Source: Eledone cirrhosa
Taxonomy: Eukaryota
Direction of reading: 5' to 3'
Assembly (NCBI GenBank): GCA_964016885.1
Contig: OZ024742.1
Span: 182,838,001-182,902,000 of the forward strand
Length of the DNA: 64,000 nt
A program made the translations under genes and the position numbers. This document shows positions 1 through 64,000 of the stretch, piece by piece; position 1 is the first letter of the stretch, and each line of letters opens with the position of its first letter. The notes below the pieces were generated by a model. That model saw only the letters and a program-made list of their open reading frames with translations. It had not been told where the DNA came from and made no database searches.

Positions 1-260
1 ATGAAAGCAAAAATTAACTTCAACGGGACACCTTCATAACAAATTTCAATGAAAAACGGTGTTTGTGCTAAATATTAGTATAAAGAAGACAAGACACATG
101 TACCCTCCACCAGTTGGGAAATGTAAGTGGAGACGGATATTTTCGTGTGAGGAAAATGACTTGAGGTAGCGGACAGATTTGTTCATCTCGGAAGTAAACT
201 TATTAAAGATGCTACCTTCGATGCTGAAATAGATCAGAGGAGTGCGAAAGCGAGTCTTGC
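1..260 (+). pseudogene. Degraded RTE-clade LINE reverse transcriptase fragment, cut off by a SINE at ~257
   Basis: 160-260 translates LEVADRFVHLGSKLIKDATFDAEIDQRSAKASLA, matching the RTE RT C-terminal pattern (F.YLGS...D.EI..R.AKA). Confidence 0.65.
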
Positions 261-405
261 AGCATGGAGTTACGGGCCTTTATGATCTGCGTTCAAATCC
301 CGCCGAGGTTAACTTTGCCTTTCATCCTTACGGGGTCGATAAAATAAAGTACTAGTAATGCACTGGGAAAATTGCTGGCCTTGTACCAAAAGTAGAAACA
401 AGTAT
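257..405 (+). mobile_element. SINE family A copy (5'-truncated)
   Basis: Shares gttcaaatcccgccgaggttaactttgcctttcatccttacggggtcgataaaataaagtac with many copies in the window. Confidence 0.8.
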
Positions 406-918
406 TATTGTATATGCATATATACAATGATGGTAGCAGGCGAGCTTCCGTCTGTTTAGCTTGGTAAATAGCACTGTCCGTATATTTATTAATTTTTGCA
501 TTTTTGCTCGCTAGATTCTTCGTTCCATGTCGATTGTATGATCCAGTTCAACATTTTTGTTAAGATAATTATTTCAATCGATCTACATATACTTTTGGTC
601 CTTATTTCCGCAATATCTAGAGAGTAGACGATGCAATATATCCAAGCGGGATTTAAAATGGGAGCATAAAAGGACATAACTAAATACTTTCCATAATGTT
701 GTGTGATCTGCCATATACAAAAACAAAATATTCGAGAGTATACACGTGGTGATTTAGATAAGTTTTGCAAATATATATTTTTTGAAGATGGTGCTTCAGC
801 GTGGCCGAAAGTCAACAATTGAAATTAGTAAAGCAATGTGTGCTTAAATTAGGACAGAAGGTACTAGACTATGTATACTTCTGAGTGGGTTTACTGTGAC
901 AGTCTTTTTTCGAAAGAC

Positions 919-1022
919 GATTACGATGACAACGACGATGAAGATGGGGATGATGATGATGATGATGATGATCATGATGATGATCATGATGATGATAATA
1001 ATAAGAATATTATTAATAATGA
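919..1022. repeat. (GAT)n/(AAT)n microsatellite
   Basis: Direct inspection. Confidence 0.85.
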
Positions 1023-1790
1023 CAAAAACATATTTTATGTGATACAAAGAATAGAAACGAATAAAATAGACAAGTTTGCTTTTGGTAATTTTGATAGACG
1101 TAAAAAAAAATTAAATAGACTTGGAATATATTTATATATTTTTTCTTTGATTTTTTTTTCCTCTTTTGTTTGATGTTCAAAGGATAAATTTTGATTTTAT
1201 TGATTTTATTTCAGTTAAATTTACTTTAGTTATTTTTTTCTAATTTCATTAGTTTTATTTTCATTAATGTTATTTTATTTTGGCTTTAATTTTATTTTAT
1301 CACATCTCAACATTCAACGACAAATTGTTATTTCCCATCCTACTAAAATTGCTTCTCATATATTATATTTTTTTAACATAGTCCAATCATGGTTCACTGT
1401 GATTTACACTCTATTCCAATATTCGATTTATAATCTTTTATGTATTTTGTTCATGCCTTTCTGTTCTGTTTTTATAGTAATTATTTCAGTTTTGTTCCAA
1501 TTTTCCATTTTGTTGATGTCGCCATTTCTTGATGTACTTTTAATGTCTGCTCACATGAAAAGTGTTGATGATTGCCTTACATAACGTTATTAATTCTATA
1601 GCTTCTATGGATTATTTATTTTAAAACGAGTAAAAATATACTCTTTATATCCAATTATTCCCACAATTAGGTGTCAAAAAATAGATTACTGAAGCAGAAA
1701 TAAATGACTAGACTCTATGAAGTAGTTATGTTTTAAATATATACGATATGTTTATACATAAACACATCGTATATATAATATAATATGGTA

Positions 1791-1882
<92 letters not shown>

Positions 1883-1884
1883 TG

Positions 1885-2160
1885 ACGGCGCATGGCTTAG
1901 TGGTTAGAGCATTGTGAGTTCGATTCCCGGATCGGGTGGTATGTTGTGTCCTTGAGCTAGACACATTATTTAACGTTGCCCATTTCACTCGGCTCTTTAG
2001 CTGAGTGAAATGAGTAGTGACATCACTAGTACCAAGCTTTATCGGCTTTCGTCTTTCTCTTGAACGACATATAGGTGGCGTGTAGAGGGGAAACTGGTAT
2101 GCATGTTGACGAGACTTATACCTCGGAGAGGGAACCTTCTAGGTACAAATCCCATGAATG
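1885..2160 (+). mobile_element. SINE family B copy (tRNA-like head)
   Basis: A-box-like tggcttagtgg and B-box-like gagttcgattccc followed by ttgtgtccttgagc; related copies at 20378, 27340, 38450(-), 41182. Confidence 0.7.
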
Positions 2161-2231
2161 TGTATGAGTGTGTGTGGGCGCGCTGGCGTGTGTGTGTTTC
2201 TTACTACCGAAGTTATATATATATATTTATA

Positions 2232-2787
2232 CAAATTTAGACAAATCACAGAGGCAATAAACATAAATGAATTACAACCAAAATTAAATAGAAAACATGA
2301 GTGGAACAGCAACATCACAACTTACAATTAAGGACAAAAGGAAAATACGCACGCACATAGAACAAACAACTAACCAGTAACATGTAAATAAACAAATAAA
2401 TAAACGAATATAAAAACACACACAGACACCCGGATGTAACACATGCGCAAACTAAGCACACAACACACACACAAAAACAAGATGGCGTAGGACAGAACAA
2501 AGGAGAGGCACAAAAAACAAAGAAAAGAACCCCCAGTCACTGAAGAGGTCACAGAATGTGTGACGAAAGAACTTTGACAATATATAAACAACCATCTGGT
2601 TGTGGAACCAACCAACCAACCGGAAATTTATAAATTCCTAAATTTATAAATTTATTATAATAAATTGAAGTGAAAGCAACTGGTGCGTGTGTTTCTTATT
2701 GGCAACATGACCCTCACAAAGTATAACAATGTCGGTTTCAACACACGTTTTCAGATAAAGAATCTTGCTAAACAAATTCAGAAACGA
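2232..2787 (+). mobile_element. Solo pLTR-like remnant of an older sister PLE family (ORF 3' end + UTR + ORF 5' start)
   Basis: 2239-2331 encodes RQITEAININELQPKLNRKHEWNSN..* (young element: RQIREASEIEIRRPKLNRKNEWNNN). 2707-2787 encodes MTLTKYNNVGFNTRFQIKNLAKQIQKR (young: MTLPKYNNICFDTRFHIKNLAKLIHRR). A TA tract precedes it. Confidence 0.9.
2536..2578 (+). ncRNA. Minimal type-I hammerhead ribozyme motif
   Basis: gtca-CTGAAGA-g-gtcaca(gaatg)tgtgac-GAAA-gaac-TT-tgac: core boxes, 6-bp stem II, 4-bp stem I. Confidence 0.75.
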
Positions 2788-2797
2788 ATTAAATATA

Positions 2798-4156
2798 TCA
2801 TTATCTATAAAAGGCAGATTGTTGTTGTTGTATGTGTGTGTGCATGTTCCATGTTTATACATTTGCACAATTTCAAACCGATTCGACTCAAGGTCTGTAA
2901 GAATGTTTTAAATTGTCTAACTTGGGTCAACGACTATTTATTTCATTCAAACACCTACAATTATGGAAATAATCGATAAAACTAAATTCATGACGCTTTA
3001 CCCCTCTAATAGAATCTGATTACTTGTCTCTACTCCCCTTAAAATTCGATAAAACTACATACATGCTTACAAACTTCCTTTAGGAACGCCGAAGAGAGAG
3101 AGGAAACGTTTGTTTTTGAGTGTGGAACGGTCAAACATTTATTTACTTCAATGACAAAGAGAACTTATTACATTTCATACGAAACAACAATTATTCAAAA
3201 GCAACAGATAAATTTATTCAACAACAACAAAAATAGCGATAAATCTTTTTTTAAACCTCTCAACGAACGTGGAAGAAAGAAGTATCAGTTCATTTACTAT
3301 ACACAATAATATACTTTATGAGGTCACTAAACCTGCTAGAAACAGCAGCTAACTCTCCCCCATATCACACCACTCCCTACTGTCTTAAATTTAGAAAACA
3401 TCTCCTCTATGTGGTCACTAAACCTGCTAGAAACAGCTGCTACCCCCCCCCCTATCACACAACTCCCTACTGTCTTAAATTTAGAAACCATATCCTCTAT
3501 GAGGTCACTAAACCTGCTAGAAACAGCAGCTAACTCTCCCCCATATCACACCACTCCCTACTGTCTTAAATTTAGAAAACACATATCCTCTATGAGGTCA
3601 CTAAACCTGCTAGAAACAGCAGCTAACTCTCCCCTCTATCACATCACTCTCGACTGTCTTAAATTTAGAAACCATATCCTCTATGACGTCACTAAACCTG
3701 CTTGAAACAGCAGATAATTCTCCCCCATATCACACCACTCCCTACTGTCTTAAAATTAGAAAACACATATCCTCTATGAGGTCACTAAACCTGCTAGAAA
3801 CAGCAGCTAACTCTCCCCCATATCACACGCCTCCCTACTGTCTTAAATTTAGAAAATACACATTAGACAACCATGCAGAACAACTCTATCGCAGCTCTGT
3901 TGTTCGGCTGGCATCGACTACGCGCGTGTTGCGCAAATACTGTTAAACAATAAATTTCAACACTTCTTTGCACAGAGATAATATCCATAAGTGAAACTAC
4001 AATTGTCATTGCTGGCGCAGCTCCTGCTTCGGCAGTCCAGGTCTGCAATTCATTCACCCAGTGCCTGGCAGACAAAAAAGTGCTGCCATTAAATGGGTGG
4101 TGCAACCTAACTTTGGTAACTTACTGACCCCGAGCAACGCCAGGCTTTAATGCTAG
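2798..4156 (+). mobile_element. Non-autonomous Helitron carrying a minisatellite
   Basis: A|TC-attatctataaaagg 5' end; 3' GC-rich subterminal motif cccgagcaacgccagg then CTAG|T. Termini resemble those of the helicase-containing Helitron at 9816. Confidence 0.7.
3317..3862. repeat. Minisatellite, ~6 copies of a 90-93 bp unit
   Basis: Units start at about 3317, 3408, 3498, 3591, 3682 and 3775 (tatgaggtcactaaacctgctagaaacagc...). Confidence 0.95.
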
Positions 4157-4274
4157 TATATATATAAATATATATATATATATAGAAATATATATATTTA
4201 TATATAAATATATATATATAAATAAATATATATATTTATATATAAATATACATATATAAATATATATATATATA

Positions 4275-5424
4275 TTTATTAAAATAACAGATCAAAGTTT
4301 AAGCAAAGAATCACTGCTTTCACCCTTAACGGGATCTTCTGAAACTAACAAAGTGAATCTGTGACAGTAGAAGTGAATATTTCAAAAAACGTTGCAACCG
4401 GAGGAAGACAGGAAGACGATACTTTGGTTCGTGGAAACGTTCCCTGGCAAACACACACGTCCCGTAGGGCCTACATAGGGTTAACCGCCAATAGATTCAA
4501 GCAGCGGCTTTACATGCATACCCATTCTTTTCGTTATCCTCTAAGAAGGAATATGACGTCACTTTCAGCTTATATCTGGAGTCTAAAAGACAACCACACC
4601 CAATATAAGTTACACTGGAAGATCCTAGCTTGGGCTAGATCGTATAACGGAAATGAAAGACCATGTGACTTCTGCGCCGCTGAGGCCCTGGAAATACTCT
4701 ACGCCACAGACCACATCTTAAACAAAAAATCTGAGGCAATTTCGGCTTGTAAACATAAATTGCACAACTGTTTCCTGTCTTACAGCCCCACATTATACCC
4801 TAACGGATAGTACGATCTATGCGCGGATATTTTACGTCTTGATGTGGTTGCTAAGTATATGTTATGTTTATACCATTACTTATTTGCATAGGTAAGTATA
4901 TATTACCTGTATGTTTTGTGAAGGTACGTATACTTTCTCATACGTATATCTGATTGTATATGTTATGGCGTATATTTTTTATATATTCTGGTACATATGC
5001 TTTTGGTTATGTGTATACGTGAGTTTTGCGTCTGTGTGAGTATGCGGGTTCGTACGTATGTAGGGTGTGTGTTTATGTGTACTTCGTGTTTTTACTATTA
5101 GTTTTTACTTCACATTCATAAACAATGTTTTTCTCTAAACAGTTATTTTCCATTGGACAACTATTATGATTTCTGCAATTGCAATTATTTACGTTACCAT
5201 TCATTGGTCCCTCCTTGTGCCTGTGCCCATTGGTTTATCTTATTTATGTTAATGGTTTTATCCTTGTTATTTGAGTTGCTGTTTACTCTGTCAGTGTTTC
5301 TGTGCTATTGTGAGTTATCTCTTTATATTTAATTCCCAAATTTCTATTGTTAATCTTCGCTATATTTTCGGCTATGCTTTTGGTTGTCGAGTAAGAGAGT
5401 TTAATTGTGCGTCGATTAAAGATG

Positions 5425-5425
<1 letters not shown>
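4275..5425 (+). mobile_element. 5'-truncated PLE of a different lineage (GIY-YIG tail + 3' UTR), with an apparently inverted 5' segment, between (TA)n tracts
   Basis: GIY-YIG ORF at 4448-4810. 4275-4343 is nearly identical to one arm of the palindrome at 26084. Flanked by (TA)n on both sides. Confidence 0.65.
4448..4810 (+). pseudogene. PLE GIY-YIG endonuclease C-terminal fragment
   Basis: YIGLTANRFKQRLYMH...LSAYIWSLK...WKIL...CDFC..E...LNKKSE...CKH is a PLE endonuclease pattern. The first ~29 aa of the tracked ORF (4361) look unrelated. Confidence 0.85.
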
Positions 5426-5519
<94 letters not shown>

Positions 5520-5839
5520 CTAAATATATCATATCGATCTCATTATACCACATAAAGCTCAATGAACATTAAGGATTAAAAAACAAAATTTCAGACCATG
5601 ATTTACACAATATTATTGAGGTACAATAGTACTTATATTTAGGAAAACAAAAAATAGTATGAAATGCAAGCAAAAATACATATCATGGCAAACGTAATTT
5701 TACTTACATTATAGTTAGTAAATCCAATTATATGATTATACCGCGGTTTCGGATAGAAGAAAAATACTAATTGCTATAATTATATATGTTTCATTTATTA
5801 ACTATATGTATATATATAAAGAGAGAGAGGGGGGGAGAA

Positions 5840-5872
<33 letters not shown>

Positions 5873-6098
5873 AATATAAAGGAACAAACAACAGGATGCA
5901 TTAGATAAAGTCGTATTAGTTTCACACTTAAAAGAAATAGAGTGAATTAAACAGTCAATTAAACGGGACAAAACACCGTTCAGAGTGTAGAAAAAGACAG
6001 AACACAAAAGGCAAAACGCAAAGAAAATTAAATTTCAAGGAAAATATAGATGTGAGTCAGTGGTCTGGCGTGCGAGTGTAGGGTCGAGGAGAGGAGTA

Positions 6099-6152
<54 letters not shown>

Positions 6153-6169
6153 TGATGATGATAATAATA

Positions 6170-6350
6170 ATTGTTTCTACTTTTGGCACAAGGCCAGCAA
6201 ATATCCAGTACATTACTGGTACTTTATTTTATCGACCCCGTAAGGATGAAAGGCAAAGTTAACCTCGGCGGGATTTGAACTCAGACCGTAAAGGGACGTA
6301 ACTGTGCTGGAAAACATGGTGTCCGACTCTCTACCGGTACTGCCAATCCA
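6170..6350 (-). mobile_element. SINE family A copy
   Basis: Reverse complement of the 29590 and 257 copies. Confidence 0.8.
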
Positions 6351-6571
6351 ACGAAAGATATATACTTTATATTATCTCTATTATATTATATATATATATT
6401 TCGAAGATGCAAAGTTTTATGTATAACATAAACCAAAGCATGTCCTCGTCAGACGAAATACATATGAGATGTATAATTTGTTCATGATATGCTGGTAGAC
6501 AAACGAGTTGGACAGATCGGTGACCACCATATATATCCATATATATATATATGTGTATGTATATATATATA

Positions 6572-7175
6572 TCTTCTTCTTCTTCTTCTTCTTCTTCTTC
6601 TTCTTCTTCTTCTTCTTCTTCTTCTTCTTCTTCTTCTTCTTCTTCTTCTTCTTCTTCTTCCTGAGAGGATCGTGGGGGCACAGTCCTCAAACACTCCTTC
6701 CAATGTGTACTGTCAGAAGCACCCTTCTCCAACAGATTCGGGTGGAGAAGGGTGAGACGAGTCAAGCTCATGCATGTTATCCAACCATCTTGATCGGGGT
6801 CTATCCCTGGATCTCCTGTTGGTTGTTTTTCCCGCAAAATCTATACTGCGATTTTTTCCTGCGATTCATGAACATAGGTGAGGGTTGGAACGAATACCGA
6901 ATTGAAGATAGCGAGTTTGACTTTAACGCCTACCTCTCTTCTCCTGATTACTGAATGCTGAACCTGGCGCATTACTGCACCAGCTCCGGCAATTCTTGCG
7001 CTTAATTCAGCCCCATGCCTTCTCGTGAACACGACCCCGAGATACTTGAACTTCTCTACCTGCTTCAGTGGAACTCCATTTACATGTAGAGAGCATTGAA
7101 CATGCTTCCTTGTAAGGACGAGTGCCTCAGTTTTCGCAGTACAGATTTTCAATTCAGCCATGCAGTACTCGGCAT
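6572..7175 (-). mobile_element. RTE-clade LINE 3' end with (GAA)n tail
   Basis: KTEALV...VEKFKYLGVVFT...ELSARIAGA...KVKLAIFNSVFVPTLTY..ES. The (GAA)n tail is at 6572-6660. Confidence 0.85.
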
Positions 7176-7425
7176 CAAATCTATCGAGCGCAACAGCATC
7201 TTCTAGTGTACACGAGATGCATCTGGGAGCGGTGACTAATCTCTCAGAGGCAGAGGTCACAAGAGCAGTTAAAGAGCTCAAAGGCGGTAAGGTCGCCTCA
7301 AAGGCGGTAAGGTCGCCGGGAATGATGAAATCTGACCCGAGATGTCAAAAGCCTTGCAAAGAGAAGTATTTTTTGGCTGACTCGTGTGTGCCGTGTGACC
7401 TGGAGCTCTTGAAATGCACCTAACT
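7175..7425 (+). pseudogene. Inverted upstream LINE segment (pre-RT region)
   Basis: SEAEVTRAVKELKGGK..., followed after a short duplication by GNDEI*PEMSKAL, which matches the K..G.D.I..E motif preceding non-LTR RT domains. Confidence 0.65.
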
Positions 7426-7842
7426 AATAGCTTTTAGCCTTCTCATAATGTTCAAATTTTACTCGTGGTTTCTAAACACACGTTCATATATATATAACTG
7501 TGTGTGTGTGTGTTTTTGTATATGTGTGTTAAGGTATGTGTGTGTGTGTGTGTGTGTGTGTGTATAAACATACATGATGGCTGCCCCGTCGTTATCGTGT
7601 ATGGCCATTGCATGATATAACGTTATTAATAATTATTAATTAATTCTATCGTGCAATGCCTGTGCGTGAAGATTTGTTTTAAAGTGAAGAAAGACTGTGC
7701 ACTGAGCCAATCCCACTATCTGAGCGACATTAGCTACAACCCGAAAAGAAGAAAATATCAACATCATTGTTAACTACTGAGTTGCAGGTTTTACACATAC
7801 ATACAAACATTCATATATACGTACATACACATAGTGCATGTG

Positions 7843-7954
<112 letters not shown>

Positions 7955-8259
7955 GATATTTGTGAATTTTCATCAAGTCACTTCATTTTACTTTTACTCG
8001 TATTTTTTCAGGAATTGGTAAAGTTGGTGGAAATATCTCTTTTGTCTCTCTTTCTTTGAACTTTTTTTCTTTTCTCTTTCACGTTCTTATACACACGCTC
8101 ACGTGCACTCTAAGAATAGCAGCCAATCGCCACCAAAACACAGACTATTTTTTTTTAAATAAGGGAAGGACACATTTAACAATGGCGACTTAGACATGCA
8201 TAACCCAGGGATGGGCACCGTTGCAACTTCTGTGATAGTATGTCTGGTAGTTAAATTAC

Positions 8260-8520
8260 ACCACTAACTATAATAACATTATCAGTATTAACAATAACAT
8301 CATCATCAATAATACAAACATCTAAACAACAACATCAACAGCAACAACATCAACAACATCCAACAACAACGACATCAACAACACAAACGATAGCAGCAAC
8401 AACATAAATGACATTAACACCAGCAATAACAATAACGAAATCAACAACAACAATAATAACAAGATGATGAATAACAACCGCATTTACAACAGTGACATCA
8501 TCAACAACAACAAAACTCAC
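8260..8520. repeat. Degenerate (AAC/AAT)n tract
   Basis: Direct inspection. Confidence 0.8.
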
Positions 8521-9815
8521 ATTATGAGAAAATATAAAAAGAAAAAATTATAAACCAAATTGTCCTCGAAGATATTGGCGTGTGAACGCACACACAAACA
8601 GACACACATGCACATATATACACAAATACACACCTACACAGTCACAGGGACAAAGAACATATAAACAACCGCATACACCTACACAGATACATGCATACAC
8701 AAGGACACACCTATGTGCACATATACCGGCAGACATACACGGACACACATGCACAAACACACATACACAACCAGAAATTCCCAGGCACAAACATACATGT
8801 AAATGCATAAAGATGCGCATGCACTTACACACATGCACACATGCATGTGCTCACACAAGCACATTGAAAATTCGTCCAACAGAATAATATAGATTTGAAA
8901 AGTTTGAAAAACAAACAAACCATTTCGGCACATAATTCAATTAGAAAGAAAGTAGAGTAATTAAAAATAGCAGGTGGAAGCAGAAAGCTTTCTGTATTTT
9001 TTTAATGTTTTATCGCTAAATGTGTTTATTTAATTACTTTTCTCGTTTAGTGTAAACTTCCATGCTTTATACATTGAAGTTATTCATACATATATTATGT
9101 CTAAAAATGGAATGATGAGCTGTGGATAAGAGCGAAACTGTAGATGTGAAGCAAGCGAATTGTATGAAAGAATTATTAATATACATACATATGCAGAGAA
9201 AGCGAGCGAATAGCCAAGTACAGAAATTAGTTGCACCATACACGCAAGCACACATACACACATGCACAAACACACACAGACACGCAAAATGAAAACCTCT
9301 TTCAATACTTGATCAGGTCTTGAAACGGTATTGCGTAGTTAGGCGAAACTGTTGTTATTAATACTCAACTTTCACATTATGTTGATTGCTTTATTGGTCT
9401 TTCCTTTCGTTTGTAGCTGTAATTGAACACACACACATAGACACATGCACACACGTACACTCACACACACACACACACACACCACACACACACACACACA
9501 CACATATATAGTTATTGTAAGGGGATCATGTTCCTATTAATATAATGCACCAGATGAATTTCACTTGAGCTTTATGATTAGTTAGGTGACTAATCCATTC
9601 CCCGGTTACATTAGTAACCGAATGATTATTTAATTGCCATATCCAATTATCAAAGCTCTTTCATCTCAAATTCTGTGGCCTTCTCAATGACTATTCTTGG
9701 TTCTCTGTTTTTCCTCTTTATTCTGATATTGTATATATATATATCCCGTCTAAACCCATGCTAGCGTGGAAGATAGACGTTAACCGATGATGATGATGAT
9801 GATGATATATATATA

Positions 9816-11209
9816 TCTTTATATATATAAAAGCGAGGATGTGTGTGTGTGTGTGTACAAATTTGCATGCATAAGGCTTTCACAATTACCAACTGAATTT
9901 GACCAACGTTCAACGTGCACAGGTCGCTAAGATTGTCACATCACAAACATTTTTCAAATCGACCCACGTTGAGCAATAAAAAATCGATATCAAAATTATC
10001 GGTAGAAATATTGATGTAAGGGAGATAACAAACTTTGATAATCCTCATAAAAAAGGGAGAAATCCTTTTCACCAAATATGCCCCGTAAAAGAATGTATGC
10101 ACATATTGGCTATCGCTCGAAGAAAACAATGCGTGTAAATGACGCTCCGCCGATAACCGAAAATAGACAATCACTAAATGCAGTGAACACAGTTATTGCA
10201 ACATCTTTGTCCGCCGCTGAGCGTCGGTTAGTGCGGCGTACCAATAATGCTAAAGCAATTGCTGGGCGCGAGCTGCAGAGACTACAGATCAACGTGAAAC
10301 ACGCCTTGCTATGGATGCTACAGATACTGCTGCAGCAAGATCTGCAGAGACAGTACAAAAATATGAAAGGCAGCAACTTTGCTCCCTGGTGGAAGGACGG
10401 CACATTCTGTTTTTAAATTGCCCCTTGATCTGGCAAAATTGGAAACTCCTACTTGTCATATCACCAAAGACTCCGAAAGGGCTCATCTGCTGCGAAGGTG
10501 TCACCTTATTGTTTGGGATGAGTGCACAATGGCGAACAAAGGTGCTCCTGAAGCATTAGAGAGGCCTTTGCAAGACATACGGGATTGCAGTGATGTTATG
10601 GAGGGTGTCACCCTTCTGCTATCAGGAGACTTCAGAAAGACTCTTCCTATAATACCGAAAGGAACAAGAGCAGATGCGGTAAATGCATGTCTTAAGTCTT
10701 CACCATTGTGGCGACAAGTGACATCATTAAGACTAACTACCAACATGCGTGCAAGGTTGCATGGGGACCCTCTGTCATCAACATTTTCTAGAGACATTCT
10801 TACAATAGGAGAGGGTAACTTACCTCCGGATACAGATGGACACATAGCAATTGATCACATCTGCAATGTAGTTGAAACTGTCGATGATCTCAAGGCAAGT
10901 GTATTCCCGAACTGGCGTGATAACTATACGAATCTTGATTGGCTATGCGAAAGAGCCATTCTTGAACCCACAAATATCACGGTTAGCTGTATTAACGATC
11001 AACTTCTTCAGCTTCTTCCTGGATGTCCACGGATATATAAATCTATTGATACTGTATGTAAATCTATTGTAAATCTATTGATACTGTAATTATTGAAGAC
11101 TTCTGCTTATTTTGACAGGTTGGGGACAGATAATGTTCTTCTTTTACTTCCTAGCTGTATATTCTTAGCATAATTTCAAACCCCGAGCAGCGCCGGGTAA
11201 ATCTGCTAG
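9816..11209 (+). mobile_element. Internally deleted Helitron
   Basis: A|TCtttatatatataaaag 5' end; 3' hairpin cccgagcagcgccggg then CTAG|T; contains RepHel pieces. Confidence 0.9.
10078..11089 (+). pseudogene. Helitron RepHel remnants: putative N-terminus (MPRKR...) fused to a Pif1-family helicase fragment
   Basis: LPGGRTAHSVFKLP, IVWDECTM, LLSGDFRKTLP, LTTNMR and WLCERAIL are Pif1/Helitron helicase motifs. Confidence 0.9.
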
Positions 11210-13684
<2,475 letters not shown>

Positions 13685-14405
13685 ATGGAAAAATTTGAAC
13701 AGGAACAAAACAGAGAAGCAGTACAACGAATGTTTATTTATTTCACGCTCTGGAGAGTGGGGTGTTGGTGGGGAACGACGTTTCGGGCATAAGCCCTTCC
13801 TCAGGTGAGAAGTGTGTGGGAACAGAGTTCAAAGGGTGTGTAGGGGAGTGGTGGAGAGACATATAGCGACAGGAAACGGTGCGAATGAAGTTAAAAATAA
13901 AAATAAAAATAAAAATAAAAATAAAGCATGATCAAAATACAAGAAATGAAATAAATTTAAATATAAAAGCATGATCAAAATAAACTGAAATTAAAAGGAG
14001 GATAAAACAGGTGGTGGGAGGGTGTGGGGTGTGTAGGGGTGGTGGCGGGTGGAGTGGGGAGAGGGAGACGGGGTGTCCGAGCGGGGAGGGCTGAAGGTGG
14101 TGTGTGTGTGTGTAGGTGTACGTGTGTGTGTGTGTGTGTGTGTGCGTGTGTATGTGAAAGTAAGGGTTGGGGGAAGAACGGGGTTGCATGTTCAGGAAGA
14201 GGTATGTGTGGGGGGGGCTTGTAGGTCGAAGTGTCTGTGCATGTGTGGATAGAGGGGTGGGGGGAGAGGAATCAGGAGGCTGAGGGTGTAAATATGTGGT
14301 GGAAAGCACGTGTGAGTGGGGTTTAAGCGTGTTGTGGGTGTAGGTGGCGTGTGGAGAAGAAAAAAATGTTTTGGGGTGTGTGTGTGGGTGAGTTATATAG
14401 GTGAT
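13685..14405 (-). mobile_element. Orphan non-coding HHR-bearing element (PLE pLTR or retrozyme-like) between (TA)n arrays
   Basis: C/A-rich minus strand, HHR motif near its 3' end, (TA)n on both sides, no recognisable protein. Confidence 0.55.
13775..13806 (-). ncRNA. Minimal hammerhead ribozyme motif
   Basis: Minus strand: ac-CTGAGGA-a-gggc(ttat)gccc-GAAA-cg-TC-gt. GUC cleavage triplet and palindromic ACGT stem III. Confidence 0.8.
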
Positions 14406-14460
14406 TATATATATATATATATTATATATATATATAATATATATATATATATATTATATA

Positions 14461-14527
<67 letters not shown>

Positions 14528-14565
14528 ATTATATATACATATATATATATATTATATATATATAT

Positions 14566-14599
<34 letters not shown>

Positions 14600-14601
14600 A
14601 T

Positions 14602-14633
<32 letters not shown>

Positions 14634-14635
14634 AT

Positions 14636-14667
<32 letters not shown>

Positions 14668-14681
14668 ATTATAAATATATA

Positions 14682-14728
<47 letters not shown>

Positions 14729-14737
14729 TATTATATA

Positions 14738-14780
<43 letters not shown>

Positions 14781-14782
14781 AT

Positions 14783-14816
<34 letters not shown>

Positions 14817-14830
14817 ATTATATATATATA

Positions 14831-14904
<74 letters not shown>

Positions 14905-14978
14905 ATTATATATATATATAATATATATATATATATATAATATATATCTATATATATTATATATATATATTCTATATA
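14406..14978. repeat. Interrupted (TA)n array
   Basis: Direct inspection. Confidence 0.95.
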
Positions 14979-15438
14979 CTAGCAGAAAAACCACCATTCG
15001 CGTGGTTTTCTTCTGTATATTGATATTATACATAAATATATATACATGTACATATGATACATCAAATAAAATCGTAATTGACAATATACACAGAAATTGA
15101 ACAAAGTCTGTGTTACACTGTCTTCTGTAATCAGTAATCCATGATATATTAAAAAAAGACCACATTATATATAAACTGCATTAGGAGAAAATAAGCGACG
15201 AAAATATATGCGATTAAAAGGCCGCTAAACGGAAGTGTTGACATTTGATAATTTTAAAGAAGTGAATTTTAAAGACTCAGCTATAAAATATATTTAACGA
15301 ACAGCCACGAAATTTGGTCCATAAATTATGTAACATTCATTCATTATTTATTCAAAGTAATCCAACTCATTTTACAAACGGGGTAAAAAAATATATTCTG
15401 GACGCAATCCCGCAGACCTTCCTTTATTATAGTTAAGA
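14979..15438 (-). mobile_element. Short non-autonomous Helitron
   Basis: Minus strand: A|TCttaactataataaagg ... hairpin aaaaccac-gcgaatg-gtggtttt ... CTAG|T. Confidence 0.7.
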
Positions 15439-15458
15439 TATATCTATATATCTATCTA

Positions 15459-15499
<41 letters not shown>

Positions 15500-15577
15500 C
15501 GAAGGAGTTATGGTAAGGAACCAGATGGACCATAACACACCAGAGTACTCAATACTTAGAGTAATAAGAGAAAGTAT

Positions 15578-15692
15578 GAAAGTATGATCCCGATGGCAGA
15601 GCTCAAGCCGTTTCGATGGCTATTTCTCGACTCAGTGGACTCAGAAATAGCCGTTGAAACGGCATGGGCTCCGCCGTCGGGGTCATACTTTC
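15578..15692. repeat. Imperfect inverted repeat (50-bp arms, 15-nt loop)
   Basis: Arms 15578-15627 and 15643-15692, 7 mismatches. Confidence 0.9.
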
Positions 15693-15695
15693 TCC

Positions 15696-15788
<93 letters not shown>

Positions 15789-15824
15789 TATATATATATA
15801 TATAAATATATAAAATATATATAT

Positions 15825-15864
<40 letters not shown>

Positions 15865-15901
15865 ATATATATATATATATAAATATATAAAATATATATA
15901 T

Positions 15902-15933
<32 letters not shown>

Positions 15934-16006
15934 AATATATAAAATATATATTATATATATATATTGTATATATATATATATATTGTATATATATATATAT
16001 ATATAT

Positions 16007-16045
<39 letters not shown>

Positions 16046-16070
16046 AATATATATATATATATATTATATG

Positions 16071-16103
<33 letters not shown>

Positions 16104-16160
16104 ATATATATATATTATATATATATATTATATATATATATTATATATATATATTATATA

Positions 16161-16247
<87 letters not shown>
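15696..16247. repeat. Interrupted (TA)n array
   Basis: Direct inspection. Confidence 0.95.
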
Positions 16248-16248
<1 letters not shown>

Positions 16249-16716
16249 TAGCAGTGGTACCCGGCGTTGCACGGGATAAGGTATTTTGGAACGTGGGCCG
16301 CCAACAGACCTAATCGTGGAAAAACTGCATGCCTGGAAACTATGTAAAGAAAATAAACCGAATACTCTGATGGCTGGATAATCTAAGATTTTCCTCGATG
16401 ATGCAGGAAAAAGTCAGGTTTGCACCTCATGCGGGCCCTAGGCCATAAAAAAGTTGGATTTTCTTTGCTCACTGTATGAAGAAGAGTCTGATTAATACAT
16501 AGTTACAATTTCAAGGAAATCGCTCTGACGTAACGCCTCAAAAAAACCCTAAAAATCTGAAAAGGAAATTTTTCACCTAATACGACCCCTAGGGGATCAA
16601 AAATTGGAATTCATGCGCATAACACTCCCTGAAACATAAGTAATACACAGGTAAAGTTTGAAAAAAATCGGTTCGGTACTTCTCGGGTTTCACACACACA
16701 CACACACACACACACG
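16248..16716 (-). mobile_element. Helitron 3' portion (5' terminus not seen)
   Basis: Minus strand hairpin cccgtgcaacgccggg then taccactgCTAG|T, the same end type as 11181-11209. Confidence 0.7.
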
Positions 16717-18570
16717 CCATTTCTTCATGTAGTGTTATGACATCAAAGAACTACTCTGGCTTTGTTATTTACATCTGCCTCAGTGGGCATGTGAACACAC
16801 TTTTGTACTGTTCGTTCAGTATTTCACATATCTCTTGGGGGATTCTCGGTTAATGAACCGTCTGTATTGAAGAATAGCCCAATCTTGCAGTGTACCGAGG
16901 CAGTTTCTTTTGAAAATTTAAAGAAGGCCTTAGGGTTTGTTTTAATATTTTCTATGGCCCTGCTTTCTTTCTTTGCCCTCTCATTTTCATGGGAAAGTTT
17001 GAGTGCAATCTCCGTGCCAATTAGTGCACATTTCAAATAGGATTCCTTCTTGTTTTTGTTTTCTTGTTATACATTCAACTGGTTTGAGAGCTTGGTTCTA
17101 CGTCTCATAAGGATTTTCCTATCTCTGGGAATAAGATTTTTGTGTCTATTTGCTTTTTTCTCCGGGACAAACTATATGCAAAAAGTTTGTATCATTGTCA
17201 TGAAGTATTGAAATTGTGTGTTGGTGTCTTGTGTGGCGGTGTTTTCGCTCCATATTTGCTTCCGTATTTCTCTCTTGATCTTTTTCCAGTTAGCCTTGTA
17301 GAAGTTAAGGCTGGATAACGTCCCGGTGCTTCTTGATGGTTGTGTCTCTGTTGGTTCTCTCGGACCACATATCATTAGTTCTACTAAGTTATGATCCGAG
17401 AAAATTGTTGGTGTCACCTTTACATATAGGGGTCCAGGACATTTTCGCCTCTTGTTGGGAGGAGTACTGCTTGTTCCATGAACAGCCTGTGTTGTGAGGG
17501 CCAGCAGGGACTCCGTCTGTCTCTGTTCTATTGACGTCATTCCAGGGAGGAGGTGGCCCTCAGGTCATTTGACCTTTAGCAGGTTGAAGTCTCCCAGCAG
17601 TAGAATGTTGAGACCCTGGTCCAGTTTGTCAAGGACCTCTTCTATCCTACTGAGGCTATCCTCAAATTTACCCTCATGACTGGGGGCATCGGGTGGCCTA
17701 TATGTGACACATATTACTGTCTTTAGTTGCTTCATATATACTATCAGTGTGTCACAGACTGAGTTTGAATGTGTCAACAGTATAATTGGTGTGACATCTT
17801 CACGGATATACAGAGCAACCCCACCATGAGTTCTCTCCGTCCTGTCCGAACGAAATACAGTACATTTCGGTATATGTATTTCTGCAGCTGGTATACTGCT
17901 TGTCAGGTGCGTTTTGGTTAGTGCCATGAATAATGCTTGATTGTTTATGGCTAAATCTTTCAGGTAGGAAATTTTACTCATGTTAGTGAGTTTCACCAGG
18001 CCTCTGACATTCAGCAGCAGCACTGGCGTGACTTTTGGGGTGCCAGCAATGGCTGTCGGTATGACACTTGGCCTGGTGTCAGCGGCAGCCACTCTGCGTC
18101 CCTTAATTGTGGTGGTCTTGAGTGCTGGGGTGGGTGACCCTAGCTCTGAAACCGATGCAGCCAGGTCAGCTGTCCCACAATCTTCTCTGCCATCACTAAA
18201 AAAATGTTTCTGCTCTGCTGCTGCCATCTGTATCTCGTCGGCATGTGTGTGCCTTCTCCTTGTTGGCGCGGCACGCGCGACATCAGCATACTTCTGGGCG
18301 GCTTGTTTTGGCTTTGGCTGGGGCATGTTGCGGGAATAGGATGGGCATAGTTCGCTTGGGGCCTGGGGTGAGCGAATCTGCAGCCATCCCTGTCTCTCCA
18401 TGCCAGCAGGTCTCGTTCCTGAAGAACTTGCACATTATCTGGGTGGTTTTCTTGCTCCCAGTGTCTCGGTGCTTTCTGTTCTTCCTTTGGTCAGTTGTCC
18501 ACTGGTCCCTCTGCGCTTGGTTCTCCTTCGGAATGTGATTTCTCTTCTCCCCTTTACCGTTTGCTTGTTA
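16717..18570 (-). mobile_element. Degraded APE-type LINE, 5' half only (Cys/His-rich N-terminal part, AP endonuclease, linker; no RT)
   Basis: LLLNVRGL, ALTKTHL, RSDRTERTHGGVALYI, TYRPP, LLGDFNL, SDHNLV, NFYKANW, IKTNPKAFFKF; frameshifted. Confidence 0.85.
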
Positions 18571-18573
18571 TTA

Positions 18574-18627
<54 letters not shown>

Positions 18628-18937
18628 TAATAAAAATAATGAATAAAAACAAAGAAACAGTTCCTTATATTAAAAAATTCATCATTTTACGATCGTTTCT
18701 AGGATATATATGTGTGTGTTGGTTTGTATATCATATAGATCTATGTAAAATTTTTACAAACTATCAGAGAGAATATACATACCTACACATATATATGCTG
18801 TCTTCAGAAATAATGATATTTGTTTATTGAAAAAAAACAACAAAGATTTAATATAATAGGTCTGTTTGGGAACAGGTTTTGAATTGACCAATAGAAAGGT
18901 AGTACGTTACCGTAAGTATATATATATATGATATATA

Positions 18938-19025
<88 letters not shown>

Positions 19026-19058
19026 TATATATGTATATATATATATATATACAATGTT

Positions 19059-19130
<72 letters not shown>

Positions 19131-19169
19131 GAGAGAGATATTATCTATCTATACATATATACGTTTGGA

Positions 19170-19223
<54 letters not shown>

Positions 19224-19933
19224 AGTGTGTGTGCGTGATGCAAGCTCGCACGCGAATACATACCACAACACACACATTTATGAGTGTGTGTATATATATA
19301 TATATATATAGTGACAATGTTTTCTCATACTGATATCAACTTACGTGTCTCTTTATATGTTTATAGTTCTGTGAGAGCTGTTATGCTATTTTATCACTAT
19401 TGTTTTGTGTTAGATTAGATGAAGTAGCACTAATAGACCTACAACATGTGTATTGATAGCCCACCTCCAGATTTTGGCAACTAACTCATATCAAACGATT
19501 GCATGGGGTCTACTTCAACGCTGCGCTTCTTTTCTTTTCATATAAACGCCGTATATCGTAAGCATTACAAATAACAAGATGCTCGTAAAGCAAATATCGT
19601 TTAGCAGATATGATAAATATCCTTGTACAGATAGCTTTGAAGGGAGTGCTCGTGAACTTGTTGCGAGCTAACGAATTTATGTCTAAAAGGGTGTTCGTGA
19701 CGAGTAAGAGCCAGGTCAATAGGTACAATAGAAGACATGAAAGCAATATTGCCACTCAACTCTTATTTCAGTATTACGCTCTCTTTGGCTATGAAATAAA
19801 TGGTGTGATACTGATACTCTTATACAAGTATTCTCGCCCTTGCATAGACATACACACGAACACCAATACACAAACACACATATGTGAATATGTATGTGTA
19901 TATATATATATATACAAGTGTGTGTGTGTGTGT

Positions 19934-19989
<56 letters not shown>

Positions 19990-20377
19990 AGTTGGGGTGT
20001 ATGTGTGTTTATGTGTGTACACGCAAAGAGGCGAGTTGGTAGAGTCGTAAGAAACTATTTTGTTCCGTCTCTATTCTCTCTCTGATTTCAAACCTCGCCG
20101 ATGTCACTTTGCTTTCTTCCTTTCGACCACTGGGCCATATGCTTTCTGTATATATTATTCCCTTCCTCTCTATATCATTCTATCTTTCCTTCTCTGGAAG
20201 AAATCGAGTGTGTTCAGATTTGAAGCCATGTGCCCCTTCAGGTTTTAAATGCTCAAAATACGCCGTGTCATGACGCCCCCCCGACACATATATATATATA
20301 TATGTGTGTGTGTGTGTATGTGTGTGTCTGTGTGTATGTGTGTGTATGTGTGTGTGTGTGTCTGTATGTGTGTGTGG

Positions 20378-20650
20378 AGGCACGTGGCCTAGTGGTAAGA
20401 GTGTTGGGATTACGATCATAACGTCGAGGGTCCGATTCCTGAGTTGCGTGCTGTGTTCTTGAGCAAAACACTTCATTTCACGTTGCTCCAGTATACTCAG
20501 CTGAAAATGAGTACCAGCAATAGAGGAGAGTTTAACCTGCGATAGACTGGCGTCCTGTCCAGTGGAAGTCTTGTATTCTCACTCGCTTCATGCCATGAAA
20601 CCGGGAAAGTACCGGCGAAATGAGCCTTCTGGCATAAGACAGACTTTAGA
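20378..20650 (+). mobile_element. SINE family B copy
   Basis: tggcctagtggtaagag...gggtccgattcct; long match to 27340-27590. Confidence 0.75.
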
Positions 20651-21085
20651 CTTAAGATAAATATATATATAAACATAAATATTTATGATAGTTTTCTACT
20701 CGAATCGAAAGCTGGTGGTACGTGTTTCCAACTTATGAGTTCTGCACTCGTCACCACATTAGCATCGCCACGGTGCTTTAAACAGGAGGCGTAATCAACA
20801 ATCCTTGTGCAGGCTTTCCAATAAAACATGTGTACCTTACACAACACACCTTAGACAATTTCTGTCGTATTGACATGGTTCATAGACAAGCTGGTGTTAA
20901 TAAATGTCGCAATTTAGGTAATATGAAGACACCATGATCTCCAACTGATTGGTGTTGAAGACCACCAAAATAGCCAAAACGTTTCTCTGAACAAGTTTTA
21001 TATCAGCCGAATATTCTACTATTGGCATGCTTTAACGAAATACTATGTGGTGACTCACTCCTGGTAATTTTATAACACACCATAC

Positions 21086-21302
21086 CAGGCATGTGAAACA
21101 TGCAGCCACGGGCCGCATGAAGCCCTTTACAAGCACACCTGCTGTCCGCACAAAGGTTTTTACAGCATGAATATGTTTTATCTTTGTAATATGAAATTAA
21201 AAAATTAGTTGTAATCTGAGCAATTAGTTGTCGCGTGTGGCCCTCAGATAACACATATGTGACCACTGTGGCCCTCGGGAAACCCCCAGTTTGTCATGCC
21301 TG
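21086..21302. mobile_element. hAT-like MITE
   Basis: TIRs caggcatgtgaaac / gtttgtcatgcctg and an 8-bp TSD caccatac / cactatac (one mismatch). Confidence 0.8.
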
Positions 21303-22917
21303 CACTATACAGTATTTCTATGTTCAAGTGTCTTTGCTGGATAAACCTTGACTTTACCGACACTTAATTCATTCATCCTTTTGGTAGGGATTGTTTTTGT
21401 CCTGATGTGCTTCTAGCTACCCCCCACAACACATTATCCTTAAATGGTTGCCAGTCTAGTTGCCGAAGGCCCAACCAAGCAACAGAATTAAACATTACAA
21501 ATGACCAGAAGCGCTCACGAGCAATTCTTCTAGTAAACACATGCACGCGCGTTATTATTTTCATTGCTATAAAAGGTAAAATATAATGAAAATATTATTA
21601 TTATTACTGATGTTGGACCCAATTCTTTTTAAATGGCTTTCAGTCCTAGTGCTCCCAGTGCCAAATGTCCCGACAACGTGGGATCACCTCAACCTTTCTT
21701 ATTGCCCACAAATGTTTTAACTCCTATGCTATTGGTTCGTATCTCTCAACCTTCTTCAATTCTTTGTTGTAAACCTTATTGTTGGTGAGACAAGCCGTAA
21801 CAAGAATCAAACATTGTTTGTTAACTTTGCTGATCACCACAATATTTGGTTTGTGATATTCAATTTCATGGTCACATTAAACCATAAAGCCCCATAGAGT
21901 ATTCTTCTTCTTCTTCTTCTTCTTCTTCTTCTTCTTCTTCTTCTTCTTCTTCTTCTTCTTCTTCTTCTTCTTCTTCTTCATCCTTTCGAGGTCGATAAAA
22001 TAAAGTACCAGTCACTTACAGAGATTGATTTAATAGACTTTCCCCTTCGCCCAAATTGCTGGCCTTGTGCCTAAATAAGAAATCATTATTATTATCATTA
22101 TTTGTTGTTGTTTTTGTTGTTGTTGTTGTTAAGGTATAGCTGTTTCGGCTCTGTACATTCTGAGTTCAAGGCCCAACGAGATCAATTTGCCCTTCTCCTT
22201 ACGAAGTCAATAAAATAAAGTATCAAGCAAATATTGGGGTCGATATAAGCGACTGCTTCCCTTCCACTAAACTTAAGGAGAATGTATATTCATTTATATC
22301 GAATTTCCAGATGTTTTAATACATTGATGTATTTTCGAAGGTATTGTAATGGATTGATATCGGCTTATAAACTTATTTTTTAAAGGATTTAAAAGAATGC
22401 GAAAGAATAAAAAAGAAAAAAAGAAATAAAACTAAATAAGGGCAAAAAACATTGGAAGGAAGGGGAAACGAAAGAAGAAAACTTTTGAAAAGAAAGGGGT
22501 AGTTGCTGTTGATATGTTAATGAGTAGAAAGATGGAATGGCGTCGTCAATATATTAAAGAGTACAAAGATAAAGTGTAGTTGTTAATATGTTAATGAGCA
22601 GAAAGGAAGGGATCGAGTTGTTAATATGTTAATGAGTAGAAAGATAGGGTAGAAATTAAAAAATAAATTTTAATATATTTTGGTTGAGTGATTGATAGCA
22701 ATTATAAGATGTACATATATGTATAAGGCGAATTGGTAGAGTCCTTATGACGTCGAATAGGATGCTTTGCAGTATTCGTTCCGGCTCTCTGCTGCGGAGC
22801 TTAACTTTGCCTTCTTGCACTTCGTTTTCAGTAACCACACAGCCTGCCTCTTCACCTGTATTTTTGTATTTACTGCTGTGACCTCTCTGCCTGTATTGCT
22901 CGATTTGTATTTCGGAT

Positions 22918-23002
<85 letters not shown>

Positions 23003-23495
23003 GGTTGTTTTCGGCCTGGTCACACGTGTCGTAAAACCCTTTGGGATTAACTCCCTTTCCCTTCTCCTCCTTCTCTCTCTCCCTCTCTGACCCTCTTGCT
23101 CACCCCCTCTCACTTCCGGTTTCTCGGTCTTTCTCTCTCTACCTTCACTTTACTGAGTTCGCCACGGAAAAAAACCTTGCTCCGCAGTTATCACTTCCAA
23201 TGCCCATTGGCTTATTATAACTTATTCCACTTTCTCTTCGGTTACTTACATACATGTGCCATTGTCCTGTGTCCCAACTTCTATGTTTACTTCGTTCTTT
23301 CCTCTTTTCCTTTTTTCTTCTTCCTCTTCCTTCACTATCACTTCTTTCCCTCATGGCTTTTTGATGGATAAAAGGCCAAGGGCGCGCTACAGATCGATGT
23401 TCTGTTTTAAGCGGCGGCGAAACATCAATGATCTGTAGTAAACAGCTGATGAAGGGATACTTTTCTTCTCTTGCCTGGATCTTCACCTGTATTTT

Positions 23496-23624
<129 letters not shown>

Positions 23625-23869
23625 ACGGGGTTCTGCAGTCTCCGTCTCCCAAATTTCACTCAAAGCGTTTTTAACCTGAGACTGTAGTAGAAGACACATG
23701 CACAAGGTGCCTTGCAAAATGATCACATTCATTATATACATATATATACGGAAAAGTGTGTTCATACGCCCCGTTATTAGACTATTTTGTTTAGTCAAAT
23801 GTTATGGATAAGTCTTCTATTTCTATTTCAATTTTCAAATTTCGCTTGCCGCTTTCTAAACATACTTCC

Positions 23870-23975
<106 letters not shown>

Positions 23976-25485
23976 GCGTATGTGTGTGTGTACAGTTTGA
24001 TCATATCCCACTTCAGTAATAAACTCAGCCCAATACACATTGAACATACTATTGCCGCCTGGGGTACACCAGCCATTTCGCCCTTCATCCTAGTTATGCT
24101 TCTGCTTTGTAATACACTTTTATTGCTTCTTTTAACGACTTAAGGACGAATGAACATGACTTATAAACGTTTACAGGTTATATCAATTTTATTGTTGAAC
24201 GCAAATATACAATGATGAACGTTTCTTTATAAAAAGGATTAAAATATTAACCAGGAAGAGAGAAAAGGTGGGGAGAAAAATTAAATACGTGGTATATATC
24301 AGATGCTCTCCACGAACAAGATGGCGATATTAATGCCGCAGAAATTAGCCAGCGATACTCGCTACATCATCTATTGCACATCACTGGGGTCCTTCCTCGA
24401 GTAGGATGCCCTCCTCTCTATTAGACTGAGAAAAACGGCCAGCCATGTCACACACTGTCACACTGAGAATTACATTTGAGGAACTCATGCCTGTGGAATC
24501 TTCAGTCTCTTACATGCTAATTTCCTGAATAGTCTATTTTGTTGATCGAACAACTGAAACAAACAGAGTTGAAACCCATAGAGATCCATTCCATATTTTA
24601 TTAATCAAAATGGCTTACAAAACGGTTTCATCGTAGATTTCTGATATGAATGTTCATATCATAATTACATATATATCGAAAGAGATAGATTATCAGTCAG
24701 ATGCACATTTATTTCTACATGAAGCGCTATTTTGTTTAATAATGACTTTTAATTTAGGCACAAGGCCAGCAATTTTGAAGGGAGAGAATAGTCGATTTTA
24801 TCACATCAGTACTTAACTATTACTTTATTTTATCGACATCGTAAGGTTGAAACTCAAAGCTGACCTCAGCATGATTTGAACTTGTAAAGAGACATAATAA
24901 ATACTACTAAGCATTTTGTTCTATGCTCTAATCATTTTATTTAATAATAGTAAATGTTTGGGCACAAAGCTTGGTGGAGGAGTCACAGGTCAGGGCTGGA
25001 CAAAAACATTCCAGTCATGAGCATTTAAGGCCACATTATCCTATGCCTTTTCTCTTTGTAACAATAGGATGTAATTTGAGGAATATATGGCTACTATTTC
25101 TAGCAGGTCGATCGCCTACATAGTCATATCTTCGTTTGTCCATTTAGTTATACAGCTGTTTAATATGATCCGTTCCTATTTATATTTGAAGATTATTTCC
25201 TTCAAATATTATGTAATATATCAGTTACCCCATTTGAATACTATTTTGGACAAATAGTGAGACAGCCCAAGGATTTGAGACTGGCGAGCACTGTAATACG
25301 TGTGTCAGGCATCAGGGGAAAATGTAGCCAAGAAGGTGTTGGATTAGCAACATCTGGGTATGGACCGACAAGAGTCTTGTGGGAAATTGCAGAAGGTATC
25401 CACGGACCCTTGGGGGTCTTTAGTGATGATGGTGATGATGACGACGGTGTTTAAATATTATGTAGTTACTGCATCATATAAGTAG

Positions 25486-25613
<128 letters not shown>

Positions 25614-25619
25614 CATATA

Positions 25620-25865
25620 TATATAACCTACCAAGTTTGAATATTGTGTAATATATATTATCTACCATATTTGAATATTGTTCAATATATACAAACAGTT
25701 CGAACGCTACGTAATATAAATTATTTACCATCCTTGAATGTTATGTAATATAGTATCTATCACATTCAAATATTTTGTAACGTATATTATTTACCATATT
25801 TGAATGTTTTGTTATATATAATATCTACCATATTCACATGTTATATGTACTATATTTTAATGTTA
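25620..25865. repeat. Degenerate ~34-bp tandem repeat (taatatatattatctaccatatttgaatattg)
   Basis: The tctaccatatttgaat motif recurs. Confidence 0.6.
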
Positions 25866-25946
25866 TATAAGCGACTTGGCAGAGTTGTTAGAACATCCGA
25901 TAGAATGCTTTATGCTATATAGCATTCTATTATATACTATAATATA

Positions 25947-26002
<56 letters not shown>

Positions 26003-26083
26003 ATAATAATAAAATTGAAGACTAAATCCAAAGAGGGCTCGATAAGGAAAATATATATCAAATATATAAGAACCGTAGAGCAA

Positions 26084-26213
26084 ATATTTATTAAAATAAC
26101 AGATTAAAGTTTAAGCAAAGAATCGCTGCTTTCACCCTTAACGGGATCTTCTGAAAGATCCCGTTAAGGGTGAAAGCAGCGATTCTTTGCTTAAACTTTA
26201 ATCTGTTATTTTA

Positions 26214-26221
<8 letters not shown>
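26084..26221. repeat. Perfect palindrome, 67-bp arms, loop ctga
   Basis: Arms 26084-26150 and 26155-26221; the arm matches 4275-4340. Confidence 0.95.
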
Positions 26222-26253
<32 letters not shown>

Positions 26254-26518
26254 CTCTCTCTCTCACACACACACACACTCTTTCTCTTACGCTTTCTTCG
26301 AAAAATTCTTGTGCGTCCAATCCTGGAGAGAGTGATCTCCGCCAGTTTTAAATACCCATACGAATCCACCAGGAATTAAGGGCGAATGGATGAATGGAAT
26401 ATATATTCTATCACATGATATAATTACCGTTAGCTTCCTTCCTTGTGGTTTTATAAATTCCAATTCTAGAATGGTGTATTAAATACTAGTTTTATGTATA
26501 AATTATTATTTTTACTGA

Positions 26519-26722
26519 TTAACGCATTCGAAACCAACCCGGCCATTTAAAAGGATTACTATTTAACTTAAAATTTTCAACATAATTTTATATAAGAACC
26601 ATATGTTAAGTTACTATCTTAGTAATGAAATAATTAATGATTTTAGTAAAACCATCTACATTCCTTCTTAATTAATTAAAATAGAGTGTATTTCATTAGA
26701 AACACAGTCACGAATGAGTTAA
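26519..26722. mobile_element. piggyBac-like MITE
   Basis: ttaa-cgcattcg ... cgaatgag-ttaa termini; related internal sequence at ~62450-62660 and, inverted, at ~45500-45750. Confidence 0.6.
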
Positions 26723-27063
26723 GTCATTAGTACTTTATAATGTATATATTATTCAAGAATTTCTCTATAGATTACTACAGTTAATCTGAGTAAGGTCCGA
26801 CTGGAATATCAATTACTGGCATATACACACTGTACATACTTACATACGCGTATGCATGCATACATAAGCACATTTTATATCTGTTTATTTGTGTTATATA
26901 TGTATGTATATATGTATGTATGTGCGTGTGTGTGTGTGCGTTTGTTCAGCTCTTGCTCAATGAGGAAACATGCAATTCAGAGTACACCAGAGAGTAATTT
27001 AAAGACTATAATAAATAACAAACCCTGTGGATATTCTACAGTTTAATTAGAAACAACTACCAA

Positions 27064-27102
<39 letters not shown>

Positions 27103-27142
27103 TTCTCTTCTCTCCCTGTCTCACACACACACAGACACTTAA

Positions 27143-27215
<73 letters not shown>

Positions 27216-27339
27216 ACATATTTGTGAATATTACCATTTCGATTTATTTCCGTTATGTGTATTCATAAATATATGTGCGTATGTATGTTTGTGTACATGA
27301 TAAAAAGAGCTATAGTATTTCTATATTCTCTTGAATGTG

Positions 27340-27590
27340 GAAGTGAGATCATAATGTTGTGGGTTCGATTCCTGGGCTGGATTGCATGTTTTGTTCTTGA
27401 GCAAAACACTTCCTTTCACTCCAGTATACTCAGCTGAAAATGAGTACCAGCAATAGGTGGGGTTTAACCCTGCGATGTACTGGCGTCCTGTCCAGGGGGA
27501 AGTCTTGTACTCTCAGTCGCTTCACGCCATGACAACGGGATAATCACGAGCCAAACGAGCCTTAACTGGCTTAAGACAGACTTTAAGATA
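27340..27590 (+). mobile_element. SINE family B copy
   Basis: Matches the 20378 copy (ccagtatactcagctgaaaatgagtaccagcaatag). Confidence 0.75.
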
Positions 27591-28729
27591 GAATACTTCA
27601 TCGATAAGAATACTAGGGCCCATTAATATGTTGAAGTACCACATTTTGTCCGAAATACCTGAAGGCTTATGGGCCGGGCCAGGGGCGTCTGTGGCTTTGA
27701 TAAGAAACTGTCATAGAGTAGTCGATACTTTGTCAGCTTGTGATCTTCAACCGGTCGGGCGACGAGGTTTGAATCTGCCATTAATCGTAATGAAATGGCC
27801 TCCGTCGATATCGACGATGAGTGTTCCAGTTGTTCGATCCACGGAATAGCTTGCTCATGAAATTCATGTCTAAGTGGCTGAGTATTTCACAGGTACGTGT
27901 ACGCTTAACATATTTTTCGAGGAGATTCGTCATGACACTGTGTGTACGTTAAGTCTGATCCTTTGAAATGCAAGTACAGTATATTCGATGGGCCTCCAAC
28001 TATTTTCACCAGCCCAACTTCATTCAAAATGCATGCATCAATCTGAGATTATGATAAATGACACTTGCCCTGGAGGCAATGCAGTATGATCAAATCCCGG
28101 TCCTAATGATTGCGAAGCGAACTTCTTAACCACTCAGCTATACTGTGTCCACAGATCTCATTAATTATATTCTAAACTTGTATACAAAACATTATATTTA
28201 TATCTCTGTATATGTATATATGTGCATGCATGTGTGTGTTGTATATATGTGTATGCATATGTGTGTATGTATGTGTGAGCATATGTGTATGAATGTGTGT
28301 GTATGTATGCGTGAGCATGTGTGGCTATGTGAGTGTTTTATTAATCATTTTCTCATTAATTACTGATATTAATTAATGATTGTATCAACTATATTTTTAC
28401 TTTCATTCAAAGAAATAAATTGGTATTCCGAGCTAGATTTCTTTCTGCGTAATATCATATTTGACAAGATTGGTTTCTAATTTAGGTATTTATGATTGTG
28501 CAGATGAGTGCGGGTAGGTGGATTGGAGGTGTGGTGGTGTAGTAGAGTGATGGTGTGGAGGTGTGGAGATGTAGTCGTTCGGAGGTGTATACATGTGATA
28601 AAGTGCTGGTGTGGAGATGTGATGGAGGGGCGTGTGGTGGAAAAGTGACGTGGAGGTGTAGAGGGGAGCAGGGGTGGAGTTGTGGATGAGGTTACAGTGA
28701 GCCGCACCACTTTATGGGAGTGGAGTGAA

Positions 28730-28931
28730 TATATTGAACAATAAAAGGCAACTTTAAATTCATTATAACTCCTGTCCTAAGGTACGACATAAAATAAAAT
28801 AATTTACACCGCTCAGTCCAGAAATCGAGCCCATGATTTCTGGACTGAGCGGTGTAAATTATTTTATTTTATGTCGTACCTTAGGACAGGAGTTATAATG
28901 AACTTAAAGTTGCCTTTTATTGTTCGATATA
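28730..28931. repeat. Near-perfect palindrome, 97-bp arms, 8-nt loop
   Basis: Arms 28730-28826 and 28835-28931, 2 mismatches. Confidence 0.95.
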
Positions 28932-29354
28932 CTTCTACGCCAGTATTCATCAATCTCGTATGAAATTCAAATTGTCCCAACGAAATGTGAACCCAGAACG
29001 TAAATGCACACAACGAAATAGCTCAAAATATTTTGTGTGACACTCTAAAACAATGCTTAAATACAAATTCATCATCGTATAGTTGATGTCGATGTTCTCA
29101 ACCACAGCACTCTCTTGTGTGTATGTGTTGTTTAGCACTAGATTAGCATGGTCGAACTGATTCATAATCAAAGTCGTTCCATCATTTCCGTTTCTATACT
29201 TAAGACTGCACCATCCAATGTGTCGTTCGTGAGGTGAAATTTGAAGGAAATTTGACTGATATATTTAGCAAGCTAGAAACCACAGAGAGCCCCTTCTTTT
29301 CAATGTGTACAAGTGATAGAAAAAATAATTATTAATTCTATTGGTAGCAAGGGT

Positions 29355-30445
29355 GATAGATTGGCAGAGCGTCTGATAAAAGATAATTGATGCAACTGTT
29401 CTGGCTCTTCACATTCTGAGTTCAAATCCCAGTGAAGTCAACTTTGCTTTTCATCTTTCTGGGATCGTCATCTTTCTGGGGTCCATAAAGTACCAGTGAA
29501 GTACTAAAGTTGATTTTATCAACTTTGACATTCTCCCAAAGTTTACTGACCTTGTGCCAAAATTAGAAATCATTATTAAGTCTATTAGCGGGGCGGTGGA
29601 TTGGCAGTATCGGTAGAGAGTCGGACACCATGCTTTGCAGCATAGAGTTACGGCCCTTTATGATCTGAGTTCAGATCCCACCGAGGTTAACTTTGCCCTT
29701 CATCCTTACGAGGGTCGATAAAATAAAGCACCAGTAACGTACTTTAATCAACTTTCCGCACCCCCCAATTACTGACCTTGTGTCTATACTAGAAATCATT
29801 ACTATACAACCACTATCATAATATTGCCAGTATACCACCATTATAACCTTACCAACAATATAACATCACTATCACTATATCACCACTATACCCTCACAAT
29901 CACCATATTACCAGTATACCATCGCTATCACTATATCCCCAGTATACTATAACTGTTTCTATTTTTGTTAGAAAGCCAACAAATTTTTTTGGGGGGGAGG
30001 GGGAGGGGGATTAAGTCAACCCAGTGCGTTACTGGTACTTTATTTTATTGATCCCGCATGGATCAAAGACAAAGCTAATCTCAGCAGGTTTTGATCTCAG
30101 GACGTAAAATAATGTAACTATATGCCACAAAACATGTTGACCGACGCTCTACCGATAATGCTAATCGACAGATTCTTACTTGTGTGTTGAGCTTTGAAAT
30201 TGTTTATCATGTGTGTCTGTTAGAGGGCGGTGGATTGGCAGTATCGATAGAGCGTCGGACGACATGCTTTGCGACATGTAGTCATGTCCCTTTACGTTCG
30301 GAATTCAAATACAGCCGAGGTTAGCTTTGCCTTTCATCCTTACGAGATCGATAAAATAAAGTACCAATAACACACTGGGGGTAGATTTAATCGACTTTCC
30401 CCTCCCAAAAAATTGTTGGTCTAGTGTCTAAACCAGTAACCATTA
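29355..30445. mobile_element. Cluster of four SINE family A copies (+ 29355, + 29590, - 29965-30170, + 30224)
   Basis: gggcggtggattggcagtatcggtagag head, gagttcaaatccc B-box-like motif and tcgataaaataaagtacc core. Confidence 0.8.
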
Positions 30446-32893
30446 TGTGTGTGTATTAGTGCGTGGATATGTGTGACTATTAGACTAATTAATTTGTTAC
30501 CTCGAGAAACGTTAACTAGACAACCTCTAAAGATGCATTAGCGTTTATTCGCTTCCATGATAAGACATTTATGGCATTTATTAGTGTATTTATCAGTGAA
30601 TTTATTAATGTATTTAATTGAATTTTCATTTGACCGTTGTTGATCTTTTTAATTGTTTTATTTATCTTTATTTATTTATTTAATAGTGTTTTAATTTAGC
30701 CTATATATTCATCATCATTATCTGTAAAAACAAAAGTACCACTTTTATCACTTCTCTGATAATAATGTTTTTATTGTTCTCATGTTCGTTAATTGCTTCT
30801 CTTAATTTCTTAAGTGGGCGTGTACGAGCGGATATTAAGTCAATTATATTGTTTAATTAACAATAGCGTGTAGGCGTCCATAGTAAAGACGTGTTAATTT
30901 GTCGGCGAATATTCTGCGGCCTAATTTCTATTGGCAGTTCTACCGATTTCACTACTCTTATGTCTTCCATAATTCTACAAAGACAAAACGCACCTGTGTT
31001 TTATGCAAAAGACGCAATACATAGTCGAATTTTAAATCATTCATTACAATCTGTGAATGATTACATGTTATGGATATCGAACTAAATACACTTATTATGA
31101 ATTACAAAGAAGAGTGTATTGTGTCCATGTTTTGTGCAGGGGAGGTTCGATCGTCTCAGACTGGGGAAGACGGTTAATTACAACATCTGTAATGTACTCT
31201 TAACAGTAAAGTGTGAGATGAGACGGTATTATAGAAAAGAATAGTTTGTGAGATGAGGTTTGAGAAAGATTTGGGGGAAAAGTTTAAATTTGCAAAGGGG
31301 TCAGACCTCCTCAAACTGGTGACTTCTGTAATGTGCTCTCAACAGAAAAAAGTATGAGATGGGAGAACATTGTAGATGAGTATAATTTATGAGGTGAGGG
31401 TTGAGAAAGAAGTTTAGATTTGTTTTTTGTGAGATAGATGAAGGATAATATGAAAACGAGAGTGGAAAACAGTTTGATAATACAGAGTAGACGAAAGTAA
31501 TGTATATTTGGTAGAAGAGAAAAATGGTAGACATAATATATTAGTGTGCTAATGACGGTTTGTCTAGCAGTCATGATATTGTTTTATGTATGTATGGACC
31601 CGTAAATTCTGATGAGGTCGTAGAGATACCTTCGTGATATACGGCGTGACTTGGGCTCTTTACACTTGGTGGAGCTCATCCCCTCTCCAGGTCTGAACAC
31701 TGTCGATTTATTCCAGAAAAGGAGAGAGAGGGTGTGTGTGTATGTGTGTGTGAGAGAGAGAGGAGGCTGGGGGAAATCAGAAAGAGATATAGGGGAAACT
31801 TTGACTCCAGTACTAGACTGGATGAAAGGATGAAAGGCAAAGAGGAACTCGGTGGGGTATGAACTCATAAGGCGCGGGGAACTGGAATGAATATCACAAA
31901 GTATTTCCTCCGCCTTGATATTGTAATGTAATCTAGAACATTTCGACCGTCCTATGAAATTTCGAACATACCAAACTTATTAACTCATGTCTTATCTGGT
32001 GAGCGGTTAAGCTCATATAAAATGCTGAGAAATAAAGGAGGGTGCATTACATAACTTTAGGTCCAAACAGTTGATAACTTTAGATTAGCTATTGGACTAA
32101 AACCTAGCTAAAAGATCAGTAGTTGTCATTGTTACGTCGTCTGACACGCACAAACTTGTATTTTTCCGAGAGGATCAACTTAGAAAGCCCTTTCTATTTT
32201 TCATCGCTTAGTCAGAGAAAAGAGCAATGTTTATGACGTTTTTCAGAGCCTTCATGGCTAGTAGTAAGGCACCCCCATGCAGGGAATCTGATTAAAGAGT
32301 TATATTTATACGTTGAATTATTTCCTTTTCTATTTTTAAAGGATTTGAAGTATTAGTTACGGCTCTACTTTCTGAGTTCAAGTTTCGCTGTGGTCAACTT
32401 TGTTTTCAATAAAATAAAGTGGCAGTTAAGTACTGGCGTCGATATAATCGACTTTCTCCTCTCCTAAAATTACTGGCCTTGTACCTAAATTAGAAACCAT
32501 TATTATTCCTTAGGATGTTCCTAATATAAAACTTTCAATCTTGTATTTTTCTCATGCACGCAATTGATAGTTCAATGTTTATGGCTTGCTGTTCGATATT
32601 CTGAACGACTGGTCATGCATATGCTTGACTATAAGTGACCTTTCGTGGATGATTAGATCTTTTTTCTTCGCATGCACGTGATGTGTTTGGCAGCTGTGAT
32701 TTGCTGGAATATTAAGTGAAATATCAAGTGTCCAGATGTCAAGTTGAGTGAGTATTTAGTAACAACAGAGTAACAGCTGATTGCAGTTTATCAGCAATTC
32801 TTTTAGTCTTCCATTCGTTGAGGAGAAATAAAACTTCATTCAAGTCACTCGAATATTAGAATATATTTTGGTATCATTCTGAATCACGTGTTT

Positions 32894-32938
<45 letters not shown>

Positions 32939-34706
32939 CGGTAAGGTGGTGGTATTAGAAGAAGCTAATTAGATCTCTGTGGGCTCTGACTGAGAAAACC
33001 CATAAACAAAGATGTCTTTTTTTTCCTTTTTATCCTTTTTTTTCCTTTGAATGATGTAATACAGAACCATATTATGCATTGTATTTTCCCTATCTCTTTT
33101 AATATCCTTTGAGGTAGATTTGGCTATTAATACTAGTAGGTCGATTGGTCACGTAGAAGTTCCATGGTGTGCCTCATCCTTATAGACGTGCATTCAATAA
33201 ATATGGAGCGGTTTTCTTTTTCTCCGATCCATTTCATTTCATTGCAAACATGTTACACTCCTCTTTTTTACGCACCAAAACATACTATCAGTCGTTAGTT
33301 AGTCAGCCAGGACAGTCCTCATTAAAATATATCCCAGTCACCGTTTCCATAAGATAATCATGACCAAATTACCCACTCTATTCCTACTTTTTATAAATAG
33401 TAAGATGTTATTTAATGGAGAAGTGTTTGCTATTTCTAGCCAGAAGATTATCCACATAGAGACGCCCTCATTGGCTCCGCCCTTCTTATATTATATATTC
33501 TAATGGTGCCGGTTTAGTATCCACGAAGAACCAGTCATTCCACTCTATTCAATCTTACATAAATTGGTGGATGCTATTTAATAGAGACGTGGCTGCTATT
33601 TCTAGCACGCAGATCGACAACATATAGACACCGTTGTCGGCTCTGTCCTTCTCATTATATATTCTAATGGTATTGGTTTAGTATCCTTGAAGAACCAGCA
33701 ATGAATCAACGGGATTGTTCAACCGTTAATGGCTCAATTCTATAGCTATGTCATGATAATTACTTAGCTTCTCTGCTCGTTTCTTTCTCCACACCACAAA
33801 CACTTGCTATTATGTATATTAATTAGCTAATTAATCTCTTATTCTATTCAGTCGTTTATTTATTTACTATCATTCAGTTCTTATGAAAGGACTTGCTCTG
33901 AGACACGTAAATCACAAAACCACGTAGAGACATCCAACAAGACCTGCGTTCTATAGCCATTCTCTGTTTTGTTTTTTTTCTTTTTATACATACACACACT
34001 CTCAGAAACGTATACATATATGTGTGTGTGTGAATTCGTTATTATCGGCTTTACTGTCTGGTATCCTGGCATGTTAACTGTATAATGGTCAATATTTTTC
34101 CTCAACGAACACAATTTTAGAAATAGAACGTAAACCCGTACACAGTTCTGTGTACATTATGTTTACATTATGTTAAAAAAATTATTGACAGTCATAAAAT
34201 CATGCAAATGTCATTTACTACAGCCTCGGGTTGACCCAAGCCTTATCAGTGAAATTAGGTTGATAGAAACTGTTTGGAAGCCCATTGAATATTCTGAACT
34301 TGAACATCAAAGGATCACTCACTGTAATACGCTCAACCTTCCTGAGAATTCCGTTAAGGATACACGTGTCTTTAGAATTTATCATTCGACTTGTAGGATG
34401 TAGAAAGGATTAGAGAAGTCATGGCAGTATGGTTAAGTTGTCAAATCCCAACTATGTTGTACCAATTTTATCAATACCATAGGAATAGAATTTGGTGGAT
34501 CGTAATCATAGAGAAATCTGTGATACACCTGGTGTATATCGGCGGAGAATGTACGAATGCACATCAGAATGTACATCAGAATACAAACTGAAACTGTGAT
34601 GTTTTGTGAAAGAAGTGCTTTGCGATAAGTGTTCTTATTCCAATTACAAACACTGTGGTTATATAATTGGAAATCCGTACCAATGGAGCTATTGCTAACC
34701 TATTGC

Positions 34707-34735
34707 GGTATAATATATACATATATATATATATA

Positions 34736-34766
<31 letters not shown>

Positions 34767-35132
34767 TCGTGTAAGTGTCTAATATTTTAGACCATTTTTA
34801 AGGTTAAATTTATGGGGTCGACTATTACATATATACTACGTAGTTCTTATAAATATTTACATTTGCTCATTTTCTCGTATCCATCAAACTTAAAAGACTA
34901 GCTTTGTGCAATCAATTTATATCTCATAATTACTGTATGGGTAATATATCTACCGATTTGACACTGCCTACAGTAATACTGTGCACACGATACATTCACC
35001 CACAAATGTTGACAATTTATCCGTGAAATACTAAGGTCGACTTCTATTCGATGTCTTTGTAAAATTCCAGACATTTTGGCCAAAAATAGGTCGACCTTTA
35101 CATGAGATCGACTATTACTCAAGTATATATGC
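34707..35132. mobile_element. Degraded pogo/Tigger-like MITE remnant
   Basis: Repeated subterminal gtcgacta/tt motifs ending in tcgactattactcaagtatata; left end disrupted by microsatellite. Confidence 0.35.
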
Positions 35133-35185
<53 letters not shown>

Positions 35186-35764
35186 ATTCGTGAGTTTTAT
35201 ATCAAATAATAATAATATCATTAATATTCAATTCGTTTGCAAGCCTCATAACGCCATCTGTTTTAGACGATTATATCTATATTAGACGACTATATATATA
35301 AGACACAAGACTGTTTTAAGGTTTCAATCTCCCGTTGAGGTAAATTAATTTTATCAACTGTCATTGGAAAAGGTATAAGCCTGTCAATAGTTGTTCCCCT
35401 CTTTAAATTCTGGTTTAGCATCATTATTGCAATGGTCGCAAAGTTTACGTTATTTGGAGTTAACATATTTTTTTAAGGCATGAACACACAATGATACCAC
35501 TGTTGTATAATATAGAAATCTCTTTTTTCTCACATCACAAGAAACGAAGATGTTAATGATTGCTATTCTTCGCAAACGAAGTGTTAACACGATTGCGTTG
35601 AAATAGAGTTGACATAATCTGAAGCCTAGTTGTAACAGACGAGAACGATAATGGGGAAGTAATTGAAGTTAATAACCAACGTCAAAGTAGAGCGAAAGAG
35701 ATGAGTGGTGAGTTAGATTAATTGACAACGAAATGACGAAGAAATTATGCAATGACGAATGATG

Positions 35765-35771
35765 TACGTAC

Positions 35772-35802
<31 letters not shown>

Positions 35803-36150
35803 TGTATGTATGTATGTATGTATGTATGTATGTATGTATGTATGTATGTATGTATGTCTGTATGTATGCATGTATGTATTGAAATATGTATGTACGCATA
35901 TATGCATGTATGATGTATGCATGCATGATTGTATGTATGTATGATTGTATGTATGTATGGACGAATCGGTGGAGGGTTGTATGTGTGCATGTTTGTATGG
36001 CTGGATTACTGAAGGAGGGATGTATGTATGCATGTATAAATATATGCATACTTGTATACAGATATGTATGTATGGATGTGTGGATGATCTTTGTATGTAT
36101 GCCTGCATATGAATGCCTGCATACATACATGTATAGATGTATGTTTGTTT
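35765..36150. repeat. (TATG)n microsatellite and degenerate extension
   Basis: Direct inspection. Confidence 0.9.
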
Positions 36151-36189
36151 GTATCTGTGCATCTTTACTTAATTTTGACCGCTCTCCTT

Positions 36190-37200
36190 CCCGGTGGCAA
36201 GATTGTAAAGAAAACAAATCAATGGTATAGTCATTCTCATGTATCTTCTTTACCACATTAACAGTAGGTGGACAACTGACATCTACAACAAAGCATGTTT
36301 TCAATGTGTGGTCACAAACAATATCAGGCTTGTTGTGTTTAATTTGGTGGCAGTTTTTATTTTTAGATTTCACCAATATTTCTTTGAGTCATCAGACTCA
36401 AAATGTTCATCCCTATTTGTTCTTAATTTCGTCTTCCGTGGTGCATTGTTCTGCCTACCACATTTACAGAAAGGGAGTAACGAGAGAGCTAACATCTTTG
36501 GTTTTGTTTTACACAACCTACATTTATTGTCAGCAGTTGAATTTCTTCTATTGTGCAGTAGGTACTTGGTGGGGGTTTCTTGTTCCTGGATTGGAGATAT
36601 TCGTCAAGGGATACTACGAACGTGTTGCACTTCCATATCAGGATTTAAATTTGGTTTATTACTTTTAAGGGCTACAATCTTTTCAGTGAACTGGTCTATT
36701 TTTTTATTTTGCTGACCATTGAGTACAGTTTTCCAGTGTTCCTTGGTGAGAGATCCGTGCCAGCTTATATTTCACATACCTCCTCAAGTCCAATAACTAA
36801 CATTATTATTTTCATGCCCGTAAAATCTGAGTAAGATGGTTTCCGACTTTTTCATTTGTTGAGGATGTTGGTTCTTTATTACTCTCTGGATCTCGTACAA
36901 TGTTAATATGGATTTTAGATCCCGGCCAACCTCATTCCATTTGAAATTTAACCTATCCACCTCCCAAATAATGTTGAAATTTCGAGTATCATAGAGTAGC
37001 TTACGAGTTCTTACATCCATTGCTTTTAGATAATTCAGTGACCTGTTCAGAAGGTTAAAAGTTTAGCATTGGAAAGTTTAGCTAAAAGTGTAGCTAAGAT
37101 TTTGTGAGCAGCATGCTTGTGGTATGCTAAGCGTTCTGATGATCATATTCTCTAAGCTCTCCGAAGATATTCATTCCTTGTCCTCTCCATAATTTTAGGT
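36190..37200 (-). pseudogene. Degraded restriction-like-endonuclease LINE fragment (R4/Dong-like)
   Basis: DVRTRKLL...VDRL...GRDL (post-RT motif) and HNKPDIV...CFVVDVSCP...K (PD..D..K RLE motif); many stops and frameshifts. Confidence 0.65.
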
Positions 37201-37230
37201 CCAATCATATGAATGTAGAGATTTTATTTG

Positions 37231-37286
<56 letters not shown>

Positions 37287-37979
37287 TGTATCTATGTGTG
37301 CAGTGGCTAACAATAAGGAAACGAATCTAACAAGGAATGGTTATCACACTCTTTCATTCGCTCGTTCAGTCTCACTGAAGTACAAAACCTCAGGTGGAGG
37401 TTGTCTCATGCTCCCAGCAGACATAACAGGAAAGGCATTACACCAGAGGATAGCAAAGAGATCCATTTAAAGAATGCTGGCATCTGACCGAGAGATGTAC
37501 ACATTCAAGCCCAGAGATGCTAGTAAACAGATGTGGTTGTGGTTGTGGTTGTTTAGTTTTAGATCAATCCTGATAAAGCCGATATATGATCAAAGGCATT
37601 ACAGACGCAATTATCCATCCTTTTCCCAACCACAGCGTGACCATGACCTCATTATGATCTTCCTTTCAAAGAATTATGGGAGTGGCTTGGCTTCTTTCTA
37701 GCAGGTCAAGTGACAAGGATAGAGTCTCTTCTGTGGGTTTCAACGAATTCCTACTCATATGTGTGATATGAGTCTATCAAAAGTTATTTGCGATCAGAGG
37801 AGAGACAGATTCATTGATGAGCTGTAGAAAAATCCTCAAGTTTATTTCAATACAAAACAAGCATGAACACTCCAATTAAATGAACATTTTTAAGAACCCT
37901 TAAATGCACGTGTTTTAAATTGACAAATTCCAGGCGATCAGCTACAATAGACACTGTCATAAAAGTTATAAATATATTA

Positions 37980-38055
<76 letters not shown>

Positions 38056-38215
38056 CTCTCTCTCTGTAGAGTTTAAAGGAAGTTTTTTTTCTTTATTGTA
38101 TTTTTTTTAAGTAAAATAATGTAAAAACAATTTATGAATTCCATGTTTATGGTTTTATTCCATTCTTGAAAATATTATTCAAACATTATTTTGTTTTCTT
38201 TTTTCTAATTTCTAG

Positions 38216-38312
38216 TTTGCAAAACGTGTATTGTGCGTTATTTGGAAAGTAGCAAATATTGCCCTATCTGCGATGTTCTCGTTCATAAAACTCGGCCTTT
38301 GCAGCACATTCG
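38216..38312 (+). CDS. BMI1: Internal coding exon of a BMI1/PCGF2/4 (Psc-like) Polycomb group RING finger gene
   Basis: Polypyrimidine tract + ttctag| 97 bp |gtaagt. Translates (F)[31 protein letters not shown](R), nearly identical to the second half of the BMI1 RING ([33 protein letters not shown]). Not in the ORF track. Confidence 0.92.
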
Positions 38313-38449
38313 GTAAGTAAAACATATTTAATCCTTAAACGATATCGTTTTAAACCAAAGAAAAGAACATTTTCTACCAATCCACTCCTTATCATTCTTT
38401 TATAATTTCTATGCTATAGAAATGTTGGGCCCACCACTCGGCTCTGATG

Positions 38450-38735
38450 ACTAGATTTCCAGTTGTTTGGTCTACGAAATAGCTTGCATGTGAAATTAAC
38501 ATGCAAGTGGCTTGGCATTCTACTTACAAATACATACTTATCTGAATCCTAGAAAACATTTAGCATGACACAGTGTGTGGTGAGGTTCGCCCTTTGAATT
38601 ACGGGTACAGCTCAATGTTTACTAGCTGCGTGGACTGGAGCAACGTGAAACAAAGTCAAGATCATAACGTGCCACGGAGAATCGAACCCAGGACTTTACA
38701 ATCGTGAGTCGAACACTCTAACCGCTAACCCACAT
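38450..38735 (-). mobile_element. SINE family B-related copy
   Basis: The reverse complement has gggttagcggttagagtg...tgggttcgattctcc. Confidence 0.55.
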
Positions 38736-39837
38736 GTATTTATGAGATAGTTTTCCATTGGAAATGAAAATAAAGTTTTAGTATAGAAAAATGTCCAATT
38801 TATTTTAGCCTAGAAGTTCATTTATTTCAGAACCAATAAGCTAACTGTTTCATTAGTCAGTAGAGCATATACATGATGTATGTGTTCTTATTTGAATAAT
38901 GTAGCCACATGTATTGCAGTACACCATATGAATACATATGAACAACACACGCGCAACTCTGTGTGCCATGGATATGTGCTTTCTGGGTTTTAATGATGTT
39001 TTTTTTTGTTTTTTTCTTTGTGAAAGTATTCTTCGTAATGTGTGTGTAGTACTTAGTAGTGCTATTTTTTCTATGCTCTATATATTTGTAAGGTCTGTCA
39101 CAACTAGCCTGATACTGTTATTTGGAACCACATATAATTTTGATGTAAACATTGAAGTAGGTATATGGCTTTGTGGTTAGAGTGTCGAAAATATGGACCG
39201 AATGCAAGCGACATTTCACCAATACTCATAATGTTTATCTTTCGTTTTGAGACACTTTTAAAGCAACATACCCTTTCCTTCTATCACTTCTAACTCACCA
39301 ACCTCTTAATTCCCCATTTTCCTATTAATTCAACCCTTTTCTCCCAATTTGTCCCTATCTATATTTAATCTATTTCGTTTAGAAGAGTTGTACTTTCTTA
39401 TTAGCTTTCACAATCCACTCTCAAAAGCACCAAGATATTCTGATAAGAATGTTTATGTGTATATTTATTGAAAATTCATTAACCGAAACTGATTTTCTCT
39501 TGTAGTTTCCTGACTTAATCTGACTCTAATGTATTTCTAATCTAATTTTATACACAGAGAAAAGCAAAGATTAAGTTAAGACAAAGTAGCCTAAAGTTTT
39601 TTGTTTATTTTTCAGTAGCACTTATGCCAGAATCATAGATTTAGCATGGTAGCATAGTGTAAGTTGTGACTTTACAAAAAGCAGCACGATTCATGTTTCT
39701 CTTCTATTAGTGTCCATATTTCGACGCCATATTTTACATCTTGACTTCAAGGTCAAATATCACTCTATCTGTGATCCAAGAAATGGAAATTTTAAAGAAG
39801 TTTCTGATGCATACATATGAGGGTCTGTGTGTGTGTG

Positions 39838-39928
<91 letters not shown>

Positions 39929-39947
39929 ATGTATATGTATATATGTA

Positions 39948-40030
<83 letters not shown>

Positions 40031-40594
40031 GTATGTATGTATAGCGGCAGACACATACATGTATGTATATATATTTGTCGACGGTTACTTGATGTTGCAA
40101 CGACAGGTATATTCAATTGGAAAAGTATAATAGAAAGCTGTTTACAAATAACTCCGAACGATATAAATTGCTATATTGTTCGGCATGGATACATTGGAAA
40201 ATATGGCCACCGGGATAGTAGCAGCCAAACAAACAAGCAAACAAACAAACATATAAAGAACTACATTATATTAAATGTGTTTAACAGGGGAAAAAATGGT
40301 TGATGTTGGTTAGCTGTTTAAGAATAGAATAGATTTCTATTCAGATCGCGTCTGCATGCATACATTAGTAAATGGCTACGTTTTATGTCAAAATACGATC
40401 TTTCTTGTATATATTTTTTATTATATTATATGGGTGCGTAAACAGTTTCAGAAAGCTTCTAATCTTTAGAAAATATCTCTCACAGAATATTTTCAGGAAT
40501 AAAATTATGTGTGTCGCACTAATTCTATTTTGTAGTGTATCTGAGATGTTATATCGATTTTTCGTTATAGTTCTTTTTTATTATTTCTTTTTGT

Positions 40595-40805
40595 TGTGAC
40601 ACAGTGAAATGTTGTTGTTGACTGTTGTTCTTGTAGACACAACTAATAGTTAGTAGCGTTGTGACGATACACAAAGTGAAATATTGTTGTCGACACAAGT
40701 TAGTCCCAGTATAGATGTGACGAGACTCAAAGTGAACTGATGTTGTGTAGATAACTTTCCGCTAGTAGTGTTGTGACGAGATACAAAGCGATATGTTGTT
40801 GTCAG
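40595..40805. repeat. Degenerate ~55-60 bp tandem repeat (tgtgacgagacacaaagtgaa..tgttgt)
   Basis: The motif recurs four times. Confidence 0.6.
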
Positions 40806-41677
40806 CTCTAGTATTTATGTTTTATTAATTTCCTTCGAAGTATCAAAGATGAATTGGCCGCCTTGTGATTCGGAACCTGAACGTAAAGTTACAAGTAACT
40901 GGTTATAGTAGTGTTTTGATTAAACATTGGGTGAAATATGAAAGTTCTTCAGATATATCTGCTAATGAAACAAGGTATTGCCACATAGCTTTTAACATCC
41001 ATTTTGAACTATGATTTCAATAAATTACACTCCTTATACTAGTTTTACATCGTTGATCGTTTATGTCGTAAGCCGATCATCATGTCACTAGCCATGTAGT
41101 TACAGACTTTATGCATACTTTCACAAGTAGTCATATCAAAATTGACTCCTTGTTCACTATTTTATTTTATCTTAGGTACATACTTAAAAAATTTAGCAAA
41201 TGGCGCATGGCTTAGCGGTTATGGTATTAGGTTTGCGATCGTTAGGTCACGAGTTCAATTCAAAGTGTGGTCGCTGCTTTGTGTCCTTGAACAAAAGATT
41301 TTATTTTATGTTGCTTCATTCCAATTAGATGAGAAATAACTTGCCATGACTCTGGTAACAAGATATATCGGGTTTGTATTTCCCTTAACAAACATCAATG
41401 TCGTGGGGAGGGGTGATTTGTTGCTCTACCACAAAAGGCCTTGCCCAGACTTGTACCTCGGAGAGGAACATCCACAATAAATAGATTCTAGCATTAAATG
41501 GTGTTGTGTAGTTTTTCTGAACTCAAATGTTACAGTAAATTGTGCACACCTTCTGTTTATAGAATAGAAGAGGGCAGTAATGTAGCAGAAATATAGTCGT
41601 GAGTAAGATACATAACAACAGCTAGTTAACATGCATTTATATTTGAGACTGATTTTGTCTATTTTTCTAAGAGCTAT

Positions 41678-41900
41678 AGGGCGGTGGATTGGTAGTATCG
41701 GTTGAGCGTCGGACAACATGTTTTGCGGGATATAATTACGGCGCTTTACGTATTGGCTTCAACTCCCATCGATGATAACATTTTCTTTCATCCTAACGGG
41801 GTCGATAAACTAAAACAACAGTAACGCACTCGGGTCGATTTAATCAACTTTCTCTTCCCCCCAAAAGTTGTTGGCCTTGTGCCTAAATCAGAAACCCTCA
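41678..41900 (+). mobile_element. SINE family A copy
   Basis: Full head-to-tail match to 29590. Confidence 0.8.
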
Positions 41901-44337
41901 TTCTGAGGTCAATAAAGTAACTATGTCGTGAAATAGAAGAGATTCTGCCGCCTAAACATTCCTATTATAATGCATTAGATTGAGCCAAGCTAATGTATCA
42001 ACATTTCATTGTATATATTTACAAACAGGAAGGAAAAAAAAGAAAAAAGGGGTGGGGAGGTAAAAAGGTGGACATGCGGAGCGGGCAAACTTTATACTCT
42101 TGAGTAGGAAATACATCTCAGCTGTGCCTAGTGGGAAAGATATCAAAACCATTAACGTTGAGAACAGACAGCGATACCAATTACATCTGCCATTCCACCT
42201 CATGGAGTTCCTTCTTTTGGCCAAATGCCTTCCTCCTGATTTTATGGAAGTAAACGGCAGTCCAAAGACCAAGTACACGGGAGATTTACAAGGCAACTGT
42301 CTCTAAAATGAAATAGCCAATCAAAGTCCGCTATGTAGTGAATGAATTTGAAAAAGCATCCCACTGAAATAAGCTTTGACTTGGGTTTGAGTCTGTATTC
42401 TCACTTTACATTTGTAGTCTTGTGCCAACAATATGGATGAAATATTTTGGTGATATTTAGTTTACATTTTATGCTCTGCTACTGTAAGTATACTACACAC
42501 TCTGCTTGTTCAACTCTGCTGTTGATGTCAAGACTGCGACCAGTCCTGATCGAGTAGTTATATGGTGAAAGGAATTATAACTGTGACTAAGCTGTCTTGT
42601 TAAGAATATCTAGCACGATATACCTGATGTGTTTTCCTTTTCTATGACAGCACGGTAGGATTTGAAAGATTTGTTTGGTATTTCTAGCAGAACAAACAAA
42701 CATATATAAGCCTTCTCGATGATTGTTCTGAATGTTCGATGTTATTTAGCTCCATGAAAGCTCTGATCGCATAAACACATAGCCAAAGAGGTTCCACTGA
42801 ATTACAGGTACAACTTAGTTTTACAAACAGTGTTGGCAGAAGCAAAGTGAAATAAAATATCTTGATCAAGGACACAACGCACCGCCGGAACTTACGATTT
42901 TACCACTAGGTCATACTCAAAGATGAACCCGTTCAAAAGCTTGATATAGTGATTATAATTGGAGGCGTGCAGTTGAGCAGAGGAGAAGAGACATAAAACA
43001 GCAGCATTAAACGCAGAAAAGGTCAAGGAAATTAATAAATAACAGAGCGGTCATCAAAATAACTTCTGACATTTTTACTGTCAGATCTCCCTTGTCACAA
43101 GATTATTCTAAATAATCAGTAAGGTATTTCTTTAAAGAATCTTTGAAGCGGAGGAATTAATCAGGAGTAAAAAAAGTTAAATGTGGCTATCACTTTCGTA
43201 GTATGGATTATGTTCATCTTAAACATGTAAGTAGACGTCTGCTTGAAAAATGCGTGGGTGGTAAGAAACCTCCAGAGGATTGATGGTGTGAAAATCAGCT
43301 GTTTGATAAGGTAGTTAGTGTGTTACACTGGGGTGACGTACAATAATAATGACCAGGAAAGTAAAGGTGGATGTACATGCCTAGTGGTGGTTGATCAAGT
43401 GGTGTAGATAATTAAGATGGGCTATTCTTTCGGCGTTGTAGTATCTTATGCAGCAGCATGGTGTTTGTAAGATAAAGTGTACTCTGGTGAAAAAATCATC
43501 ACGTTGAATGGCTTTTGGGTGCAATCTAGGAGTATGTGTTCGTGTAGCAACAATACAATCCTAGATGTCGATCAACAAGTTACCAGGCCTCATTTGTTTA
43601 CCGATTGGAGTGAATCTCGTCAAATCAGACTAAGGAAATAATGTTTCCATTGGTTTTTCCATTGCTGATACTATCTACCAGTCGCAACTTCTGCAACGTG
43701 AAATAAGGTGTCTTGCTTAAGGGACATAATGCATCACCCAATTGCAAATCCAATCTCCTAACCACTAAGCCACGTGCCTTCGCAATACTAGAACATTATT
43801 TGATTTTGGATATTGCTTGAGTTTTATAGAATCAGTGGTTAACCGGAGCTCACGTTATTTTTCGAGCTCTGAAGAGGAAATTTAATCTTTGGGATGTAAT
43901 TGTGCTATTTTATTTATATGGGATTTTCAGGAATGGTTTTCAGAGGTCTGTTAGCGAGGCATTGTATCGAGTTTGGGAGATTTAATTACTTGTTGTCTAA
44001 TATTAGAAAGACTAGAGAAGAAGATATTTCCTTTATATATAGTTATTTCGTATTTGTGGTGTTAAAAGAGACTAGATTTCCTTGTACCAATTTCAATAAG
44101 TTTTTGAAGTTACAAAAGATTTCGAAGTCTCGGAAGTTTTCGAGATTTCAGAAGGCTGGACAGTGTAAAGGTTCTACAGGTGTCAATATAAACTCGCATA
44201 TTGATGAGATATCGAAGCAGACTCAAACCCCGGTTAATATGATTGTACCCTGAGCTGATCGATATTGAAACTATTGTATGTCAATAAAGATTATATATAT
44301 GGTGCAACATTGACTTCGATCCTGCTTATACATACAT

Positions 44338-44434
<97 letters not shown>

Positions 44435-47184
44435 AGACTCACGCGACATTTTAATCAAACAAGATTTCCCTATTACAGTGTCTTATTATATATCTCATAT
44501 ATTGTTATTCTTTTCATATATGTCTATTCATGGGAATTTATATTGCACCGCAAAAACTTTAAGATGTCAGTATGCAGGCCTACTGCTCATTATGGGTTAT
44601 ATGGAGGGCGTTGTTAACCAGAAAAGCAATTATTGATTCGGAATTTCATATTCAGTTGTATATATTTACAAACAGACATAGACAATAAAATAGTGGGGAG
44701 AGAAAAATAAAATATTGTAAAATAAAAAGGGGTAGATTTAAAGAGAGGGAAAACTACACCCTTGGCTGCGTCCTGCTGATAAGCAGGCGAAAGCATTGCT
44801 GCGGGTAACAACCAGTGATACTCACTCTATCAGGCGAGATGCCCCCTTCATATTTTGGTGGAGGAAAATGGCAGTCCGGGCCCGATGACACCGCAGGTCT
44901 GGATGGCAACCGGCACAATAAAGAAACGATCAGTCAAAGCCCAAGCTAGTACAACTGTCTATCTATAAACATACTGAAATATACCGTTCAGCTAAGGGCC
45001 TATATTTGCTCCCTTTCCGTTTCTTCTTTTTCTTCCCCCTCACCCCATTTTTTTATAAACGTATTTTGAACAAATTTTTTATAAACGTATTTTAAACAAA
45101 TTTTGCAATCCATTTGTTTGGTAATCTATAAAATAGGCGACGCCCATCTCTCAGAGGAGAAATATAAATATTATTGCCCTGTTACTACTGTTATTTTTGT
45201 TAATGTTACAAAAGAGAAGCTCTCTATTAGATGAAGTATTAGAATGTCAGCCCAATAGTTACGTCTTCAAATACGCTGGACTGAATTCTATTTTCATTGT
45301 CTACAGTTTTTTAACTCGAGCGATTATTTATCACACATTTGCGAGAAGATTAGCTATGATAGACTGTCATCAATTTATGGAAATATGGAGATACGTAGTG
45401 GGAATGGCATTCCTTTACTTTTCATTTTCTGGCGAGAGTGAGGGCTAGAGTGTCTGACCCCCACCCCCTTCTTTGCCAACCTCAACTTTACGGACCTTAA
45501 CGTATCCTAAGCACTTTTGACATCAAACATCCTAAATCCAGCACCGGTTCTACGATACAGAACTGTTTTCATTTATCTAAAAAAATTCCATTATAACTTT
45601 ATTTAAGAACCGTATTTGTGTTTCAAACACCACCGTAATAATAAAGTTAGTTATTTTAGTAAATACCTCCAAATTCTTGATTATTTTCAGAATTATTTCA
45701 AAATCATACACAGTGCCTTTCGTTAGAAATACGTGAAGAAAAGGGTTAATTCCTACAACTAGTTTCCATCACTGCTAACACCCTATTTAGAGAAAGAATT
45801 ATATTATCTCTTACTATCTATCGACACATATAAGTGAATAAGATTCGAACGTTAAAAATAATTTTAGTTTGTAAAAGGAGTCATTTTCATTTTGATAAAA
45901 TTTATTTTCCTTAAGCAATTCTAAAAGATGGCAAGTAAATAGCAGTTTTCCTGAAAATAACGCATGTATTAAATAACGATTTGGAATCTGTGCAATGGAA
46001 TTGCCATTTCGATTAGGTGAGTGTATCTCTTTTGCTCCACACTGTAGATAAGAGTGAATGGAAAAATATATTTCTCCAAAAACACGTGTTTCCAAGAACA
46101 GTAACTGATATTGCTTCAGGTAATATAACTCATTCATTCCAACTCAGCTGTAAAAAAATCTTTAATACTTGTTCTTTCTTTTTTTATTGATTATGGCTAG
46201 AAAAAGGTTTTGCGCTTAAAGCAGAATTGTTAGAAAAGAATTTTCGAATCTTGGTGATTCTCTAAGAATAACTATTATTTCGCCTCGTTATCTTATAATT
46301 ACTGGTGCACACACAAAAATGTCTAATAATTGGCTTAAATTTTCACATCATTATATTGCTTGATTGAATTTCTGGTGATTAGTGAAGCAAAGTTCGGTGA
46401 TATATTGTCATTAAAAATATTTCTATAGGAAATATTTTTACCACGTATCTCTAATATTTAATGTAAGTTACTCTCCGACTGAAAATCTGTGGTAAATTTT
46501 ACTCTACTGCTTAATCTGGCTTATTTATCCAGTAGATCGATTCCAGAATCGGAGAAACTTTCAGTTTTGTCGAGTTAAATTAGACGTAAATTACTCACGT
46601 TTTAGTATAATCAATTATCTGTTTATGGCATGCTTTGTTCAGCAAGTAATTCGGGAGGTAATGTTTTTCTTATGAATTTACTGGAAAAAATAAGTCTTAA
46701 TTCACGGAATATTTGGCAGATAATATTTAGTTTTCCCACTCACTAAAAGCTTCCCAATGACTCATTAATTATATATTATATGTTGTTCTAAGGAAGATTT
46801 TCTTTTAAAACTAGGTTAATTTCTCTAATGAGGGATAAATTTCTTACACAATGCACCCAGGAGGAATAACCAGATAATATGTTGAATATTATTTACTCGT
46901 TATTTGTTGTTGTTTTTATTTGTTTGTTTGTTTCTGTTTTTGTTGTTGTTGTTATGACTGCTTAGCTCCTGGTCGATTCTGATCGAGAAGGCCTATGATT
47001 AAAATTATTCCGGCCTTATTTTCATGCATAGTTCATCGAATTTGCATTATCACATGTATCCTATCCTTTTTATATGGTATGATATAATTTAATGCAGATT
47101 TAGATGTTTCTAGCAGAATGAGCGACTAAGACGAGGTTGGTTCCTTACTTCAACCTAGTGTCACAGATTTATACGAAAGGGATA

Positions 47185-47470
47185 GAGACCCACTACATAC
47201 TTGGTACATTTGTTATCTATCTACTCTATACCTAGTGCATTTATTATCGAACCATAACATAGCTGGTACATTTGTTATCGATGCCCTACATACCTGATGC
47301 AGTTGCTACCAAGCCACTAGGTACCTAGTACATTTGTTATCGATCAACAATTCGCCTGGTACATAGATTCGATTCCCTACATATCTGGTGCATTTTGTAT
47401 TGCGCCGCAATGTACCTGGTGTATTTTTATCAATCCCCTGCATACATGGTACATTTGTTTTCGATCCCAG
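47185..47470. repeat. Degenerate ~30-bp minisatellite (tacatacctggtacatttgttatcgatcc)
   Basis: ggtacatttgttatcga recurs. Confidence 0.7.
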
Positions 47471-47644
47471 GAGTAATGATGTCAAACTAGACTATGGAGA
47501 CTAGAAAACAGAAGCTAAATACGATATATATCGCATGAGACAATGTGAGAGCCTGAAATACGATCAATCAATCTCTCTCATATCCGACCCTATCATCTTA
47601 AGGATAGGAATGATGAAGAAATAAGGTTGTCGATACGAAACCTA

Positions 47645-47920
47645 ATATATAACATGGTATATAGTATATAACATAGTATATAGCACAGTACACAATGTAG
47701 TATATAGTTTAAAGTATAGCATAATATGTAGTATAGTATATAGAATGGCATATAGTATAGTATATAGCTCGGTATGTAATATAGTATGGCATATAGCATA
47801 GAATATAGAATAGAATATAGTACAGTATACAATACAATATATAGTACCTTATATAGTATAGTATATATCGTGATATATAGCATAGTATATGGTACAGTAT
47901 ACGACACAGTAAACAGTATA
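47645..47920. repeat. Degenerate (TATAG)n repeat
   Basis: Direct inspection. Confidence 0.7.
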
Positions 47921-48621
47921 TGTATAAATCGAGAGATAAGCTGGGGCGAAAAAACAACTAGATACTGTAGGACATTTAGTCCGATATTTTCCTGTTTCTG
48001 CCGTTCTACTACCTGAGAAACAACTACTATCATATTGATTTCTAATGCTTGGAAAGGTCAAAATATTTGTGAGTGAAGCAGTCAATCAAATTGACTGCAA
48101 TATTTCATTGATACCTAGCTTATCGATAACAGTTGCTATAGCATTGAAATATATGCCAAATCGTTCAATCCCTCACCACCATAAGAAACAACAACAAAAG
48201 TAATCAATAAATAAACAGTGGCAAAACTATCCATAAATACAAGTTTGTTTTGTTTTGGTTTTGTATTTTATTTATCATAAGCGGTATCTTGTATGTTTCT
48301 AGTATTTCTCTAAAGCTGATTGTTAGTTCCGTTAGCACTATTGCTCTTATAATTACAGCTATAATGATTTCCATCAAATCTACTCCAAGTAACGTTATCA
48401 CGAAGATCTTGTGTTCTTTCTGGCACCGCAAATTATTACCTTGGCGCCATCAATTTTATCATGAATCATGCAAAAAGCAACATAAGTGTACACATAGCTC
48501 AAAATATTATCTGATCTTTGCAAATGAAACTACACCGCAAAGTAATACATACATATATACATACAATCACACATATACTTACAACTATATATATATATAC
48601 ACATATTCCTATGTTTATATA

Positions 48622-48664
<43 letters not shown>

Positions 48665-48869
48665 ATATTTGGGGAGGGTCATATTTGCGTAATATTGCCA
48701 GAATTAATAACAGAACACACTCACTGTTTGGTTGGTTTTCGCTTCTCGCTGTCTTTTATATATATATATCTGCGATCTAACTTACTCGGTCCTCAATGTT
48801 GCCATTGACTGACCGGCGGTCAAAAATAATACAGATACAATATAGACAAACACATATATATATAGTTTA

Positions 48870-48907
48870 CATAAATCTTTCGTTGCACATCTGCAACATC
48901 GTCAGTG
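48870..48907 (-). ncRNA. Hammerhead ribozyme motif (inverted copy)
   Basis: Reverse complement of 52122-52159. Confidence 0.7.
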
Positions 48908-49186
48908 GTGTTATATTCATTGTTCCTCCTGTTGTGTTGTATGTCTACGCCATTTTTTTTTTTTGTTCAGTCTGTCTATATATTTATTTATTTATTTGCT
49001 TGTTTGTTTATCTTATTTTATTTTGTCTTCTTTGCGCATGCGTTTGCGTGTGTGTATAGTGTTATGTGTGATGTGTGATGTGTGACTAGTGTGTATAGTG
49101 TTGTCTGCTGGGTGACTAGTGTGTGTTTATGTGCTTGTGTATGTATTTATTTATCTTATTTTATTTAATTTAATTTACTTATTTAT

Positions 49187-51715
49187 TTATACTTCTCTTA
49201 GGTCAGTGTTGTTTGTTTGGGTGTTGTTGTTGTTCCACTCATTCTTTCTGTTTAGCTTTGGTCTTCTAATTTCTATTTCACTGGCCTCTCTGATTTGCCT
49301 ATCTGCTGGGTCATTCCTATGTTTAGATATTATTCTAATTTCTATGTTGTCTATGTTACCGTCATGATGTTGTCTAGCATGTTCGTATAGTACTGACCCG
49401 TTTTTTCGTCCTTTTAGTTCCCCCCAGTGTTGGTCTATCCTTTCACCTATGCTACGAGCTGTCTCACCTATGTATGTTGTTGTCGTGTTTCTGCAAGTAC
49501 CCTCTGTACATCTTATGCTATAGACTACGTTTCTAGTTTTACAGTTTATCCGGGGGTTCACCTTACATATGATACATTTCCTATTGGTACAGTGGGTTTT
49601 CTTAAAAGGGTAGGTTTTGCTGATCAGGGATTTTATGGTGGTTCCTGGCTTTTCTACCACCTTTATTTTTAAGTGGGTCTTTCTCAGGGCCTTTCTACAC
49701 TGGTTAGCTAATTTCCCTCCAGGGGTGGCGTCCACAAACATGACACTCTGATATCTCTGGTTGTCGTACCATGATGTGGCCTTCCCTATCTTATGTCTAG
49801 CCCTATCTAAGCTATTCCATGATTTGCTCCTGTATAGTGGGCAAATTCCTTTCATGTCCAGTTCTATGAGGGTCTTATACTTTTCCATGGCTCCTTCGTA
49901 TACTCTGACTCTGTCTCTTTGGTTGTAGCCAGAGAACTGCATGCGGTTGATGAAGTGTTGGATGTGTCCTTCCATTTCTGTTGGGTCGCACATGCTGGAC
50001 ACATTCTTCATCACTCGTACCAAATCTGCGATCAGAATATTAAACTTAGCACTACTGGACATTGCTGAGTTTTTGAGTATCAGGTATTTGGAGGCCATGG
50101 GTTTAGCATAGTGTGAGTGGAGAATTTGGGCTCTCTCGTCTGTAGTGTTAATCCAGAGTTCTGTGTCTAATACAGGTAGTCTATTGTTAGGGTGTTTGGA
50201 AGGGAAGTCTATAGTTACAGTTATACTCTGGTGTATGGAATTAGCTATCTGCTGGATGCTTTCCATCGTGCTACGTTCTAAATCAAACTTGTTAGTGCTC
50301 TCTAGTGGGGGTGTTCTTATAACTATATTGATATCGTCTACATAACGAGAGTACATGATGAGGTCTATGGAGCTTTCATTAAGGAGATCTTTAAGTCTCC
50401 TTTCCCACCATACCATGAAAAGGTTGGCAACATCGCCAGCTATGCTGACGCCGATGGCTGCTCCCTCATTTTGGGTGTAGATTTTCTCATTGAACTTAAA
50501 TATGTGGCCCTTTAGGGTAGTTTTGATACTAGCCCCTATTGCATGTGCGACCATTTTTCTTACCTGATCAGTGTTTTGGGGGGTCCGTATAGCTTTGGTC
50601 CACCCAATCCACCTTCCTATGGGAGTCTTTTTAGCCATTGAGGTTATGGTGGGGGGTCTACCTCTTATAGGTCTACTAGGGCAGAAACATCTAAGGTCAT
50701 GGCTGTCTAGGTAGTCAGTGTCGTAGGTAAGTCTAAGTAGGAGGCCCAGTTCGTCTGTGTCGACGTCGCAGAACTCCACCTCACTCTCAATGATCATCTC
50801 CACACATCTTTTCACAGCAAAATCAATGTTAATGGATGGGTACAGTGACACCACATCCATGCTGCCTATTATGCAGTTGGATAGGCTCCTGTTTTTGTTG
50901 CACTCACTGATTCTGCTGAGGAGGTCCTCTGTACTTTCACATACATCTGGGGACATCTTGATTATGGGGCGTATAACCATTGAGAGGAAGTAGGAGATCC
51001 TGTAGTTGCTAGCTATATTAGCTCCGCATACAGGTCTTGTTGGTGGTCCTATTGTCGGGTCGTCGACTGTCTTGTGGTCTTTGCGGAGCCCATACAAGGG
51101 TGGTATGCCATTGTTAGACGCCTGGAAGTTGTTGGCAGTGCGTCTGCTTGGCTTTAGGATGTCAGTCCACATCATCATGTGAGCGTTGAGGATTTTTTCT
51201 CTCCCATCGTGTGTTAGTTGTGCAACTTCGCTCGTGTTGGTGATGTGGGGTTGCATTGCCTCGATGTAGTTCGGCATGCTATCTATTGACATCCTACCAG
51301 ACTTATCTGTGGGTAGACACACTACCTCACCATCCCTTGTGCGCTGCTTGAGGCTAACCAAGCCTTCTACAGGTTTTATCCCAAGTTGTTGGGCCTCTGG
51401 TCTGCTCTGTCTCATAGTGTACCTGTCTACTACTTGTCTAATCTTATTTCTAGCTATGGTGAACTGTGCCTCCGTCTCGTCATCTATTTGTTGTGGTATG
51501 CAAACTCTTTTATTAAAGGGTAACCTCGTAGGATAGATATTACCCATCTTATATGTTTTGTCAGCTGGGTTGAAAAATAGTTTCTCTAAGGGGTTGTCGT
51601 TATTTCTATCGTCATAGTTGTGTGTGTTGCTATTATTGTTATCATGGTGGTTGTTGTTGTTTCTATCCTTAGCATTAATATTATTATTGTTATGATTGCT
51701 AGATGTATTATTGTT
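49187..51715 (-). pseudogene. 5'-truncated PLE RT-GIY-YIG ORF (intact from the Asn tract to the stop)
   Basis: Same protein as the C-terminal ~843 aa of the full ORFs except I->T (WINTTDER). The tracked start MPICW(V) comes from the junction. Confidence 0.9.
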
Positions 51716-52121
51716 GACCCAGCAGATAGGCAAATCAGAGAGGCCAGTGAAATAGAAATTAGAAGACCAAAGCTAAACAGAAAGAATGAGTGGAACAACA
51801 ACAACACCCAAACAAACAACACTGACCTAAGAGAAGTATAAATAAATAAGTAAATTAAATTAAATAAAATAAGATAAATAAATACATACACAAGCACATA
51901 AACACACACTAGTCACCCAGCAGACAACACTATACACACTAGTCACACATCACACATCACACATAACACTATACACACACGCAAACGCATGCGCAAAGAA
52001 GACAAAATAAAATAAGATAAACAAACAAGCAAATAAATAAATAAATATATAGACAGACTGAACAAAAAAAAAAAAATGGCGTAGACATACAACACAACAG
52101 GAGGAACAATGAATATAACAC

Positions 52122-52159
52122 CACTGACGATGTTGCAGATGTGCAACGAAAGATTTATG
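52122..52159 (+). ncRNA. Atypical minimal hammerhead ribozyme motif in pLTR 1
   Basis: ca-CTGACGA-t-gttgca(gatg)tgcaac-GAAA-gatt-TA-tg. Confidence 0.7.
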
Positions 52160-52346
52160 TAAACTATATATATATGTGTTTGTCTATATTGTATCTGTAT
52201 TATTTTTGACCGCCGGTCAGTCAATGGCAACATTGAGGACCGAGTAAGTTAGATCGCAGATATATATATATAAAAGACAGCGAGAAGCGAAAACCAACCA
52301 AACAGTGAGTGTGTTCTGTTATTAATTCTGGCAATATTACGCAAAT

Positions 52347-55300
52347 ATGACCCTCCCCAAATATAACAATATCTGTTTCGACACACGATTTCATATAAAA
52401 AACCTCGCAAAACTAATTCATCGCCGCTATGGCATTAGCTTGTGCCAAGCTGAAAGGTTATTGAAAGACACTGTTTTCTGTTATATAAAAACTACAATAA
52501 CAACAGAACAAATCCGCTTCTTAAAACACTGTGTTTCCTCCAAAACATACACAACAAACATATCAAAACAAGTAAATAATTTATTATTGAACAAAACACA
52601 AGCTGAACGGCTAAAACACACAATAACAGTTAATATGAAAAGAACAACATACACAAAAGTCAACGCACTCTACAGACAAAAACGCATCAACGGTAAGGAA
52701 ATCCGAAATCTCATCACAGCAAACGAGAGAGATGACTTCATGAGCGTCATCCGACGCGAAACGAAATATGCTCAAAACGAATGCTGTAGGCATTTCAAGA
52801 AGAAATTAGAATGGATGAATAAGAAAAAACTACAAGAAAGGAAAATCGAATATTCTCAAAAATACCCAGATAACATCGACAACATCCGTATGAGTGATGT
52901 AAAACTACCGGAAGAATTTACCAATGACCACACAGTAAATATCTATGGGAACACTTTAATCAGTGAACAAGAACAACAAATCCTAAAGTTACCACCAAAA
53001 TTTGCCATCTACAAAAAGATTAATCCTATGGAATGCAAAACGGAGCTGGAAAAGTGTTTCACAAAAATACGTTGGAATGCAAAGGTAAACAACAACAACA
53101 ACAATAATAACGGTAGTAGTAATATAAACAATAACTCTGGGTATAGAAATAACAGCCATAACCATAACAATGGCAGGAAAGTGAGAAATAGTGATAATGG
53201 TAATAATACTAGCGATAGACAGAACAACAACAACCACAATAATAATAATAATAGAAACGTTAACCACAGACACAGCAACAGTGACCACAGTAGTAATAAC
53301 GGTAACAATACGAACAACAACAACAACAATAACCACAGTGGTAATAATGGAAATAGTACATGTAGCAACATCAACAAAAACAAGAAACATAATAATAGTA
53401 ACAACCACAATGGTAGAAATAGCAGTAACAACAACAATAACGGTGAAGTAAACAACAATACATCTAGCAATCATAACAATAATAATATTAATGCTAAGGA
53501 TAGAAACAACAACAACCACCATGATAACAATAATAGCAACACACACAACTATGACGATAGAAATAACGACAACCCCTTAGAGAAACTATTTTTCAACCCA
53601 GCTGACAAAACATATAAGATGGGTAATATCTATCCTACGAGGTTACCCTTTAATAAAAGAGTTTGCATACCACAACAAATAGATGACGAGACGGAGGCAC
53701 AGTTCACCATAGCTAGAAATAAGATTAGACAAGTAGTAGACAGGTACACTATGAGACAGAGCAGACCAGAGGCCCAACAACTTGGGATAAAACCTGTAGA
53801 AGGCTTGGTTAGCCTCAAGCAGCGCACAAGGGATGGTGAGGTAGTGTGTCTACCCACAGATAAGTCTGGTAGGATGTCAATAGATAGCATGCCGAACTAC
53901 ATCGAGGCAATGCAACCCCACATCACCAACACGAGCGAAGTTGCACAACTAACACACGATGGGAGAGAAAAAATCCTCAACGCTCACATGATGATGTGGA
54001 CTGACATCCTAAAGCCAAGCAGACGCACTGCCAACAACTTCCAGGCGTCTAACAATGGCATACCACCCTTGTATGGGCTCCGCAAAGACCACAAGACAGT
54101 CGACGACCCGACAATAGGACCACCAACAAGACCTGTATGCGGAGCTAATATAGCTAGCAACTACAGGATCTCCTACTTCCTCTCAATGGTTATACGCCCC
54201 ATAATCAAGATGTCCCCAGATGTATGTGAAAGTACAGAGGACCTCCTCAGCAGAATCAGTGAGTGCAACAAAAACAGGAGCCTATCCAACTGCATAATAG
54301 GCAGCATGGATGTGGTGTCACTGTACCCATCCATTAACATTGATTTTGCTGTGAAAAGATGTGTGGAGATGATCATTGAGAGTGAGGTGGAGTTCTGCGA
54401 CGTCGACACAGACGAACTGGGCCTCCTACTTAGACTTACCTACGACACTGACTACCTAGACAGCCATGACCTTAGATGTTTCTGCCCTAGTAGACCTATA
54501 AGAGGTAGACCCCCCACCATAACCTCAATGGCTAAAAAGACTCCCATAGGAAGGTGGATTGGGTGGACCAAAGCTATACGGACCCCCCAAAACACTGATC
54601 AGGTAAGAAAAATGGTCGCACATGCAATAGGGGCTAGTATCAAAACTACCCTAAAGGGCCACATATTTAAGTTCAATGAGAAAATCTACACCCAAAATGA
54701 GGGAGCAGCCATCGGCGTCAGCATAGCTGGCGATGTTGCCAACCTTTTCATGGTATGGTGGGAAAGGAGACTTAAAGATCTCCTTAATGAAAGCTCCATA
54801 GACCTCATCATGTACTCTCGTTATGTAGACGATATCAATATAGTTATAAGAACACCCCCACTAGAGAGCACTAACAAGTTTGATTTAGAACGTAGCACGA
54901 TGGAAAGCATCCAGCAGATAGCTAATTCCATACACCAGAGTATAACTGTAACTATAGACTTCCCTTCCAAACACCCTAACAATAGACTACCTGTATTAGA
55001 CACAGAACTCTGGATTAACACTATAGACGAGAGAGCCCAAATTCTCCACTCACACTATGCTAAACCCATGGCCTCCAAATACCTGATACTCAAAAACTCA
55101 GCAATGTCCAGTAGTGCTAAGTTTAATATTCTGATCGCAGATTTGGTACGAGTGATGAAGAATGTGTCCAGCATGTGCGACCCAACAGAAATGGAAGGAC
55201 ACATCCAACACTTCATCAACCGCATGCAGTTCTCTGGCTACAACCAAAGAGACAGAGTCAGAGTATACGAAGGAGCCATGGAAAAGTATAAGACCCTCAT

Positions 55301-55979
55301 AGAACTGGACATGAAAGGAATTTGCCCACTATACAGGAGCAAATCATGGAATAGCTTAGATAGGGCTAGACATAAGATAGGGAAGGCCACATCATGGTAC
55401 GACAACCAGAGATATCAGAGTGTCATGTTTGTGGACGCCACCCCTGGAGGGAAATTAGCTAACCAGTGTAGAAAGGCCCTGAGAAAGACCCACTTAAAAA
55501 TAAAGGTGGTAGAAAAGCCAGGAACCACCATAAAATCCCTGATCAGCAAAACCTACCCTTTTAAGAAAACCCACTGTACCAATAGGAAATGTATCATATG
55601 TAAGGTGAACCCCCGGATAAACTGTAAAACTAGAAACGTAGTCTATAGCATAAGATGTACAGAGGGTACTTGCAGAAACACGACAACAACATACATAGGT
55701 GAGACAGCTCGTAGCATAGGTGAAAGGATAGACCAACACTGGGGGGAACTAAAAGGACGAAAAAACGGGTCAGTACTATACGAACATGCTAGACAACATC
55801 ATGACGGTAACATAGACAACATAGAAATTAGAATAATATCTAAACATAGGAATGACCCAGCAGATAGGCAAATCAGAGAGGCCAGTGAAATAGAAATTAG
55901 AAGACCAAAGCTAAACAGAAAGAATGAGTGGAACAACAACAACACCCAAACAAACAACACTGACCTAAGAGAAGTATAA
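52347..55979 (+). CDS. PLE polyprotein, 1210 aa: basic N-terminal domain, Asn-rich insert, reverse transcriptase, Cys-rich linker, GIY-YIG endonuclease
   Basis: TDKSG, LYGLRKDHK, RPV, SMDVVSLYPSI, QNEGAAIG, RYVDD, LPVLD; C-x4-C-x2-C linker; VVY..C...C...YIGETAR...R...H...H...E...LNR. The Cys linker suggests a Neptune/Nematis-type PLE (not certain). Confidence 0.97.
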   Translation: MTLPKYNNICFDTRFHIKNLAKLIHRRYGISLCQAERLLKDTVFCYIKTTITTEQIRFLKHCVSSKTYTTNISKQVNNLLLNKTQAERLKHTITVNMKRTTYTKVNALYRQKRINGKEIRNLITANERDDFMSVIRRETKYAQNECCRHFKKKLEWMNKKKLQERKIEYSQKYPDNIDNIRMSDVKLPEEFTNDHTVNIYGNTLISEQEQQILKLPPKFAIYKKINPMECKTELEKCFTKIRWNAKVNNNNNNNNGSSNINNNSGYRNNSHNHNNGRKVRNSDNGNNTSDRQNNNNHNNNNNRNVNHRHSNSDHSSNNGNNTNNNNNNNHSGNNGNSTCSNINKNKKHNNSNNHNGRNSSNNNNNGEVNNNTSSNHNNNNINAKDRNNNNHHDNNNSNTHNYDDRNNDNPLEKLFFNPADKTYKMGNIYPTRLPFNKRVCIPQQIDDETEAQFTIARNKIRQVVDRYTMRQSRPEAQQLGIKPVEGLVSLKQRTRDGEVVCLPTDKSGRMSIDSMPNYIEAMQPHITNTSEVAQLTHDGREKILNAHMMMWTDILKPSRRTANNFQASNNGIPPLYGLRKDHKTVDDPTIGPPTRPVCGANIASNYRISYFLSMVIRPIIKMSPDVCESTEDLLSRISECNKNRSLSNCIIGSMDVVSLYPSINIDFAVKRCVEMIIESEVEFCDVDTDELGLLLRLTYDTDYLDSHDLRCFCPSRPIRGRPPTITSMAKKTPIGRWIGWTKAIRTPQNTDQVRKMVAHAIGASIKTTLKGHIFKFNEKIYTQNEGAAIGVSIAGDVANLFMVWWERRLKDLLNESSIDLIMYSRYVDDINIVIRTPPLESTNKFDLERSTMESIQQIANSIHQSITVTIDFPSKHPNNRLPVLDTELWINTIDERAQILHSHYAKPMASKYLILKNSAMSSSAKFNILIADLVRVMKNVSSMCDPTEMEGHIQHFINRMQFSGYNQRDRVRVYEGAMEKYKTLIELDMKGICPLYRSKSWNSLDRARHKIGKATSWYDNQRYQSVMFVDATPGGKLANQCRKALRKTHLKIKVVEKPGTTIKSLISKTYPFKKTHCTNRKCIICKVNPRINCKTRNVVYSIRCTEGTCRNTTTTYIGETARSIGERIDQHWGELKGRKNGSVLYEHARQHHDGNIDNIEIRIISKHRNDPADRQIREASEIEIRRPKLNRKNEWNNNNTQTNNTDLREV

Positions 55980-56258
55980 ATAAATAAGTAAATTAAATTA
56001 AATAAAATAAGATAAATAAATACATACACAAGCACATAAACACACACTAGTCACCCAGCAGACAACACTATACACACTAGTCACACATCACACATCACAC
56101 ATAACACTATACACACACGCAAACGCATGCGCAAAGAAGACAAAATAAAATAAGATAAACAAACAAGCAAATAAATAAATAAATATATAGACAGACTGAA
56201 CAAAAAAAAAAAATGGCGTAGACATACAACACAACAGGAGGAACAATGAATATAACAC

Positions 56259-56296
56259 CACTGACGATGTTGCAGATGTGCAACGAAAGATTTATG
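56259..56296 (+). ncRNA. Hammerhead ribozyme motif in spacer/pLTR 2
   Basis: Identical to 52122-52159. Confidence 0.7.
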
Positions 56297-56483
56297 TAAA
56301 CTATATATATATGTGTTTGTCTATATTGTATCTGTATTATTTTTGACCGCCGGTCAGTCAATGGCAACATTGAGGACCGAGTAAGTTAGATCGCAGATAT
56401 ATATATATAAAAGACAGCGAGAAGCGAAAACCAACCAAACAGTGAGTGTGTTCTGTTATTAATTCTGGCAATATTACGCAAAT

Positions 56484-59400
56484 ATGACCCTCCCCAAATA
56501 TAACAATATCTGTTTCGACACACGATTTCATATAAAAAACCTCGCAAAACTAATTCATCGCCGCTATGGCATTAGCTTGTGCCAAGCTGAAAGGTTATTG
56601 AAAGACACTGTTTTCTGTTATATAAAAACTACAATAACAACAGAACAAATCCGCTTCTTAAAACACTGTGTTTCCTCCAAAACATACACAACAAACATAT
56701 CAAAACAAGTAAATAATTTATTATTGAACAAAACACAAGCTGAACGGCTAAAACACACAATAACAGTTAATATGAAAAGAACAACATACACAAAAGTCAA
56801 CGCACTCTACAGACAAAAACGCATCAACGGTAAGGAAATCCGAAATCTCATCACAGCAAACGAGAGAGATGACTTCATGAGCGTCATCCGACGCGAAACG
56901 AAATATGCTCAAAACGAATGCTGTAGGCATTTCAAGAAGAAATTAGAATGGATGAATAAGAAAAAACTACAAGAAAGGAAAATCGAATATTCTCAAAAAT
57001 ACCCAGATAACATCGACAACATCCGTATGAGTGATGTAAAACTACCGGAAGAATTTACCAATGACCACACAGTAAATATCTATGGGAACACTTTAATCAG
57101 TGAACAAGAACAACAAATCCTAAAGTTACCACCAAAATTTGCCATCTACAAAAAGATTAATCCTATGGAATGCAAAACGGAGCTGGAAAAGTGTTTCACA
57201 AAAATACGTTGGAATGCAAAGGTAAACAACAACAACAACAATAATAACGGTAGTAGTAATATAAACAATAACTCTGGGTATAGAAATAACAGCCATAACC
57301 ATAACAATGGCAGGAAAGTGAGAAATAGTGATAATGGTAATAATACTAGCGATAGACAGAACAACAACAACCACAATAATAATAATAATAGAAACGTTAA
57401 CCACAGACACAGCAACAGTGACCACAGTAGTAATAACGGTAACAATACGAACAACAACAACAACAATAACCACAGTGGTAATAATGGAAATAGTACATGT
57501 AGCAACATCAACAAAAACAAGAAACATAATAATAGTAACAACCACAATGGTAGAAATAGCAGTAACAACAACAATAACGGTGAAGTAAACAACAATACAT
57601 CTAGCAATCATAACAATAATAATATTAATGCTAAGGATAGAAACAACAACAACCACCATGATAACAATAATAGCAACACACACAACTATGACGATAGAAA
57701 TAACGACAACCCCTTAGAGAAACTATTTTTCAACCCAGCTGACAAAACATATAAGATGGGTAATATCTATCCTACGAGGTTACCCTTTAATAAAAGAGTT
57801 TGCATACCACAACAAATAGATGACGAGACGGAGGCACAGTTCACCATAGCTAGAAATAAGATTAGACAAGTAGTAGACAGGTACACTATGAGACAGAGCA
57901 GACCAGAGGCCCAACAACTTGGGATAAAACCTGTAGAAGGCTTGGTTAGCCTCAAGCAGCGCACAAGGGATGGTGAGGTAGTGTGTCTACCCACAGATAA
58001 GTCTGGTAGGATGTCAATAGATAGCATGCCGAACTACATCGAGGCAATGCAACCCCACATCACCAACACGAGCGAAGTTGCACAACTAACACACGATGGG
58101 AGAGAAAAAATCCTCAACGCTCACATGATGATGTGGACTGACATCCTAAAGCCAAGCAGACGCACTGCCAACAACTTCCAGGCGTCTAACAATGGCATAC
58201 CACCCTTGTATGGGCTCCGCAAAGACCACAAGACAGTCGACGACCCGACAATAGGACCACCAACAAGACCTGTATGCGGAGCTAATATAGCTAGCAACTA
58301 CAGGATCTCCTACTTCCTCTCAATGGTTATACGCCCCATAATCAAGATGTCCCCAGATGTATGTGAAAGTACAGAGGACCTCCTCAGCAGAATCAGTGAG
58401 TGCAACAAAAACAGGAGCCTATCCAACTGCATAATAGGCAGCATGGATGTGGTGTCACTGTACCCATCCATTAACATTGATTTTGCTGTGAAAAGATGTG
58501 TGGAGATGATCATTGAGAGTGAGGTGGAGTTCTGCGACGTCGACACAGACGAACTGGGCCTCCTACTTAGACTTACCTACGACACTGACTACCTAGACAG
58601 CCATGACCTTAGATGTTTCTGCCCTAGTAGACCTATAAGAGGTAGACCCCCCACCATAACCTCAATGGCTAAAAAGACTCCCATAGGAAGGTGGATTGGG
58701 TGGACCAAAGCTATACGGACCCCCCAAAACACTGATCAGGTAAGAAAAATGGTCGCACATGCAATAGGGGCTAGTATCAAAACTACCCTAAAGGGCCACA
58801 TATTTAAGTTCAATGAGAAAATCTACACCCAAAATGAGGGAGCAGCCATCGGCGTCAGCATAGCTGGCGATGTTGCCAACCTTTTCATGGTATGGTGGGA
58901 AAGGAGACTTAAAGATCTCCTTAATGAAAGCTCCATAGACCTCATCATGTACTCTCGTTATGTAGACGATATCAATATAGTTATAAGAACACCCCCACTA
59001 GAGAGCACTAACAAGTTTGATTTAGAACGTAGCACGATGGAAAGCATCCAGCAGATAGCTAATTCCATACACCAGAGTATAACTGTAACTATAGACTTCC
59101 CTTCCAAACACCCTAACAATAGACTACCTGTATTAGACACAGAACTCTGGATTAACACTATAGACGAGAGAGCCCAAATTCTCCACTCACACTATGCTAA
59201 ACCCATGGCCTCCAAATACCTGATACTCAAAAACTCAGCAATGTCCAGTAGTGCTAAGTTTAATATTCTGATCGCAGATTTGGTACGAGTGATGAAGAAT
59301 GTGTCCAGCATGTGCGACCCAACAGAAATGGAAGGACACATCCAACACTTCATCAACCGCATGCAGTTCTCTGGCTACAACCAAAGAGACAGAGTCAGAG

Positions 59401-60116
59401 TATACGAAGGAGCCATGGAAAAGTATAAGACCCTCATAGAACTGGACATGAAAGGAATTTGCCCACTATACAGGAGCAAATCATGGAATAGCTTAGATAG
59501 GGCTAGACATAAGATAGGGAAGGCCACATCATGGTACGACAACCAGAGATATCAGAGTGTCATGTTTGTGGACGCCACCCCTGGAGGGAAATTAGCTAAC
59601 CAGTGTAGAAAGGCCCTGAGAAAGACCCACTTAAAAATAAAGGTGGTAGAAAAGCCAGGAACCACCATAAAATCCCTGATCAGCAAAACCTACCCTTTTA
59701 AGAAAACCCACTGTACCAATAGGAAATGTATCATATGTAAGGTGAACCCCCGGATAAACTGTAAAACTAGAAACGTAGTCTATAGCATAAGATGTACAGA
59801 GGGTACTTGCAGAAACACGACAACAACATACATAGGTGAGACAGCTCGTAGCATAGGTGAAAGGATAGACCAACACTGGGGGGAACTAAAAGGACGAAAA
59901 AACGGGTCAGTACTATACGAACATGCTAGACAACATCATGACGGTAACATAGACAACATAGAAATTAGAATAATATCTAAACATAGGAATGACCCAGCAG
60001 ATAGGCAAATCAGAGAGGCCAGTGAAATAGAAATTAGAAGACCAAAGCTAAACAGAAAGAATGAGTGGAACAACAACAACACCCAAACAAACAACACTGA
60101 CCTAAGAGAAGTATAA
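56484..60116 (+). CDS. Second, identical PLE polyprotein (1210 aa)
   Basis: Same translation as 52347-55979; offset 4137 bp. Confidence 0.97.
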   Translation: MTLPKYNNICFDTRFHIKNLAKLIHRRYGISLCQAERLLKDTVFCYIKTTITTEQIRFLKHCVSSKTYTTNISKQVNNLLLNKTQAERLKHTITVNMKRTTYTKVNALYRQKRINGKEIRNLITANERDDFMSVIRRETKYAQNECCRHFKKKLEWMNKKKLQERKIEYSQKYPDNIDNIRMSDVKLPEEFTNDHTVNIYGNTLISEQEQQILKLPPKFAIYKKINPMECKTELEKCFTKIRWNAKVNNNNNNNNGSSNINNNSGYRNNSHNHNNGRKVRNSDNGNNTSDRQNNNNHNNNNNRNVNHRHSNSDHSSNNGNNTNNNNNNNHSGNNGNSTCSNINKNKKHNNSNNHNGRNSSNNNNNGEVNNNTSSNHNNNNINAKDRNNNNHHDNNNSNTHNYDDRNNDNPLEKLFFNPADKTYKMGNIYPTRLPFNKRVCIPQQIDDETEAQFTIARNKIRQVVDRYTMRQSRPEAQQLGIKPVEGLVSLKQRTRDGEVVCLPTDKSGRMSIDSMPNYIEAMQPHITNTSEVAQLTHDGREKILNAHMMMWTDILKPSRRTANNFQASNNGIPPLYGLRKDHKTVDDPTIGPPTRPVCGANIASNYRISYFLSMVIRPIIKMSPDVCESTEDLLSRISECNKNRSLSNCIIGSMDVVSLYPSINIDFAVKRCVEMIIESEVEFCDVDTDELGLLLRLTYDTDYLDSHDLRCFCPSRPIRGRPPTITSMAKKTPIGRWIGWTKAIRTPQNTDQVRKMVAHAIGASIKTTLKGHIFKFNEKIYTQNEGAAIGVSIAGDVANLFMVWWERRLKDLLNESSIDLIMYSRYVDDINIVIRTPPLESTNKFDLERSTMESIQQIANSIHQSITVTIDFPSKHPNNRLPVLDTELWINTIDERAQILHSHYAKPMASKYLILKNSAMSSSAKFNILIADLVRVMKNVSSMCDPTEMEGHIQHFINRMQFSGYNQRDRVRVYEGAMEKYKTLIELDMKGICPLYRSKSWNSLDRARHKIGKATSWYDNQRYQSVMFVDATPGGKLANQCRKALRKTHLKIKVVEKPGTTIKSLISKTYPFKKTHCTNRKCIICKVNPRINCKTRNVVYSIRCTEGTCRNTTTTYIGETARSIGERIDQHWGELKGRKNGSVLYEHARQHHDGNIDNIEIRIISKHRNDPADRQIREASEIEIRRPKLNRKNEWNNNNTQTNNTDLREV

Positions 60117-60393
60117 ATAAATAAGTAAATTAAATTAAATAAAATAAGATAAATAAATACATACACAAGCACATAAACACACACTAGTCACCCAGCAGAC
60201 AACACTATACACACTAGTCACACATCACACATCACACATAACACTATACACACACGCAAACGCATGCGCAAAGAAGACAAAATAAAATAAGATAAACAAA
60301 CAAGCAAATAAATAAATAAATATATAGACAGACTGAACAAAAAAAAAATGGCGTAGACATACAACACAACAGGAGGAACAATGAATATAACAC

Positions 60394-60431
60394 CACTGAC
60401 GATGTTGCAGATGTGCAACGAAAGATTTATG
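60394..60431 (+). ncRNA. Hammerhead ribozyme motif in terminal pLTR 3
   Basis: Identical to 52122-52159. Confidence 0.7.
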
Positions 60432-60618
60432 TAAACTATATATATATGTGTTTGTCTATATTGTATCTGTATTATTTTTGACCGCCGGTCAGTCAATGGC
60501 AACATTGAGGACCGAGTAAGTTAGATCGCAGATATATATATATAAAAGACAGCGAGAAGCGAAAACCAACCAAACAGTGAGTGTGTTCTGTTATTAATTC
60601 TGGCAATATTACGCAAAT

Positions 60619-60682
60619 ATGACCCTCCCCAAATATAACAATATCTGTTTCGACACACGATTTCATATAAAAAACCTCGCAA

Positions 60683-60687
<5 letters not shown>
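60619..60687 (+). pseudogene. 3' 'tail': first ~23 codons of a third ORF copy, ending in (TA)n
   Basis: atgaccctccccaaa...ctcgcaaaacta followed by (TA)n. Confidence 0.9.
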
Positions 60688-60721
<34 letters not shown>

Positions 60722-63054
60722 TATAAATATACACGAGCGAGCATATATGTCCACACACACATGAACACACACACACATTTTATATAAATAGGGGCGGGTC
60801 AGCGTTTACAATTTTTAAACTACGCTCCGACAATCACACGCAAACATTTACGAACCCAAATAAATATATGAAATGAATACCAACTACACACACAAATGGC
60901 AAATAGAATCTATAACTAAATCAGATACTGGCAATCAAAGACATCCGGTACATAACGAAAGGAATTTCTCGTCTAAACACAGGACCTCAAAATAACGATG
61001 TACTACAGACCCAGGACTTTACCACAATCTTTACCCAAATTTTATTTAGTTATTATTAATCCAGTTAACCAGTTATATAATTGCAATCCCTGTACTTGCA
61101 TATCTTACTATTATTGGGCTAAATGGCGTGTTGAATCGTTAGATCGTCGGACTTCACTGCATTTCTTCAACTTCTTTACGTCTGATTACTAATCCCGCCG
61201 AGGTCAAGTTTGAATTTCATCCTTCTGTGGTCGATAAAATAAACTACTAGCTAAGCACTGGGGTTGATTTAACCAACTTTTAGTATTGATTTTATGACTA
61301 AATTAGATTATTGATGTTGTTGTTATTAATTTCCTGAGATCCTACTGTTTGTGTAAGGCGTTAAAAAAGAAATAGCTGTCCAGCCTTTGCGGATAGAAAA
61401 GGCGTTTCGTTTTTTTCAAACGGCAACTCAAGTATGGGATCTTGCTGCAACACTATACTAGTTCCCGATTCTATAAGATAGTGTTAAGATATTTAATGTA
61501 TTAAATATTTTAACCAGAAATTGATATACAGTGATAATATACACAATATGAATATTGTTTTCATTTTCCAGCAAGTACAGGAAATAGCGACTGATGTATT
61601 TCCGTGTAATTCTGACCTCTCTTGCGAAACTTAGTTTTCACCACCCTAGGCGAGATTAGTGATGAACAATTCATTACGTGTATACACTCATGCAATATCG
61701 ATTTTTCTTACTATGTGGTTAAATTTAGAAAGTCGACTATTTTCGATGGGCTGAAATTTATATTACAACCCAACCCCAAAAGGATTCTAAAGGAATAAAA
61801 AAAAAAACAATGAATTACAGTAATATTGCAGATATCTTCATCAAAACTTAGTCCATACTACCAACAACGAATGAATAAAACCGATATCTCTACATGCGTA
61901 CTTTGCCTTTTATCCTTTCGAGATCGATAAAAAGGGTACCAGTCTAGAAAATTGGGGCCCTCTTTCTCACTCTACCCTTCACTCACTAGAAGAATCTATT
62001 GTGTTCAGACGTGGCTAAATGGACTCCATGGCGTTTTTAAATAACCGAAGAAATGCCGTATGTCAATATGCTACCCCTACAACTTCATCAGGAGTTACGG
62101 GTCCATACCATACCACATGCGTACATAAGAACATAACAGCGTAGACAAATTCATTCCCTCGCTGTAACATTTATGTTGAGTATAATCTTTTGCTTCACAA
62201 ACGTTGAACTGTTTTCCTTGAAGAAATAGAGTTCACCTTTACATAGGATACATGGAAATAGGCAATCTATTTTTGTAAAAAAGTAAAGAATATTTTTCAT
62301 GGGATTATACGTTTAAATATGGTATTATTCGTTGTAAATTTATCAGCGTTGACAAATAGAATTGTTTCGGGATGCAACCCACTTGAAATCAATAAATAAA
62401 ATTTGCATGAATATACATTTTCTTTTTAGGTTAGTGTTGATATACTTAATAGACCGTCTAAACCCGGCTTCGATTCTAAGGAACAAAGTCCACCGATTTT
62501 AAAAGGTTCCTAATTAAGTTAAAATCTTCCAACAAATATGATATAAAAACTACATAAGTTACTATCTTAGTAATGAAATGATTAATAATTGTAGTAAATC
62601 CTGCAAAGTTCTTCATTAATTAATTGAAGTGGAGTATATTTCCTTAGAAATAGGTTCATGATTGAGAATATGTGTGGACTGGTAAAAAGCTAACTAGAAA
62701 TAATTATAATTATGTGATGAGAAAAAAGACATTATTAGTCAATGATTGTATTACGGCAAATATTAGCAAATATTGGCAAAATGCAAGCAAGTAGAGAAAA
62801 TAGGGTAATAAACAACAAAAATATTTCATAGATTAATTATATCACATTTGCAGATTTAGTCTTAATTACCCAACTGTTGTGTAGTGATTTTTATTGTATT
62901 TTCCCCGCACGTGTATCAATTTTCTTTATTATCGTCATGAAATATGGCTGCATCAAAGGTGGGAGATATGAAAATAGATGTTTCATTTCTCGGGAGAGAG
63001 AAAAGAAGAAAAAAAAGAAACCGAGCTAATTCTAATTGAAACAGTAGTAAGAAT

Positions 63055-63273
63055 AATGGTTTCTTATATAGGCACAAGGCCAACAATTTGGGGGGAGGGG
63101 AAAGTCGATTAAATCGACCCCAGTGCGTGACTGGTACTTTATTTTATTGACCCCGTAAGGATGAAAGCCAAAGTTAACCTCGGCGGGATTTGAACTCAGA
63201 TCATAAAGCGCCGTAACTCTATGCTGCAAAGCATGGCGTCCGACCCTCTACCGATACTGCCAATCCACCGCCC
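63055..63273 (-). mobile_element. Full-length SINE family A copy
   Basis: Reverse complement of the 29590-29800 copy. Confidence 0.85.
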
Positions 63274-64000
63274 TCCAATAATGACAAAACAAACAGCAAC
63301 AACGCTAACTCCGAATACTATATATAGCGTAGAAGTGAAAGACGCTCGTCTTGCTAAAAAATAATAGCTAAATCTCTATATCAAAACACTACTTTCTTGT
63401 TAAAAAGAATGTCCCATTGGATAAAGTAGGCCCATAAATGTGTATGAAGGAAGGAATGTGTGTATGCATTGTAAACGCATACATGTCTGAGTTGTTAAGA
63501 AGTTCTGGGTTGTATCCCACTCCTTTTAACATAGCCGTGGGCCGACCCAATGAAACAGTATAGACGTAAACTGTGTGGAAGCAAGTAATAAAGGTAGTAC
63601 TTGCAATTCAATGCATTAAACTTGTCGCGTTGGTTCTGTTTGAGAGATATGTTAAAGGTACACGTGTCTGTGGTATACTTAACCTACTTGCGCATTAAAT
63701 TAACGAGTATGACGTTCAGTTTTGATTGAACAACTGAATGTTCATCGTCGAAACTGATGAAGGCTCGATCATGTATGCATGTAACATAATGTTTGTTGTT
63801 ATTTAACCCCAAATTAACTCTAATTTAGCACATCTATAATTAACAACATTTCAGCTATGACTATACCACCATTTATTCAGATATCTCATACCTAGGATTA
63901 CATTATCTAATGTGGACTTTTATTTTACAATGTATTTGAAGTGTAGTTTATAGAAAATTTGGCTGCTCTTTCTAGCAAATCGAAGGACCACGTAGAAGTT

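Follow-up and report, generated by a model that had tools for sequence, protein, structure and literature searches.

Single-haplotype tandem and inverted insertions of a Penelope-like retrotransposon in Eledone cirrhosa probably arise by repeated copying of one template

A 64,000-nucleotide stretch of the Eledone cirrhosa genome (assembly GCA_964016885.1, contig OZ024742.1, positions 182,838,001 to 182,902,000; the window) carries, between its positions 48,586 and 60,731, a member of a young and abundant family of Penelope-like retrotransposons (PLEs). Four features can be read from the assembled sequence of the family, namely the arm structure, a pairing of arm ends at about +26 with ends at +69 to +85, exponentially distributed 5' ends and one haplotype per insertion. 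Together they make it very probable that one unit-length template is copied repeatedly from both target strands, and a single event with two primers and an endless template is, as a joint reading, just as strongly indicated. Our best single guess for the template is a ribozyme-made RNA circle, which we put slightly below an even chance. What is new here is the genome-wide test of multi-round copying by length and haplotype, as both the architecture and the idea of a circle were already known; a literature search with most subscription papers outside its scope returned no earlier test of the circle model on lengths or haplotypes.

The tandem with an inverted arm that had been proposed for the locus was borne out by self-BLAST and by the positions of ORFs and motifs: 2.17 tandem units with a period of 4137 are joined to an inverted arm of 3062 bp and set in (TA)n (Table 1). 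The direct repeat (51715-56552 against 55853-60687) is 99.94% identical, and 48657-51718 matches 53448-56509 on the opposite strand with 99.90% identity over 3062 bp. The measured tandem periods are 4137 and 4135, the sole difference between the tandem units being one poly(A) run, while the inverted arm differs from the direct copy by one internal substitution (50142) and two mismatches no more than 9 bases from the junction. The arms end at unit positions +26 (inverted) and +69 (direct), both running into (TA)n. The original prediction also held that the insertion lacks a target site duplication; as both flanks are TA repeats, this is better stated as a duplication that cannot be discerned.

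Table 1. Features of the insertion, in positions of the window
Feature	Position	Strand	Basis
Left target flank, (TA)n-rich; merges with short-tail end	48586..48660	.	
Inverted arm, 3062 bp; unit position ~1102 through UTR to +26 of next ORF start (short-tail end)	48657..51718	-	
Predicted minimal type I hammerhead, inverted arm; position by offset from plus-strand copy	48870..48907	-	
Inverted-arm ORF copy, open, 5'-truncated; RT and endonuclease part	49187..51718	-	
Head-to-head inversion junction; arms overlap by 4 bp	51715..51718	.	
Direct arm, 8973 bp = 2.17 units; unit position 3507 (inside ORF end) to +69 (long-tail end)	51715..60687	+	
Predicted minimal type I hammerhead, first plus-strand copy; predicted cut after 52157	52122..52159	+	sequence motif
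Intact ORF 1, 1210 aa; N-terminal domain, Asn-rich insert, telomerase-like RT, Cys linker, GIY-YIG endonuclease	52347..55979	+	
Asn-rich low-complexity insert, bounds approximate; missing or unrelated in most homologs	53076..53585	+	
RT motif A to motif B span, 128 aa; place of telomerase IFD	54309..54695	+	
CxxxxCxxC linker and GIY-YIG-type endonuclease (VVY..C..C..YIGET, R, H, H, E, N); end approximate	55575..55930	+	
Predicted hammerhead, second plus-strand copy	56259..56296	+	
Intact ORF 2, 1210 aa, identical to ORF 1	56484..60116	+	
Predicted hammerhead, third plus-strand copy	60394..60431	+	
43-bp tail (+27 to +69), closes direct arm only	60645..60687	+	
Right flank, (TA)n	60686..60731	.	

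As had been claimed, this one insertion holds two complete ORFs, both beginning with ATG and each with an Asn-rich insert of 160 aa. Pfam gave no match for the full ORF, with RVT_1 appearing weakly below the cut-off and no GIY-YIG match for the protein, and a sequence search of the PDB returned weak RT motif matches only. The predicted structure (pLDDT 90.6) has telomerase RTs as its four best PDB folds (E 3e-9 to 2e-7, TM 0.31-0.35), and kinship of the RT to telomerase RT is borne out by these folds. In the alignment, the span between motifs A and B measures 126-136 aa in all 80 aligned homologs and 58-60 aa in four canonical-type PLE matches, which places an insertion of about 70 aa at the position of the telomerase IFD. 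A tree of 25 RT sequences, midpoint-rooted and built with no named references, sets 23 long-span RTs apart from two short-span matches on a long branch (100/100). A GIY-YIG endonuclease with CCHH lies in the same ORF according to motifs taken from the alignment and compared by eye with Fig. S2 in the available part of PMC8557442; the pattern recurs in 57 of 80 homologs, and clusters in the Atlas contain GIY-YIG in 26-58% of their members. The RT has DKS in place of DKG, with DKT in 5 of 80 homologs.

One minimal hammerhead is predicted per unit, with CUGACGA..GAAA cores starting at 52124, 56261 and 60396 on the plus strand and at 48905 on the minus strand. Its predicted parts are a 2-bp helix I, CUGACGA, a bulged U, a 6-bp helix II, GAAA and a near-palindromic helix III, and the type I motif that EN+ PLEs carry in their terminal repeats is present here and conserved in older subfamilies. 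Comparison by eye with the D. virilis-type minimal hammerhead, as depicted in the accessible part of PMC4209133, leads to the same cut, after 52157, as in the original prediction. The register is retained in older subfamilies (GAAA-GAACUU|UG versus GAAA-GAUUUA|UG), whose copies were selected by the core, so that the flanks alone are informative. None of 16 haplotypes of the hammerhead region has a copy-specific insertion at the predicted cut. A free fold of the region yields helix II only; helix I has 2 bp, extended by a distal helix that is weak (-1.7 kcal/mol), and the helix III of a predicted dimer scores no better than -1.8. An Rfam scan returned no hammerhead match, only chance miRNA matches on TA repeats, and a degenerate pattern search gave 28 matches, almost all single mutants, among which helix II shows no covariation. 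The strict pattern lies downstream of just 2 of 19 related metagenome ORFs and is absent in the two closest. In the sections available of the respective papers, minimal PLE hammerheads are described as poor cleavers (PMC4209133), insertion in vitro by PAc, the Poseidon element of Anolis, is unchanged by hammerhead mutants (Frangieh et al., 2024, PMC11167929), and Naiad and most Chlamys elements are without canonical hammerheads, yet have the same tandems and inversions (PMC8557442). These three reports, the weak helices and the metagenome count are points against a circular template.

Across the genome the 3'-end word occurs in 5042 exact copies, and other loci hold arrays of up to 6.6 units and single arms of up to 3.3 units; the tandem and inverted structure is therefore a family trait rather than an assembly slip. 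The family displays the partial tandem, the inverted 5' copy and the one-sided tail alike, and the tabulated unit numbers dispose of the case in which all other loci would be single-unit. An open frame in 42 of 72 full units examined supports the recent activity that had been suspected, and the family is young. Public contigs contain it too, with a 3' depth bias and with the end-to-start unit junction. Pattern counts stand at 14,890 for the hammerhead core and 12,610 for the downstream word; a genome-wide survival curve from such counts was dropped, older subfamilies matching unevenly.

Almost all two-armed insertions (86 of 87; 57 of 58 in one set and 29 of 29 in another) combine an arm that ends at about +26 with an opposite arm whose end lies between +69 and +85, and this strict pairing explains the one-sided tail at genome scale. 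It matches the two internal RT start sites and the nicking of both strands reported for PAc in vitro (PMC11167929, in the part available), and upholds the view that priming takes place on both strands of a TA target.

The length statistics rest on 89 arms that contain a full unit or more, drawn from the first 100 of 187 exact matches; the initial nine extra loci, picked mostly for multiple matches, are kept out of them. The extra length fits a single exponential with a mean of 1.8 kb (KS p 0.35). The 5' ends lie in the UTR in 20 arms (21.9 expected) and in the upstream ORF in 59, and 10 more go past it, so that 69 of 89 extend beyond the UTR with no stop at the unit boundary. At least two units are reached by 10 arms (8.7 expected) and at least three by one (0.9 expected); nine of the 10, including the three-unit arm (at 3662), have their ends upstream of the hammerhead, eight of them inside an ORF. 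The predicted cut is passed in 88 of 90 cases, and 2 of 90 stop within 10 nt of it against 1.05 expected. Ends do not pile up in any 13-, 21- or 31-nt window beyond simulation (p 0.08, 0.35 and 0.75; 89 arms), and five ends clustered at unit 2827-2839 do not reach significance. Stops are slightly in excess at unit 3845-3872 (4 of 85 passes, 1.3 expected, p about 0.05, window chosen post hoc), which could mark the 5' end of a linear RNA. Sixteen further hand-picked arms, which skip known multi-unit loci and were kept apart from the 89, gave the same result.

As judged by their polymorphisms, the units of one insertion carry one haplotype. At family-polymorphic sites, 17 differences were counted in 75 tandem pairs against 129 with units from other loci, and 9 in 99 opposite-arm pairs against 162, several of the 17 and 9 being gap placement at a 9-nt duplication. 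After masking, there were 96 cases of a family-shared variant present in every turn and 6 of one confined to a subset of turns, and 39 cases of a locus-private variant present in every turn. Divergence is equal for tandem pairs (92/95,116) and opposite-arm pairs (97/110,578), a sign that they arose at the same time. A 6.6-unit C6 array has five single-turn substitutions plus one common to two junction-side pieces only. Among 68 full units there are 27 haplotype strings, some distinct by missing data only, so new variants have spread over all turns in many lineages. The haplotypes and the 5'-end distribution both speak for the multi-round copying of one unit that had been proposed. A point against is that four multi-turn loci (L102, L135, L143 and C2:74.89 Mb) have variants in only some of their turns, so that exchange after insertion, mixing of templates or errors of polishing do occur.

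Under the preferred reading, a (TA)n target would be nicked and reverse transcription primed on opposite strands in two runs. A unit-length RNA, cut by the predicted hammerhead and re-ligated, would form a circle that the RT copies round and round, falling off at random points, and both arms would be made in one event starting from two fixed sites in the ORF start. Such a circle requires a transcript that spans two hammerheads. Taken whole, an autonomous, protein-coding rolling-circle TPRT element with a 4.1-kb circle and two runs per insertion, belonging to an undescribed, widespread Penelope lineage whose telomerase-sized IFD may aid repeated copying, is a tentative proposal that we hold to be possible rather than probable.

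The template might instead be a linear, terminally redundant RNA, at whose 5' end the cDNA shifts to the corresponding stretch close to the 3' end, either of that RNA itself or of a sister RNA, leaving the hammerhead incidental; we regard this as rather unlikely, though it accounts equally well for seamless single-haplotype tandems. It fits the Naiads that lack a hammerhead and the dispensable hammerhead of PAc, the known 2947-nt transcript of D. virilis starting in the upstream repeat, the small stop excess at unit 3845-3872, and both the telomerase fold matches and the long insertion at the IFD position. The transfer would, however, have to work about 95% of the time, because no 5'-end window rises above simulation. 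PLE RTs are not known to have an RNase H for freeing the cDNA, which also counts against it. The step can be likened to retroviral strand transfer or telomerase translocation.

Improbable, and already weakened, is the proposal sketched for PAc that multi-unit loci give long read-through RNAs, each copied once. Donor arrays with 2-3.3 units per arm do exist, and at C2:74.89 Mb a private variant sits in the first turn of both arms and is absent in the next. Arrays copied in this way could, however, only get shorter every generation; the arms of at least two units, nearly all ending upstream of the hammerhead, would need still longer donors, and new variants should stay in one turn, against the 96 to 6 observed. 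A promoter pile-up is absent from the 89 arms and inherited junctions from the set of 74, where no inversion junction recurs between loci save one local duplicate. A donor search with three private variants met siblings and recurrent mutations in other lineages, but none of the loci was a donor carrying the variant in just a single unit.

Unequal crossover after insertion, or assembly duplication, is very improbable as the source of the tandem: the patterns at L135 and L102 are compatible with later duplication, but neither process can account for 5' ends within the upstream ORF, arms of at least two units are as frequent as expected and need no extra process, arrays differ from one another in period (3991-4147) and contain single-turn variants, and the end-to-start junction is found in public contigs. 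Least probable of all is that a circularised cDNA is copied round at the DNA level before or during integration, which would also yield one haplotype in all turns, including the C1:14.38 Mb frameshift found in three turns out of three, but arms end at fixed sites like the demonstrated RNA initiation sites of PAc, and at least one C1:14.38 Mb variant also occurs at two sibling loci, in every turn that covers it, and was thus inherited rather than a first-round error.

How PLE tandems are regenerated, and what the hammerhead does, has been a question since at least 2008 (PMC2377424, PMC8557442, as far as their available parts tell). In a family this young and abundant, genome data by themselves restrict the possibilities to a template that is effectively endless, has a single haplotype and is primed twice, and leave two mechanisms, an RNA circle or seamless re-priming. 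Either, if true, would connect PLEs with the circles of retrozymes or with repeat addition as in telomerase.

The closest counterparts are canonical C-terminal EN+ PLEs of the Nematis/Neptune type (Craig et al., 2021, PMC8557442). From the parts of that paper available, the element shares with them the single ORF, telomerase-like RT, C-terminal GIY-YIG and hammerhead, as well as tandems with "two or more ORFs", the inverted 5' copy, the one-sided tail and the (TA)n bias. A Cys linker of the form CX2-5CxxC is present, its spacing by eye short as in Nematis, without the longer Neptune insert. The element differs in its A-B span (128 aa against short spans in Fig. S1), DKS against DKG, a tail of 43-59 bp with two long end points, and the 160-aa Asn-rich insert. 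A C-terminal-endonuclease clade with an IFD was not found in our literature search, again with most subscription papers outside its scope, and the RKDHK motif of this lineage is absent from the supplementary ORFs available with PMC8557442, which comprise Naiad, Chlamys and Hydra only and leave the canonical clades outside. Naiad identity, considered on account of the long A-B span here, was ruled out by domain order, the endonuclease being C-terminal here and N-terminal in Naiad/Chlamys. The Hydra clade has no CCHH, a CxCX5C linker, no IFD and less than 3 kb, against a CCHH-type endonuclease, a long A-B span and 4.1 kb here.

Going by the accessible text of PMC11167929, which favours a multi-copy mRNA as template, PAc has in common with the element tandem loci, AT-rich targets, nicking and extension of both strands and a tail set by two RT sites in the ORF start; it belongs to another clade (Poseidon, without the Cys linker), and in Eledone 2-4 nt of TA homology are found where the arms end. 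Cervera and de la Pena (2014, PMC4209133) tentatively suggested for PLEs a path from hammerhead to circle to more-than-unit copies, and the hypothesis originally raised for this locus is nearly identical. The D. virilis hammerhead variant described there is built alike, with 2 bp in helix I, a bulged base, 6 bp in helix II and a helix III that is palindromic; the Eledone family supplies length and haplotype statistics, of which the available part of that paper contained none. Non-LTR retrozymes likewise have tandem units with a type I hammerhead, and their circles have been shown experimentally, with PLEs as proposed mobilisers (PMC7229834, PMC7761336, bioRxiv 10.64898/2026.07.22.740005, in the parts available). 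They are non-coding, 150-970 nt long and have canonical hammerheads, whereas the Eledone unit has 4.1 kb, codes for 1210 aa and bears a predicted minimal hammerhead; retrozyme identity was rejected on account of this ORF. D. virilis Penelope (PMC2377424) and Adineta Pen2-4 (PMC3846280) also place a full copy after a variably truncated one with inverted-repeat flanks, and Asn-rich inserts are found in the Adineta ORFs too. The accessible parts of these papers call tandem formation unexplained; in Eledone, unlike in those elements, arms reach up to 3.3 units, and thousands of young copies permit statistics.

The insertion consists of two head-to-head arms, and remapping of arms and units bore out every coordinate of the original prediction. 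Unit positions are counted from the ATG at 52347 (position 1) in a unit of 4137 bp, with the ORF at 1-3633 and the hammerhead core at 3915. The near-identity of the copies was likewise confirmed: a poly(A) run is the sole difference between the tandem units, and the inverted arm departs from them by one internal substitution. As for the claim that a target-site duplication is missing, both ends do lie in (TA)n; because they merge into it, a duplication would be unreadable there.

Features of the insertion and repeats in the window (values with a plus sign are positions in the next ORF start)
Feature	Window position	Strand	Description
Direct arm	51715-60687	+	from unit position 3507, across two full units, to +69
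Inverted arm	48657-51718	-	unit position about 1102 to +26
AAAATGGCG word	52071-52083		just upstream of hammerhead
9-nt duplication	52155-52163		over predicted hammerhead cut site; carried by one lineage
TATA-like run and GTGAGT donor-like word	52256-52315		downstream of hammerhead
RT motif A to motif B span	54309-54695		holds the insertion of ~70 aa at telomerase IFD position
Very long degenerate (TA)n arrays	11212-13684; 14406-14978; 15696-16247		longest 2.5 kb
Tandem repeat	3309-3855		93/184 bp (six 93-bp copies)
Tandem repeat	47190-47465		31/62 bp

A 29-base arm-end word has 5042 exact copies in the genome and a 93-base word reading through into the ORF has 187, the first 100 of which yielded 89 arms; such exact matching is biased to the young lineage, which older subfamilies outnumber. 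Multi-unit arms recur at these other loci, with one full unit in 79 arms, two in 9 and three in 1, and one insertion at C6:30.04 Mb spans 27 kb and 6.6 units, each of its arms holding three full ones (L193-L195, G000:C6:30043477-30070762; L and C designations denote other loci of the family). The reading frame is open in 42 of the 72 full units examined, and the element is genuine, has been active recently and belongs to a known element type. A diverged repeat of the first ~74 ORF bases only (L189:5129-5193, L191:6951-7024, L192:695-768; 83-87% identity, substitutions identical at the three loci) may be the terminus of a relative that is older or non-autonomous. Tandem and inverted architectures of Penelope-like elements (PLEs) have already been described (PMC8557442), a circular template was proposed for them in 2014 (PMC4209133), and the available text of PMC13282606 lists Penelope families of O. 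vulgaris with recent activity but gives no structure for them. The element is less surprising than originally held, yet it is uncommonly well suited to addressing an open question; our literature search found no population-level test of the circle model.

Unit number and 5' end of the 89 arms were entered by hand, one value being adjusted for the 9-nt duplication. Arm length past the first ATG fits a single exponential with a mean of 1.8 kb (KS p 0.35). The 5' ends lie in the UTR in 20 arms (21.9 expected) and within the upstream ORF in 59, while 10 arms pass a second unit (8.7 expected). Stops within 10 nt of the predicted hammerhead cut account for 2 of 90 passes (1.05 expected), and no interval exceeds simulated counts of 5' ends across the 89 arms. 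Given this length law and the lack of a favoured stop, the 'pseudo-LTR' is a random stump of the preceding turn, that is, tandem unit. Stops are in small excess at unit 3845-3872, beside a poly(A) run (4/85 passes, 1.3 expected); pausing, microhomology or the end of a linear RNA may lie behind it.

Head-to-head insertions place a short-tail end at +19 to +32, mostly +26, opposite a long-tail end at +69 to +85 (57/58 and 29/29). Arm junctions mostly overlap by 0-5 bp, the two arm lengths show no correlation, and among 37 unpaired arms 7 have an inverted piece of tail just a few bases long. At family-polymorphic sites, tandem pairs show 17 differences against 129 for units from other loci, and opposite arms 9 against 162; divergence is equal for both kinds of pair. 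Shared variants were counted 96 times in every turn and 6 times in only part of the turns, five of the latter at CpG, and substitutions relative to the window unit in ten completely read multi-turn arrays affect all turns (24), one turn (19) or a subset (4). The picture is not wholly clean: at L102, L135, L143 and C2:74.89 Mb some variants are common to only part of the turns, so there is some later exchange, template mixing or polishing error. At G000:C1:181.30 Mb (L101, L102, L187) each of the three turns of one arm has lost ~143 bp of UTR between direct repeats and the other arm has not, which points to two templates or later exchange. An identical frameshift in three full turns at G000:C1:14.38 Mb (L053-L054; 552-aa frame) suggests a dead template mobilised in trans.

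Structure, end pairing, length law and haplotype identity are direct observations on the family. It is highly probable that, as originally proposed, both strands are primed and copying is multi-round, a unit-length template being copied repeatedly from two primers within one insertion event. An RNA circle would account for all data without any efficient jump, and on the sequences we give it slightly under an even chance of being that template. Seamless re-priming on linear RNA, which we hold to be somewhat less likely than the circle, would better fit the hammerhead-less Naiads and the mutants of PAc (Poseidon of Anolis), and makes the same predictions as the circle at about 95% efficiency, a level it needs to match the data. 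Array read-through alone, under which arrays would erode and mosaics remain, and unequal crossover alone, which predicts 5' ends in the UTR, are much less likely.

In the predicted hammerhead, helix I spans 2 bp and helix II 6 bp, one U is bulged, and helix III is nearly palindromic, helices I and III being weak by prediction; older subfamilies retain its register and the base pairs flanking the cut. Two of 19 distant relatives carry a hammerhead of the same type with other palindromes, and 17 gave no match to the strict pattern. The AAAATGGCG word, which we take to be YY1-like, is conserved in older subfamilies; with the TATA-like and GTGAGT words it provides promoter and intron candidates. 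Further hammerhead-like cores near insertions (L122:7102-7520 and L120:5627) are not related to the family.

The ORF product yields a confident structure model whose nearest folds are telomerase RTs, and the best of 93 homologs is a protein named from Octopus vulgaris (68% identity), which would fit an octopus-like host. RT motifs A and B are 126-136 aa apart in 80/80 aligned sequences and only 58-60 aa apart in four distant canonical-type hits. In the homolog alignment the insertion at the telomerase insertion-in-fingers (IFD) position is conserved; it sets apart a lineage of Penelope-like RTs that have a C-terminal nuclease, DKS/DKT and an invariant KDHK motif. A profile search at E<=1e-30 gave 2862 representatives of this lineage, other PLEs perhaps among them. 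Our literature search found no description of a C-terminal-nuclease PLE lineage with an A-B insertion, and by sequence this is possibly an unnamed clade; the available text of Craig et al. (PMC8557442) reports such an insertion in Naiad/Chlamys, TERT and some Coprina only. The element is therefore a PLE with a Nematis-like nuclease that departs, by its long A-B span, from one defining feature of that clade. Its predicted hammerhead equals in anatomy the one described for D. virilis (PMC4209133), and the paired end positions of its arms match the two internal start sites and nicking of both strands shown for PAc in 2024 (PMC11167929).

Follow-up and report, generated by a model that had tools for sequence, protein, structure and literature searches.

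A probable minimal type I hammerhead in the terminal repeats of a Penelope-like element amplified in the genome of Eledone cirrhosa

Minimal hammerhead ribozymes (min-HHRs) were described by Cervera and de la Pena (2014) in the pLTRs, the terminal repeats of metazoan Penelope-like elements (PLEs), where they occur as thousands of mostly solo copies (PMC4209133). As given in that paper, the consensus is CUGANGAH-G...C-GAAAN-palindrome-NU-H, activity in vitro is low and a dimer mechanism is put forward (PMC4209133). Its Fig. S3 includes helices I of 2 bp in D. virilis, D. rhopaloa, D. kikkawai, Culex and Oikopleura, and the Aedes forms carry 4-nt loop-3 inserts, U17 or A17 being common (PMC4209133). 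A tandem-dimer idea also appears in PMC6765202, which cites Lunse et al. For PAc (Poseidon of Anolis), Frangieh et al. (2024) reported that cleavage takes place only with protein and that the uncut RNA serves as template (PMC11167929). Reverse transcription of PAc initiates at two sites inside the start of the ORF, which leaves an optional tail; no reads ended at the cut site, and core mutants were without effect on insertion in vitro (PMC11167929). As regards cephalopods, Craig et al. (2021) list a single octopus hammerhead, which belongs to the Hydra clade and whose stem III is complete (PMC8557442), and a 2026 paper on the repeats of O. vulgaris reports recently active PLEs, its main text containing neither the word "ribozyme" nor "hammerhead" (PMC13282606). 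Our search of the openly accessible literature found no paper on the motif of the families considered here.

The window analysed in this work is a stretch of 64,000 nucleotides of the Eledone cirrhosa genome (contig OZ024742.1, positions 182,838,001 to 182,902,000). Its forward strand carries at 52122-52159 (C3 = 52124) the motif CA-CUGACGA-U-GUUGCA(GAUG)UGCAAC-GAAA-GAUU-UA-UG, which has the anatomy of a minimal type I hammerhead and is hereafter called the window form of family A. The core CUGANGA...GAAA...UH is present in type I order. A 2-bp stem I, CA/UG, with its 5' strand CA at 52122-52123, is followed by CUGACGA (52124-52130), an extra U after A9 (52131), a 6-bp stem II, GUUGCA/UGCAAC, with a GAUG loop (52132-52147), the GAAA core box (52148-52151) and helix III/loop 3, AGAUUU (52151-52156). 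The predicted cut lies 3' of A52157, between 52157 and 52158. The motif was thus located as the original prediction had written it, with identical copies at three further sites, and the extra base after A9, an A or U as cleavage base and two changed stem II pairs relative to a second form were all confirmed. The 1-bp stem III of that prediction was an underestimate, since the helix consists of an A-U pair plus G-C/G-U pairing around two bases. AGAUUU is self-complementary at 6/6 positions, counting G-U, for a double hammerhead; helix III is absent from the predicted monomer fold.

Among the sampled copies, the core and U16.1 are intact in 263/265, and G17 occurs in just one. The unpaired base between 9 and 10.1 is U or G, and G10.1-C11.1 is found in 34/34 aligned rows, which were collected with a pattern demanding both bases. 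The helix lengths depart from those of a canonical type I hammerhead (6-bp helix I, 4-bp helix II), being 2 bp and 6 bp here. An AUAGU/ACUAU extension of helix I pairs in older A copies, with 69% of cells paired overall, and scores about the same as the direct register. A search of 52000-52300 against Rfam at E<=10, a type of search that had been proposed with the original prediction, returned no hammerhead family, only miRNA matches driven by microsatellite sequence. On the reverse strand of the window, a further CUGAGGA-stem-GAAA match at 13781-13804 has a 4-bp stem II (GGGC/GCCC) and no evident stem I.

The motif is closest to the PLE min-HHRs, with which it shares a position in the pLTR, the base between 9 and 10.1, G10.1-C11.1, a long helix II and a short helix I. 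It differs from them in three respects. Its 2-bp stem I is CA/UG, not all G-C, and is weaker than the 2-bp CC/GG helix I of D. virilis (PMC4209133). Its loop 3 is wobble-palindromic (GAUU) or imperfect (GAAC, GGAC). Finally, its host is a cephalopod, whereas the molluscs in the supplementary table of PMC4209133 are Lottia and Crassostrea only. The 5' leader of Penelope of D. virilis likewise holds a hammerhead whose helix I is 2 bp, ~125 nt after the mapped start (PMC2377424; PMC4209133), but an intron ends at helix I there and no intron-like deletion is found here. In the 79 copies measured, the sole 143-nt deletion is flanked by short AAATAAAATAA-type repeats and lacks GT-AG, and a 30-nt length difference is a change in repeat units instead of an intron. 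One tandem array (L237, G000:C1:181303500-181304700) has a 143-nt deletion between the ORF end and the ribozyme while its ORFs are open, so the pLTR may be able to do without the missing stretch. With PAc, the element shares a ribozyme in the pLTR, internal initiation sites, an optional tail and the lack of ends at the cut, but in PAc the motif and the start codon overlap, whereas the putative ribozyme here lies 223 nt upstream of it.

Hammerheads of non-LTR retrozymes also have type I topology, an unstable palindromic helix III and, in amphibian forms, dimer-enhanced cleavage (PMC7229834; bioRxiv 2026.07.22.740005). In contrast to the window motif, their helices I and II measure 6 bp and 4 bp, respectively, and their loops make contact with each other. 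A canonical type I hammerhead family is present in the same genome (L117, L119, L126-L128, L130-L133 and L137; around position 1501), with a stem I of 6-7 bp, a 4-bp stem II, a UGCA palindrome, C17 and a distal CCAGCAG/CUGCUGG stem. Its pattern gives 388 matches as compared to 71 for the control, and it is probably a non-LTR retrozyme.

The host of the window form is a PLE in partial tandem arrangement on the forward strand. An upstream pLTR of 658 nt (51715-52372), the 3' end of a 5'-truncated PLE that stops at the commonest insertion 3' end (52372), precedes an intact ORF of 1,210 aa (52347-55979) and a second intact tandem ORF, also of 1,210 aa (56484-60116). Two identical hammerhead copies follow on the same strand, one 4,137 nt downstream of the first, at 56259-56296 (C3 at 56261), and one at 60394-60431 (C3 at 60396), and the array ends at ~60687 in (TA)n. 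On the reverse strand, an inverted 5'-truncated copy (48657-51718) carries its own hammerhead at 48870-48907 (C3 at 48905) and ends in (TA)n. The tandem period is 4,137 nt, both outer ends of the array adjoin (TA)n, and each pLTR of the tandem and inverted copies contains one hammerhead. At another locus (L208, G000:C1:42148600-42151200), four tandem units lie ~270-300 nt apart, each of them a pLTR end corresponding to 52198-52372 without the ribozyme. Elsewhere in the window are near-perfect, MITE-like inverted repeats (95-97%; 28730-28931 and 26084-26221). Mobile-element fragments, identified by eye from translations, lie at 4349-4810, 10367-11089, 17172-18434 and 6841-7344, the types recognised being the end of another GIY-YIG PLE, a Helitron-type helicase resembling PIF1, a LINE endonuclease and the end of a LINE RT.

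The encoded protein comprises an Asn-rich tract, a telomerase-like RT, a CX4CxxC linker and C-terminal GIY-YIG-type endonuclease motifs. Its nearest named protein is from Octopus vulgaris (68% identity). Pfam matches are weak, RVT_1 falling below the cut-off and GIY-YIG appearing in 2 homologues only, and a PDB sequence search gave weak RT matches only. The predicted structure (pLDDT 90.3) has TERTs as its top structural matches (Z 14.2, rmsd 4.6, 292 aligned). The linker reads CTNRKCIIC, with the next Cys 8 residues on and then C, C, H and H, as judged by eye against Fig. S2 of PMC8557442. This layout resembles that of Nematis/Neptune-type PLEs, in which the RT precedes GIY-YIG and a CX2-5CxxC linker, with short spacing in Nematis as here, and CCHH are present; the partial tandem, the inverted truncated copy, the tail and the (TA)n targets are shared as well (PMC8557442). 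Assignment to the Hydra clade, in which CCHH is absent and CxCX5C and DKT are found, was rejected, the element here having CX4CxxC, the CCHH residues and DKS. The Asn-rich tract occupies ~160 codons before the RT, at about 53080-53570; Adineta PLEs also have N-rich inserts, but positioned differently (PMC3846280).

The element departs from Nematis in an insertion between RT3 and RT4, 128 aa separating these motifs as compared to about 60 aa (PMC8557442). By hand count in Fig. S1 of that paper, the RT3-RT4 spacing of canonical PLEs is ~58-60 aa, and its canonical PLEs with a C-terminal endonuclease are without the insertion (PMC8557442). In our set, the RT3(A)-RT4(B) spacing is 126-132 aa in 79/80 measurable sequences, including octopus and sea cucumber proteins. 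The ~70 extra residues, within aa 655-783 of the ORF, stand at the position of the telomerase IFD, are conserved and are well predicted. A literature search found no description of a long RT3-RT4 insertion. PLEs with this insertion possibly represent an undescribed lineage.

Copy numbers were obtained by pattern searches of the 3.0 Gb genome, with the reversed pattern as control; a DNA similarity search with the young pLTR had given no match, probably since such a search passes over very common words. A pattern covering both forms gave 16,249 + 16,319 = 32,568 matches and the reversed control 0; the paired A-form stem II gave 10,925 matches and the mismatched A/B hybrid 30. The exact window subfamily has 1,463 copies. 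The second form, that of family B, lies on the forward strand at 2536-2578 (C3 = 2540), in a short truncated element at about 2226-2787. It has stem I GUCA/UGAC, stem II GUCACA/UGUGAC, AGAACU and U17. The original prediction had taken this form for an old relic with a 3-bp stem I, UCA/UGA; its stem I is in fact 4 bp, and 5 bp in B2, and the 40 scored of 1,144 candidates share 96-100% identity with the B copy of the window. The proteins of families A and B are ~65% identical. The comparison is therefore one of two amplified PLE families, and not of a young family with a decayed one.

Between A and B, alignment identity is 43-51% in the flanks and 71% in the core. Stem II is 97.5% paired over 34 distinct copies, with three pairs altered on both sides, and its pairing score was reached by 0/500 shuffles, a test that shared descent of the rows inflates. 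Wobble intermediates were seen by eye among the 100 matches listed (GUCGCA/UGCGAC 3, GUCGCA/UGUGAC 2 and GUUGCA/UGCGAC 2). They connect the A and B stems II by way of wobble pairs; the sites are CpG, so that part of this variation may be decay after insertion. An endonuclease tree separates A from B at 100/100 and resolves little of the branching within A; its row A1dup_L015 was disregarded since it had a neighbouring B endonuclease, and L125, a non-family row placed in class A2, was excluded from alignment A1. The endonuclease DNA of the window subfamily is ~1% from that of its sister subfamilies. Because this subfamily is so young, an intact core cannot show continuing selection within it.

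Stem I varies in a graded manner, in a non-random sample consisting of the first places on contig C1 and the top matches. All subfamilies retain pairs 2.1-1.1 and 2.2-1.2, and stem II is intact through the A series. In lineage A, pair 3 is mismatched in nearly all copies. Beyond it, pairs 4 and 5 are formed in 25/26 and 23/26 copies of A3, respectively; A2 and A1b form pair 4 and lack pair 5 (2+1); and the window form, in 33 copies, has neither, which leaves a stem I of 2 bp. Stem I runs uninterrupted over 3 pairs in L046 and over 4 in L151, each of them a single copy. The stem I of family B is 4 bp, with a fifth pair in 10/13 B2 copies. Along lineage A, GAUU replaces GAAC in loop 3, and A1 has A instead of U at base 17. 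Stepwise erosion of stem I along lineage A would be an observation new to this locus, suggested by these sequences, the order of the A subfamilies being weakly resolved.

In folding predictions, stem I of the monomer has a probability of 0.00-0.03 in the window form, as compared to 0.73-0.89 in B1, so that the window monomer is predicted to leave stem I open. Stem II has a predicted pairing probability of 0.89-0.98. The predicted fold hides the cut site inside a local hairpin. In a dimer, loop 3 would pair with itself at 6/6 positions for GAUU, wobbles included, and at 4/6 for GAAC or GGAC; true loop 3 palindromes are rare, GAUC being found in 1/90 B copies.

To map insertion ends, 84 copies were collected by means of a 27-mer that lies 3' of the predicted cut. 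The 3' ends are concentrated at 52372 (46/84), 52430 (15) and 52415 (7), that is 215-273 nt past the cut, and correspond to ORF +26 and +69/+84. At the other side, 40 of the 84 copies extended 5' past the DNA examined, and 44 5' ends were mapped, 4 of them from one small tandem array. None of these 44 falls at the predicted cut (52157-52159), where 0.17 would be expected if ends were uniform, a result that excludes a pile-up only. The 5' end closest to the cut, 52155 in L188, was rejected as an inversion junction. Because most insertions span an intact ribozyme, their templates were uncut or rejoined RNA.

When copies were anchored on the ribozyme, 15/40 mapped 5' ends of family B were found to precede C3 by 55-90 nt (P 3e-10 relative to a uniform distribution), in a zone at 2450-2487 of the window. 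The window subfamily has 11/28 of its 5' ends 53-92 nt upstream of C3, or 8/25 with inverted pairs counted once (P 6e-5, the bins being picked post hoc). This pile-up covers 52032-52071 on the forward strand and is followed by a YY1-type motif, AAAATGGCG, at 52073-52081, the whole zone being 52032-52081. A CATGCGCA motif, which we take to be that of NRF1, lies upstream of the YY1-type motif in both families. In both, the pile-up zone closes at the retained AAAATGGCG / AAGATGGCG, which match the YY1 motif AANATGGN(C/G) (PMC3491394). From this arrangement we infer that the pile-up zone is the transcription start region of the pLTR; microhomology in A-rich DNA is an alternative. In four sets of contigs of unknown kind, depth over the pLTR is well above that over the ORF and falls near 52410-52430. 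A sigma-70 promoter scan was discarded as inapplicable to a eukaryote.

Overall, we consider that the motif is probably a minimal type I hammerhead of a PLE terminal repeat, which would cleave itself weakly and would need either a dimer formed via helix III or the protein of the element. Transcription would begin ~55-90 nt upstream of the core. Two copies would then pair through helix III, or the protein would steady the fold, and occasional cuts would result; where two tandem copies were cut, RNA of unit length would be set free, and the hammerhead of the 3' pLTR would sit upstream of the start sites of reverse transcription. Weak, gated cutting is favoured because constant cutting would strip the capped leader. 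The original prediction had proposed a variant hammerhead needing dimerisation, protein help or long-range pairing. The anatomy fits the first two needs, but the variant is not new: Cervera and de la Pena (2014; PMC4209133) had already described all of its "atypical" traits and put forward the dimer model, and Frangieh et al. (2024; PMC11167929) had reported the help from protein. Some of our data sit uneasily with the favoured reading. The double hammerhead of the window form is computed to lie 5.0 kcal/mol above two free monomers (B1 +2.8, B2 -0.7, canonical family C +5.9 kcal/mol), in a crude energy model that does not count core contacts; the tandem copies are 4.1 kb apart; and the GAAC loop 3 of family B pairs at just 4/6 positions in a dimer.

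An unlikely but substantial alternative is that the ribozyme of the youngest subfamily is dead or nearly so, a recent relic that has not yet decayed, while family B and older A copies still cut. Stem I indeed shrinks from 3-4 bp (L046, L151) through 2 bp, a mismatch and 2 bp (A3) and 2+1 (A2, A1b) to 2 bp, the predicted cut site is buried in its hairpin, and the subfamily with this weakest stem spreads well, as judged from its 1,463 copies and many identical intact ORFs. The ineffective core mutants of the anole element point the same way (PMC11167929). On the other hand, loop 3 changed from GAAC to GAUU as stem I weakened, which raised dimer pairing from 4/6 to 6/6, and the two proximal pairs of stem I and stem II stayed intact across the A series. 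The uncertain order of the A subfamilies also weakens the case for progressive loss. At the far end of the scale, it is extremely improbable that the conserved stem-loop serves the pLTR chiefly in binding or in connection with its promoter, catalysis being incidental. The motif does follow closely on the inferred start region and the shared YY1-type motif, and insertions keep it uncut, but what is conserved is the hammerhead core and the pairing, not the sequence of the stem, with the flanks far below the core in identity between families.

The original prediction had also drawn a distal helix that could close the domain and act as a switch, and it is very doubtful that such a helix replaced the eroded stem I, closing the catalytic domain and possibly working as a context-dependent switch. 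The helix can be drawn, between a 5' arm at 52081-52096 and a UG-rich 3' arm at 52175-52187 on the forward strand, as 13 bp made of 7 bp, a 3-nt bulge and 6 bp. It is the predicted fold (P 0.97; z -2.2 for 52081-52187) for an RNA that begins at 52075, or more generally after ~52060, and its 3' arm is confined to subfamilies with the weakest stem I, being exact in 83/83 window-type, 40/48 other A1 and 9/13 A2 copies but in 0/31 A3+ and 0/90 B copies. One U-A/C-G swap, in 2 copies, would preserve the helix, against A x G mismatches in 7 copies. The duplex energy, -13.2 kcal/mol, is at chance level: when one or the other arm was shuffled 1,000 times, 21% and 18% of the shuffles equalled it. Its 5' arm ranks 25th of 264 upstream 20-nt windows, 24 of which pair better with the 3' arm, because a UG-rich arm faces upstream DNA rich in A and C. 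Of 128 A copies, 34 lack the 3' arm. In the window form the helix is weakened by the loss of 2 nt, and pairing is worse with its own 3' arm (-13.2) than with the A1b arm (-17.2). Moreover, an upstream arm, AUAUAGACAGAC at 52047-52058 on the forward strand, forms 12 bp with 52178-52189 and outcompetes the distal helix, whose probability drops to 0.01 once 52047-52058 is included; this arm is probably within the transcript, because insertion 5' ends reach 52032. The probability of stem I remains 0.00 even with the distal helix formed. The distal helix thus likely plays no part in the ribozyme, and the appeal to long-range pairing is not supported. Cutting only in concatemers, which had been linked to this switch, is an existing published hypothesis for PLE hammerheads (PMC4209133); the insertion ends mapped here bear no trace of cut templates.

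A more elaborate scenario combines these elements: in the lineage now spreading, stem I would have been reduced in successive steps, from 4-5 bp to CA/UG, as loop 3 gained full self-complementarity, and a UG-rich arm of recent origin would pair with either of two arms further upstream. The resulting switch would take one fold in RNA from the start site and another in read-through RNA and cut only tandem transcripts; its host would be a PLE lineage so far undescribed, in which the fingers of the RT carry an insertion of telomerase size. We regard this full combination as highly unlikely.

Under the favoured reading of a weak, dimer- or protein-dependent minimal hammerhead, the ribozyme result enlarges a described class by one host and two families. 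The locus and its relatives also provide a test set for the function of PLE hammerheads, since one genome holds stems I of 5, 4, 3, 2+2, 2+1 and 2 bp and the loops 3 GAAC, GGAC and GAUU. As the graded series occurs in elements with intact ORFs, the strength of stem I could be related to cleavage and to dependence on protein. The mapped insertion ends independently match the uncut-template result obtained in vitro (PMC11167929). For the classification of PLEs, the long RT insertion may outweigh the ribozyme.
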